Position numbers and translations under genes: made by a program. A stretch of 62,926 nt of DNA, counting the filler, from Circinaria calcarea (Eukaryota), in NCBI GenBank assembly GCA_051942165.1. It is 7 parts of 7 records of this genome, joined end to end, with 100 filler letters (N's around TTAATTAATTAA, not from the genome) between each part and the next. Parts side by side here need not be neighbours in the genome. Positions count along the whole stretch, not along the records: positions 45,031 to 53,930 come from JAVECS010001028.1; 6 more parts are not named here. The stretch is one strand, 5' to 3'. This document shows positions 1-62,926 of the stretch, piece after piece. The notes beneath the pieces were generated by a model, which was not told the origin of the DNA, did not search any database, and saw only the letters and a list, made by a program, of their open reading frames with translations. How positions within the stretch are numbered: the first letter of the stretch is position 1; the number at the start of each line of letters is the position of its first letter.

Positions 1-838
1 CTCGAAAGACTCTTGTCACGTGCAGGTGTCTCAACACCGCTTCCACTTGATCTTTACCGCATACCTATGTATCCTATCTATTCGTTCGGATGACTCTTCT
101 CTTCAGGCTACAAGGCTGCCTTCCCGTAACTGGGCTGGTCCCCTTTTTCGTTTGCTGTCAAATACTGCCGGGCTCGGATGGGGTAATTTACGATGACGGC
201 TTCAATCATCGATGTCAACTCGCTTCTCAGGCACAGGAATTACTCTCGTAGACAGTGCCGGCGCACTGTCATTGTTACTCCTCATTATTTTGGGACACCC
301 AATGACATGGAACTCCAGTCGGGTGGGTTGTTGGTTATTCACCTGTTGGTCTCATGGGTGCTTTTTGGCGCAAGGCTCATTTTCAGCCACAGGCATCAAC
401 GCACTAGGCCCGATAGGTCACACTGCCCCCATGCTCCCTTCTCATCGTGCATTGTATATTAACCCCACGCGCTTCCACCCCGATTGTCCTTGACTTTGAC
501 AAGTATTTCGCTGACGAGCCACCTGCTTAGTTCTATACTTTGGTCTCATTCTTGCTGGTCTGTGACACTCAAACGCCCAGTTTCAGAGTCAACGAACAAA
601 GCTCGATATCAATTCCTTTCACCGACCATAGCACCTTCTACCGATACCATAGAATCCAAGGGAAGCGTCATGCGCACATGATCACTCCATGATTTCCTCA
701 AATATCATACTTCAGTTGTCTCGCCTGCTAAATATCCGGGATCCAGGCGGTTGAAGTTCCTTTCATTGCTCCACATTTCTCAGGCGCTCAAGGTTCGTCA
801 GTGCACTTTGGCAACACACCGAAGGGTACTGTGGTTCG

Positions 839-2128
839 ATGTGCGTCATCGAGCAGTGGTCCCTCATCCATCCCGATGGCCGTTCCGAGTTAAGGGAGCG
901 CTATCATCCTTGTCAATACAGCCGTCTACCAGGCCATGCCCACCAACCGGAAATCAGGACTCTCCAGAGTCAGCATCTAGCATTTCCTCTAAACCGTACT
1001 GTAACGGAGGTGGTTCAACCACCTCTGCAATACGAGATCATTTCCCCCAATGTTGTTCCTGGCCGATCAGGGAATGGTAAACGGGAATCGAAGAGGAACG
1101 GCCTTAGGCTGGAATTTGACTGGCATATCCCGTTCACATCAAGGAAAAAGAAGCCAAAAGTCATGGCGACGGTGATCCATCCGATAACACCGCCGCCACA
1201 ACGTCCCGATATGTCGTACGTCCATCCGCAGCCATACGCTTGGCCACCTCACGCAGACATGAGGCCTAGGGTCCCTTTGGCGCCCCAACCAGAGGTTATT
1301 TCAATCACACCCAAGCCAGAAGAGCCGAGAAGGTCAACATCTCAACGTCGCCACCGACACCGTCCTGAAGAACCAGCACCCCCAATCGTGGCGACGCGGG
1401 AGCACACTCGACGTCATCCAGCGCGATCTCCTTCACCGCCCCGTCGTCGACATTCCATCTTTCCAACCAGGGTACATACGCGGCGACCGACTCCTCGATC
1501 TCCTTCACCGCCCCGTCGTCGACATTCCATCTTTCCAACCAAGGTACATACGCGGCGGCCGACTCCTCGATCTCCTTCACCGCTACGCCGCCGGCACTCC
1601 TTGATCCCGATTCGACTACGTCCCCTACCAATTATCACCAGATCCCCTTCACCCCCTCGGCGGAACCCTTCCGAAAGGCGATTAAGACAGATTGACGAGC
1701 ATTTGCACCAGCTTGAAGCCGATCTAGTTGTTGCACGGAGGGAGGCACGGAGAGAACGCATCGGAAGATTACAAAGAGAAATTGACAATTACCGCATAAG
1801 ACGAGAAACGGAGCTAGAGACGGAGCGGACACGTACCGAACAGGACGAATCTAGAGCGCGCTTCGACAGAGAGCGTAGAGACAGGGCTGTCCGAGACAGG
1901 CAACGGCCTATCACTGTACATCAGCCCCATGACAACAGCCTCGAAGATAGGGGAAGCCGTGTGCTGGAGCAAGCCGTGCGCGACCGGCACATACGGCAGG
2001 CGGCACCGGGGCCACTAGCTACAGGTCTATCACGCGAAAGAGGAAGCATTAGAGGAAGAGATAGAAATGTGGCAGAGGAGATTGTTTGGGACGATGATCG
2101 AGCGAGGACCGGGCGGCGTTTCATTTGA
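839..2128 (+). CDS. Hypothetical Arg/Pro-rich protein (429 aa) with internal 24-aa repeats and a C-terminal charged coiled-coil-like region
   Basis: Long ATG-to-TGA ORF; RSPSPPRRRHSIFPT repeats; R/E-rich helical C-terminus; no recognised domain. Confidence 0.65.
   Translation: MCVIEQWSLIHPDGRSELRERYHPCQYSRLPGHAHQPEIRTLQSQHLAFPLNRTVTEVVQPPLQYEIISPNVVPGRSGNGKRESKRNGLRLEFDWHIPFTSRKKKPKVMATVIHPITPPPQRPDMSYVHPQPYAWPPHADMRPRVPLAPQPEVISITPKPEEPRRSTSQRRHRHRPEEPAPPIVATREHTRRHPARSPSPPRRRHSIFPTRVHTRRPTPRSPSPPRRRHSIFPTKVHTRRPTPRSPSPLRRRHSLIPIRLRPLPIITRSPSPPRRNPSERRLRQIDEHLHQLEADLVVARREARRERIGRLQREIDNYRIRRETELETERTRTEQDESRARFDRERRDRAVRDRQRPITVHQPHDNSLEDRGSRVLEQAVRDRHIRQAAPGPLATGLSRERGSIRGRDRNVAEEIVWDDDRARTGRRFI
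1424..1600 (+). repeat. 72-nt coding tandem repeat, about 2.5 copies
   Basis: CGATCTCCTTCACCGC recurs at 1424, 1496 and 1568; unit encodes RSPSPPRRRHSIFPT(R/K)VHTRRPTP. Confidence 0.9.
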
Positions 2129-2476
2129 TATTTGGTACCTATGTATCACATCGATGTATTAGGTTCTCCATCCGAGGGATTGACCGGGTGTTTTTGGCTA
2201 GAAACTCAGGGATGCTGGTTCTTAGAGGATTGTTACATTATAGATCTTGTATCGTTTATTTTTTTTAGTATTCCTTTCCCCCGCTATCTTGAATCTTCCT
2301 CTAGGAGATTAGGTCTAAGAGATCTCGAGCGTGCAAAAGAATCATGGGAGTACTAGTGGGAGTTAAGATACGAAACCTTGGGAACCCTGGAGATTGAAGG
2401 GAAACATCGGCGCGGATAATACGCCGCTTGACCCCGCTTTTGTTGTTACCATACACTGGAAGTCGGACCGCTTGCA

Positions 2477-2614
2477 TTAAATTTTTAATATTCTAAATAA
2501 CTTTCGATTTATATATAATTAAACTAGTTATTTTTTTATAAAGTTTATAAATTTTTATTTCGAAAACTATTTTTTATTATTATATAAATATATAATTTCG
2601 AATTAACGAGTTTT
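2477..2614. repeat. AT-rich, RIP-like degenerate repeat relic
   Basis: Abrupt switch to very AT-rich, TpA-rich sequence directly abutting a putative LTR. Confidence 0.6.
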
Positions 2615-2899
2615 TGTAAGGGTGCTAGGATAGGCTAGACTGGTATAAGGGATAGAGTCACTCCGTAGTGCACGATTACTGAAGCGTAGTTGAACTGTTA
2701 CTTCATTAACTGCTATAAGCATGCTATTCTAAACAGAGCCGAATAGCCTGCCTATATAGTACTGGTGATCCCACCTGATCCCTACGCTCCCTGGGATCAC
2801 TGGGAGCCACCGGGAGCAGAGCACCCGGCCTCAGGTTGTCCCGCTCCGAGCCCTTGCCTCCTATGGCTTAGCGTATGTCATGGTGCTGGCGCCATAACA
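2615..2899. mobile_element. Putative retrotransposon LTR (about 285 nt)
   Basis: Starts TGTAAG and ends GGCGCCATAACA (TG...CA). The 3' end resembles that of the TSD-flanked LTR at 18472-18825 (GCGCCATTACA). No TSD found. Confidence 0.5.
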
Positions 2900-3170
2900 T
2901 GGGACTTGTTGGATGATATGATGGGAGGGGGTGGGTGGAGGAGTTGGGTTGCGGAGTGAGGCTTTAGCGGTTATCGTTCGGAGAAAATGTTTGGTTGGAG
3001 GGTTTTGGAGTGCTGTTTTCTACCCGGTGTCCTCTGCTCGCTATATCCTAACCTCGAAGCTCTCTTTTGGGAAACTTCAGGGATAAGATCTGATCTCGGA
3101 GCCTGTGGTCTACGTGCCGGATCCTCTCCTCAAAGCTGTCTTCCGGAAACGTCCGATGTCGAACCTCAAT

Positions 3171-4553
3171 CTAGAACCTGTCGTCTACATGCCGTATCAC
3201 CGCCTGCGACCTAACTTCTCCCAGACCGTTTTCCAGGTCCACGCTGCCACTTCCACTATTGCCCTCCCCGTCACTCCTGCTTCTGTTCCTACATTTAAAG
3301 GACTGGAGCGGTAGCGCTAGATCCTCGCTCACGGTTCGATCGCGCGTCTTGGCTGGAACGGCAATCTTATATTGTTCGAATGTGGGGGAAGTACCAATGC
3401 TAGGAGCAGTCCTGCCGGATGAAGTCTTGCTGACGTGCGTGATGCGAATACCGCGGAGCCAACGCCAAAGTGGGAGGAGGGTGGGGATACAGGCGGCGCA
3501 AATGCCGACATTAATTTCCACACTGTAGGGGGTTAGAGCGGTGTGCGCGATAGGCATTGGGTTTGGAACATCTTACGTTCGCCACATGAAGTTGACGACT
3601 CCTTCCCCTTGAGATATAGAACATTAGCCTTGAGATGTACCGTACATCCTGAGATTCAACACTTACAGGTCGCGTCCTGAGAAACATTTTGCCCATTCAG
3701 AACGGTACGGACAATGCAGGCCGCTGCAGTACTAATGACGTTTAGCAAGGGTTGACTCGAAAATACCTCGTTCGTACATTAAGCCCAAGCCCATAAGGAC
3801 ACAACAGGTCACTTTTGTCCCAAGACTGATTTGGACCTTGCGGAGAATCAAGATCGGAAAGCTAGCAAGGATAAAGTCGGAAACAATAGATATAACTACG
3901 AGGGAATATCAGATATATTCAAACAGATGAATGGGACCAATCATACTTGCTTGGGCGATTATTATCCTTTCCAACTGACCGTCAGAGAAGCACTTTCCTT
4001 GTTTTGCCGAATTCCAAGCAGCGTCGACCGGAATACACTGGAAGATCCATACCAGTGCAAGAATAACATGGCTCTAGACCAGGACGCCAATGAGTGCCTG
4101 AATAGGCATCACTATATTCTTCTTCACCACAATACGTAGCAGGAGCAAACAGATGGAGATCTTGAGTAGCATCAGTGTAAAAAACGTTTGCACCCATTCG
4201 ATATAACTAAGTTTCTTGAAGTCGCGATACTTGTCTTCAGTCAGATAGTAGCGGTGCCGTCTGTATCCATCTTGAAGCAGAGGGATGTCCAGTCCTGCCC
4301 CAATAGTGGTTCCAGCCTATACCTTTGTCAGAAGCAAATGTCGGTAGTGGAATCGTCATAAATTTCATCATCTTACCACAGCGGCTACGATAGTCCAGTC
4401 GTCCCATCCTATGCTCTTTGTCAAGAATTTTCGAGTTATCATTCGAAGGATCATGGAGACAACTGAAAGCGTCAATGCACCAATGACCATGCCAGCTATT
4501 GCAGCAGATCTATCTCGATTTCCACCCAGCGGAGGAGTAAGGTGTGTATCCAT
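3171..4553 (-). pseudogene. PTH11-like (fungal rhodopsin-domain, SAT4-type) integral membrane protein; multi-exon, with an in-frame stop
   Basis: Spliced motifs LRMITR..GWDDWTI, LKISICLLLLRI, QCIPVDAAWN, SDFILASFPILILRKVQ, EINVGICAACIPTL; in-frame TAG at 4074-4076 inside a TM segment. Confidence 0.75.
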
Positions 4554-5793
4554 GTTTCTCGTGACTTCCACATAAACTGTTGATGGAGGATAATGGCTCA
4601 GTGAGGAGAGAGTGCGAAATACTCCTTTCGGAATCTCAAGAATAGGGTGACTAGTACGATTTGATAAATCCCACGAAAGGAAAGCAAAAGGCCAGATGTA
4701 TCATACCCTCGACAGCTTGTGTTGAATCAAGCAGGTCACCATGCATCACCAAGCCGTGACTATGCCTTTTCAGCCTCGCCATTTCCACTCCGTCAGCGTC
4801 ATAACGAGGTATGTTCTAAACAATAGAGCCGAAGGAGTACACCCGGATGGATGCATCAAGTCACGGCGTAGTGGTCGGCCGGCAACGCTACTGCCTCCTC
4901 CAGCATATCGGACGTGTTGTGTACCGCACGTTTATATGCAGACCAAAAGCCATGGGTGTCAATGGGGGCGATGGTGGAGGTATGCACCCGGCTCTCGAAG
5001 GATTATCCAATCATTCCCGCGAAGAGCAGCTTGCGGAAAGTGGTAGCACTACGGCGTAGGCATATCAGGGTGGAGTCTGAAACGATCGATGGACTCGACA
5101 ACTTCTTAATCATGCCCGACATCCAATTCTGCATTCAACCGGCTTAGAAAGGAGGTACAGCAAAACAAGCTGGGTATATATCGAGGGATCAATAACATGG
5201 CAAGCAATGAGCAAAACAATGTGAGCAGGAGTCCGTTCAAGTGCCGCATCGACCGATAAGCAAAGCAGAGTCACGTGGAAGGCCAGATATGCTTGTCGGT
5301 TAGACCGAGGCCTGGTCGCATAGTTCGTGGCAGCGCGAAACTAGAGCCTTGTACCCTAGAAGTCGGTTACTCGGTAGAATACTGTGGTCGGATGGGAAAT
5401 AATTCATAGTACGATCTGCAAATACCGGGGAGTTAATTGGTCGCTACATACAAAATAAGCCGTGTTTTGCCAAGCCTACTATAATTTATTTCTCCTGCGA
5501 CCACAGTACATGTAGGTGAATGTGGTGGTGCCACGAATGATGTAACCAGGCCTCGGAGTGTACACTTTTACTGCTGTGCCACCACTCACTTCAGTCAACG
5601 GTGATCGGCGCGGCAATGGGGTCCCACGTGAATGGTTTCTAGTTTCATCCCATGTCCTTTGGAAGTTGGTCATGGTAGCCTGAAGCTTGATTTACACTGC
5701 CTTTCCCCTTGAACATAGTTTTCCTCCACCTTCACTGTCCTTGGCCAGCGGACTGTAATCTTTTGAGCGTTCTGGTCGTGGATAGGATAGCAC

Positions 5794-6897
5794 ATGGCAG
5801 CTACACAGCTGGCTCCGGTCCCGGCCCACGAGATAGTGTTTTCTCCCAAGCAGTTGCCTAATCTACGGTCCAATCGCGGTAAGAATGTCGATCACTCGTC
5901 GACAGGCTGGATGAAGCCCACGGCACTGTCTACGCCTATGGAAGAAATACGAAAGCGGTTTGATACCGACGGCTACGTCTGGATCAAAGAACTGATACCG
6001 CGAGAGGATGTATACGATATGCGAGAGCAGTATGGCTTCGATGCGCCAGCATCAGAAGGTACTCGAGCCAGGTGTACTAATAGCGGACAGTTATTTCAAA
6101 CAGTTTGCTCCGACGGGTATTCTCCTACCAAACACTTCCCCTCGTGATGGGATCTTCGATTCTGCCAAGGACCCTCTTGTCCATCAAGGTATCGGCGGGG
6201 TTCCCGAGGAAGCTACACTTGAACTATTGGATGCAGCCCATGCCACTCCAGAGTATCGTAAATTCCTTAAACATCCTAACCTACGGAGCTTCATTCGGGA
6301 GTTTATGGGATGGGAAAAGGAGACAATGGTCAAGCGGGCCATGCTGCGGCATAATTGTCCCAATAGCCTAAGCACCGGTATTCTAAGATTCCTTGGGAAG
6401 CGACTGACGATATAGCTGTTGATTTAACAGTAGGTATCCACTACGATCAGTACTTCCTGCGAGCTGGCGAAGCGGACTTCCTTACCGCTTGGATACCCAT
6501 CGGTGACTGCTCCGCTACAGGCGGCGGACTAATGTATCTAGAAAACAGCTCAACATTAGGGAAGACCATGGAAGAAGATTTCCTACGTATGGCCGAGCAC
6601 CTCAGCCCCCAAGAGCGTGTCGATGCCTTCAATGCGTATATGAACAAGGACGGCTTCCTCTGCCATGATGCAGAAGAGTTCGGCAGGGTGCAAGCGAAAG
6701 GAAAGTTAAGGTGGTTGGTTGGAGACTACGAAGCGGGTGATGTGGTATTTCACAACCCTTACATGATTCACGCTGCTACGAAGAATGAAGATGAATTTGG
6801 CCGGATTAGGCTGGCGTCGGATCTGCGGTTTTATGAGGAGGGGGCTGCGTTGGATGAACGATGGATGAAGTTGTGGAGGCATGATGATGGCCTGTAG
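5794..6897 (+). CDS. Phytanoyl-CoA dioxygenase (PhyH) family Fe(II)/2-oxoglutarate dioxygenase, 3 exons
   Basis: DGYVWIKELIP N-terminal motif, GIHYDQ (HxD), TAWIPIGD, GGGLMYL, GDVVFH..MIHA..N and RLASDLRF; GT-AG introns at about 6030-6090 and 6377-6433. Confidence 0.88.
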
Positions 6898-8099
6898 GTC
6901 TGTCGTTGGTATTATAGGCGGTCATGTGAGTTTCTTATCTGAAGCTGTTACATTCAAGCAAGCGAGTCAAGTATTCTTTCCCGCTCATAACAGCAGTCCT
7001 TCTCTCACACCACCTTCTTACATTTACTGAAGCGTTCTTCATACTATACAATGTCCATGTTTCAATCCATCACGCTTACTTCCTGCAAACTCGCCTCTGT
7101 TAAGTACTTCTCGGTAGAGTCTGCGGATCGCTGCTAGAGGGTAGAGCAGTATCTCCTCTCGATGTGCCGATAGGCCCAAAACCAATGTCTTCTATCGGCG
7201 GTTCCGGTTACGATGGCTTGCGCAAGGAAGTACAACAACGTCTCCACTTCTTTCCATCTCTGAACTTGTTACTGTCTAGCTTTCGTTATGAGGGATGGAT
7301 TGTCTGTAAAATGAATTCCTCAACGACTACAAAGGGGTCCTCCATTTGTCCTTGTGGCACTGGTGAACGATCACTCGAGTCCCTCGAAGAAGCAAAGTTT
7401 AGTGATGCAGCAAACCTCCTTAGAAACATTCGTGATATCAGAGATACATCAACTTGAAGTAGGCTTGATCAAAGGGAGCGTCCGGCGAGACAGGCTCGTA
7501 CCACAACTCCACGGTATTGGGCTATAGATTTTCCAAAGTCGGTGTCAATACAACTGTGCTATACACTACGCTCTCCCTAGTAGTAGATGACTGCAGGGAT
7601 TTGCTTGGCCAGACTATAAATATTTCGTAGAAGATATGCCTATTTTCCTTTTCCTTCCTTTCAAAAGGCGAGTACCGCTTTATTCAGGCCGGATTGACAG
7701 ACAGTAAAGGTATGCAAAGTTTGCTCGAGTAATCTGTGGTATGGCGAAATACTCCATCGGGACGCTGTGTCGACAGCTAGGCCACCAAGCGGTGTGACAC
7801 ACCCTCGCCCACTTTCATACAAATCTATGGGACGTACTACAGCAGTTAGGAGTATGCCAGAGATACTTCGCGAGACGAGACATTCTACGGAACAGATCTC
7901 CGGAGAAATAAAGTTTTGTTACAGCACCTTTGCTGCGGCTATTGCTAATCAAACCATTCAAATGGGTTTGCTCCTGGCAGAATAGACTGCCAAAACAAGC
8001 ATCTCAAACCAACCTTGCCTTTAGTTCGACGGTCGGGCGCGGTTCTCGTGCACCGGTATTGCGCATGGCCTGTCTTGCGGGAATGAACGATGTCGCAGC

Positions 8100-8286
8100 T
8101 GCTCGTGTAAAGTGCCGTTCTGACAACATGCCCCAAGGTAAACGCGAGGGGGATATTGGCAGTACGACGCCACTTTACATAACAGCAGCTAGAGTGGACG
8201 GCAATACGGTGATCATACAGGTGCTCCTCGGCCACGGGGTAAAGTTGGAGGTGTTCTATTTCGCTGGTCGCTCTCCACCTAGGTAG
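8100..8286 (+). pseudogene. Possible degenerate ankyrin-repeat fragment
   Basis: GSTTPLYITAARVDGNTVIIQVLLGHG resembles the ankyrin consensus G.TPLH.AA..G...VV..LL..GA; no intact gene context. Confidence 0.35.
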
Positions 8287-8354
8287 GTCCTAATTATATG
8301 AAAAACGAGGACAGAATACGCAAGCTTACCTTCCTTTCTACAGCTAGGACTCAT

Positions 8355-8840
8355 CTAGCCAAATCTATTGGAATCAGAGTACATCAACTCGTACCTCCCA
8401 CGAATGATAATTAGCATACAGTGGTTATTACTCTCTTCATCCTCGAGGTTTCTCCTGAAGTGAATGGTCGTGCTCCAACTGAACGTTTGATCCTCCTCGT
8501 CCCTGTCTGGCACGCCCATGACCGACTTCCCGAAAGCCGCAAGCTGTTCATCGAAGACTCGCTTGAAGAAAGACAGGTAGGTGTCCTTTTCCTTATCTGC
8601 AGGTTCGCCAAGTTTCCCCTCAAGGTGCTTATCGACCTTCTTGTCTGGCCAGTTGAAAGATATGATCTCTGGGCTCTGTCCTACAATGGGGGATGAGCCA
8701 GTAACAACGGTTGGGACAATCATGATCCTATATGCTTGGATCTTGGGACGGATGGGGAGGGGTTCCGATGCACAATAATCTGCTCTGGAACGATCGGTCA
8801 GCTCCGAGTTAAACACGGCAGAAAGCAATAGGACGCACAT
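8355..8840 (-). CDS. Hypothetical protein exon or fragment next to the AT-rich contig end
   Basis: 161-codon open frame with globular-protein-like composition; no motif recognised. Confidence 0.3.
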   Translation of the reverse strand: MCVLLLSAVFNSELTDRSRADYCASEPLPIRPKIQAYRIMIVPTVVTGSSPIVGQSPEIISFNWPDKKVDKHLEGKLGEPADKEKDTYLSFFKRVFDEQLAAFGKSVMGVPDRDEEDQTFSWSTTIHFRRNLEDEESNNHCMLIIIRGRYELMYSDSNRFG

Positions 8841-8911
8841 AATTATAATTAATATATATAATATAAATAATAAATAATAAGAAAACGGGCTATATATTAA
8901 ACGGCTTAAAT

Positions 8912-9011
8912 NNNNNNNNNNNNNNNNNNNNNNNNNNNNNNNNNNNNNNNNNNNNTTAATTAATTAANNNNNNNNNNNNNNNNNNNNNNNNNNNNNNNNN
9001 NNNNNNNNNNN
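8912..9011. other. Artificial contig spacer (N44-TTAATTAATTAA-N44)
   Basis: Linker with stops in all six frames, repeated identically six times in the window. Confidence 0.99.
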
Positions 9012-9579
9012 CTCCCTAACCCGTATCCTCGAGCTCGAAAACTCCCTTCCCTCCTTCTCCCCCAGTCCACCCCTCCCTCCTTCCACCAAAACCCCAACCA
9101 CCACCACAACCATACCCGCCAGTCCTCCGTTCCTCCCCAGCGCAACCGCCGACGCACCGCCCGATGCGCTGCCCTACCATTGGCTGGAGCTGGGCGAGAT
9201 GCTGCTGGACGCGGCGCCGGATGATGTGCAGGAGCCAGATGGGGTGAGGCGGCTGATGCGGGATTTGAGAGAGTGCCGGATGGCGAAGATGCGGGAGGGA
9301 GTGAGGATACTGGAAGGGGGAAGGGAGGTCAGGATGAACGGGGTGGGGGGCATGGAGGTTGCGGAAGGGAGGGCGTTTATTGGTGGGGTGGTGGATGGAC
9401 TGAGGTACATTGAAAAGGGAGGGATCTGGGTGATGAGGTCTTTGGCTAATGTACCTTTGGACCGCAGGAAAATTGGCGCCTCCAAGGAGTTGTCAAGGAA
9501 AGAGAGAGAGGCCGAGGAGAGGGAGAATGGTATCGGCGGTGCAGAAGACGACGAGGATGAAGATGAGATGGACATTTAG
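9012..9579 (+). CDS. PSF2: GINS complex subunit Psf2, 5'-truncated by the contig edge, one intron (about 9406-9467)
   Basis: [66 protein letters not shown] is the typical fungal Psf2 C-terminal half. Confidence 0.9.
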
Positions 9580-10683
9580 TTGGTCTCGCCAATTAGCGCT
9601 CCCTTCATATCGATGAAGGAATTGCGTTTTCCACTCTTCCTGCATATTATTCGACCTTCTAATCCTTACGAATCGGGTACCTAGGTAACCATAAATAACC
9701 AAAGACCTACTTGGCGGTTGGGTACCTGCTACATGTCGTAACATTTATCTGGATTTTTTTGTAGCACGAGCTTTAGTAGAGTTTACTGTACACGATTCGT
9801 CCCTCCCCTTCATCCTTCCCTTCAAGGCGGGACGTCCATTCCCTCCAATAGTCCCCCATGTTTGCTCGTTTGAATGTCCATGAACATGCCTACTAGCCCT
9901 TGATGATACAGAATAGAGACAAACGCGTCTGCCTCACGAGGAATATCCCCAAAAACCCCTGATGAAACTTCCCGTCTTTTCCCCGGAGAATGTCTCGCAC
10001 TCAGTTTTGGCTAGACGAGACTGAGATTAGAACCTCATTCATGCTGCTATCAGAACCTCATCACATGCTGTTGCTTCATGGAGAGAAAAACAAAACAGAA
10101 CCGATTGGTAAAACAAAAACGCACGGACGCCGGTTTGAAATGCAAGAAGGCCAGAAATGGCAGACTTTTTGGCGGGACGGTTGAGAAATGGTAGTATCCC
10201 CGAGGATATGCAAGATAGTGGAGTCGATAACGATTCTGAAGATGGACATCTGAATCCGGTCCGAGTTTTCAAAAGGCGCAAGGCGTATCCATTGTCATGA
10301 TGGATCCGAAATTCCATCAATTGGCATATCAAATCTGCTCGCATCGTGTTTCTATTCATGTTGCCATGAAAGCTGTACAAAGCCAAGGGTGATACTCCGA
10401 GAGAGCGTACCAGATGCTACCAACAGCCCACCGCAAAGCAGGTCGTAAAAATCTGTACCTAGTGCTGATAATGATACAATAGCGAATTCTCCAATTAGCA
10501 CAATCAATATCGTCATAGTGGTGACCAAATCTCGAAGTTGTTGGATTAGGGCTATCCAAGCCAAAACCGTCTCCAACAGATAGGTCGCTTCCCCTAAAAA
10601 CCCACATCGATCAAGTTGAACGATGCGCTCAATATGATCCCACGGAGCATGATAAGCCAATTACCTGAAGTGGTCTCTTAAAA

Positions 10684-12990
10684 TCATGATCCTCGAGGAT
10701 CCCGAGGTTCTCGCGTTGCTCGGCTTAAGGTCCGCTCTGGCAAAGTAGTCGAAGGTGCTGCGTGACTGGTACTATTTGCGGCAGGATCAAAGTTGTGTTC
10801 ACGTAACACATTGGCATACTTGGGTTCCTTGAGAAACTTGGGTACCGAGTCCTATAGAATCTCATAAGTTGACTTCCTTGCAAATTCCTACCCATAAGAC
10901 TCACACTGGACATCAGCTTGAAGACGGAGGTTTGCGCTTCTTTGAAAAGCGCCACAACCTCTTGTAAGCTCTTCAACATTGAATCGTCGTCACCTACGGC
11001 ACGGGTCATTCGACCAGCGAGGCTGTTTCTTAGATTATGATCGATGTTCAATTCACATGGTGAGCCAGGTGCAAGGAAAGCATTGTATAGCCCTAAACGA
11101 GATTAGTCCGAATCGGGTGATAGAGCACACAGCCATCTTACCATACGCTTGCGCGAGACTTTCTCTGATGGCATCCAATCTTGAATATTGCCCTGCCTTC
11201 TCCGAGTTATCATAAGCCTTGGTGAATTCCCGAACTTCTAAAAAGAACGCCAAGTTCTCTTCGCAATGGGTATCCCTTAAAAATTCTCTAAACAGTAACC
11301 TCAAGGCCGGGTCTCTGACTATGACAAGAAGTCTGTTGTTGTTCGAGTCTCGAGGTGCAGGTCTGCCGTCGGGTCTTGTGTTGGATTGAGATAAAGCATC
11401 ACCTCTTACATCGCCATTGGTAGTAGGTATCCACCCTGCAACCCTCTGACCTTTTTCCGTTGGAACGTATATGGCGTTCTTCGTCGGCTGAAATCTTGCT
11501 GCTCCTGGGTTCTGGTTTGCAAACACTTTATCCTCTGCTACTGCCACAATATGTCCGTGCTGCACGAAAAGACATGCCACCTCGAAAGCCTCCCGACGGT
11601 CTACCGTGGTGCAGCAATCCATCAACCAATCTATCGCAGCCTTACCAGTAAACGAATACGTATGAACGCGGTCTCCGACTTTACAATCCTTTGCCATCTT
11701 CACCCCAATCAAGCCATTGTAGAAATCGTTCAGAGATTCCGAATCGGACGTGGACGTCAATAGTTTGGTGTTGGCATTGTCTCCGGCGAATCTTCGAAAG
11801 ATAACTTCTATGGTCGCACGGTCTTGCGAAAGTTTATCTGTCGCGGCATCTCTTTCTAGAACGACCAAATGCATCGAGTTCCTCGGCGAGTCCAACACTT
11901 CGAGAACATGTCTCTGATTGATACCGTTCCGTTGACAGAATCGTGTCAACACATGCATTCCTTTCGGCGTGAGCTGCCACACTGCACCCTTCAACGGAAA
12001 TCCTTGCACAGGCTTGCCATCGGCGGTCTCGATGAAACGGGCATCTACGAAACGCAAACAAACGGAGCGAGCCATTTCCTTGGCCATGGAGAAGGTTGTC
12101 GTTGTGGTCGTGGTGACTATCCGAGATGGGTCTTTGGGATCCGGCATCCGGTTGGACTGGGAGAATTTGAGTGAGCCGAGATTGTTGATGGCCTCCTCCG
12201 ATGTGAAGGTATGTTCAATCTTCTGAAACCGAACTCGGTGTGGACCTAGAGGCAGGCTGACCATCAACGTAGAGAAGAGGTCTTTGAAGTCCCGGGTGAA
12301 GGGACGTTCTTCGTCCGTCATTCGAAGGAGCCGCGACGACGTTTGGTGCATTTTGTTATGTGAGCCTTGAGAACAAGGAGCAGCTGGCGCAGAGGGGGTC
12401 GGAGAGGGACTTCGGTCGAGCAGCCGTCGCCGATCGGTCGTAGGCAGATCCAGTGTGACTCGTGGAATTTCACTCTCGGATCGAGAGGTGTTGCGGTTGT
12501 CGGGTCGGTTGGTCACAGGCGTTGGACTTCCTTGAACTGAAGGCAATGAGGGATTGGTATTCGGGAGGATTGCGGGTGGGTCACCGGTGCTCGGGGAGCC
12601 AGATGAAGTCTGCCTGGTCAGACCGGCTGCTGAGTAAGATGACTGGAGTGAATTCGACGAGGCCCTGGTCCGGATGGCCAGGCTCGAGAAGACGCTCGAA
12701 GTCTTGTCGCGAGCTATGGAAGCTAAGGACAGGCGGTTGAATCGCGATGCAAAGTCGCCGCTAGACGTGCACTGAGCCGACGTGACAAATTGTGGTGTTT
12801 CGGCCGGCGTGGATTTCTGTACATGAGATGCGACGCTTGGCGAGGACGTGGACGTGGTCGTGGACGTGGACGAGGGAGGCGGCAAGACGTAGACGTCTCC
12901 GGAAGGCTGACGGCGTGGCTGATGTGGTTGAGATGGGGTTGAGAGTGGTACGAGAGCAGATATCGAAGGTGGAGGGTAGAAAGCCGTCAT
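10684..12990 (-). CDS. flbA: Regulator of G-protein signalling FlbA (two DEP domains plus RGS domain), 3 exons
   Basis: MHQTSSRLLRMT..RPFTRDFKDLFSTL, FSQSNRMPDPKDPSRIVTTTTTTTFSMAKEMARS, WLMDCCTTVDRRE, DPALRLLFREFLRDTHCEENLAF, YNAFLAPGSPCELNIDH, FKLMSS|DSVPKF; first ATG at 12990, spliced stop at 10684-10686. Confidence 0.95.
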
Positions 12991-15900
12991 GAAGAATGGA
13001 GAGCTGAGATCGGGGAGGGGAGGTTGAGGAAGGAAGGAAGGTTTCGGTCGTCTGGCTGCCCAAAAGCTAAGACCCACCCTCAGGGCGTTTGGTTTTGTTA
13101 CAGCAAGGAGTGGAAGCCGGTGTCGGTAGGGAGTAGGGAGCCCTTTCCTTTGCCTAGGTACACTCTACACCAGGGACCTGCGCCTGAAGATCAGACAGTC
13201 GTGGATCTGATTGGGGCAGTGATTACTCCGTACTGCTGAGCGAGTACCAGTCCCACAGGCCGAAGAATGGGAAGGTTAGGGAATGGGGAAGTTTGTGCGA
13301 TAGAACGGGAAGAATGGGGCAAGGAACGAAAGCTAACGACCTTTGACTCTAGCAGTTGGATGGGGCTTCTAGTCTCACTTCCTTTCACTTGACTTTCCGC
13401 TAATTCTGATTAAGTTCTGGCCCCCCCCTCCCTTCTCTTCGGGTTCCGCCATAACCGTGGATGGGCAAAGAAAAGACTGAATAAAATGATGGGGAGACGA
13501 GTCAGCTAATGCAAACCGCAGTCTGCAGTCCACAGAGTCATGCCAAATGTCCTGTGGCTAACGAGTTAGTGGGTCCCGTTAGCCCCTCCGTTAGCCTGAG
13601 GGAAAGACGACCACGCTGCTTCCACGAGGCACATCCCTGCTAGCCGAACTCTCGCGCCGGTAAGGCCGCACTGATAGGCTAAGGGCTCGGCGGGTATGAT
13701 GTCAGCATTCGTGCTGCGTTGCTGCAGGGATTCTCGCGGAAGCAGCCTTCGAGATTGCAGGCTCACCACCCTCGCCCCTTCATGTCATTATGATCCAAAA
13801 AATGAGCGACTGGTCGTTGAAACATGTCGCGCTGAAAGCCCCGATGTCGGCGAATAGGGTGTCGGTTGCCTGGAGAGCGAGGTATGTGAGTGAAATGAGC
13901 ACCCGCCACGATCGAGGTGGATTGTTGGAAAGGCTGCCGACCTGCACCGGTGAAGACGGAGCAGCCTAAGCTTAGCCGGGGACTAGTGGGACTAGTCGGA
14001 CACGTGGTAAGCGCCAAGATCTGAAACGTGCATTTACGCTTACATTTAGTGTAAATTTAGAAAAGGAGATTGTCGAATGGTCAGAGGCTGTTTGCTGTCG
14101 AAAGTCAGTGACATGACTAAGGGAAAGGGTTGGGACACTGCTAGCACTGTCGTTCATGTCGCCGACAGCCAGGGGCAGTCGATTGTGGCTCCATGCCTCC
14201 AGCTTCGGTAACACGGTGGGAAAAATTATTCTCACGGCAAGGAGGAGGGCTGGCAGGAGGGGAAGGGGCGGTGGCTCCGTACAGGGGGGCTGGTACCACA
14301 TGGCTGCTTGCCTTGCTGGAAAGATGATGCACCTTCAGCTCGGGCTTTTCGGGTATGCTCTCGGTCATGTTGGTGTGACCTTACCTCCGATCATGGATGC
14401 TTACCCGTTAGGTGAGAAGGGCAGTGCCGAGATGGAAATCCACACGAGTCAGGCACTCTATCAACAATCGGTACGAACCCTTGGCATGGTGATCATTAGT
14501 TTTTTTTTCTCTGCTTCCTTCACAACAGGCGGATTGGAAAACACCAAAGCCTTCGGGCAACGTGTACAGTCATGCTGCCCCCGGGCGCGACGAAAGGTGG
14601 GTTTCACCTAGGTAATCGCCACTTTCGACTAGCGCATCTGGGCTTTTCGGTCCTGTCGCACGAGATGATAATACAAGATGGAGTCAAATTACGGAGTCTC
14701 AAAGAGCTTTTTCATCCTGGTCCTTCACGTGGGCTACTGAAGCGCGGGGATCACATTGTCAGTCAGCCTGCCATGGACAAATTTCCATACAGTATGATTC
14801 CTCCTCGCTCATCCCAAATGCGGTCTACCACGTGTCAGATCTCCCATAGTGTGGATTCGATAATTACGCAGGCGTCTCAAGGAAATGATCGTTGCCTCGG
14901 GATTATCACTGTCGATTCTTCATCGGCACATCCTGCATCCTTCCTCGCCTGTGGCCTAATTTCCCAGAGATGATCACAGTGCTAACATGCTTACACATTC
15001 CTGACACAACTCCTTACTTTAGCCTGCCCCCGGACCCTCTCGTCCGACTTCGCCGTCGAGCGCACTCATCTTTGCGACTTGGCGAGCCGATCAATCTTAG
15101 GCGCATCTCTGCAAGGATACCTTCTCATTCTGCAAGTGATCGAGCACGCTTCTCCCCGAATGCCAGCAACAGTCCTGGAATCCCGGATCCACCACGTTTT
15201 TCCTCCAGACGGGGTGTGCGAGGGTGCCGCGTGTCTTCCCGTCACCTACCACGTTTCCACCTTTTGCTCATGCGCCAGACCGACATCTCATTTGCCCCGA
15301 TTTCGTGTCCCCGCTGGGATTCGTGCATGGTGGCGGCAGCGGTCTGGTATCGAGCCAAGCTCTGGGATGTTGGCCGCCCTTTATGCCTCATGCATGCTTG
15401 GTATAAAGTGTGTTTTTGGTGTCGAGCATGCCCTTGCTTCGATCAGCAGTTTTTTCCTCATTATCGATTTTTCCCCTCACTTCACGTCCTAAAAAGTAAG
15501 TTCGGATTTAGGATCTCGGTCTTGGCATCACCATTAGCGCGTGCTTGGCAAGTGAGCGGTGACTATCCGACCACCTACTTACCTTATCCGGACAGAGGAC
15601 TTTCATCCTCGGCAAGCAGTAAATTGTCATTCAATGGTCAGAGATCGCTTACCGCTTAACCTCGACTGTGTCCGTGAGGCTTTAGCGGCGTGCAAGAACC
15701 ACGAGGCTCGTGTTACAGTGATTTACCTGATAGTCGACTGCATTGCAGCAGTGGGGGTAAACTGTGACCTGTTGCTCAACTACTCCCGGTACTCAAGTCT
15801 CTGCATCTATGGATCGCGTCAATCGACAGACCCTTTAGCATTGTAGTACTTAAGAATGCCACGAGGGTCTGCAACCACCTCGGATTGCATATTCTTATCA

Positions 15901-17920
15901 CTCATCCAAAAAGTCTCGAGTACGCATACGGATAAATCCTGACTTGGACAATGCACGTCATCTGCTACGACAGGATAGTGGTTGATAAGCAGTTCAGGTA
16001 GTGTGAGGGTCCCGGCCCTTTGTGGCTGGTTGAGGATTTGTAACCCAACGTGGATTTGCATTTGCCTGTCGATTTTTAGCTACCGACTGGGTTCTTCGTG
16101 CTCTCGCACTACATGATGAGAGTTAAAGGAAATGACAGAAGGAGAAGAGAAAGGGAAAACAAGGGGACGTAACCATATACCGGCTGACTGCATGACACTC
16201 GAGTATTCGCTATTCTCAATTCCAGTCAGAATCGGGGACCATGTGCCATCAGGTTACATAACAATAGCTTCCAGCCAATGCTACAGTAAATGCTGCAAAC
16301 GCATTACTCTAACCTACCAATAGCTTTGATCGCTGTACTCAGCATTCATATCCCTATCTGGACCACAGTGATGCGTCTTACGGTCACATATCAGACATCT
16401 GATGGGATTTATCCCTTCGATTCGATACCACTCTACATGTTGTATCATGTCCACTCACTCTAACGGGTCGAGGCCTCTGCTATATTATGTCAGTTGAATT
16501 GCTGCCCACTATTAGCCCTGAATGTGCCGCTCACCGCCTTAGAGAGTAATAACCGCGTTGGCCGCCGGGTTCTCCTCCCCTATTTGGCATGATCCCCTTC
16601 TGATCTTCGGCAAGAGGGTTTTACAAGTGCGCACATGCTGATGTCCTTGGCTTCAGCGATTCAATTAATGCTGCGGAAGTAATCTCATGGGATACTACTG
16701 TATCCTTGCTCAACTCGTTGCCTAGTTCATTTGCGCTATCGCCGTATTCCACCCACCACACTATCACAGGAGATCCAGCGAACCTCAGAACAAAGCGAAT
16801 ACAGGTCCAGTGTCATCACAGTCCAACATCACCATATCCTTCCTTTATTACGCCATGTACTTTCAACCTTTCTCATTCTAGTACTACTTGTTCAAGTACT
16901 ACCCCTTTCCTCAGCTTCAATTTCCAATGCTGTCCCCTTTCTAAAGTCAAATCCCCCTGTCACCATACCGTCGTTTATTATTCTCGATATTCTCCATACT
17001 ACCATCTTCTGCCGATTCTTCAGTCTCCTATTCCCTTCTAAAGAAATTCCATCCATGGATCCCCCCATTTCCTTAAACTACTCAATCCAGCCCCTTTATT
17101 ACAACCCCCTCATCTTCTTTGCCAACAAACTCTTCTTTCCCCTTCCCCTCCTCTCATTACCACATCCCATTCACCCAGTACTTCCTGCGCTTCTTCTCCC
17201 TCCCAAATCCGTAAACCAATCCTTTCAAGCTCCTCCCCTCCCCGCCTCTCGGTAGGAAGCTACCGTATTCAGTCAAGACTATATGCACGGAAATCTATTA
17301 CGCTAACAGTTTTGAACTCTCCCTTTCTGATCCTCATTCCTGAGCCGCTTCCAGATTATCGGGTATAAGAATAGGCAAACCCTACTCTCTCCCATATCAG
17401 TCCCCCCCCCCCCCTTCCTCTCTCTTTTCTATCTCTTCGCCCAACCGAACACTCCCTTATCCGTATAAATTTACAAGTCCACGAGTCACTAAAAAAGACC
17501 ATTAAACCGATCTCCTACAGCAACCCACCATCTCCTCCCAAACACATTTCGTTGGAATGTGGTGGAAAGTGTGGGTTTCCATGCAAAAGTTCTACACACC
17601 CGCGCATTCCATGCAGAGCATTCCCGGAGGTTCATTAAAACCTTTATTTACATGTTTGCTGCTCCGCACCAAGTGGGCAAGCTGCAGGGTCATGACTATC
17701 ATAAATACTACTACAAATCCATAGTAATTCGACAACTTCAACCCATTCCATCTCCCTTCCAAATGCTTAGGCACAACGTGATCGTAGGCATTTCATCACA
17801 TTTCCAGCGTTCCTACTGCTTCTTCAAATTAACCCTTCCAAAGCTCCCTCTCCCTTTGCCCGCGTCCTCCGCACCAATCCCCCCCCAACCCTCTAACAAT
17901 CTTCCTGCCATCCCAAACTC

Positions 17921-18020
17921 NNNNNNNNNNNNNNNNNNNNNNNNNNNNNNNNNNNNNNNNNNNNTTAATTAATTAANNNNNNNNNNNNNNNNNNNNNNNN
18001 NNNNNNNNNNNNNNNNNNNN
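17921..18020. other. Artificial contig spacer
   Basis: N44-TTAATTAATTAA-N44. Confidence 0.99.
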
Positions 18021-18466
18021 TATTAAAATTTAATATTAATAAAATTTAAATCCTGAATTTTAAATAATAAATTAAATTTAATTATTTCCTACGGGGTTAT
18101 ATTTTCTTATAAAAATTTCGAATAAATTTTAAATTCCTATTTAATTTTATTTTTATTACGATATTTATATATTTTAATTATTAATATAAAACGTTTAAGA
18201 AATATCGTATTAATTTAATTAATATAAAATAAACCGAGATTATTTTATATAAATATATTATTAAGCTCCGAATATTTATTAATTATATTTAAATTCTTAA
18301 ATATCCTGATTTTCTTAGGCTTTAAATAATTATTATTATATAAGGCTGAGCCCTTCGTATATACGGCCGAGAAAGGTATTATTTTCGATTTTATATTATT
18401 AATAATAAACATCGAATAATTCCTAACGTCTTCCTAAATGCTTTTAATAAAGGTGGGATTAGTTTC
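18021..18466. repeat. AT-rich, RIP-like degenerate repeat relic
   Basis: Extremely AT-rich, TpA-rich and CpA-poor, with residual CpG; at the contig edge. Confidence 0.75.
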
Positions 18467-18471
18467 GAAAG

Positions 18472-18825
18472 TGTTACGTCCCTAGGCTTCTTAGGCAAAG
18501 GCAATGCTTAGTCACTAGTATAGGGCAGGGGCTCGGTAGATATGCACAAGGGTTTTATACCAATTACTTAGCAAGTAAGTAAATGACAATAGAAGTATAT
18601 TGCTACACTTATAAGGTCTTGACCACACAGATCAAATACTACGGAAAGGACAGAGATTATATAGATCCTTCCGAGGTTACACGAACCTTCCTAAAAGGGG
18701 TGGACGTAGTGGACGTCGTGGACGTAACCACGTCCAACACGTCCAGTACGTCCAGTACCAGAGATACCCCTGGTACGCGTATCGCCCATACCTCTTGGCA
18801 CAGCCCTGCGGGTTGCGCCATTACA
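18472..18825. mobile_element. Solo LTR (354 nt) with 5-bp target-site duplication
   Basis: Begins TGTTACG, ends CATTACA; flanked by GAAAG at 18467-18471 and 18826-18830. Confidence 0.85.
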
Positions 18826-18849
18826 GAAAGGAGGCTCGACGGAAGATTA

Positions 18850-19474
18850 TTCGACAGGAGATCGCTGGATATAAGATCGTAATCGCCGTTTGCCCTGTCG
18901 CTGGCTTTATACCTATAAATATAAAGTCTAGAGCCCGCAGCATATCCCTATTCCCTTACACTCCCAATCCACTCGAGAACATCCTAACCCCGGGGCTCAA
19001 CCAGTCGTCCAACACCACGTCCCCTTCATTCGTATATAGATTGCATAGGAACCATCCTCCTTTTTTTAATTATCCGGTAACCCGCCCAATAATTATCCCG
19101 TGCTCTTCCTTTAGCAGATAAAAGATCGAATAGAACGCAACTACCGCGTCGAAGCTGGCTGGAGGAAAGGAAAGTGCCATCATATCTGCATAGATCAATA
19201 TTGCCTGCGGGACATGTTGACGGGCCAGCTCGATCTAAGCAGAAGATATATCTACACCTATTACCCCCAGGCCTTGCGCAATCAATTGCTGGGTACAGGG
19301 CACGCCAAGGCCACAGCCCAATTCCAGCACCTTGGCGCCTGGTGGGAGCTTCGCGAGGAGCTTCTCGATGTAGGCAGCGCGGGTGGGAATGGATCGGGGC
19401 GCAAACTTGGAAAGGTATGCGGGGGCTACCTGGTCGTAGCCATGCTGGACAAGACATATCGCGTTAAAAAACAT
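18850..19474 (-). pseudogene. Class I SAM-dependent methyltransferase pseudogene with RIP-like damage
   Basis: GYDQVAPAY..LPPGAKVLELGCGLGVP..GVDISSA*IELAR..ADMMALSFPPASFDAVVAFYSIF; in-frame stops at 19235 (TAG), 19070 (TAA) and 18956 (TAA). Confidence 0.85.
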
Positions 19475-20074
19475 AGCTAGCGCTGAATTCTCTTCTCCAG
19501 TGATATTTTCGATCGCTGAGGTTTCTTTTCCCCTACCGTGTAGCCTTGGCTGTTTAAATACCGGCCAAGCCGAAAAGGCAGCAAAGAAACACTTGAGGAT
19601 GTGTGCAGTATTCCTACTTTTAGCCCCATGCCCTATATCTTTCTTGGTAGCTTTAATGCTTGCGATAATGGCAAGTATCTGATTAGAATAGCGTTAAGTT
19701 GGAAAGTTTGTGATTCCACGCAAGCCCGTCTGGTTGCTCAAACGGTATGGGCAGTTCGATGGATGGATTGCATTGTCTAAGATCAATCACGTAGCCAATG
19801 CCCTTCCACACCATTTTTGAGTTGTAGTGATATGGTTTGGTTATGCCTACGGCCACTCCTCAATCCCCTCGCCTCCCCACATATTTCGAGGCCTATGGCG
19901 GGGTCGGGCGAACGCCAGGCTCTTCATGCTGTTTGTCGGATTGGTCCGCCTAATTCACTCTACCAGACATCATCCCTGCTGATTGGCCTCGCTTGTTATT
20001 TCTTGGCGCCGCCGCCTTAAACCGCGTGCTTCTGGCTCTCTGTTATCTACACTGCATTCAGAATTGTCAAATCC

Positions 20075-20767
20075 TTGCAACTGATAAACCAGCGACAGAC
20101 CTATATTGGGTCCTGCACAGCCACTCCCATGTCTAGCAGGATGAAGCCACTTTGGTTTTATCCAAGCAGTAATGGAATACTCTTCTTTAATTATTGCCCT
20201 AATTTGTTGTCGATTGAGAATTCCATTATGTCCGCCAGGATAGACACGCTGCAAGACAGCATGGCCCAGGTAAAGCGCGAGCAAGAACTGCTTAGACGCA
20301 GCCATCAAAGCCTTCAATGCAGCCATCAGAACCTTCAAGGCAGCCATCAGAGCCTTCAATGCAGCCATCAAAGTCTTGCAGCTTGGAAGGTGGAACACTC
20401 GGCGTGGCACCACGATGTGTTTATCCGTGATGTCCTACGTCTGTTGATTATGCGCCGAACCCCTCGTGTCGAAGATGAGCTCCTGTCTTTGACCCCTAAG
20501 CCACCTGGCGCAGTTTCGAAAGAAATCCAGGCCTCGTTCCAGCGCCATAGAAGCGCCGTCAACCGCGGGGTCCACAAATGGACCTTGGCAGGCCTGTTGG
20601 CTGTACTGGAGTTTCAGCATGACGGCCTTATCGGACCTTGGATCCGCGCGTCTAATCCTGGCATTGCCACCGTGTCCCACCAGGAAGCCGTCAAGTTACT
20701 ACTTAACGTTGACTGGGATGTGGCCCACCAAATCCTGGGTGCGTGTACACGAAAAAACGACGACTAA
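20075..20767 (+). CDS. Hypothetical protein with a heptad (SHQSLQC-like) coiled-coil repeat; true start may be the ATG at about 20228
   Basis: 230-codon open frame; 21-nt tandem repeat x4 at about 20298-20380. Confidence 0.5.
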   Translation: MQLINQRQTYIGSCTATPMSSRMKPLWFYPSSNGILFFNYCPNLLSIENSIMSARIDTLQDSMAQVKREQELLRRSHQSLQCSHQNLQGSHQSLQCSHQSLAAWKVEHSAWHHDVFIRDVLRLLIMRRTPRVEDELLSLTPKPPGAVSKEIQASFQRHRSAVNRGVHKWTLAGLLAVLEFQHDGLIGPWIRASNPGIATVSHQEAVKLLLNVDWDVAHQILGACTRKNDD

Positions 20768-21969
20768 TGATTTCTAATTAACGATTTTTTTATAGGCGCC
20801 GGAGACATCGCTCTTTAAACCGTTGAAGCCATCAAAATTAGATTTAACCTCATTTTATCATGGCAACTCGACCCATCCCTTCTCCGTTAATCTTTAAGCA
20901 CAATTTCGACACATTTTCTACACCCTGGCGATAACTCTGTATATTATTTCATCCCATCCAACACCTCAAGTTCGGATTCGCTGGAGGATATATTTGCCAA
21001 ATTCATACAACAGCAACTGCAACTTCTGCGTCAGCTGCGGGAATAAGTAACAACACGCACCGACAACGAGATGTTAATTTATCGTCTTTGTTTAGCTTGG
21101 AGCTCGCAGTGCATGTAAGATTTACTCGACCGGTTTGCAATTCATCACAAGCAGACGCCTAAGCCAGTGTTCTTAAAGCACAGGAACCCCTCTACCAGAG
21201 CCAGTGGTTCTTCGGCGGTAAGTTCGGGCTTTCAGACTGGGCAAAATGGCCTAATACATAAATCAGGCCATCACCGACCTAAAGCATGGAACCAAGACCG
21301 GAATCAAAAAAGTCAACGTCGTTATTCTTCTTTGTGTCATATTCCCCGCCACAATGAATCCAATCACTCACCGCGCCCTAATCTACACGCTTTGAGCGTG
21401 TTACGACCCACGTCTCCAGTCTACGGGATAAACTTGGCGCACCCATAATACCCTGGCGTCCCCGTGCGTGGATCAGGGCAGCTTAAAGCGCGACGGTATT
21501 GTGGACCTTTGATCAACCTAGGTCCGATAGGACCACCCGGTGACAACCTGTGTAATGTTACCCGAGACTTTTTGTCCCGACGCTGGGCGGTTGGTGACCC
21601 CATTAAATCACGCCAGTATAGAGTCAGATATTCCGGGATATCCCAACCTCATCTTTTAAGGCCGGTACGGTGCCATGGGATTCAGCAGAGTTCGTCATCT
21701 CTATCTCGACTGTGGCGCATGCTGGCCAAGACTCTCTAAATTAAATTCCACGGCCCCATAGAAGAAAACCATGCTCCAAAATCCGAAAGCGGCTGGGTTG
21801 TTGGTCATGGTTGGATGGAGGATCAGAGTGGTGTACTGGTTGGTAATTGTTAAATAACACCCCAATTGTACCTTGTCACGAATTGTCCAAAGACCTTCCT
21901 TTAGCCGACCCATGCTATTTGTTCCCCTTTGTCAGCTGAGCACGACCCTAAGAGTGGGATCCAGTGCGC

Positions 21970-22547
21970 TTACAGCAGACAGAACTTCCTAGGAAGTTGA
22001 CCTTGGCGCCTCTGGAAAAGCAAGGACTCAAAAGCGATGTTTACTAGATGGGATAGGTAATCACCTGGGTGGAAGCGCCTTACGCACATGGTCACAGCAT
22101 AGAGTAACTGAATAAAGTCACACCATCCCCTCTGTACCTCGTCATACATCAAGCAAAGATCTTACTTTCCCTTGACTTGATTACAAGAGACTTGAGAGCA
22201 TGATTTATAAATACATGGTTTGTTAGGTTTCCCCCCCCCAAACACCATTCATATCCACAATCCTCAACCCACAACGGGCACCGCAAATCTCGTTTTCTAT
22301 AATTACTGCCGTTGAACCAGTCTTCAACTCCGATCTGGTCCTCATCCAACCAGTCCATATTCAAATCCGAGTTTGCCCATCTCCAATCCGATCGATGTTT
22401 CCACCCGCGGACTCTCTTGAAACTTAATTCGCTATGGTACCCAAGATCACAAAAACAGAACACGGGCGTAGCGTATCGACCCTCAGATCCCTTTGGTTGG
22501 AATAGAAGAGGTGAGATGTACAGGTCGCATATGGCATTGCATGGCAT
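21970..22547 (-). CDS. Possible small Cys/Trp-rich hypothetical gene (two adjacent ORFs, possibly spliced)
   Basis: Abutting ORFs 22149-22547 and 21970-22152 on the same strand; no motif recognised. Confidence 0.25.
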
Positions 22548-23049
22548 GAGATTTCTATCTATCTATTCTACCTATAGGGACAATATATAGCCAGAACGGA
22601 AAATAGCAGCAACATGAGTCACAGGCCCGTTTTTCGCGGACGCTGATAAATATAGGGTTCGCTTGACGCATTTTGGCTCAAATCCCTCTTTTTTTCTCTT
22701 TTCGTGTCTGTGCGTTATGTATGCATTGTGTGTATCATAAGCGCCTCAAGTAGCCGAGTCCCACTCGATTATAAAAAGCTAGTCTTCTATCACATTTAAA
22801 AGGCAAGAAATATTCAATCTTTTACTTCACTGGGTTCAGCAAGCTCAGTTTCTCACTTCAATTTTTTGAGATCATCTACAGCAAGATTACAGGTTAATCA
22901 TAGCGGAAGTTGCAGCGCAAACGCCAAGTGAGATCACAACAACCCGTAAAGACGCCCCAGCGACAGCTCAGCATGGCTTAAGAACCTCATCTCCATCGCT
23001 CGCGCCAGATGAAGAACGAAACAGACAGGACAGCCAGAGGCTTGCTGCG

Positions 23050-23315
23050 TTAGCGGCGAATAATCAAAATCATAGTGTCGTCACGGATGGTTAGGAAGGA
23101 GCCGCATAGTCCTATAACCTGCTTCAGTAATTCGACATTATCTGAAACATCCTCCGGGAATTTGATAAGACAACGAAGTTCATGTAGCGTGACGGGTTGA
23201 TAGACAGTTGTCGCCACGGCAAGGATTTGCTTACAGAGATAGACATTATCATCATCGTCCATCTCGCATATCTAATCCTTCATCCGCTCATAAAGAGAAT
23301 CGAGTCCGGAATGTC
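23050..23315 (-). pseudogene. Fragment of a HET-E-like NACHT NLR gene (post-NACHT helical/winged-helix region)
   Basis: SGLDSLYERMKD*ICEMDDDDNVYLCKQILAVATTVYQPVTLHEL...VIGLCGSFLTIRDDT matches the typical fungal NACHT-WD/ANK linker; contains a stop, and the rest of the gene is absent. Confidence 0.7.
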
Positions 23316-23589
23316 GACTCACCTGACATTTGATAATTCTTTTATATATCAGCGTTCTGCCTCCCCTAGCAAGCATATAATGAGGTTCTGCCGCAGGATG
23401 GAAGCGTCCATGGTTAAAGGCTTCACCCGAACACGGTTGGTGAAGCTAAATATATCCTGGTAATACGCGAAACGCTATATATCTCTGAACAATTCTTACG
23501 TAAGGACTGCAAGCCAAAATTCTGCAAAGTTAGTTAACCCCTCTTATCGTTGCATTTAAGCCCATAAGGCTTGTGTCAGAGAGCAAAAC

Positions 23590-26009
23590 TTCACCGGATT
23601 TCAGCCGCCTGCGCTTTTAGACGGGCTATATATTCCTGGAAGAATTTACGGGCGCCGTCGATGTGCTTGCCGGCCGAGGGCTTTGTAAATGTATAGTATG
23701 GAGGAGATGTGCCGCCAGATCAGTAATAGAGCTCGTTAGCTCGGAAGGAGTCAGGCTGGCAAGCACGATCTCCCGGCGGTCTAAACTAGTTGCCATAATG
23801 GCTTGGCCAGAGAGGTCGTTCAGAGTGAGCCTTATCCCGGTGATTTCAAGCCTGGCCAAAAACTCATTAAGCTCTCCTATCAGAGTACTTGTGCGATCGT
23901 CTATGCTAGTGTTTTAACTTATACTCTGTAGTAGATCCCTTAATATCGCCAGGACAGCATCGTACATTGTGCATGATTGATTCAATTCGTCTTGGTGTTG
24001 CGTGAAACGATCCTCTCGCGGTCGGCGTTTGATCCGCTCCCTGCTGGAAGACTCATTGGCCGAGCCAACGGCCTTAGATCGCCGTCGTTTATATCCTTCT
24101 AAGTATTTCGACCCTGCCTCAGGAGGACACGAACGGTCTATCGGTGATTGAACGTTGCTATCCCGACGATCAAAGCCAATTCCAAAGCTTCCAAGTTGTG
24201 AGTCGTGTCTCTTTTCATTGCTTGGGGAGCTTGGGGCTCGGAGATTGCAGGACTTTAGGACGCTATAGGTATGATTGAGGGTATAGCGTCCTGTTTGGCT
24301 ATTATTATTATGACTTGGACTCTCCCCCACCGTGTCCCAAAGAGTGCCTAAAAGCATAGTGGTCGAGCCATCGTCATCGCCAATTTCATCCTGCAAAGCC
24401 GTCTACCGTGGTGTTGCACTTCCCGAGTCAACAGAGTGACCGTCGAAAAGCCCCACATCGCATCCTTTCGTCAGACAGGCACTTGCAGAGAGCCGCTCTT
24501 CGGGTGTTATCCGCAGCATTCCAGTTGTGAGAAGATCTATCAAGTTATCCGAGTCCCAATCGTTAGCGTGACCAACAACACGACGGCACCAAGCGACTCA
24601 CCATTCTTGTACTACTGATAGTACATCCTTGTGCTGCCCATGTCTCTGCCTGGGCGCTTCAGGAAGCCCATATAAATACTACAAAATGACCACTCCTAGC
24701 GACCACAGATCCACTGAGGCTGTGTACTGATTCCCCAAGTAAACCTCAGGCGCGGTATATCGCTGGGTGCCACAAATAGTTTACAAGTCGGGTCTATCAT
24801 TCATAAGGCCGAAATCAGCAAGCTTAATGCTTAAAGGAGTTCGAGATTCAATAAGGATATTCTCCGGCTTCAAGTCTCGATGCGCCACGCCACGCGGATG
24901 TAGGTACCGAAGCGCGTTGAGGGCCTGGAAAAAAAGGGCTGTGGTTTCTTCCACGGCAATGGTGCTTTCACTGTGCAGTTGCTCCAGATTTCCGCGAGGA
25001 AGATATAGCATTATCAGAAAAGGCAGAGGGTCCTCTCGGAACTCCACGACCTAAACGATGTTTTCCTTCTAGAACGATCAGCTTCATTTAATCTACAAGG
25101 GTGATATACTTACATACGGATTCTCCCTCATAATACGGATCTCTCGGCGAACTTGGTTAAGCCAGTCTTCATTCTGTTGCTTCCTGCGCTCCTTGCCCTT
25201 TCCCCATTGAAATTCATAAAATTCCTTGCGGGCATATATCGCGCCGGTGCTCACGTTAATAACTTTATCAACCCCTCCAAACGAGCCTCTTCCCAAGTTT
25301 CGTTCGCGAATGTAGATAGGATATTATCTAGGAATGAGGGGCTGACTAGGCTGTGCGATAATCCTATGGCTATCAAGCTCAAGCTCATCGAGCAGAGGAG
25401 GAACAATACAACTGGATTTAAGAAACTCCTTCACCTCCTCGTCGTATTTGGCTTAACACATCTCATGACTAGCCAGCTCGACCTTGAACTCAAGCCCCTG
25501 AACGTGGAACTCGACTTCCCATTTTCCTTCCCCCCTTTTTAGGTCCAGAATCCAGGTGAAGTCATGCCGCACCTCCTTACTTACTTACCCACTGTAACTA
25601 ACGGCCGTTCCGTTGATTAATTGATCCCTCAGTATAAGATACTTTCCGTCATCGAATATATCATCGAAAGTAATATAGAAATACAATCCACTAATACCGT
25701 GTGCACCCTATTCCCTAACAGAACATCACATTACTGCTGGTTAATACCAAAACAGTATCCTTGGGTACAATCCCTTGGCTTCTTGGTTAGCTGGAGGCGA
25801 TGCGTTGAATCGTATTCGTGATGGTCGTCATTAGGCTGTCCTTGGGCGGGTATAGCCTCCCGACTGGAAATAGTAGGGCCTTCGGGGATCCCTTAGATAA
25901 GAGGCAGATAGCGATCTTCGTTGTCCTTACAGCAGAACGCGTTCTCAGCCCGTTTCTTCTTATCGACCGGTATCAACGTGGCGATGAGGTTTGGGTCTTC
26001 CTTTTCCAT
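23590..26009 (-). pseudogene. FHA-domain Ser/Thr protein kinase pseudogene with RIP-like damage
   Basis: FHA-like GISG.YF.I..D..INGT; kinase motifs [54 protein letters not shown]; in-frame stops (e.g. 25893, 25731, 24781) and a frameshift near 25710. Confidence 0.88.
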
Positions 26010-26151
26010 CTTCGATGTTTTGAACGGAGATATTAGGATGGGCAGTCCTCCCCGTTACCAAAGTTATTATAGACGAGACTCTCTGCTATTGAAATCCGAG
26101 TACTATCTCCGTCGTAAACGTACTGGCGCCGATGGTTTTGCGTTATCGTTT

Positions 26152-26356
26152 TGTAACTGAGGGGTAGGCCCATAGCAGGTTCCCCGAGTTTCAGCAGAAG
26201 GTCCTTGAACGTCGATAGAGATATAAACTCGATGGCGATGTGTAATTACTGGAGGAACCAAGTAAATAGAGTGGGCTGGATGATTAGATAGAATACCAAG
26301 ACTACGAACTTCGGGAGTCCGAGTGGCTAGAGAAAGAATATAAAAAAGCTGAAACA
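26152..26356. mobile_element. Possible short solo LTR (about 205 nt)
   Basis: TGTAAC...GAAACA with a near-TSD, CGTTT / CGATT (4 of 5 match); borders AT-rich relic. Confidence 0.4.
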
Positions 26357-26924
26357 CGATTAATATTTAAACGAAAAATATTAACGGATATAGAAATTTC
26401 GGTATTTAAAAAAATCCAGGAACTTGAGTTTAACGAGTACTGTAGTTTAATTAATAAATAATATTATAAAATAACGAGAATAGAGATATATAAGAAATTA
26501 ATAAAACGAAAGCTAGTATTAATAAAAAAAAAAAAATAAATTATTAAAACGGCTAATCTGAGAGAAAGGTTCGAAAGAGCTTCTTAAATCGGAATATTTT
26601 TAAAGAAAATCGAATTTATATAAATACGATTAAATAAATTATAAAATTTAATTAAAAGCGCTATACGCCGTTTAGAGCCGTTTAAAAGATAATAATATAC
26701 GAAACGCGTTAAATAAAAAGAAAAAAATCTAGAAATTCCCGAGGAAATAAAATATATTATTAGATTTAAGTACGAATTTATAAAATTCTAAAAATAATAT
26801 AAAAAGCTAAATAAACTCCGAAACGAATAATATTAAATATAATAGGCGTTTTTTATAATAAAAAAAGAAATAAAATTTATAAAAAAAATTTTAAAAACCA
26901 CTCGATTAAACGATTTAGAGGAAA
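26357..26924. repeat. AT-rich, RIP-like degenerate repeat relic
   Basis: Very AT-rich, A-skewed, TpA-rich sequence running to the contig end. Confidence 0.75.
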
Positions 26925-27024
26925 NNNNNNNNNNNNNNNNNNNNNNNNNNNNNNNNNNNNNNNNNNNNTTAATTAATTAANNNNNNNNNNNNNNNNNNNN
27001 NNNNNNNNNNNNNNNNNNNNNNNN
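26925..27024. other. Artificial contig spacer
   Basis: N44-TTAATTAATTAA-N44. Confidence 0.99.
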
Positions 27025-27418
27025 GGAATGGATGGATGGATGTGTGGAATATGGGAAAATTTGAAGGAAAAAGGAGGGACGCGCTTTTCGTTTGTAGGTA
27101 TAGTTAGTGCATAGTACACACAATTTATGATAAAGGGGGTTTGGTGAAATGATGCAAAGGTGTGATTTAAGAATGATCGTCTATCGATTAAGAATTAGAG
27201 TCTAAATGAAGGTGTGCTAGGACTACCGGACCATGACCCCAAAGGTCTGCATCTACATCTATGGATACGTCATCTGAAAAGTGCCGTCTATTTAAAGATT
27301 AATTTTTTCCTGGATGTTTTCAAGTTCATTTTATAACACTTGCTCCCCAAATCCCCAAACCCATAATCACTCCCCAGCCTCAGCCCACTCCCTAGAACGA
27401 AGAAAACCCCAACACCAC

Positions 27419-29079
27419 TTACTCCTTCCGAATGACAACCCTCATACCCTTACTGTCCAACCGCGGCGCCGTCGTGAAAAAGTCATGCCTGACCTGCACG
27501 TCCGTTTCAAAGTCCGTCTCGAAAAGCTCCATCGTGCGCCCGAAATTCCGAAAAACGGCCGCCAGGGTATGGTAGAATTCGGCATAGGCCAGATTGATCC
27601 CGACACACTGGCGGGTTCCCTTACCGAAGTTGAAGAGGTACTTGGCCTTTTCCTTAGCGTCGGGGCCGAGCCAACGCTCGGGAAGGAAGGTATGCGGGGA
27701 AGGGAAAATGGACGGGTCGTCGTGGATGAAGAGGGAGGTCATGCCGACGGCGACGCCGGGTGGGATGACCCAGTCGTGGTATTGGAGGGCTTTGTCGGGG
27801 TGCACGCGGGAGAGGCGGTGAACGGTGCCGTAGGAGATACGTAAGCCTTCGTTGATGATAGCCGTGAGGTAGGGCAGTTCCTCCAGCTGGGCGAGCGTTG
27901 GCATCTCCGATGGTTCGGGAATCAGGGGTTCGAGCTCGGCAAGGAGTTTCTCGAGGACGGGCGGGTTCGCGAGGATGTGATAGGTTGTGGAAAAGAGCAT
28001 GTGCGCGGATGTAAGCGTGCCGGCACCGACGAGGGATTGGGCTTCTGTGACGAGACGGTCGAGGCGTTTTTCTACTGGCGGAATCTTGGGGTCTTCCGTT
28101 AGAGAATGGAAGACTGTCGCGTGTGAAACGTTCGCATGGCCTTCTTTGCCTTCGGTCGAAAGGATTGAGCTGATATATTTGCCGTAGCTAACACGTTGTG
28201 CGCGGAGGAGACCGGCCAGCGGGTTTACAGTTCGGACGAACCAGTCTGGAAATAGATTCATGGTGGGAATCATGTAGGGGAATTGCTTGATACTGGAGTA
28301 ACTGATTAGTTTCTCTTTCGGCCATGGCTCACGTGACGTTCCAACTTACGTATGTGAGAGCTCCGAGGGTTCCTGGACGAGATCATACGAAGCCGGATCG
28401 AAGTCAGGTTCGAAAAGAGCATTCTTGCAATTTGCAAAGCAATACTCCGTGATGATGTCGTGGGTCAAGGCAGCATAAGCGTGGACCATGTTAGCGGGCT
28501 GCCCAGACTCTTGATACTCTCTTAGCCTTTGGCAAAGATTGCCGACAATCTGCTGGATGACAGGTTCCAGGCGCCGAATCGAAGCTTTGGAAAAGAAGGT
28601 GCTGAAGCCGTTCCGACGGAGACGATGAAGCTCATGGCCAATTGTACCAAAAGCCATATCGTTACTTGCAAACATTCCGGCAGACCATTGTGGCTTCTCT
28701 ACGTTCTTGGCAACGCTCGGATACAGCTGATTGAGGAATGCGGGATCGCTAACATGGAGCTCATATGGGTTGATGCGTACTATATCGCCTAACAAAACAT
28801 CTGGTCAGACGGGATTTCGAGTCGCAAACTTCACAGCATACCGTATTTTTCGTGCATCGTCTTGATTTCCCACACATACTGCCCCCGTTTCTTAACATCG
28901 TAGTAGAATTCATACCAGTAAGTTGCAGCTGCGAGCTTCGGACCCGGGAATTTGGCTAGAGGACTGAAATAGAGTCGATACACAAGGCCGTAGATACCGT
29001 ACAAGATATACAACAGAATCACAGCGGCCGGGGTAATGACACCCAATGGCGCCGAAAACACATACTCAGTCAAAGTCAT
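27419..29079 (-). CDS. Cytochrome P450 monooxygenase (trichodiene oxygenase/CYP58-like group), 3 exons
   Basis: N-terminal TM helix, [45 protein letters not shown] (I-helix), EGLR (ExxR), [14 protein letters not shown] (heme-binding Cys). Confidence 0.93.
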
Positions 29080-30166
29080 CGTAAGACAATACAGCAAGAG
29101 GGTTTGGGGAGTTCAGGCTGGATGTTTAGCCAACTTGACCTGCTTGGAGCTCTCAGATATAAAGAAAATCCCTGAAGAACCGCGAGAGACTCGGCCACTA
29201 AACATCGATCTGCTGAGCATTTCCCCTCGGCCTTTGGTTGTTTCCGAATGCCGCAGCGGACAGTGTGCAGTACTACCTCCGTCATGGCGCGCAAAAGGAC
29301 ATGTAAATGGAGTCTGCATGGGAAACGGTGAGCAAGGGCGTCCGACATTGCATAAGTCAAGGTGGGTTGAATGAGGTCAAGAGACACTGCAATGCACATT
29401 GTCGGAAATTTTGAACAAAATTGAATACGCCCGGTGTGGATCAATGGTGATAACTGGAAAGGGGGTGAGGTGGGTCTTATCCACGACTCGATGAAAAATC
29501 TCCGAAAGCTACATCATCCGGTAAGGGCGGGCTTTACGTATTGACATCTGCATGCACAGTGCAAAGGTGAACTTGGAGACAGGAAGTCTCAATGGCTCTC
29601 TCGCTCGGTGACCGAGATCACTATGTAGTGAGATGATAGTTTTAGTGTCCTTTCCGTGCTCGGGATCGCCTTCGGGCCGGCCAATTGCCGACAGAACCTA
29701 GGGATTAGACCTTCGTCGTCGTCCATATACGGGAATCAAATCAGTCAAGCAGGAGCTCCGTTCAACCATACTATTTCAGTTGCCCTGGTTGCATCTGCAA
29801 GCCATGACCTGGAGAGATCCGAGGTCAAGAACGGGCTTGTAGCCTTGGCTATGTCGGCTGCTGTCAGATTTGGAAGCAGAGCGTTGAGATCGGTATACAA
29901 GGGATCCACCTGTCATAGACTAAATGCTTATCAGAGGAAGAGGACCATGCAGCAGTCAACGGGCATATGTGCATCACGATCAAGGCTTGGCTCCAACATT
30001 CCAGACAGTTGCTTATTGCCAGCCTTCCGCCTTTCTTTCGCTCTGCTTTTCAACTTCTCGTTCTTCAGTCAAACAGAGAATATAGCAAAACCCCTACATT
30101 GTACCCTGTGCTTTGCTCCTAGGACTTCACGTCAATCAACTACAGCTTCCTAACACTTCCCTTACC

Positions 30167-30804
30167 ATGGCTGAAACTCGGAAGGTCCTTTGCTTGACCA
30201 TCTGCGGTTACAAGAAGAAGGGCATGAGTCAAGAAGATTACCGTGACTACATGACAAACCACCATGCCCCTCTCGTTCAAGGCTTGATGTCTCGCTATGG
30301 CGTGCTCTCATACTCTCAGGTAACTTCAGACTCGTCAGTTCTTCGCCAGTATCGGGACCGCTGACGCCTCCTCAACAAGACTCACTGTTCGGACGAGACC
30401 AGGAAATTGATGGATCACCTCATCGATCCTCAGTTTGCCAATATCGCCGACTATGATTGCATCATCCAATCAACCTTTCCCGACGTCGACAATTTTGTCC
30501 GGATGAAGGCCGACCCCTTCTTTAAGAAATATGCAACGCCTGACCATGAGAACTTCGCTGATACCAGAGCCTCAAAGTATTCTGCGTCTCCCCTTTTTCT
30601 CATACAGGCATGCTAACTAATTCGTCAACTAGGATGACAATTGGCTGGATCGAGCAATTTGTGTACGACGGAAAGGTTCTTAACGATAAGCCCAACCCAA
30701 TAAACGTCCACGAGGAGGAAAGCAAAGTCCCAGAAGAGGAGGCCAAAGTACCTGAGGTCAAGTCTAGCGAGGTTGGCACTAAAGAAACTGAAGTAGCGGC
30801 TTAA
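30167..30804 (+). CDS. EthD-domain protein (MdpH/TpcK-like decarboxylase or dehydratase family), 3 exons
   Basis: LCLTICGYKKKGMSQEDYRDYMTNHHAPLV..|..DPQFANIADYDCIIQ..F..MKADPFF....PDHENFADT..SK|MTIGW. Confidence 0.85.
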
Positions 30805-31885
30805 GAAAGGTTGCGTCCGCTTCGGATTTGGACGTTCCTTGTTGCAATGGAGCAAACCTTATACAATCTGGCGTAATGATGCAAATCCTGATGCGATGGG
30901 TTAACGATTGATCTTGTCTATTCAACCCTATTATTTTTCCGACCTAAGCGGACGGTTTAGTAGACCTCGCATACTTTAGAAGGCGTTGCACACGGACAGC
31001 TAGTATGGATGGTAGGATGATTGGGTTGGGAGTACAACACGAAGAGTTAGAGTTGCTTCCTATATATGCACTGAAGTCGTTCTTGTCGTGCTCAATGAAA
31101 CTTAACGTTGCTCGAATCCGTCCCATATACAAGCACCTTCTGTATAAGTGTAACCAACCTACTTTCGTATGTAACCCCTTTTCTTGCCTTCGGAGTTACA
31201 TCTTACATTTTGGGCAATCATATAGTAATTAAGCCACACGGAAAGGATATCGAACAGATACGAATCCAAAGGAGTGGTCCATCTAAATAAAGCACACGGC
31301 ACAGGTAAGCTTATGTGTTCTCCGTGAGCGGAGAGAAAGGGTGTGTTCCTTTGTGGTCCCACTGCGAGGGGCATTCCATACATTTGCAAATGCTAAACCA
31401 ACCGCTATCTGTAAGAGATGGCCAATGGTTACTACATTGCCCAGGACATTCAACGAGATCGTATTGGTGTTTCGTGTGCGACTTTTTAAGCGCCCGTTCA
31501 TGTGATGGACCATCTGATTCGTCAGGCGGGGCGGCCTGTAGCTCATCCATCCCCCTTTGAACTCCTAGAAGCCTCGGCTCCATTCGCTTTAGTCAAAGAC
31601 AGCCTCTTGCAGAAACAGATGCAATGGTTGCAGCTATTCCTTCGAAACGATGCCTGTGACCCAATCAATCCCTACTGCATTCGCTGCTCTTACACCAGGG
31701 ACCTGCACTTCCAGCACAATTCCCTCCAGCGTACGGCGACGAGGCTGCCGGCCCCTCCTAAGTTCTATCCCTACTGATGGAGTTGCATCGTTCCTGTGAC
31801 AATGACTGAGCTGAGCGCGTTCAGTTCCATGACCATCATCGCATGCAGTCGTCGCACTTGAGACTTCGAGACTGCCTCGCTCAAT

Positions 31886-34800
31886 ATGAGCAATCCCTAT
31901 CCCTTTGGCAGCCCAGCGGAGGATGGCGCGTTGTTGCAATCACCTAGACGTCGCCAACGTGCAATCCAGCCTCCGTCTCTCCTGACGACCTCACTGAATA
32001 ATGCACAAAACATTGGTCTTGGCTTAGCAGCGTACACCCCAACGCCGCTGTCGAGTAACACGTTGAGCAGTCCATTCTCTCTCCATCACTCATCGACGTA
32101 CCCAGCATCCCCCGGAGGTGCTGCAAGAGGTACTTCACCCATGGCTTTGCGAAGTGCTGTTGGCACCGGTGGACCTTACAACCCTCAGCAATGGGGCCGA
32201 ATCAGCAGCGAGAATTCGCCTATACCGGCAACAGGCCCTATCTCTTCAGCAACACAACGGTTCCCGTCTACAACGATAACTACGTCCGCTACTCAACCAA
32301 CAGGGCCAGATGGTAAGGTTTCATCCTCGTCTTGGAAGACTTGAGTTGATCGCTGTAAATGCAGAACTTGTTGGCTCCCCTCCCCCGCCATACTCCCCCA
32401 AACGACCACGAGAACTTCAAGCTTCAGCTTCAGCCCAGAACAGCGTCACACCCTCGCCATCTGACACCATGTCTCCGGGTACCGATTATTCCCTCAACGG
32501 TACACCCCTCAGTGCTGCAACGGCCATGTCTATGTATGGATCATCACCGCTGCAGTATGGTCGAAGATCGCCGCGTTCGGCCATACATGCACGACATGGC
32601 AACTCGCCAGCGACCTCGTCAACCGCGTGCTTTCCGCCTCCACCTCCTGCCGGTAAACGTGCTCGGTCGTCATCTAAGAACCACGCAGATAGGCTGCTGT
32701 CAGCAATAACTTCGAGAGGAAAGAATGCCAATACTTCTTTCCCCGTCAACGCAATAGAGTCACTTCATGAAACTACAGCTCAAGCACTGGCTGGGACGTC
32801 AGAAGCCTTACAGGCTGGCTCTTCTTTCAGACCTCCAGGAGCTCGGAGAGCAGCTTCGACAGGGGCAATAGGTCTCGGTCCATCTACATCTCGTTCGTCA
32901 AACGTCCAGAATTCGGATATCTATCAAACGGGAATGCCCCTTCCTCCACCACCGCCAGGACCTCCACCCGCGGGCTTGCGCTCGCAGAGTCTTTGTAGAG
33001 CGTCAGAACCCTCCTTGTCAACTTATGACCCTAATGCAATTGTGCGGAGCAGGCATCCACCGGGTCGAGGAACTAACCTTGGTGCAGTTCCACCTACTCC
33101 AGCGGACTGGAGAGACGAGGGAGGAGGAGACCCACGTCACTGGCCACATCGACCGGATCTGCCAGAGCGACTACAGTTGGATACTCGGAATCAAGTACAG
33201 CAGCCTAGCGCAGAAGATAGCTCAACAGTACTTTCTGCATCAAGGCAGGCTTCCGATGTCTCGCAAAATCGCGAAGACTTTTCTAGTGCGACACTTCTTC
33301 GTAGCCCTGCGGTCAGAAATCGGAGTGTACAGGGTATCAGAGAACGACGTAACGAGAGTAGGAGCGGCAAAGCACGAGTGGCCAAGGATTCAGACGATGT
33401 AGCTGATAATTCTGATCCCTGGGCAGATGCGTTGAGTACTGTAAAACCCACAGACCTTGTTCTCCCTACGAATAGCGATGGCTTGTTAAGAAGACGAATG
33501 TCTACCAGATCTACACCAAGGAGCGCGAAGAACCCACGAGGCCTAGATGAGATCTTGGGGAGCGCAGATATGAGGATGTCCTCTGGTCAAGGCTCCAGCT
33601 TCGACTCATCCTACTCAACTCCCCGACCAGAGTCTGCGCGTTTCGGTCAGGTCCAAGGAAGTTCAACGCCGACGACACCATTTTCCGCAAACAAAGAATC
33701 TCATCAAAAGCTTAGGGTCAATGACCGCTATTCGCCAAGTTTGCCCTTCAAGGCCATCCCAACGCCTCCTTTGCAACACTCAGGTGGTACGTTGAGATCG
33801 CCACAGCCAATCAAGCCAGCGGGAGATGAACCCCGTCCTGTATCCCACTTACTACATACCCCAAATCCAGATCTTCCAATCCAAATCTTACCACTGAGCC
33901 CTGGGTGTTCGCAGCCGTTGTCCGCTTCCAACAACGTCGATAGCCCAGTAACCTTTGCCCAAAGCGCCATAGAGCGTCATCGCAAATTCGTTGAGAGTGA
34001 AGCAGTTGCAGCTAATGACTCCCAACGGCTTCATCTGTTCACGCTGTACATGCTCGCCGAGTCAAGGATCCGACGCACTAGGTATTCGTCCACATTCGAC
34101 GAGGAAGAGATTGACCCATCAGAATTGGTGCAGGGCATGTTTGATGTCTCACCCACGACATCAATTCAGAACAAGGAAGAGTCTGCGGAGCCAACCACCA
34201 AGACCTCAGTTGGAGGGAGTCGACGTTCTTCTGGCACATCATTTGCTGATTCACATAGCCGCAATGCCTCTACTACGGCTACTTCTGACGTACTTTTAAC
34301 CCTCGATACCTCCGGCCCAAGTCAGGCAGAGGCTTCGCGACGGAATGACTACGTGCCATGCCTGTCGCCAATCGCAAGTATGAGCGCCGTTACATGGTAT
34401 GATGGAGCAGAGTCTCGAGGTAGAGCTCCGAGTCGATGGTGGGAAGGCGAATCCCACCACTCAAGTCATGAAGATGGTTTCAAGGTGCTAGAAAGGTCAA
34501 AGCGAGAATCGAAATATATGGGCGTGCCACTTGAGGGACTTAACCCACCAGCTTTCAATGATTCAGGAACCTCTCCTCAAGTAAACTGTTCTCACTGGAA
34601 CGACGCTAGTACATGTCAGGCTCCAGCATACGAAAGTGATGAGTACCCGCCTGAAAAAGCTGGCCGGCACGAAGAATCATCAAACTCGTATCCATATCCT
34701 TATCCCTCAACACCACAGTCAGCACCCTATACGCCGGATCCCAGAAGATTGGATATATCGAGATTGGTAACATTACCACCTCCTTTCCCTCGCCGCCATC

Positions 34801-35928
34801 CCGCGGTCAGTAACAGCCATCCTGATTTGGCTGATATTAGAAACGTCGTGCGATCGCTAAACGACCTTACTGAGGTAGAATCAACCAGACAGATCTATAA
34901 GACTCAAATTCTTGAGAAGCGGAAGAGAGCTGACTCATGGATCAAACATCAGAGGTCTTTGCATAGCCAGGATATCCAATTCCGGATGGAGAATAGTGAG
35001 ATTTCTCAAGTGCAATTTGACCAAGCTGAAGCAGATATCGAAGCCAAGGAGGCCAAATCGAAGAAAGACATTACGCAAGCGACCTTTGATCTTTTTCAAA
35101 ACACCGTCGTCTCTCCTTTGCATGCTCTCTTCATGGAACGCATCAACAAAGCCACGAATTCATTTGACCAACTCAGTTCTCGCCTCTTTTCGGATGCCCA
35201 AAGCCATAGTCCTAATTTACCACAGGAAGAAGGAGACGAACAGCCGGAGCTGCTTGAAAAGCTGACGCAATTGAAATGGCTCTTCGAAGCCCGTGAAAAT
35301 CTGCATCTGGAGACCTACAACCTTCTAAGCGAACGTAACGACACATACAAGGCCATCGTTCTCCTTTCATATGATCAATTGCATGATCACGAGAAACTCG
35401 CCGATGCCGAATCCTTCTTCGCCAAAGATGCGCAATCTCGAAAAGTAGCTTTCGAAAGTGCTGCTTCGAAGCGCTTCGACCACTTTCTTTCTATTATCGA
35501 GTCACACGTGACGCGTGGCGTCGAGATCCAACTCTCCGCGTTTTGGGATATCGCGCCGCCTCTTCTTTCTCTCCTGCAACAAATCCCCACTTACAACCTC
35601 CAAACCCTTGACATCTTAATCCCACGGGAGGAGCTCGACGAAACCCCTCTCTATTGGACGCACCCTCTCCGCTACCTCTACAGCCTCGTCTCTCACGCTG
35701 AATCGAGCTCGCGGCAGTTTATCGAAAGCCAGGTCTTGCTCTGGTGTCTGCTGCAAGAGGTACGGGAGGCAACCATGGGTGCGAAGTGGCGGTTCCAAGA
35801 GAGCAAAGGCGATGTCGGGTGGGAGAAGGTGGAGGAGAGGGAACGGGAGAAGAGGGCTGTGCTGGATGATTTGAAGGAGAAGGTCGGGGTAGTGGAGGGG
35901 CAGTGGGGGGAGGCGTTGGGAGGGGTGA
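31886..35928 (+). CDS. Large fungal hypothetical protein (more than 1300 aa; disordered S/P-rich N-terminus, helical C-terminus), 3'-truncated by the contig edge
   Basis: ORF 31886-32311 spliced (intron about 32312-32363) to a 1.2-kaa open frame; LDISRLVTLPPPFPRRHPAVSNSHPDL and PELLEKLTQLKWLFEARE look like conserved blocks. Confidence 0.85.
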
Positions 35929-36028
35929 NNNNNNNNNNNNNNNNNNNNNNNNNNNNNNNNNNNNNNNNNNNNTTAATTAATTAANNNNNNNNNNNNNNNN
36001 NNNNNNNNNNNNNNNNNNNNNNNNNNNN
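35929..36028. other. Artificial contig spacer
   Basis: N44-TTAATTAATTAA-N44. Confidence 0.99.
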
Positions 36029-36204
36029 TAGAGTTACGATGAGCAGTGTTCTATTTCCCCCGATTTCGGTTTGCTGCCTCAACGTTAATCATCACGAGGC
36101 TGCACGAAAAGACATACCATTGTGTCAGCATCAAAGCCTTCCGCTTCTTCTTTTTGATAAAAGATTAGGAAAGGTCTGTAGTAAGATTTACATCCTGTGT
36201 CCTT

Positions 36205-38197
36205 ATGTATTCGTACTGCCGGTCCGAGCGACGACGAGCCAGAGATCATGTTTTTATCTGGGACCGTAAATTTACGACGCGACAAAAACAAGTCTATAAA
36301 TTAGAAGAAAACAGAGTCGAGCAGCAGCTCCCACAATCTATCATCTCTGTTTTTCTGAACGACCAGAAATCTGGACTTGATCCGCCGCAATATAACTACA
36401 CCGCTCTCCAGTCATTCTTGGAGAAAGCTAATGAGGGACATTTACTACAAAACCCACCTACTTCTCAGGATTCTGTAGACGTCGCATTGGTGGATGATCG
36501 ATGTGACCGCACAGGCTGGCAAGATATTAGCAAACAACATCATTCGGCTCGGAATTGGGATCTCTATGCGCGGTATCCTCCTTCTGGGGATTGTCAACAG
36601 TCGAGCCTGTTGAATGTAGGGGATCTATATAGGAGACTCAAAACCAACGTAGGTCTACAATCTCAAGAATCTCACTAATAGCGGCAACTAATCTGTACCA
36701 GAGACAAACGACGGGTGCTGAACGTCGGACGATGTAAGTGCAGTCACTGATATGGCGGAATATAACCCAGCTTAAGCCTCGGGAGATATATACCAGACAT
36801 GACGCCGCTATCTGGACTTGCTATCGCCTCCACTGCCCCAAGGCTCCAGGCCCCTGTCTTAAGAGATTTCATGCAGAGATATGTATCATATCGTTGTTTT
36901 ATTGGCGTTGCAATGGCAAGTTCAAGTCCTTTAACCATTCATGGGATGTATTGTAACGCAAATCAGCCTTTCTACGGGTTTGCTATGGAGTTCCATTTCC
37001 CTTATTATGCTTTACGGAAATATGATACTCCGCATAGGGATCCTCGAGGACTTCGGCGTTGCGGTAGGTTTGTAACCGGTCAATCTAGATCGAGCCTAAA
37101 GGAGTACATTTATGAGGCTCAGATCTCTGTGCTTATTAGCGGTATCGACGAGTGGTTTTGGACTGCTTATTGCTGCACCGATACATACTTTGGAAGTGAA
37201 GAGACCTTGCAGTCATATCATGAAAGTGGTTATGATGCTGTTATTGGTGGTGTTGAAAGAGCTGGATGGTATCCGGTCTGGAATCCTAGGGAGTATTTTT
37301 TGTATGTCTTGTCTCGTCGCTTTAGACAGATCACCAAGGAGTGGAGTGTGGTAGTTAGGATGCTTGAGGAACGTCTACAAGTGCATGTCCGCGCATCCAT
37401 TTCGCAATGCAGTCGATAGGTTGCTGATAGAACAACAGGAAAGAAGCGTGTTTGAGGAGAACATGGAACAAGCATCGCTCGTTGATGACGTTGGTCTTAG
37501 TCGTACTCGCGAATTAACATGGACCACCGAGTTACTTCGTCTTCTCCGCGACGCACTGGTTCGGTCTATTGAGTCATGGGAAAGTTTTGATGATGGCGAG
37601 CTTCAATACTTCCATGATGAAGAACAACAAACACTGCGAAAATCGTGGGATATGTATCTTGCAGAGATCGAAAAGGACATGAGTGAACTTCGATCCCTAC
37701 GGAGGATTCTCCAGCAGAAAATTGAGACGTTCGATAACATGAAAGATGGTGTAAGAGAATTACGGATATCTGACTCAGGGTTGTGTGACTGATTGTCCAG
37801 CTCGTCAATGCTTCTGCCATGGTCGAGAGTAGGGTCGCAACAAATCAGGGAAGAAACATCGGACTACTGACTAGAGTCACGGTGGTGAGAAACCGCACTG
37901 TTCCCTGCTGGACAAAAAGCTAATTGACATAGTCATATCTCCCCTTGAACCTTGGAACGGTACGAGAAGCCATTATCTCCTTTGAACATCCTTCCTAGTT
38001 CGTACTGAACGTTCCAGGCGGTCTTCAGCATGGCTATGATACCCAAGCAGTCTTCGTGGGTGGCGTATGCTCTTGTACTGGTTAGTCTTACAATACTAAC
38101 CCTATCCATTGCCTTTCGATTTCGTGACATCAAAGATGCGGCTGCTTCGGTCGCGGTCCAATGTCGGGCGTTCGCTCGAGCGGTTATACTGGGGTAG
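36205..38197 (+). CDS. Fungal CorA-like (Mg2+ transporter-like C-terminus) membrane protein, multi-exon; start uncertain
   Basis: MEFHFPYYALR, YEAQISVLISGIDEWFWTAYC, WNPREYFL, a long helical stalk, then NQGRNIGLLTRVTV|SYLPLNLGT|AVFSM and a second TM helix; several GT-AG introns; stop TAG 38195-38197. Confidence 0.7.
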
Positions 38198-39547
38198 GAA
38201 GAATTATGATCCGTATCACTAGCTGGTTACTCTCAGGCGCATTTCATTATACTATCAATGTGAATAAAGCAGTGCGGTATTATCCCAACAGTTTTTACAG
38301 TAAGAGCACATGGCATGGCCACAAGGTACACAAGTTGGCTGATTAGAAATCAACTTCGGCCCGTCCATGCATTGACACTACACAAGAGCTCAGTCCAACT
38401 TAATTATAGAGAGGGGGTAATTGGTTTCTCACACAGTACCAATATACTGTGGGATATGCTGTTTGTCCCCAAGCAGTAACAATATCATAATCCCACTCGT
38501 CCATCACATCCTCATTGGCAAGCCTCTCCGCAAGCCCTTTGCAATATGCGCATCTGACATGAAAACATCCTTCACATTTGGGTGCTTTCTCGGTAGAAGG
38601 ACTTGTGTTTGAGGCATGCGTACAACTGCACTATGCCGAGTTAGCTTCGACGGGTGCGAGACTTGTCGGACATACGCATTTCCATTTATAGTAACCTGCG
38701 AACGTATCCAACTCTTCATAGCTGGAGGTGCCGGAGTTCAGCAGCTCCAGTACGACAGGGATATCCTGGTTATAGCTCATCGATAATGAAAAATGTCGTG
38801 GCTCAAGTCCGTTTGCCTCTAGAGAGAGGTCGAGTGAGATGTACAAAACTGCTAAACTAAGATTTGAAGCCGGGAACGATACCAGAGAATAAATGCAACA
38901 AGAAGGCTGCTGGGGATTCAGATCAACGCGGGGGATCGTCATGGAAGTATCCCACGTGTACTGCCCCTTGGTGTTCCAATCAGAAAGCTAACTTTGAGCC
39001 TCCGTATGCAGCCTCGTCGGTAGTCTGCAAAACTTGAGGCTGCGATCATCTTTTCGTGCGTCAGGCAAAGCAGATTCGAGGCGTTATTGAAGCTAATGTA
39101 GTGCGATATACTGCTGCTGGAGAATGGGAAATGAAAAAGATCAAGAAGAGGTTCCATATTTCATAGGAGCGGTATACGACCGTCTAGTAGAGGACTTATA
39201 GGAGAGAAGTCCTAGCCTCGCGATATTGTACGAAGGTACCTCACCACTACCATCTCTTTCTTGTGCAACGTGGTACAAACAACTAGGCTATATGATAAGC
39301 AATTTTCAGCCTTGAAGCATGCTACTGTTACAGAGATGGAACACAGACGGACATATTAGGCACCCCCTCTACCCCTTTATATTATTGCTGACAGAATAAG
39401 TCAACATTCCAACAGCAGATTAGTGAGTTTCCATGTCTAGTTATTGCGATCATTATTGGGATTCTTTGAGATAACCTAGCTTGGGTGTATTATATACCCA
39501 TATGCAAGTACCCCATCGGTGTTTGACTGCATCAAAGTTAAGCCATC

Positions 39548-41840
39548 ATGCCGATTTCGACCCAAATTTCGCTTTCCGTAGAGCTTGTGAAACTCGCACA
39601 GCATCTACCTCTACCTGCCACCATCAGTGCTCTTATCAGTTCCGTTCGTGACTTCAAGCGTTCCAGCTCCGACTTTCTAGTAGAAGAAGATTTGATGGCA
39701 ATCTTTGGTAGAGGCAGAGTCGTGCGGTCGATGGAAAACCACTTTCGCGATGTCATCAAAGCCGCCTCGATTGATCCTCCGTCTCCGCTCTACTGGGAAG
39801 CCGACATTGTTCTTGATGCGGGTGCTGGTCCTACTCTGCGCCGGGCTTTAAGAGATGGCCATTCCTATATGGCTACTGTCATTCAACTCTCGTTCTTGGG
39901 ATCAATGCATGAAGAAACTACTCTCGCGGCGACGTTGACCGAGTGCATGTTTAATCGCTATGAGAAAGGAGTTCAGGATGCCACCCCTGATCCCGATTAT
40001 GCTGGCGTTTTGGGGACTCTACAAGCTTGTACCAGCCAGACTTGCCAATATCCTTGGGAAGTGCTAATAGCACTCGTTGAAAGCAAATTCCCTCAATCAG
40101 CTCCATGGTTTCGAGCTTTTAAGAGTCCTTTGAATTCTCTTTCACCGAATTTGCTCCTTGGAGCTATGGATTATTTATATTTGGTTCAAAGTCTCCCAGA
40201 AGACCGTATCATGGTAGTAGAAAACCAGATGGGACTGGTACCAATCGCTGTGTGGGCACATTGTATACTCGGCCTTAGAGTTTTCGTAAAAGATAGTCCA
40301 GATGGAGATGTCAACCTCGGAACACCAGGAAATCCACAAGTCATTATCCACTGGTCTCAAAAGTGGGAACTGTATCCCGATCGCGAGTGGGAAATCAGAA
40401 ACTCATCCATTCCAAGAGTATACCTACTGGACGCGGGGATGGAAGTGCTTTTGGTAATGGAGCCTAATGATCACGAAGCGGTCAAGATAGAAGGACTAGA
40501 ATACCACCGCTTGAAAGGTTACGGCACCACCTTCCTTCGGAGACTTTTCAACAAAGAATCAATCGTCAATGATGATGATTCAATCTACGCTGAAGTTGCG
40601 CAGTATGTCATGGCAGTTGCTATTGTGATATCCAAATCCATGCATCGCATTCCCTTCAAGCGGGAGCTTGACCAGACGAAACAATATCTCGAGCAGTACT
40701 ATATGAAGATAGAATCTACGCGAATTCTTGAATCCGGTGGGCTGTTATTGTCAGGGATTGAATTCGACAGGAAGGGCGTCAATGGTTATGTTGAAAGGCT
40801 AACAAGTCTTGTGGTTAAAGATATGCCCGTTCCTCCAACTGTACAAACATTTATCGAGCGACCTAGAAGCAATTCCCATAGCAATAGACTTCTGCAAAAA
40901 TGCTATCCAGCTTGCATCCTGGATCATGATATTTTCCCGAGTTACTGATGTACAGTCGTGCTCTGACATGCCATTGATTTATGATTCGCAGAGGGCGAAT
41001 GGCGCGAGAATGGCCATTGGAAAGGTACTAATGCCTGAAGATTCAGACATATGGTTTGAGGATATTATGGCAATGATGCTAGGAGATGTTGGAGCATTAG
41101 CCATTCCTGAGAATCGTGACGACTATTTTCTTATCAGCCATAAAGGTTGGAGCATGTACCACAGTAACATCGGAGATGTTGATCCAGGAGGGGTGGACTG
41201 TGAATCGATATGCATTCGACGAGGCGTACCGACCAACTTGCGAACTAAAGAACGTAAGCTTGCGATCCTGGATGCGCCACGTATTTGGCCCAAACAAACT
41301 CACAAAGCTGCTGTGGTGGATAGGGGTGAATCATTCCTTCCAAGATGTGTTTCTCCGGTCATCAAACGTACAGAACTCTACAGCAGCCGCGGAAAAGTAT
41401 TCTGGCTATCTATTCGCTACGATATTGACGACCTAGAAAGTCTACAAGGATTCGGCAACAAGGGCAAATTCTCTATTTATACATCGTATCACCAACTTCA
41501 CGACGGCCTCTGTATGGCCATGAAGACCGAACCGTGCATGCATCACACACAGAACAGCAAGCTTGTGCAACTGAGCCTTGGCGTTGTGACAACTAAAGGG
41601 TTTGACTGGGTTAATTATGAGAGTATCGAAGAACGAATCTGTTTGAACCTGGTCAAGGGTGATTCCCGAGCCCGATGGGTCCTGCTGGGTGAACTTATCT
41701 TCAAGGGTCATCCTGTGGAGGTAGGGCGGGTTCACAGTCATCTGCAAAGAAGGGTAATGCTTCGGTGCAACAATTGCTGCGAAAACTGTGCTATCAAACA
41801 GGCCAGTGCAAGGGAGGGCAAATGGCTGATCATCTTGTGA
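39548..41840 (+). CDS. Fungal hypothetical protein (about 760 aa) split by a frameshift near 40850-40890
   Basis: Overlapping long ORFs 39548-40948 and 40809-41840 on the same strand; C-terminal CNNCCENCAI Cys cluster. Confidence 0.7.
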
Positions 41841-44800
41841 TATACGGCATTGATGATGATAGGGATAGCGAGCAATACAATCATTGGTACACGATCAAAA
41901 GCCTGGCAAAAAGCACTTGCGGGATAATATTTTTAACGTGATGTTGCATATTTTTTCAAATTACTGAGTTTTGAGCCCTTTTTCTTTTATTATTCCTCTC
42001 GCTATAACCCTCTGCTTATACTTTCCCCCCATATTTTTATAAAGATCCTTTACGAACAGTATAGTGATCTTACGAATAAGAGTCGGTAAACTTTGTGATA
42101 ATATGCTTCAACAGTTCGCATAGCATATAAATTATTGCTAAAGAACTATTGTGTAATGCTTCGCGAGAGAAACGGACGGGTTCGTAATAATTTTCCGGTG
42201 GAGGCTCTTCTTGCAATTTTCGCGTGCTAAATATCCCCTTCCTTCTTCCATCCCCATTCTTATCTTTTCTTTGCCCCTCCCGCCCCTCCTCTCTCCCGCA
42301 ATCCCACATTCCCTCCCGTGACCTTTACTCTCGACGTTTTCTTTTTAAAATAATTTTACCCCATTTACAAGCACTAAATCCCAATTTCCAGATAATAATA
42401 AACTATTGTCGAACTAGGCACAATACACGCGGACTCGCATGTTTATGAGGGCATTTACGCGAGGAGTTAGCGCCGTGAAACACATATAAAAAGCCTTGTT
42501 TTCTCTCTTTGGAACCATAGACTTTCATAGAATCCGAATGAACACGACTTGCATTCGAATCACTACATAGGAACTGCCTCACTTACTGCATTGTGCACAC
42601 GTAATAGGGACGTGATTCAGTGCCTACTTACTACACTTTACTGCGAGTATTCAGAAACCCGTAAAGTTCGACAACCATTGCAATTATTTCTCATAGTTTT
42701 ACCGAAGCATCCCAAGTCTACGGACTTGCGATATCAATCGAAGCCCAAGCCTTTCAATAACAAAATTTTCTAGATACAGAGTTGTTTGAATATAACATTC
42801 AGCCGCATCCTAATCCAAGCATTCTTCCACACTCTCACTTCTCTTCCTACCCTCCCATTTTTAATTCTCTCCCCTTTCTTCCCCATTCTCCACTTTCAGG
42901 CCCCCACTGTCTTTCGTCCTCCTTCTCCTTTCCTTGCCCATTTTCTCCTTCCAACCGCCCATCTATCCCAACAACCCCCTCGCAACCAGTTCCCCCCACC
43001 CGTGATCCAACCAGCACCTAACGTACCCCTTGATCACGGCGTCTACACTGCCTTGACACCAGGCAGGGGCCGAGGCGAATCGATTCCACAATCCATTAAC
43101 CTTCTACTTACGGTTACGGGTATACATATATCCTGTTGGAAGTCATAGGGCTTACCGAAGCGTGTGTTGTATAGGAGGTCCATGCTCAACACTTCCTACA
43201 CACATCACAAAAGCACTATTCTCTACGTAGACAGCTTAAACAGTTACATACTCAGATAGCATGAATACCACCACATATTACTGCATGCTCAAAATATCCA
43301 AGTGGCAAGAATTCGGAACCCGGCCACGATGGAAAACGGCCCCTCGGCGGCAATTTTCGCTCCCTGGCAAATTGAAGGAGGGAAGATATATATAGCGGGG
43401 GGACTTAAGCTGCTGTCTATCTTTTACTCCCTCTTGGGTTTCTTAGTGCTTTCATTGATATTATTATCATTAAGCCTTAAACGAAATCTCTGCTTCATAG
43501 GTCCCTTCATCGTTAGGCGCTGTTGGAAACCGGAGGGTTTACCGTGTCACGTGTTATCTACGGATTATGTGTGGTTTATGCTCATTATTTCTTACACACA
43601 TTTTTCAAAAAACTTTTTTGGCTGTATAGCTGATTGAGATAGTCATACATATACAGTAATATATGCATGCCACCATAATATTGTCTGATTCAGTGCAGGA
43701 TCTGGCATCTTAAAGCATGAACCCCGTGGCTGCTGACGCTCAAGGCTGAATACTAGCGGAGAGGACAGTCCGTGTGTATACGATGAACATTAGAGTATTG
43801 CTCTCAGATTTAAAGATACACAAATATACGGTGGGTGAGAATGTTTCAAGGCAGCAAGATGACTCAGGACTGTCTTTTACCCAGGAGTCTCTACCTAAAT
43901 CATTATCATAATGACAAAGTTCGGAGGTTTGAAGGTTTGGAGGTTGAGTCAGCAGGGAAGGTAGTGGGATAAATGAAAAAATTGAAAGGCAGATATAAGA
44001 AAAGCGTAATACAATGGCTGCCGGGGTTTGTTTTCATGGTAATAAAACGTTATACCTCGGCAGGTGACCTGCTCCAAACTGATTGTGGTGGGAAATTGCG
44101 TTGCTCGGAGTGCAGAGCTGTTGTCACGGCAGAGTATGAATGGATCAAGGAATGGAATTGATAGATTCTGTGACTGTCTATTCTGGGGCTATATAGCCCC
44201 GCAGGCCCGCCTGCTCCTTCCCATAACAGCTGTGTTATCCCTGTGCCATCAATCGTATCCGGACAAGGCTGAAAATATGGAGTTATTGTCGGATTAATGA
44301 TAAAAGGAATCTAATTCTTTCTATTGTGTGGATAATAGTAAAGTAAAAAAAAAGGCCAGTTGCTTTCATATGTTTCGTCTGCATCGGTTTTATTCAATCT
44401 ATGCTCCGTCGCCTCGCTGTGCAGTGAATCCAGAACATGCGAGACCGATGAAGTTGGCTTGGTTCAGGCTTTAAGAATGAAAAAGCTAAGCTGTGTGACA
44501 AGTCTTTACAGAAAGACCCTTCTCCACCGCTTTCCAGGTGCATGAGTTAAGCTCACCAGCTGGATTCGTCCAAACTTCCGACTGCTCAAAGATGGTGACG
44601 TTCGCGTGAGGTGGAAGAGCATTTGAGCTTGTGAGGTCGCGCCTCCCACTCTTGGGCCGGGTGGTGAGATGTGCTCGACCTCCGCGAGGCTGACCGGTTG
44701 GTTTGTATACACAGACGCTGAAGAGTGTAAGTACGGCCGCTCGAACTTGCTCCCAAGAGAGCACAAGAGCTACACTAGCGGATACGGCCATGTAGCAGGC

Positions 44801-44930
44801 GTTCAAATGAAGAAAAGTAACAAGTCCTGGTCCGATTGCGACTGTATCAGATGGAGGGCCGAGCTGACTCCATTCTAACTGGGCGCAGTCTTTTATTGAA
44901 GGATTACCCAGACTTGCATCACATTCGTAG

Positions 44931-45030
44931 NNNNNNNNNNNNNNNNNNNNNNNNNNNNNNNNNNNNNNNNNNNNTTAATTAATTAANNNNNNNNNNNNNN
45001 NNNNNNNNNNNNNNNNNNNNNNNNNNNNNN
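44931..45030. other. Artificial contig spacer
   Basis: N44-TTAATTAATTAA-N44. Confidence 0.99.
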
Positions 45031-45412
45031 ACCCAGACGCTATATGGTCAGGGTACTATGCGTTTCTCCACAGAAGAGATCAGCTCGTTCAGGAAGCAGA
45101 TTTGGGAGAACCTGAATGCACTACTTATTGCGTCCAGATGTAAAAAGAAAGAGACTGGTACCGGTAGCGCAATATTTTGGGTGTTGGGAAGGAATGAACC
45201 TTCTGAAGCAGATACTGTTGTGTTCGGCTTTATTTGTTCTGCACTCGTCTGCACTGCGTAAGTAGTTTTCGGTGATTTGAGGTTTGTAACTTGCTGATAG
45301 CGTTTGCAGAGCGCCTGAAACTCGAAAAGTAGTGAAAAGCTTCCCGGTAGCGGTGGAGTATGCGCGAAGGATTCATGACCGTTACTTTCCGGAGTATATT
45401 CTCTGGGAGTAG
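45031..45412 (+). CDS. 3' end of a glutathione S-transferase-like (failed axon connections/metaxin-type) protein, 5'-truncated, one intron
   Basis: TLYGQGTMRFSTEEI..FWVLGRNEPSEADTVVFGFICSALVCTA|APETRKVVKSFPVAVEYARRIHDRYFPEY. Confidence 0.75.
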
Positions 45413-46355
45413 GTATGCAATTTACTAGAAACGACATGTAATCGAGATGGCGTCGCAGAAACACTTGCAACACTTAAAAAACAGCTCCGATTGTAAAAGG
45501 GATACTATTTACTCTAGCCCTCCCTATATATTCCTTAAAATTGCACCACTTGGATGACTATTATGTTAGAATGTGCAATAATGGCACGGTGCGAATGCGT
45601 TAATATCAATACAAATTGGTAGTATTCCATATATTCTATATAGAAGGAAGAAAAATGCGGGGCATAGCCTCTATATACCATAATCGTAGAGACAGTAGTA
45701 TTCGCGCATATAACATGGGTAATAAACCCTAAACCCTGCATATTCCATATGCGTGCTGTGTGTACGCTAAGCCATAGTAGCTTGAATCGGATAGTATTAG
45801 CCTGAATCGTGATATATTAAATACTTGGAATGAGATACCAAACCACGATCTGTATTTCTACAAACCTTATTACGACAACGTTATATATACCGTCACCACA
45901 CTCCTCCTTGAATACCTCTAAAAAACCAAGGGGCATTACTGCCTCCTCGGAGGCTCACGTCACTCACTTTCCCAATCTTGGCACAAGGATGTTTGCTGCG
46001 AGTCTCTGAAACTTTCAACGGAACACACGGAGGCAATCAGTTTCTAGAAACTACCGCCGGCCCGGAACTGGCAACGTACGAGCAAAAGGACAAGCAAGTC
46101 ACAGCTATACCACACGAGGCAGACGATCATCCACTGGCTCCCAGACTTGCTGCAAGTAAGAGAGTAAGAAATACCCAGCAAAGAATATGAGGAAACCACG
46201 TCTTGGCAGGGCTTACTTTACTCACCAGTCTTATTCAAGGCTGCCTCGCTATCAGTCTAGTACACGATAATAGTTGCCTCGATATTTGCTTTCCCTCCGT
46301 TGCTTTCCGTTACTCCGAGATGCTCCTTTCGTGGGGCAACAATCGGAATCTGCTC

Positions 46356-47845
<1,490 letters not shown>

Positions 47846-48666
47846 AGAGAGCCAGAGTACCCAGAGTGCCAGAGTTCCAGAGTTTCAAAAGGGTATATAT
47901 AGAAAAGAAACACTCCCAGGGCCCAGGGCCCAGTATCCCCTTGGAAAGGGTGTAGCGAAGAGGCTTTGTGGGTGAGGTGAAGGGGAAGGTGAAGGTGGGA
48001 TGGGAATCGGGAGCAGGGGTTTAGATTTTATGTGGGGACACAACTATCTAGAGGATCCGATCACCCGAATTCCATGATTTGAAAAGTATTTCTCGAAGGG
48101 GGGAAAAACAAAGACAAAGAAGGGGGGGGGGAAGAGTCTAAGATCCAGCCAAGCGGTACTTTTTCGGCGTGTACTTGTAGTCTGTCTAGTCGCGAGGTGA
48201 ACTCGGGGCATATGGTTAAACATTGTGAACTTTGTCCCTGGCGAAGATCCGCAACGAAAAAGTGCCTCGGAGCCGGGTAGTGAAGATGTTTCCCCCCCCC
48301 AAAAAAAAAAAAAAAAAAAGCAGAGGCGGGTAAAAATACTACGTCGACGAATGGATTGGGAGAGAAGCCCCATTGGGGAAGGAAGGATTAGACTATGGAA
48401 AAGCGGCTAGCTAAAACTCATGCGAGGGAGTTGGTAAGGACAGTCTGACCCAGCCGGTAGAAGGAAAAAACCCCCCGAGCGAAAAATGCAAGTTTCAATT
48501 TCAAAAAGGGGTCCCTTGACAGTAATTTTTTCCAAAATCAAAAAGACACTGGCAAATATCAATAGATTTTTTAAAAAAAAGCCTTGTTCAAGTAAAGGGC
48601 TCATATCAATTTTCCCCGGTCGCACCCCCGACTGTCATCTCCTCCACTCCAATTCGCTGCCGCCAT

Positions 48667-50148
48667 CTAAGCAGCCCATCTCTTGGCATATTTTCTAGAT
48701 CCGTGAGACTTCCCAGATCCGTCAGACTTCCCAGACCCATGAGACTTCCCAGACCCATGAGATTTCCCAGACCCATTAGATTTCCCACTCCCATGAGACT
48801 TCCCGCTCCCATGAGACTTCCCGCTCTTTCCGCTCTTCCCGCTCTTCTGGGAACCGTTTCCAGCTCCATGGCCGTAGTCGGGATATGTCACCGTAGCTTC
48901 GGCCTCAGCGTCGCGTGAAGCCAAGCCGAGCCATCGCAGTACATTGTTGCTTCCGCTGGGTTCAGCCTCAGCGTCTCGGGTGGCCATACCTCGTCGTGCA
49001 TAGTGCTTGCCACTCTTGTTGCTCTTGTCACTCTTATTGCTCTTGTGGCTATTGTTGCTACTGTTGCTCTTATGGCTCTTGTCACTCTTGTCACTCTTGT
49101 TGCTCTTGCCGCTCTTGCCGCTCTTGTGACTGATGGTGTCATATCCAGTTGGTTCAGCTTCAGCCTTAGCATCTCGGGTGGCCAAACTTCGTCGTACATA
49201 GTGCTTGCCACTCTTGTTGCTCTTGCCGCTCTTGTTGCTCTTGCCACTCTGGTTGCTCTTGCCGCTCTGGTTGCTCTTGCCGCTCTGGTTGCTCTTGCCG
49301 CTCTGGTTGCTCTTGCCGCTCTTGTTGCTCTTGCCGCTCTTGTCACTCTTGTTGCTCTTGTAGCTTTTGTGGCTGATGGTGTCGTATCCAGTTGGTTCAG
49401 CTTCAGCCTTAGCATCTCGAGTGGCCAAGCCTCGTCGTACATAGTGCTTGCCACTGTTTTTGCTCTTGCCACTGTCGTTGCTCTTGCCACTGTCGTTGCT
49501 CTTGCCACTGTTATTGCTATTGTTGCTACTGTTGCTCTTGTGGCTCTTGTCACTCTTGTTGCTCTTATCACTGTTGTCACTCTTGTAGCTCTTGTGGCTG
49601 ATGGTGTCGTATCCAGTTGGTTCAGCTTCAGCCTTAGCATCTCGGGTGGCCAAACTTCGTCGTACATAGTGCTTGCCGCTCTTTCCACTCTTGCCACTCT
49701 GCCCACTCTTCCCACTCTGCCCACTCTTTCCACTCTGCCCACTCTGCCCACTCTGCCCACTCTTCCCACTCTTTCCACTCTGCCCACTCTTGCCGCTCTT
49801 GTAGCTGATGGTATCGTATCCAGTTGGTTCGGCAGCGGGACTGCGAACCTTGTAATACTTCCAGACGGAACGTCTCAAAGCTTTCCCAGTAGGACTCAAA
49901 GACCGAATACGACGGTAGTAATGGTGACGGCCACTACTTTTGCTGCTTTTGCTTTTGTAGCTTTTGTGGCTTTTGTGGCTCCCTTTGCCTGTGGGTGATC
50001 TGCCGTTGAGTTGCGCAAGATTACGCTCGGTCAATGCTAACGCGGGACCCTCGGCCACATCGGCATTGGCGTTAGGAGTAGCAGCCGGGAGAGCAGAGAC
50101 GCTCATGGACATAATAGCCGCAACGGCAGCAACCTTGGTGAAACGCAT
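48667..50148 (-). CDS. Secreted Kex2-processed repeat protein (KEP), 493 aa; precursor of Ser/Lys-rich tripeptide-periodic peptides
   Basis: Signal peptide MRFTKVAAVAAIMSMSVSA; repeated module R-DAKAEAEP-TGYDTIS-(xxS)n-GKHY(V/A)-RR; terminal KR; intact intronless ORF with an upstream TATA box. Confidence 0.9.
   Translation of the reverse strand: MRFTKVAAVAAIMSMSVSALPAATPNANADVAEGPALALTERNLAQLNGRSPTGKGSHKSHKSYKSKSSKSSGRHHYYRRIRSLSPTGKALRRSVWKYYKVRSPAAEPTGYDTISYKSGKSGQSGKSGKSGQSGQSGQSGKSGQSGKSGQSGKSGKSGKHYVRRSLATRDAKAEAEPTGYDTISHKSYKSDNSDKSNKSDKSHKSNSSNNSNNSGKSNDSGKSNDSGKSKNSGKHYVRRGLATRDAKAEAEPTGYDTISHKSYKSNKSDKSGKSNKSGKSNQSGKSNQSGKSNQSGKSNQSGKSNKSGKSNKSGKHYVRRSLATRDAKAEAEPTGYDTISHKSGKSGKSNKSDKSDKSHKSNSSNNSHKSNKSDKSNKSGKHYARRGMATRDAEAEPSGSNNVLRWLGLASRDAEAEATVTYPDYGHGAGNGSQKSGKSGKSGKSHGSGKSHGSGKSNGSGKSHGSGKSHGSGKSDGSGKSHGSRKYAKRWAA
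48690..49830 (-). repeat. Nested coding repeats: 9-nt (AAGAGC/AAGAGT-NNN) and 18-nt units inside four to five modules of about 180-240 nt
   Basis: On the + strand, (g/a)ctcttgcc / gctcttgtt 9-mer arrays separated by a near-identical linker (gtatccagttggttcagcttcagccttagcatctcg). Confidence 0.95.
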
Positions 50149-50309
50149 CTTTGCAGTAATTGGTTGGTTAAGATGGGTAAATACAGGTGGTGGTAAGAGA
50201 TGTGACGATTAGTGATAGCGTCCTTGAGAGAACAGTAGAGTATTGAAGAACGTGGGGGAGTTGGACAGAAGGCACGATGGGAAGAATGAAAAACGGGGAC
50301 AGCAGGCAG

Positions 50310-50317
50310 TTTATATA
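50310..50317 (-). promoter_or_regulatory. Putative TATA box of the KEP gene
   Basis: TATATAAA on the minus strand about 160 nt upstream of the ATG, followed by a pyrimidine-rich stretch. Confidence 0.55.
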
Positions 50318-53300
50318 GACGGTTTCCCCTCGTGGAGTAAAAGTTCGAATTGCTTCAGCTTTCTGTTTTGCCGGACTGATGGTGTCCTCGAATAGCAGCC
50401 AAAGCTATTCCCCGCATTGAATCCATGCCTAGATCCCTTGTTTCAATAAAGTGTATCCCACAAGAACCAAATCAACCATGGTAGGGAGTTGTCTACATCG
50501 AGATGTATCGGGTAGAATTGCAGCTGCCTTAGGAAGCCAGAATTCTAGGCTGATGACTAGCCTAATAGTAATGACGCCTTTGCACCACGGGCCCAATGAT
50601 GTTCGAGCTCCTGACACACATTACCCCGTAACTTGTATCTATAGTGGGCGGAAGTACCATCAAACCACTCGCTTCCCATCAATCTCACAGGAGTCGTGTG
50701 ATCAATTGCCAAAAACAGTCGACGAGTTAAAAGTAGAAAAACCATGACAGGGGTTACCACGAAGAGAACTTGATTTGGTGCAGGAATGTTGTAATGCGTC
50801 CTGCAAGAGTTATTGGCAGTGAAGGCGGTGCACTAACGTGGTCCAACGACCATGGTTTGAAGGAAACTATGACTGAGAAGAATCGGGGAAAGTTTGTTCC
50901 TACCATTAGAAGCCATAGAAAGACCGCAGAGATCCCGTTGGGTATCGGCGGTGATGGCAGGAGGTGAAACATGTGCAAACCGGAGCTACACCATGACAGA
51001 GCCATGTAGAGCAAGGCCGAAGGCATAAGAGCGGTAAAGATTTGTAGAACAACACTTGGGAAACGCTGAAGCGGTCTCGATCGACACATGCTCTTCGAGG
51101 TCCGCATGTTTCCCAGATCCAGGGCACGAGTCCCAATCCAAAGCTCCCTCTTCAGCCACCGACTCTCGTATATGTAATAGTGCGATGGCGTTGGGAGAGG
51201 CGCGGCGGAAGCGAGCGGACACTTGAAAGGGAAAGGAGGAAGAGGCAGGAAGGACGACTAAGCCACGAGAATGACACGCGTCAGACAGCGTGATTGCCTA
51301 GCTCCGACGCATTCAGCAAGCCAGTCTCAGCTGTTACCCGTATCGTTGGGAGACCTGATCCGGCCCCGATGAGATGATGCAAAGGCCAGATTCTGCCCAG
51401 AGGGAAGAGGCGTACCGTAGTACTACTATGATCAGAGTATGGGGTATAGCCGCCAAACAGGCTGATGGCCTAAGTAAGACCTACCACAGGCACAACAGCT
51501 TGGCGTTATAGCTCAAGGCTGGTGCATTTTTTGAGTTTCTCCACACTTTGGCATTACTGCTCTGGCATTACTGCTCTGCCCTTCTCCTCTCTCCATCCTC
51601 TCCCTTCCAGCCATAACGATCTGATTTCCCAAACTTTAAGGCGGACTTTGGCCCGTCCAAAGGTGCGAGCAGCCGGATCGGCGATTGGTACTGAGGTCTG
51701 TTGGATTGGTTTACTGTTCGTTTCCCCGCACCGCGTGCTTGGCGTAAGCGACCAAGAGGAGGCCTTGATCGAAGTCAGATTGGATACTCGCAAACCATCA
51801 CCCCTTCTGAAGAGGTTGAATACGAAGTACTTAGGTACACGGAAAATAATCGATAGTTGCTGCATATAATACCGCGCTGCATGCCTCCTGCATAAATCCA
51901 GAGCCTGAAACAAGAAAGGAAGCGGAGAAGTCGGGAAGTTACCTAATTGGGAGTCACACCTTCGCTAGCTTCTCACTCCCGCAGTCTCTTCCTGCTCCAC
52001 GCTTCAGCCATGCCTACTCCGGACACCACATGGTTATCAAATGACGTATTTCCCATACCGAGTACACAGACACGGATAGAACCGATCCATTTCCGTAACC
52101 ATGAGCGGAACTGAGCCTCGGTGTCAGACTGTGCCCACCATGAGGCAGCTTCGTCCATAATAGAGAGTCGCGATGGTGAAGCCGGTCGGTGGTTGCAATC
52201 TTCTGATTACCGTATAGCATAATACTTGGCCGGAATCGGCGAGTCTGCTCTGCTGCCAAGCACAACCATGTGGGTGGGCTGCAACAAATCCGGGCTTGGA
52301 CTTACCCTCCCTCGCGTCTTTACCCGCTATTACCAAACCATAACACGTGCCGCCCCGACGTCCCTTTCCAGCCCGTCTCGAAGGCGATCTCAGGACACCA
52401 TTTGGATCAGGCGATAGCTGAGTAAAGGCTCGCCTGGGTACGCGGATGTTAGGCGTTGGTGAAGAGAAGGAGGAGTGTAAATATAATCGCTCAGACGCGC
52501 TGCTGATCCCACTGATCCATACCTTGGGGGTTTGACGGGACCAATGATGTACAGTAGTAGTAGCAGCTCGACCTGGCTAGTAAGTACGTACTAGGGTCGA
52601 GAGCCTAATCATGCCACTCCCGCTTCGACTTGCGGTTCAACCCAATCCCGAAAGTCAAACCTCGAGTCACGTGCCTCAATTTGACCGACCAGATTTGTAA
52701 AGATCGCCATGAAGAGGCCCGAATACAGCAATGCTACAGAGAGTACCAAGTCGGTATGACAGTTCCATCACAGTTGAACCCTTTGACATGACATGACTGT
52801 CATCTCTGTCATGGTTTTATCCACTGAGCTTGGTGTACAGCTGAGGCGATTCATATTAATCATTCAAAGTTTGAGTCTTGGTTGAACTGCCAACACCGGA
52901 TTTGAGCGTTGATACGGAGAAAGTGGGAAGTTATTCTTGTATCTTCTATCTAGAAAAAACCCTCGGCTGATTTCTGGGGTTTAAAGTTCACGTATCATCA
53001 AGGCCGAGAACTTCGAGTGCGATAACGAAATTCCGGCACAAACCAGCCCCCCTGATCTTAGTGTACATGCCCATGATAATTTGTGAAACCCCCTCTAACG
53101 TTGTAGGTTGAGGGCAGCAAACCTTAGGCTATTGGTCCGTGCAAGGGTCTTTCCGTCAGCGGGCTAGAATTCGGATGATGTCGACTTTGCTTTTCTCACT
53201 GCGCGGCATGTCTCCTTCCTGCGTTACGGATCCCTCCAATACACACTCTTGGTCCCCCCAACACACCAGCTTCACAAACGGTTATCACCACCGCTCTCTC

Positions 53301-53784
53301 CCATCGTCCATCTTAGTCGCTGGCCTTGCAGCACCTGTGGGGTAAGGCCCCCACCTCGTCGTTCCGAGCGCGCTACTGCTGGACGGGAGAACCTGCCTGC
53401 TCGGTAGATCGAGGGCGAATTAGGTTCGGTCCCAGGTCGAAAGCTATGACTGTCATGCTCGCCCCGACTTCGAGACCGTGTCTGCAGCAATAACATTGAT
53501 TAATGGATGACTTACTCCTACTTCGGGGCAGGACTCCTTACCCCGTATTTTCGCGACTCTCCAGCGGAACCGCATAACAGCAACCGATGAGGCACAACAT
53601 CGAATGAGGTGATAGCTGGTGCCAATAGAGCGCGTTCAAGCATTCCCAACCTATCAGTACGCCTTCAGTCGTCATTCTCGTAGAGGGAATCACATCTTCC
53701 CGGCGCATCTGATCACCGCCCGTTGAAAATCCGCAGGTTCTTTGAACAACCCAAGTGCCAGAAGCGCCTGGAAAATCGGACAAG

Positions 53785-53930
53785 ATGTCTCTGGAGTCCG
53801 CCCTTGATGAGGAGCGGCGGGAGGTCATGGACATACTGGAAGGACGTTCAACTCAGGTGCGGGCTCCGTCGATCAATCAGAGCGCTCGAACTTCTAGCCC
53901 AGTTCCGCCGATTCGCAGTATGCTAGATAT
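53785..53930 (+). CDS. N-terminus of a probable fungal universal stress protein (Usp) domain protein, truncated by the contig edge
   Basis: MSLESALDEERREVMDILEG...SPVPPIRSMLD resembles the N-terminus of filamentous-fungal Usp-family proteins; the Usp domain itself is not in the window. Confidence 0.55.
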
Positions 53931-54030
53931 NNNNNNNNNNNNNNNNNNNNNNNNNNNNNNNNNNNNNNNNNNNNTTAATTAATTAANNNNNNNNNNNNNN
54001 NNNNNNNNNNNNNNNNNNNNNNNNNNNNNN
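53931..54030. other. Artificial contig spacer
   Basis: N44-TTAATTAATTAA-N44. Confidence 0.99.
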
Positions 54031-54744
54031 AACAACGTAACGCATGGATGACAGGTCCAGGCCCATCTCAACTTGAAGATGCAGGAACCTTCCTGGGGTG
54101 GCAATGACGATATCTGGATTGCCTGCCATGAAACTGAATTGTTCTTCAAGACTGTCTCCTCCAACAAGCAACACGCACTTTAGATCCGTTCCTCTCCCCA
54201 GCTCTTTCACCACCTTGAGAGTCTGTAGCGCCAATTCCCTTGACGGTGATAATATTAGAGCCCTTGCCCCGACCTTGGCACTATGGCCCTTTAACTTTTC
54301 AATCATGGGTATCACGAATGCTGCCGTTTTCCCCGAGCCTGTCCTTGCCATGCCGACCACATCTTGCCCGTCCAAAACCATAGGTATGGTCTTTCGTTGT
54401 ATAGGGGTAGGTACCGAAAAGCCTTTTCTTGTGATGGCTTTGAGAAGGTTTGCATTCAAGCCCATTGCCTGAAACCCCCCGCCTTTTTTCACACTCCTGC
54501 CCTTGACATTGGATGCTTTGCGGTTCGAAGCAGCTTGCGTCGCGGCAATGAAATCTGCGTCGTCTGAACCGCTTTCAAAAACCAAATCTGGCATTCCTTC
54601 GCCGGTGTGCATTCGTGCTTTTCGATCTGGGTGCTGGGTATCAACGCCATCTTCGGATCCTGAATTACCAACATTGTCAAATAGAGCCTGTGATATGTCA
54701 AATTCGTTCTCTGAAGCCGCAGGAGAGGGCGCGCGATGAGGCAT
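54031..54744 (-). CDS. DBP10: ATP-dependent DEAD-box RNA helicase Dbp10, 3'-truncated
   Basis: [53 protein letters not shown] (Q motif), [41 protein letters not shown]. Confidence 0.95.
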
Positions 54745-55163
54745 CTTCAGTATCAATGAGCGACTTCAACCATCCGTCGTCCTTGCTCGATACGACTTTC
54801 AATGAATTCAGAAATATAGAAGCGAGAACTGTGAGTTTTGTTCCTTCAAAGATCCATGCAATTCCACCCTACTGGTCTTAGGGCTGATCTCACTAGCTTA
54901 GTGGCTGATTATCTTTCCGGCCTGCCGGTATGGCGCGTAATCAATTAACAGGGGTACACGTCCCAGTAAGGTTTCAACGCGGACCCTCTGAAAAGTCACA
55001 GACAAGTTGCAGCCTAAGAAAACAGAGCATCAAGAGACCCTCATATCTCGAGACAGCTTCAGATTTTTGTCAATCCTTCTCAATCACCATCACTGGGCTT
55101 TTGCCACAAAGAGCACGAAGACTTCTTCGAATCAGCTGAACCGCTGAATTGCGGGGAAACAAG

Positions 55164-56164
55164 ATGGGTCCGTAAAAACAGCCTGTTATCAGATACCAAT
55201 AATCTGACTCCAGGCAGATTACAACAGCTACGGGAACGCTCAATACACCACCACCACCTCTTATGGCGCGCAAGGTGGAGCCGGTGGTGGCGGCTTCATG
55301 GGCGGTTCTCAAAGCGGCAGCCAGCAAAGTCCCGCAGGAAGGGTAAACAAACCCTTTCTCCCCCTTTCCCCCCAATTTTCTAGCACGTACAAACCCAATC
55401 CCAATCCCTAGGGCACCTACGGCAAAGATACCCTCCGCCCCGTCACCATCCGCCAAGTCCTCAACGCCTACCAGCCCCACCCAGACGCCGAGTTCAAGCT
55501 CGACGACGTCGAAATCACCCAAGTCACCTTCGTCGGCCAGATCCGCAACATCAGCACGCAAACGACCAACATCACCTATAAGATGGACGACGGCACCGGC
55601 ATCATCGAAGTGAAGCAGTGGATCGACTCCGACGCCACGACGTCCCTGTCCAACCCCTCGGACGCCTCCAAGGCGAAACTCGAAACCGACGGCTGGGCAA
55701 GGGTGTGGGGGAGACTGAAGTCGTTTAGCAACAAGCGCCATGTAGGCGCCCATGTTATCAGGCCGGTGACGGATAAGAATGAAATCAACTACCACCTCCT
55801 CGAAGCGACCTACGTGCACCTCTACTTCACACGCGGACCTCCGGAGCAATTCTCCTCCGACTCCAATCCCAACGCCGCCCAACCAGGCCCGAACCAATAC
55901 GGCCAAACCGACCCCTACTCGGCCAATACCAACAACCAAGGCACCAACAAACTCCTGCCGCAAATGAGCGTCGCCGCCCGGCGCGTCTACGAAGTCTTAC
56001 GCACGAGTCCGCAGAACACTGAAGGCCTGCACACGCAGAACATCGCCGCCACGCTGGGCATGGGCATGGCCGACGTGATGAAGGCCGGCGACGAGCTACT
56101 GAGTTTCGGCCTCATGTACACGACCGTGGACGATAGCACCTGGGCGGTCATGGACGGCTTATAA
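55164..56164 (+). CDS. RFA2: Replication protein A 32-kDa subunit (RPA2), 3 exons
   Basis: MDY..GAQGGAGGGGFM..|..KDTLRPVTIRQV, VTFVGQIRNIS, DDGTGIIEVKQW, NEINYHLLEATYVHL, C-terminal winged helix YTTVDDSTW. Confidence 0.93.
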
Positions 56165-56728
56165 TTTTTTTCGGGGGGGGGTTTATCCTGAGTGGTGTAA
56201 GTTGGAGTGATTTAGCTTACGGGTGGCAGCAGCGGCGGCGGCGGGATGAGATCTGTCGGTCGGTCGCTATGTGTATGTGTCAATGAAATGAAATGAAATC
56301 GAATGAGATAAGATGAGCTACGAATTGGGAACCTAGTTGAGGAAGTGTATGCAGAGCCAACAGGAAAGTATTCCTCCCCTTTCCCAACCCGAGGGCGCGG
56401 CGCAGGATCAATTCCCGTTCGTTGGTTGGTACTTGTAAATAGGAGAAGCCTCGATTTCAGATCTTGACCACTTGCAAAAAAGGGACCTCAAGACCCGAGA
56501 AATGAAATGAAACAAAACAAAACAAGCTAACGCCTATAGATATATATATCACATAGGCCGAGAATTCTTTAAAAGCTGGCTGCGAAATAGATCTTCGGGT
56601 TATAGTGAGTTTTTTTGTCTTGTGCAAGAATGTCCAATAGCCAATAGAATAGGATAGAATAAAATTTGCACTTGGTCCCCACCCAGCCTTCTTCCCCTTT
56701 TTCTATTCTGCGGCTCCCCTCCAAACAT

Positions 56729-58126
56729 CTATTCCGCATATGCCAAATACACCTCCAAGCCCTTCTCACTCTCGAGCTGCAATTCCTGGCCCGGCCCGAC
56801 AAAAAACACAAAGCCCTCTTTAATCTCCCACTCCTTCCCCTCCGCCCTCAGCTTCCCTTTCCCCTGGGTCGAAAACAGCACACTCGGCCCCCCAATCGCC
56901 TCGACGACCTCCGTCTCCCCCTCGCCCAAACACGTCCTCAGCATGTTAAACTCGCTCATATCCGGTTGATAGACGACCGTCTTGCCGTGCTTCCCCTTGT
57001 CGCTCTTTGTCGGCTTCAGCAAGGCTTCGTCGACCGAGTGCGGGACAAAGGTCATGGCGGAGGTGAACAGCTCGATGTTGTCGCGCTCGGCGCGGGGGCA
57101 GAAGCCGGTATTGAGGACGTTGTTGGAGCGGGCCATGCATTCGACGATGTCGCCTGAGAGGTAGGCGTGGGGGGAGTCGGTGGGAATGAAGATGGCGTCG
57201 CCGGCGGAGAGGGTCATGAAGTTCATCATACTGTGGGAAGGGGGGTTAGATTAGCCAGGTGGATGTTATGAGTAGGAGGAAGGATGAGAGGGGATGACGC
57301 ACAGGAGGGCGACTAGGTTTCCGGGGTCCTCTTTGGAGTATTGCTTCTGCAGGCGTGGGAGGAGATCCAGGATGTAGGCTGCTTGTCCTAGTTTCTCTTT
57401 TGGGATTTTACCCAACTTCTCCTGGGTTTCGGCAATGGTCTCGTCTGAAGCTTCGAGTATCGCCTGGCCAATATGCCTCAAAGTATCGTTATTAAACGGG
57501 TCGTACTTCTCTGGGAGGAACTGCTGCAGAGACTCCAATCCGAACACGGCTTCGATGTCCTTTTTTGGCTTCCATCCCGCAAAAACTTCGAACTTGCTTA
57601 AGGCAATGGCTATTTCAGGCTTGTGATTGGTATCCGTAAACTTCTCCGGGTCTTTCTTGTGCAACTTTGCAGAAAGCTCTTTGTCCGGGTGAATCTGTAG
57701 CGGAAGCGCTTTTGCGATGGAGAGAATCTAATGAAGATTGTGTCAGATCGGAAGACCCTAACCATTTCAATCGTGGAAGATCGTACCTTGGGTAAGAATG
57801 GCAATACTCCCCCGAACTTCTCTATACACTTCTTTCCGAGTAGTTGCTCCTTGTTCTCGTCAATCACTTTAGGCAATTCCTCTTTTGTCTCGAGGACTTT
57901 GGCCGGCAAGACGGGATAATCCCCCATCCACATCTCGGCATACTCCTTGGATTCCTCAATCTTGAAGCCCGTGTTGGGCGTTTGAGCGCACAGACGAGCA
58001 GAAAGTGATTCCTTTCCCTTTTTTCCCCATGGATAGTTCTATCTAATTAGTCAGGAAAGTCGAGTGATACGAGATGGAAGTACTTGCGTTGCATGAACAT
58101 GCAAGTTGCATCACTGAGGGAGTCAT
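56729..58126 (-). CDS. Type I mannose-6-phosphate isomerase-like protein (divergent paralogue), 4 exons
   Basis: NYPWGKKG, YAEMWMG, LPFLPK|ILSIAKALPLQIHPDK, DTNHKPEIAIAL, PHAYLSGDIVECMARSNNV. Confidence 0.9.
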
Positions 58127-58773
58127 GATAAGATCGCTCGAGTACCGAAAATTTCAATGAGACAAAGAGGACTAATTGAAGTAGAGTGATGCTAATGTTC
58201 TTTCGAACGAAAGAAGACGGCAAATTATTCACACACGACCGAAACAAGAGGGACCGCTTTCAATGACTTCATCCTGGACAATTTGCGGTGACGTAGATGC
58301 TTTAGAGATAATGGTCGAGGTAGATTCATTTGATGATCCCCTATGACGAATATACGCAGAAATAAGGTAGCCGTTATGCTCCATCACTCATTGGTGTTTT
58401 ACGTATGTCCCAATAACATCAAGATAGGTAGATCTTGAAGTCTCATGTGGTTTGGTGGGCCACCGCAGAATCAACGAAAAGATCAGCCTTATGGTAGGCG
58501 AGAGGTTATCGCGCCTATTCCGAGACTGGGAAGGGGGGGCGAAAATGGAACGTCTGATGTACGATAGATTGTTATCTAGAAACGCTTCGAGTAGGTGAAT
58601 TAACTCGGTTTATTCCACTACGCCTAAAACAGCCATGGATCTATTATCATTGTGAACCTCATTTGAATACGCCGACTGCCTGTGATGTCTCCAATCCACA
58701 TTTCACCAGCGTTAATTTTTCTTCAGTATCCGAGGGGCATAGTAGCTACAACGGAACATGAATTGCCTCCGAA

Positions 58774-60927
58774 TCACGCGTCTGCATTCCTCTTGGCCGC
58801 ATCTTCCACAGACCTATTCCAGTTAGTCTTGTATAGGAATACACTCTCGATCGCAGCAACTCTATCCAGTATGGTTAGTATTCAATTCACGGGCGCGCGT
58901 CTCCATGTCTGAAGTCGGACAGAACTTACAATCCCAATGCTACGGCAACCCCTCCCCATAACCCATGCAATCCCCACCCCAGCCCGAATGCAGTTCCCAT
59001 ACTAATCGGCACGCCAACAGCATAGTAGCAGAACAGCTGGACCCAACCTCCTATCTCTTGTCTCCCCAAGCCCCTCAGTATCCCATTGCAATTCGCGGCC
59101 AGTGCGTCGAAAAGCTGAAATGTGGCGCAGATAGGGAGCACGTCAGCAACGATGGCAATAACCTCAGGGTCGCTGGTCAGAAGGCGAGGGAAGTAATGAC
59201 GCAACGAGGACAGTAGGATGACATTAAAGATCCCGACGCCGGTCGCTGCAATGAGACAGACTTTCGCACTTGTCTTGGCTGCATCGGTGAGTGTGGCACC
59301 TATAAGATTTGCTATTCGCGTACTAGCAGCGATAGAGATAGGGAACGGAAGCTGGAAAGTAAGAGCGATTGCTGTAGAGAGGATACTCTGGGAAGCAAGA
59401 ACAGTGGTGCCAAAGTAGGAGGAAGCAAGGGTAAGTAACTCGAAGGCTAGATATTCGGCTTCAACCATAAGGAGGCCGGGAAGGGCAAGACGCACCATGG
59501 GCCCCCAATTCTGAAATGCTCGCCGGGTGAAACCTGGCCAGCAGGCAGAACCCGCGACAAAGCGGACATAGAGGAATAGAAGGATGGGAAGAAGATTGTC
59601 GGTTATGGCGACGGCAATAGGAGCGCCAACAAAGCCCCATTTAAATTGCTATTGTTGATGTTAGCACAAAACAAGATTGATGACTCAATATGAACTAGAT
59701 GCGGCTTACCCAGACAAAAAGCCAATTCAAAAACGCGTTAAAGGGAGCAGCAATCAGGAGTACGTACAAAGCAGCGGAGAACAGACCTTGTGCCTGTACA
59801 TAACGCTTACCACTTTCAAAGCAGGCATATCCCGGTGCGCCGATGAACACGACCTTGAGGTACTGACCAGCTAATATAGCGACGTCTGGTTCAGGTACTA
59901 TGCGGATCAAGATAGCTTCTGCACTGAGCCATATAATCCCTATCGGGACGCTAATGACCCAGAGGAAATAGATCATCCTTTGCATTTGCAACCCGACCAA
60001 CTTCTTGCGGCCCGAACCGTATGCTTGCGAACACAACGTATCCAGACTCGTGGCAAGTCCCTGATATATTGCATATCCTGTGATATTCGCAGTCATACTG
60101 GCCAAACTGACTGCTGCGAGCTCAGAGGTACCTAAGTGGCCAACGGTAAAGATGCTGGCCACCGTGAGCGAGTACTGGAGGAGAAAAGTGACAATGAGCG
60201 GCCCTGAATAACGGGCTAGGACCTTGGCCTCTCGTTGCCAAGTGGTGCGTATTTTTCCTGCTGCAACAGCTTCCTCCCACCTTTTGTTCAGTGTCTCTGG
60301 AGTATCCTGCCCACCGTACGGCAGTGCCGGGTCGCCTAATAGGGGCGTCGTCTCTGCCGCACCTGATACGGGGTTCTCCATAGCTTCAACAGCTGCGTCT
60401 TCATCAGGATGGACGACCTTTCTGTCACCCCCGGGAATACCCACCGCAGCTAAATGCCGATTTAATCGACTGCCGATAGTATGTGACCCCTTCTGTTGTT
60501 GAGGATGTTTGGGAGGGATGACATTATTGTCTCGGAGCAGGCTTCTTTCTTCTCTTCTAGCTTCGTGTCTTTCTGCCTTTGTCGGGTGTCTGTCTGACCC
60601 GATTAGGCTCGGCACTATCGTCGCTCTAGGACCTGCGGTCGCAAAGCTTGGCTGTCTATATGAGCCTTCCATCGAGTGGCTAAACGACGTGCCAGCTTTA
60701 CCTGGGCGTATCGTGGAGGCTTCTGAGTCCGACTCATCATCGTTGTCTGAATCTTCGATAGGATTGTCAGGGTCAAGATCCGGTTCTGCTTCCAGATCGC
60801 GAGCTATTGAAGCTTCAGCCACCGGCGACCTTCCTGATAGAATCCCATCGTGAGATCGGCTTCGAGTTTGCCATAGGCGGCCAGGCCTCATGTGTCGACT
60901 AGAATTCGAGGGAGTAAAGCTGGTCAT
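58774..60927 (-). CDS. MATE-family efflux transporter (Erc1-like), 3 exons
   Basis: QYSLTVASIFTVGHLG..ELAAVSLASMTANITG, GLATSLDTLCSQAYGSG, LALPGLLMVEAE, STRIANLIGA, GILRGLGRQ; about 12 TM segments; stop TGA 58774-58776. Confidence 0.93.
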
Positions 60928-61432
60928 GGTTTTTTGCTGTTGTGGCAATCAATTATGTCTTCCGTGACTGTTGTAGAGAAGTAATATAAATGTAGGAAAT
61001 GAGTCATCGAAGCAGAGCAGAGTCACAACTCGAGCTGTTATCAGACTAGAGAGAGCACATTAGTATTAATGGTTTTCAGAGCTCCACCGGACTCATGTAA
61101 GCACATTGAGAATAATGACCAGTAGTAATATTGTCGATAATATTATGTGGGATGTGCGATTTACCCCACAGTTAGGTAAATAAAGCACATGACAAACTGA
61201 TTGGAGCCAAGATAACGGTTGGCCCCCTGATCCCTGCATCAACCCCTAGCGCTGGCACGTGCATCCCCGCAACGATAGCCGACCCAAACCCTAAGCCGCA
61301 GTTAATCACGACATACAATGATGGATCAACCAATTCGAAGCGTTTTGGTATCCTTCATATGAGCCATCCAGGTGGTGATAACTTCTCAATCATCAAGATG
61401 ATTACGGTAGTCTATCATCCACCAACTCGATA

Positions 61433-62041
61433 ATGACTTCAATCCATGATTTCTTCGTCGCGCTCATTGCCCGCTTTAGCCTCCGTCCGATTCATCTGGA
61501 AGAGAAGTATGACGTCTTGACTCCCATCAACCCATCGTTTTCCCAAATACTGACAGATTCATAACAGTCCCGAGCACCGTCCTAATCCTCTTTTCCGCCA
61601 CCCCCTGCTCGCACCCCTCCTCATCCCCAATACCGCCTCCACAACGCGCGACCACCTCGCCAACGAGCGTACCTTTCTGTCCTGGCTCCGTCTAAGCATC
61701 TATCTCTCCATCGTCAGTATCGCTATCATATTGTCCTTCCACTTGCGCTCCGCTCCGACGTCCGTCGAAAAGAAAGTCGCACTACCGCTGGGATTGGTGT
61801 TTTGGTTCTTGAGTCTGGCCTGTTTGATTAGTGGGGCGGCGAATTATGCGAAGACTGTGGTGAGATATGAGAGGAGGGCGGCGTTGGTGCAAAGTGGGTG
61901 GAAAACACAGTTGGTGAGTTGGTCTGTCTTCAGGTTTTGTGACAAGACTGCTAAGCGGATAAGGTGTTTACAGTGGTGGCGTGTGCGATTGTGGCTGCTT
62001 GTGTGGTTTTTCTATCTACGAATGCTCAATCTTCGAAGTAA
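61433..62041 (+). CDS. DUF202 (YidH/VTC-like) small membrane protein, 3 exons
   Basis: RDHLANERTFLSWLR signature followed by three hydrophobic segments; start approximate. Confidence 0.85.
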
Positions 62042-62250
62042 GGAGATAAAATTGGGATGTTTATTGTTACGGAGTTCATAAACCATTGACAAGTTGGAGT
62101 GCGTATGCAGCGAAGTTAAGATTCCTTGTATCCCACACGACCCAACTCCGCTTGTATTCGAATTCACAACTGCTTTATCATGAGAAAAAACCCTCATAAC
62201 TTTGAGAAACGTTCATCAGGTAGTATGGGCCTTCGTACTGTTTCCTATAC

Positions 62251-62926
62251 TCATCCATGATAGGCCTCCATTCGCAGCTCCAACTCCTCTATCTTGGCAA
62301 AGGCCCTGTCCAGACGAGACAGGATCTCGTTACGGGTGTTCGCCAAAGATTGTGAATCCGGGTGGTATCCATTGCGTTCAGTCTTCCCAGAAAGCGCCTG
62401 ATTTCCTGCGTATCCCCATTGGTACCCTATCCAAGGTTCGACCATGGTATCGGGTACGTCTTTACTTGGTAGAGGGGCTAAACCCTGGACGACGTCATTG
62501 TCGAATATCAAATCTCGGGGGTGTTCGTCAAGAAGTTCCGGTGGTGTCTCTACAGAGATATGTTAGGTCATGAAACAACAGTGATTTCGTTCACACATAC
62601 CAAGACCGAGTGCCTCGTTTGCCTCAGATATTTTCTTGAGGTTCTTGCTCAAACCCCATGCCTTGATCTTATCTTTGAAGAGTTTCTCCCTTGTTGAACG
62701 TGTCAGAATGTTCTCCTTTTCGGAGTCAATTAGCACGTGAAGTACTGCTTACGATGCTTTAAAACCATGTTTCTCTTCCAAGATTTCTCTCGTTTCCGCA
62801 AGGGTCTTGTATTGATCTCGATAAAGAGCGGTAAAGGCAGGTCGGATCTGCTCCCACTTGGCCGGGCTGATACGTGGTCGCCGCTTCGACTCGGGACTGG
62901 CTTGATCTTCTATCTCTGGGGTTAGA
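62251..62926 (-). CDS. Clr5-domain protein, 5'-truncated by the window end, spliced
   Basis: KWEQIRPAFTALY...TLAETREILEEKHGFKAS|..FKDKIKAWGLSKN matches the Clr5 domain pattern; last exon ends LELRMEAYHG*. Confidence 0.7.

Follow-up and report, generated by a model that had tools for sequence, protein, structure and literature searches.

A small family of predicted Kex2/Ste13-type precursors of Ser/Lys-rich peptides, represented by a gene of Circinaria calcarea

The locus and its surroundings

The window analysed here is a stretch of 62,926 nt from Circinaria calcarea, in which separate contigs are strung together through six 100-base N linkers with a 12-base tag, spaced about 9 kb apart. The gene described below is located on the contig at 45031-53930, the ends of which lie 3.6-3.8 kb away from it. 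Translation of the minus strand from 50148 to 48667 gives a single uninterrupted frame of 493 codons, encoding a protein (P0001) that is devoid of Cys (Table 1). An A residue is found at position -3 relative to the ATG.

The translation confirmed the repeat order given in a first-pass annotation of this DNA: four TGYDTIS modules, the first after SPAAEP and three after RR-(S/G)LATR-DAKAEAEP, with ends of the type GKHY(V/A)RR, plus a fifth unit (TVTYPDY...KYAKR), an N-terminal His/Tyr unit and no Cys. These motifs stand as described; that annotation had given no strand and had overlooked the contig joins in the window, the conserved small peptides of the spacers and 21 N-x-S sequons. At the DNA level, the gene consists of tandem units, 9 nt and 18 nt in length, within a larger repeat of 225 nt. 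The 81-nt spacers of repeats 1-3 are identical at 76-79 of 81 positions, which suggests that the repeat units are the product of recent internal duplication.

Table 1. Features of the P0001 gene, with positions counted along the window
Feature	Position	Strand	Basis or remark
Whole ORF, KEP-type precursor P0001, 493 aa and stop	48667..50148	-	translation
TATA-like box (TATATAAA), some 160 nt before the ATG, then a pyrimidine-rich leader	50310..50317	-	sequence reading; putative function
Predicted signal peptide, aa 1-19	50092..50148	-	basic n-region and hydrophobic core, hydropathy proxy
Pro-region, aa 20-50, LNGR at its end	49999..50091	-	mean identity to relatives 58%
Unit 0: N-terminal Ser/Lys/His unit, aa 51-78, HHYY then RR	49915..49998	-	similar unit in six aligned relatives
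SVWKYYKVR, most conserved segment, aa 94-102, flanked by ALRR and SP-AA-EP dipeptides	49843..49869	-	
Core 1, aa 109-162, 54 aa, +8, no sequon	49663..49824	-	
Spacer 1: RR / SLATR / DA-KA-EA-EP	49618..49662	-	
Core 2, aa 178-237, 60 aa, +5, 6 sequons	49438..49617	-	
Spacer 2: RR / GLATR / DA-KA-EA-EP	49393..49437	-	
Core 3, aa 253-318, 66 aa, +13, 8 sequons	49195..49392	-	
Spacer 3: RR / SLATR / DA-KA-EA-EP	49150..49194	-	
Core 4, aa 334-384, 51 aa, +8, 5 sequons	48997..49149	-	
Long spacer, aa 385-418: family-wide RWLGL segment amid two dipeptide runs	48895..48996	-	
Core 5, aa 419-488, 70 aa, +10, His/Gly-rich, 2 sequons; then KR-WAA-stop	48685..48894	-	

This 8.9-kb contig has 70 frames with a minimum length of 52 aa, among which Trp_halogenase was the sole gene-like Pfam match above the cut-off. 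The frame concerned matches fungal RadH (E 4e-47) in an alignment that starts at RadH residue 112, and it has several frame breaks and no evident signal peptide; being a broken pseudogene, this halogenase neighbour was discarded as a candidate partner of P0001. Elsewhere in the window we noted RGS, P450, DEAD helicase, RPA and MATE genes, which are eukaryotic housekeeping or metabolic genes and not neighbours of P0001.

Relatives and selection

Homology searches, an exhaustive phmmer search and a metagenome scan yielded about eight relatives of P0001. Seven clusters at 90% identity are related to it (P0002, P0004/P0153, P0005, P0006, P0011, P0022 and P0154). The metagenome scan returned four loci, of which L001 is a true relative; L002-L004 were rejected as chance matches. 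The word-based searches scored 8000 candidates each, so that distant members may be missed. P0011 and P0022 appear to go out of frame past their first part; P0011 was used only as its first 116 aa, and the unit counts below exclude P0022, P0005 and P0004. An N-terminal profile made from 7 rows of family sequences matches 9 of 154 candidate proteins. Most phmmer matches are of low complexity: 23 of the 150 listed were inspected, and 18 of these are non-family proteins with G-x-S or collagen-like repeats. The only named family member among the matches listed is KAL8707395.1 of Loekoesia sp., a genus of the Teloschistaceae (Lecanoromycetes) which we take to be lichen-forming. The fungus behind the window is probably an ascomycete.

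With one N-terminal fragment as query, none of 246 candidate stretches from prokaryote genomes and none of 96 candidates from viral contigs proved to be related. The exact P0001 protein is absent from the 15-billion collection. No family accounting for P0001 was found in Pfam, PDB or the ESM Atlas, which lends support to the earlier proposal of an uncharacterised fungal family. For example, the N-terminal profile gave nothing below E 0.07 in PDB, all ESM Atlas matches are at most 0.81 and can serve as leads only, and the Pfam Collagen match is confined to aa 119-158 and seen in one of 11 alignment members. A collagen was rejected, as no long uninterrupted Gly-X-Y is kept across the family. We found no description of such a family in the open-access literature. 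When six lichen genus names were tried in the tables of the KEP catalogues, Umbilicaria and Endocarpon were present in that of Umemura and Endocarpon in that of Le Marquer; no family match is named from either genus. Family motifs gave no match in the supplements of the two catalogues, the KEP table of Umemura giving accessions and no sequences. The P0001 family is apparently undescribed, the catalogues having been compared by motif text and genus name.

Five public sequencing runs share a small part of the P0001 words, and all five are labelled biocrust metagenome. Four were compared: three are RNA runs from a single study, and the fourth, from another study, is probably a DNA run. Contigs from these RNA and DNA libraries are about 92-97% identical to the P0001 gene, two examples being a stretch of 357 nt with 10 differing letters and one of 1014 nt with 86. 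They span the greater part of the ORF and take in its start region. The RNA-library contigs are colinear with P0001 over its N-terminal third, and in the three RNA runs of the one study no such contig covers the flanks 47800-48405 and 50527-50800. As judged from these alignments, the RNA-library contigs are compatible with transcription of the gene.

Forty of 191 differences were listed, and 32 of those 40 fall inside the ORF. Within the unique part (aa 1-111), synonymous changes account for 10 of the 15 listed differences versus 23% expected (P=4e-4); the N-terminus is under purifying selection. In the repeated part, 4 synonymous and 10 non-synonymous changes were seen among the listed differences, mapping between near-identical units being unreliable there. 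Indels observed in several runs measure 3 and 9 nt.

These data bear on the possibility that P0001 is a chance low-complexity ORF or a non-coding tandem repeat, a reading encouraged by the 9-nt/18-nt make-up and by the long overlapping ORFs that other reading frames over the gene also hold. Relatives at 43-74% identity retain the P0001 frame, and in L001 no frame is open except the equivalent one. Together with the excess of synonymous changes and the 3- and 9-nt indels found in multiple runs, this already contradicts a chance ORF, which we regard as hardly credible. By the sequence comparisons, P0001 is a real gene, under selection, in a small family.

Predicted processing and products

Signal, pro-region and cleavage sites are conserved across the family, and the cores vary in length and sequence. 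A signal-like N-terminus is present in all seven proteins checked (best 9-mer mean of 2.2-3.2 within the first 30 aa by a hydropathy proxy), and inspection of P0001 revealed no further hydrophobic stretch past the signal peptide. We compared P0001 with the KEP definition of Le Marquer 2019 (PMC6339444). In-silico cleavage at KR/RR gives 8 fragments, the definition asking for at least 4. Three (S/G)LATR...GKHY fragments of 75, 81 and 66 aa are similar by inspection and make up 40% of the protein (3x66/493), where at least three similar fragments over at least 15% are demanded. The signal peptide is not accompanied by a membrane anchor, as judged by the hydropathy proxy and inspection. By sequence, P0001 is thus a KEP in the computational sense and carries a Ste13 signature.

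Seven sequences follow the same unit plan: a core, Y-x-R-R, a 5-residue linker ending in aliphatic-x-x-R, 2-5 X-Ala/X-Pro dipeptides and the next core. At least two such dipeptides come after 27 of 83 Arg sites, compared with 1 of 83 when the register is shifted by one and with 1.7 expected from composition. The number of dipeptides changes in whole steps, the register being kept, and the run is placed after the second, monobasic site and not after RR itself. This second site agrees with the expanded Kex2 motif reported in PMC8528282, in which P4 is Leu or a different aliphatic residue and P2 is tolerant. Residue +2 after RR is Leu at 8 of 15 sites and Val, Met or Ile at the other 7; Arg stands at +5 in 12 of 15, which puts +2 at P4 of the second Kex2 site. 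Lys outnumbers Arg by 190 to 4 in the cores, and the remaining sequence has 79 Lys and 117 Arg, as expected if cores avoid cutting; core boundaries were partly set by dipeptide runs and dibasic sites, so that only the register test and the depletion of single Arg are non-circular.

The cleavage grammar, as read from these alignments, is conserved while the cores diverge, and this conservation among relatives strengthens the previous reading of P0001 as a Kex2/Kex1/Ste13 precursor. On the basis of this established pathway (described in PMC9769878), we consider the predicted secretion and processing very probable. The signal peptide would bring the precursor into the ER. In the late Golgi, Kex2 would cut after every RR/KR and a second time after aliphatic-x-x-R a few residues further on; Kex1 would trim both basic residues from the C-terminus, and the X-Ala/X-Pro run would be stripped by a dipeptidyl aminopeptidase of the Ste13 type. 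Five long peptides without structure, each of 51-70 aa, are the expected output, together with a shorter one from the N-terminus and small aromatic spacer peptides.

Predicted core lengths are 51-70 aa in P0001 and 26-70 aa in the family. The range of 45-60 aa given earlier was somewhat too low, the five P0001 cores measuring 54, 60, 66, 51 and 70 aa. They have net charges of +5 to +13 without His, a pI near 10, as many as 6-7 His each and 3-10 KxxK motifs per core; 36 KxxK were counted for P0001. The claim of Ser at every third position held up well: Ser occupies a single phase of three in all five cores, with 14-19 consecutive xxS triplets, and none of 5000 shuffles per core matched the phase count. 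Over 19 cores from six sequences, the net charge is -1 to +16 and the composition 27% Ser, 22% Lys, 16% Gly and 6.5% Tyr; hydrophobic residues (ILVFMWC) amount to 3.4%.

Such values could mean that the released peptides serve as cationic defence against bacteria, fungi or algae, binding anionic walls, nucleic acid or metals without forming pores. A histatin-like mode would be a parallel. Charge, pI and His content of the cores, their presence in several copies per precursor and the mostly biotic roles of characterised KEP peptides (according to PMC9769878) are in line with this idea. The low share of hydrophobic residues argues against it, as do the net charge of -1 in one relative's core and the sequons, which would hide charge if used; moreover, synthetic KEP peptides of another fungus, different from those considered here, are described in PMC9769878 as lacking antibacterial activity. 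We rate a defence role as rather unlikely.

The 21 N-x-S sequons of P0001 arise because the Ser periodicity combines with Asn; the Ser content is 21.5%. AlphaFold2 gave mean pLDDT values of 43.8 and 47.8 in two models, the latter for P0154, and no confident fold, the quality of both being insufficient to search for similar folds; the P0001 precursor is predicted to be disordered. Sequons, Ser content, lack of a fold and the close relatives in biocrust libraries would suit a hydrophilic, glycosylated disordered matrix that holds water or protects surfaces on drying, with cleavage being incidental or partial. Only 0-3 sequons are found in the relatives, and the exact dipeptide register and the capped ends point to defined peptides, which makes such a matrix quite improbable.

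The capped ends are evident from the distribution of Tyr and Trp, which occupy 27 of 152 N-end positions and 27 of 76 C-end positions versus 6 of 634 in the middle. Tyr/Trp is present at both ends in 16 of the 19 cores, and an acidic residue occurs among the first 8 positions in all 19. In 15 of 19 cores the C-end Tyr is P4 of the RR site, so that Kex2, and not function, may be what preserves it; the enrichment at the N-end (P=3e-15) is not explicable as a Kex2 P4. The strict Ser spacing is strongest in P0001 and looser in several relatives, L001 for example consisting partly of 5-residue units plus Tyr-Pro4-6 blocks. As far as the aligned sequences tell, the constants of the family are charge, hydrophilicity and capped ends, not exact sequence or length.

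Conservation within the family is highest in SVWKYYKVR, with 85% mean identity compared with 49-61% for the other N-terminal segments. The RWLGL segment occurs in P0001 and seven aligned relatives, and is the only predicted helix in the AlphaFold2 model of P0154. This raises the question of whether these small aromatic pieces (SVWKYYKV, WLGL), with predicted cuts on both sides of SVWKYYKVR, are the active products, either as signals or as self-assembling surface peptides like those of Ustilago Rep1, which form amyloid-like fibrils (PMC9769878), the Ser/Lys blocks being solubilising carriers. Yet the parts present in 2 to 5 or more copies, and placed immediately behind the dipeptide runs, are the long cores. 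In the Loekoesia member, both the Trp and the KR site ahead of the conserved segment have been lost, and conservation could also reflect a sorting or processing role within the precursor. We think this assignment unlikely.

A possible binding role and comparison with known systems

For the long peptides, we favour a role as extracellular polycationic binder or cement with aromatic ends, to which we assign a probability of roughly 0.4. A multi-copy, secreted polycation of variable length with aromatic ends would be material-like rather than receptor-ligand-like. Each peptide would begin with an acidic/aromatic stretch, continue through a flexible middle of Lys/Ser/Gly/His that varies in length, and finish with Tyr at its C-end. 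The Lys-rich middle would bind polyanionic surfaces such as cell-wall or matrix polysaccharide, walls of partner cells, and soil or rock minerals, the aromatic ends would supply cohesion through stacking or oxidative cross-linking, and glycosylation (at the N-x-S sequons, with Ser available for O-mannosylation) may tune binding. Against a binder or cement speak the higher conservation of the small SVWKYYKVR than of the long cores, the low share of Tyr in core residues and the lack of conservation of the sequons. Knockouts of six KEPs are described in PMC9769878 as having given no phenotype.

KEPs are common, 7878 having been counted in 1345 strains, 2560 of them without homologs (PMC7329392). 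Since new KEP sequences are frequent, a new KEP family is ordinary by itself. The P0001 family stands out in that its products are predicted to be long, disordered, end-capped polycations and not short signals or toxins, and in that its sole named member is that of a lichen fungus and biocrust libraries contain near-identical genes. To our knowledge, the molecular basis of the attachment of such fungi to rock, soil grains and partners is poorly known. A wider and rather doubtful proposal is that lichen or biocrust fungi have independently evolved silaffin/cingulin-like peptides, set free through mating-pheromone processing, and use them to bind or cement minerals and partner cells. If a silaffin-like binder is indeed made, it would be a first peptide, defined by its gene, that acts as adhesive or mineral binder where lichen and substrate meet, and if binding is borne out, bio-adhesives or biomimetic silica would gain a new scaffold of fungal origin. 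Because the termini of the mature peptides are predicted exactly, the idea lends itself directly to work with synthetic peptides and targeted mass spectrometry. Ice nucleation was also considered and found no support in the P0001 sequence; a fungal ice nucleator made of small subunits has reportedly been described.

P0001 shares with other KEPs (PMC6339444, PMC7329392), and especially with the Ste13 type such as alpha-factor, the signal peptide, the repeats between dibasic sites and the X-Ala/X-Pro dipeptides before the cores. It differs in its two-cut spacer, RR and then aliphatic-x-x-R ahead of the dipeptides, and the cores of its family are low-complexity polycations of 26-70 aa, whereas the commonest class in Dikarya has 9-24 aa. 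No sequence match between the P0001 family and a named KEP was obtained. The features of alpha-pheromones (cores of 9-24 aa, two Cys or a PYGxPxG-type motif) are absent from P0001, whose cores of 51-70 aa contain neither Cys nor a pheromone motif and which has no MF_alpha Pfam match.

Its KEP architecture and the Tyr adjoining dibasic sites would also suit a dikaritin-type RiPP precursor, in which ends containing Tyr would be cut out and made cyclic by DUF3328/UstYa oxidases and tyrosinase. DUF3328 clusters abound in lichen fungi, and often no precursor was found for them, according to a lichen RiPP survey (PMC12048977) in which precursors were sought only inside two DUF3328 clans and no conserved repeats are reported. 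For P0001, DUF3328 gave no match in the 70 frames of at least 52 aa of the short 8.9-kb contig and a motif scan no credible HxxHC. In addition, the cores are long and variable, an EDYXI core is absent, and Ste13-type KEPs such as pheromones are generally without DUF3328 neighbours, as stated in PMC7329392. We judge a dikaritin precursor highly improbable.

As is predicted for P0001, Ustilago maydis Rep1 and Candida albicans Ece1 (candidalysin) give rise to linear, minimally modified and fairly long non-pheromone peptides released by Kex2. Peptides of Rep1 and Ece1 are hydrophobic or amphipathic, unlike the hydrophilic cores of the P0001 family.

Silaffin-1 (Sil1p, R1-R7) and the cingulins likewise derive from secretory precursors cut to Ser/Lys/Gly peptides with KxxK clusters, and their KxxK blocks alternate with Tyr/Trp-rich segments as in P0001 (PMC4557024). 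The likeness to silaffins put forward in the first-pass annotation stands with respect to composition only, 367 of 394 P0001 windows passing a published silaffin-like Ser/Lys screen (PMC3820600). Its second element, the resemblance of RRSL/RRGL to silaffin RRxL motifs, is more readily accounted for by a second Kex2 site, whose P4 residue lies there. Among the named matches of the homology searches, none carries a diatom name. P0001 units are longer than those of silaffin-1 (R5 has 19 aa including RRIL, PMC3820600), an acidic N-terminal domain is missing, Kex2/Ste13 spacers replace RXL, and N-glycosylation sequons are present. Silaffin hallmarks are phospho-Ser, methyl- or polyamine-Lys and association with biosilica (PMC4557024). 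A true silaffin analogue, with phosphorylated or polyaminated peptides depositing or patterning silica or another mineral at the fungus-substrate interface, appears very unlikely: the composition is not specific, as simple Lys oligomers and lysozyme precipitate silica too (PMC3820600), and silaffins need unusual modifications for activity at acid pH (PMC4557024). We know of no secretory Ser kinase in fungi.

Mussel foot proteins and plant extensins are Lys/Tyr/Ser/Gly-rich disordered extracellular binders, as the P0001 cores would be, and the Tyr-Pro4-6 blocks of L001 recall plant extensin. P0001 differs from them by a much lower Tyr content and by its multi-copy Kex2 precursor; we claim no homology.

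Joins and remaining genes of the window

The seven 8.9 kb contigs are ordered from longest to shortest and joined by six linkers of 100 bases each, in which N runs flank a 12-base tag. Genes that lie on separate contigs are not adjacent to one another. The ordinary fungal genes code for a DEP/RGS protein, a cytochrome P450, a DEAD-box helicase, an RPA subunit, a phosphomannose-isomerase-like protein and a MATE transporter. Pfam searches gave no match for the 429-aa ORF, which contains a 72-nt tandem repeat (1424-1583), for the 212-aa ORF with its 21-nt (heptad) tandem repeat, or for the 466-aa and 304-aa ORFs, which possibly represent a single fungal gene, frameshifted or spliced.

Features in the window and in two metagenome loci
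Feature	Sequence	Position (strand)	Remark
KEP family member	L001	2-1015 (+)	open at both ends
Secreted protein unrelated to KEP family	L003	~9950-11050 (+)	
RadH-like flavin-dependent halogenase pseudogene	window	46356-47835 (-)	match to RadH
ORF, 259 aa	window	48888-49667 (-)	overlapping, other frame over KEP repeats
ORF, 308 aa	window	49072-49998 (+)	overlapping, other frame over KEP repeats
Arg/Pro-rich ORF, 429 aa	window	839-2128 (+)	
ORFs, 466 and 304 aa	window	39548-41840 (+)	small overlap
ORF, 212 aa	window	20129-20767 (+)	
Ordinary fungal genes	window	11053-12990 (-), 27419-28273 (-), 54030-60927	
Linkers	window	8912-9011, 17921-18020, 26925-27024, 35929-36028, 44931-45030, 53931-54030	

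Surroundings of the KEP gene

The KEP gene, which encodes the predicted Kex2-processed repeat precursor, is followed about 0.8 kb further downstream by the halogenase pseudogene, which lacks its first ~110 residues and is interrupted by several frame breaks. The two ORFs overlapping the KEP repeats are by-products of the 9-nt periodicity; both frames are closed in the metagenomic relative L001.

Metagenome loci

In locus L003, a GKSDKSDKS/GKWGKS-type repeat run follows a signal peptide. The protein is apparently bacterial and unrelated to the KEP family, and its (xKS)n tract is convergent. The family member in L001 carries Tyr-Tyr-Pro4-6 blocks followed by Ser/Lys/Gly repeats, an arrangement that resembles plant extensin.
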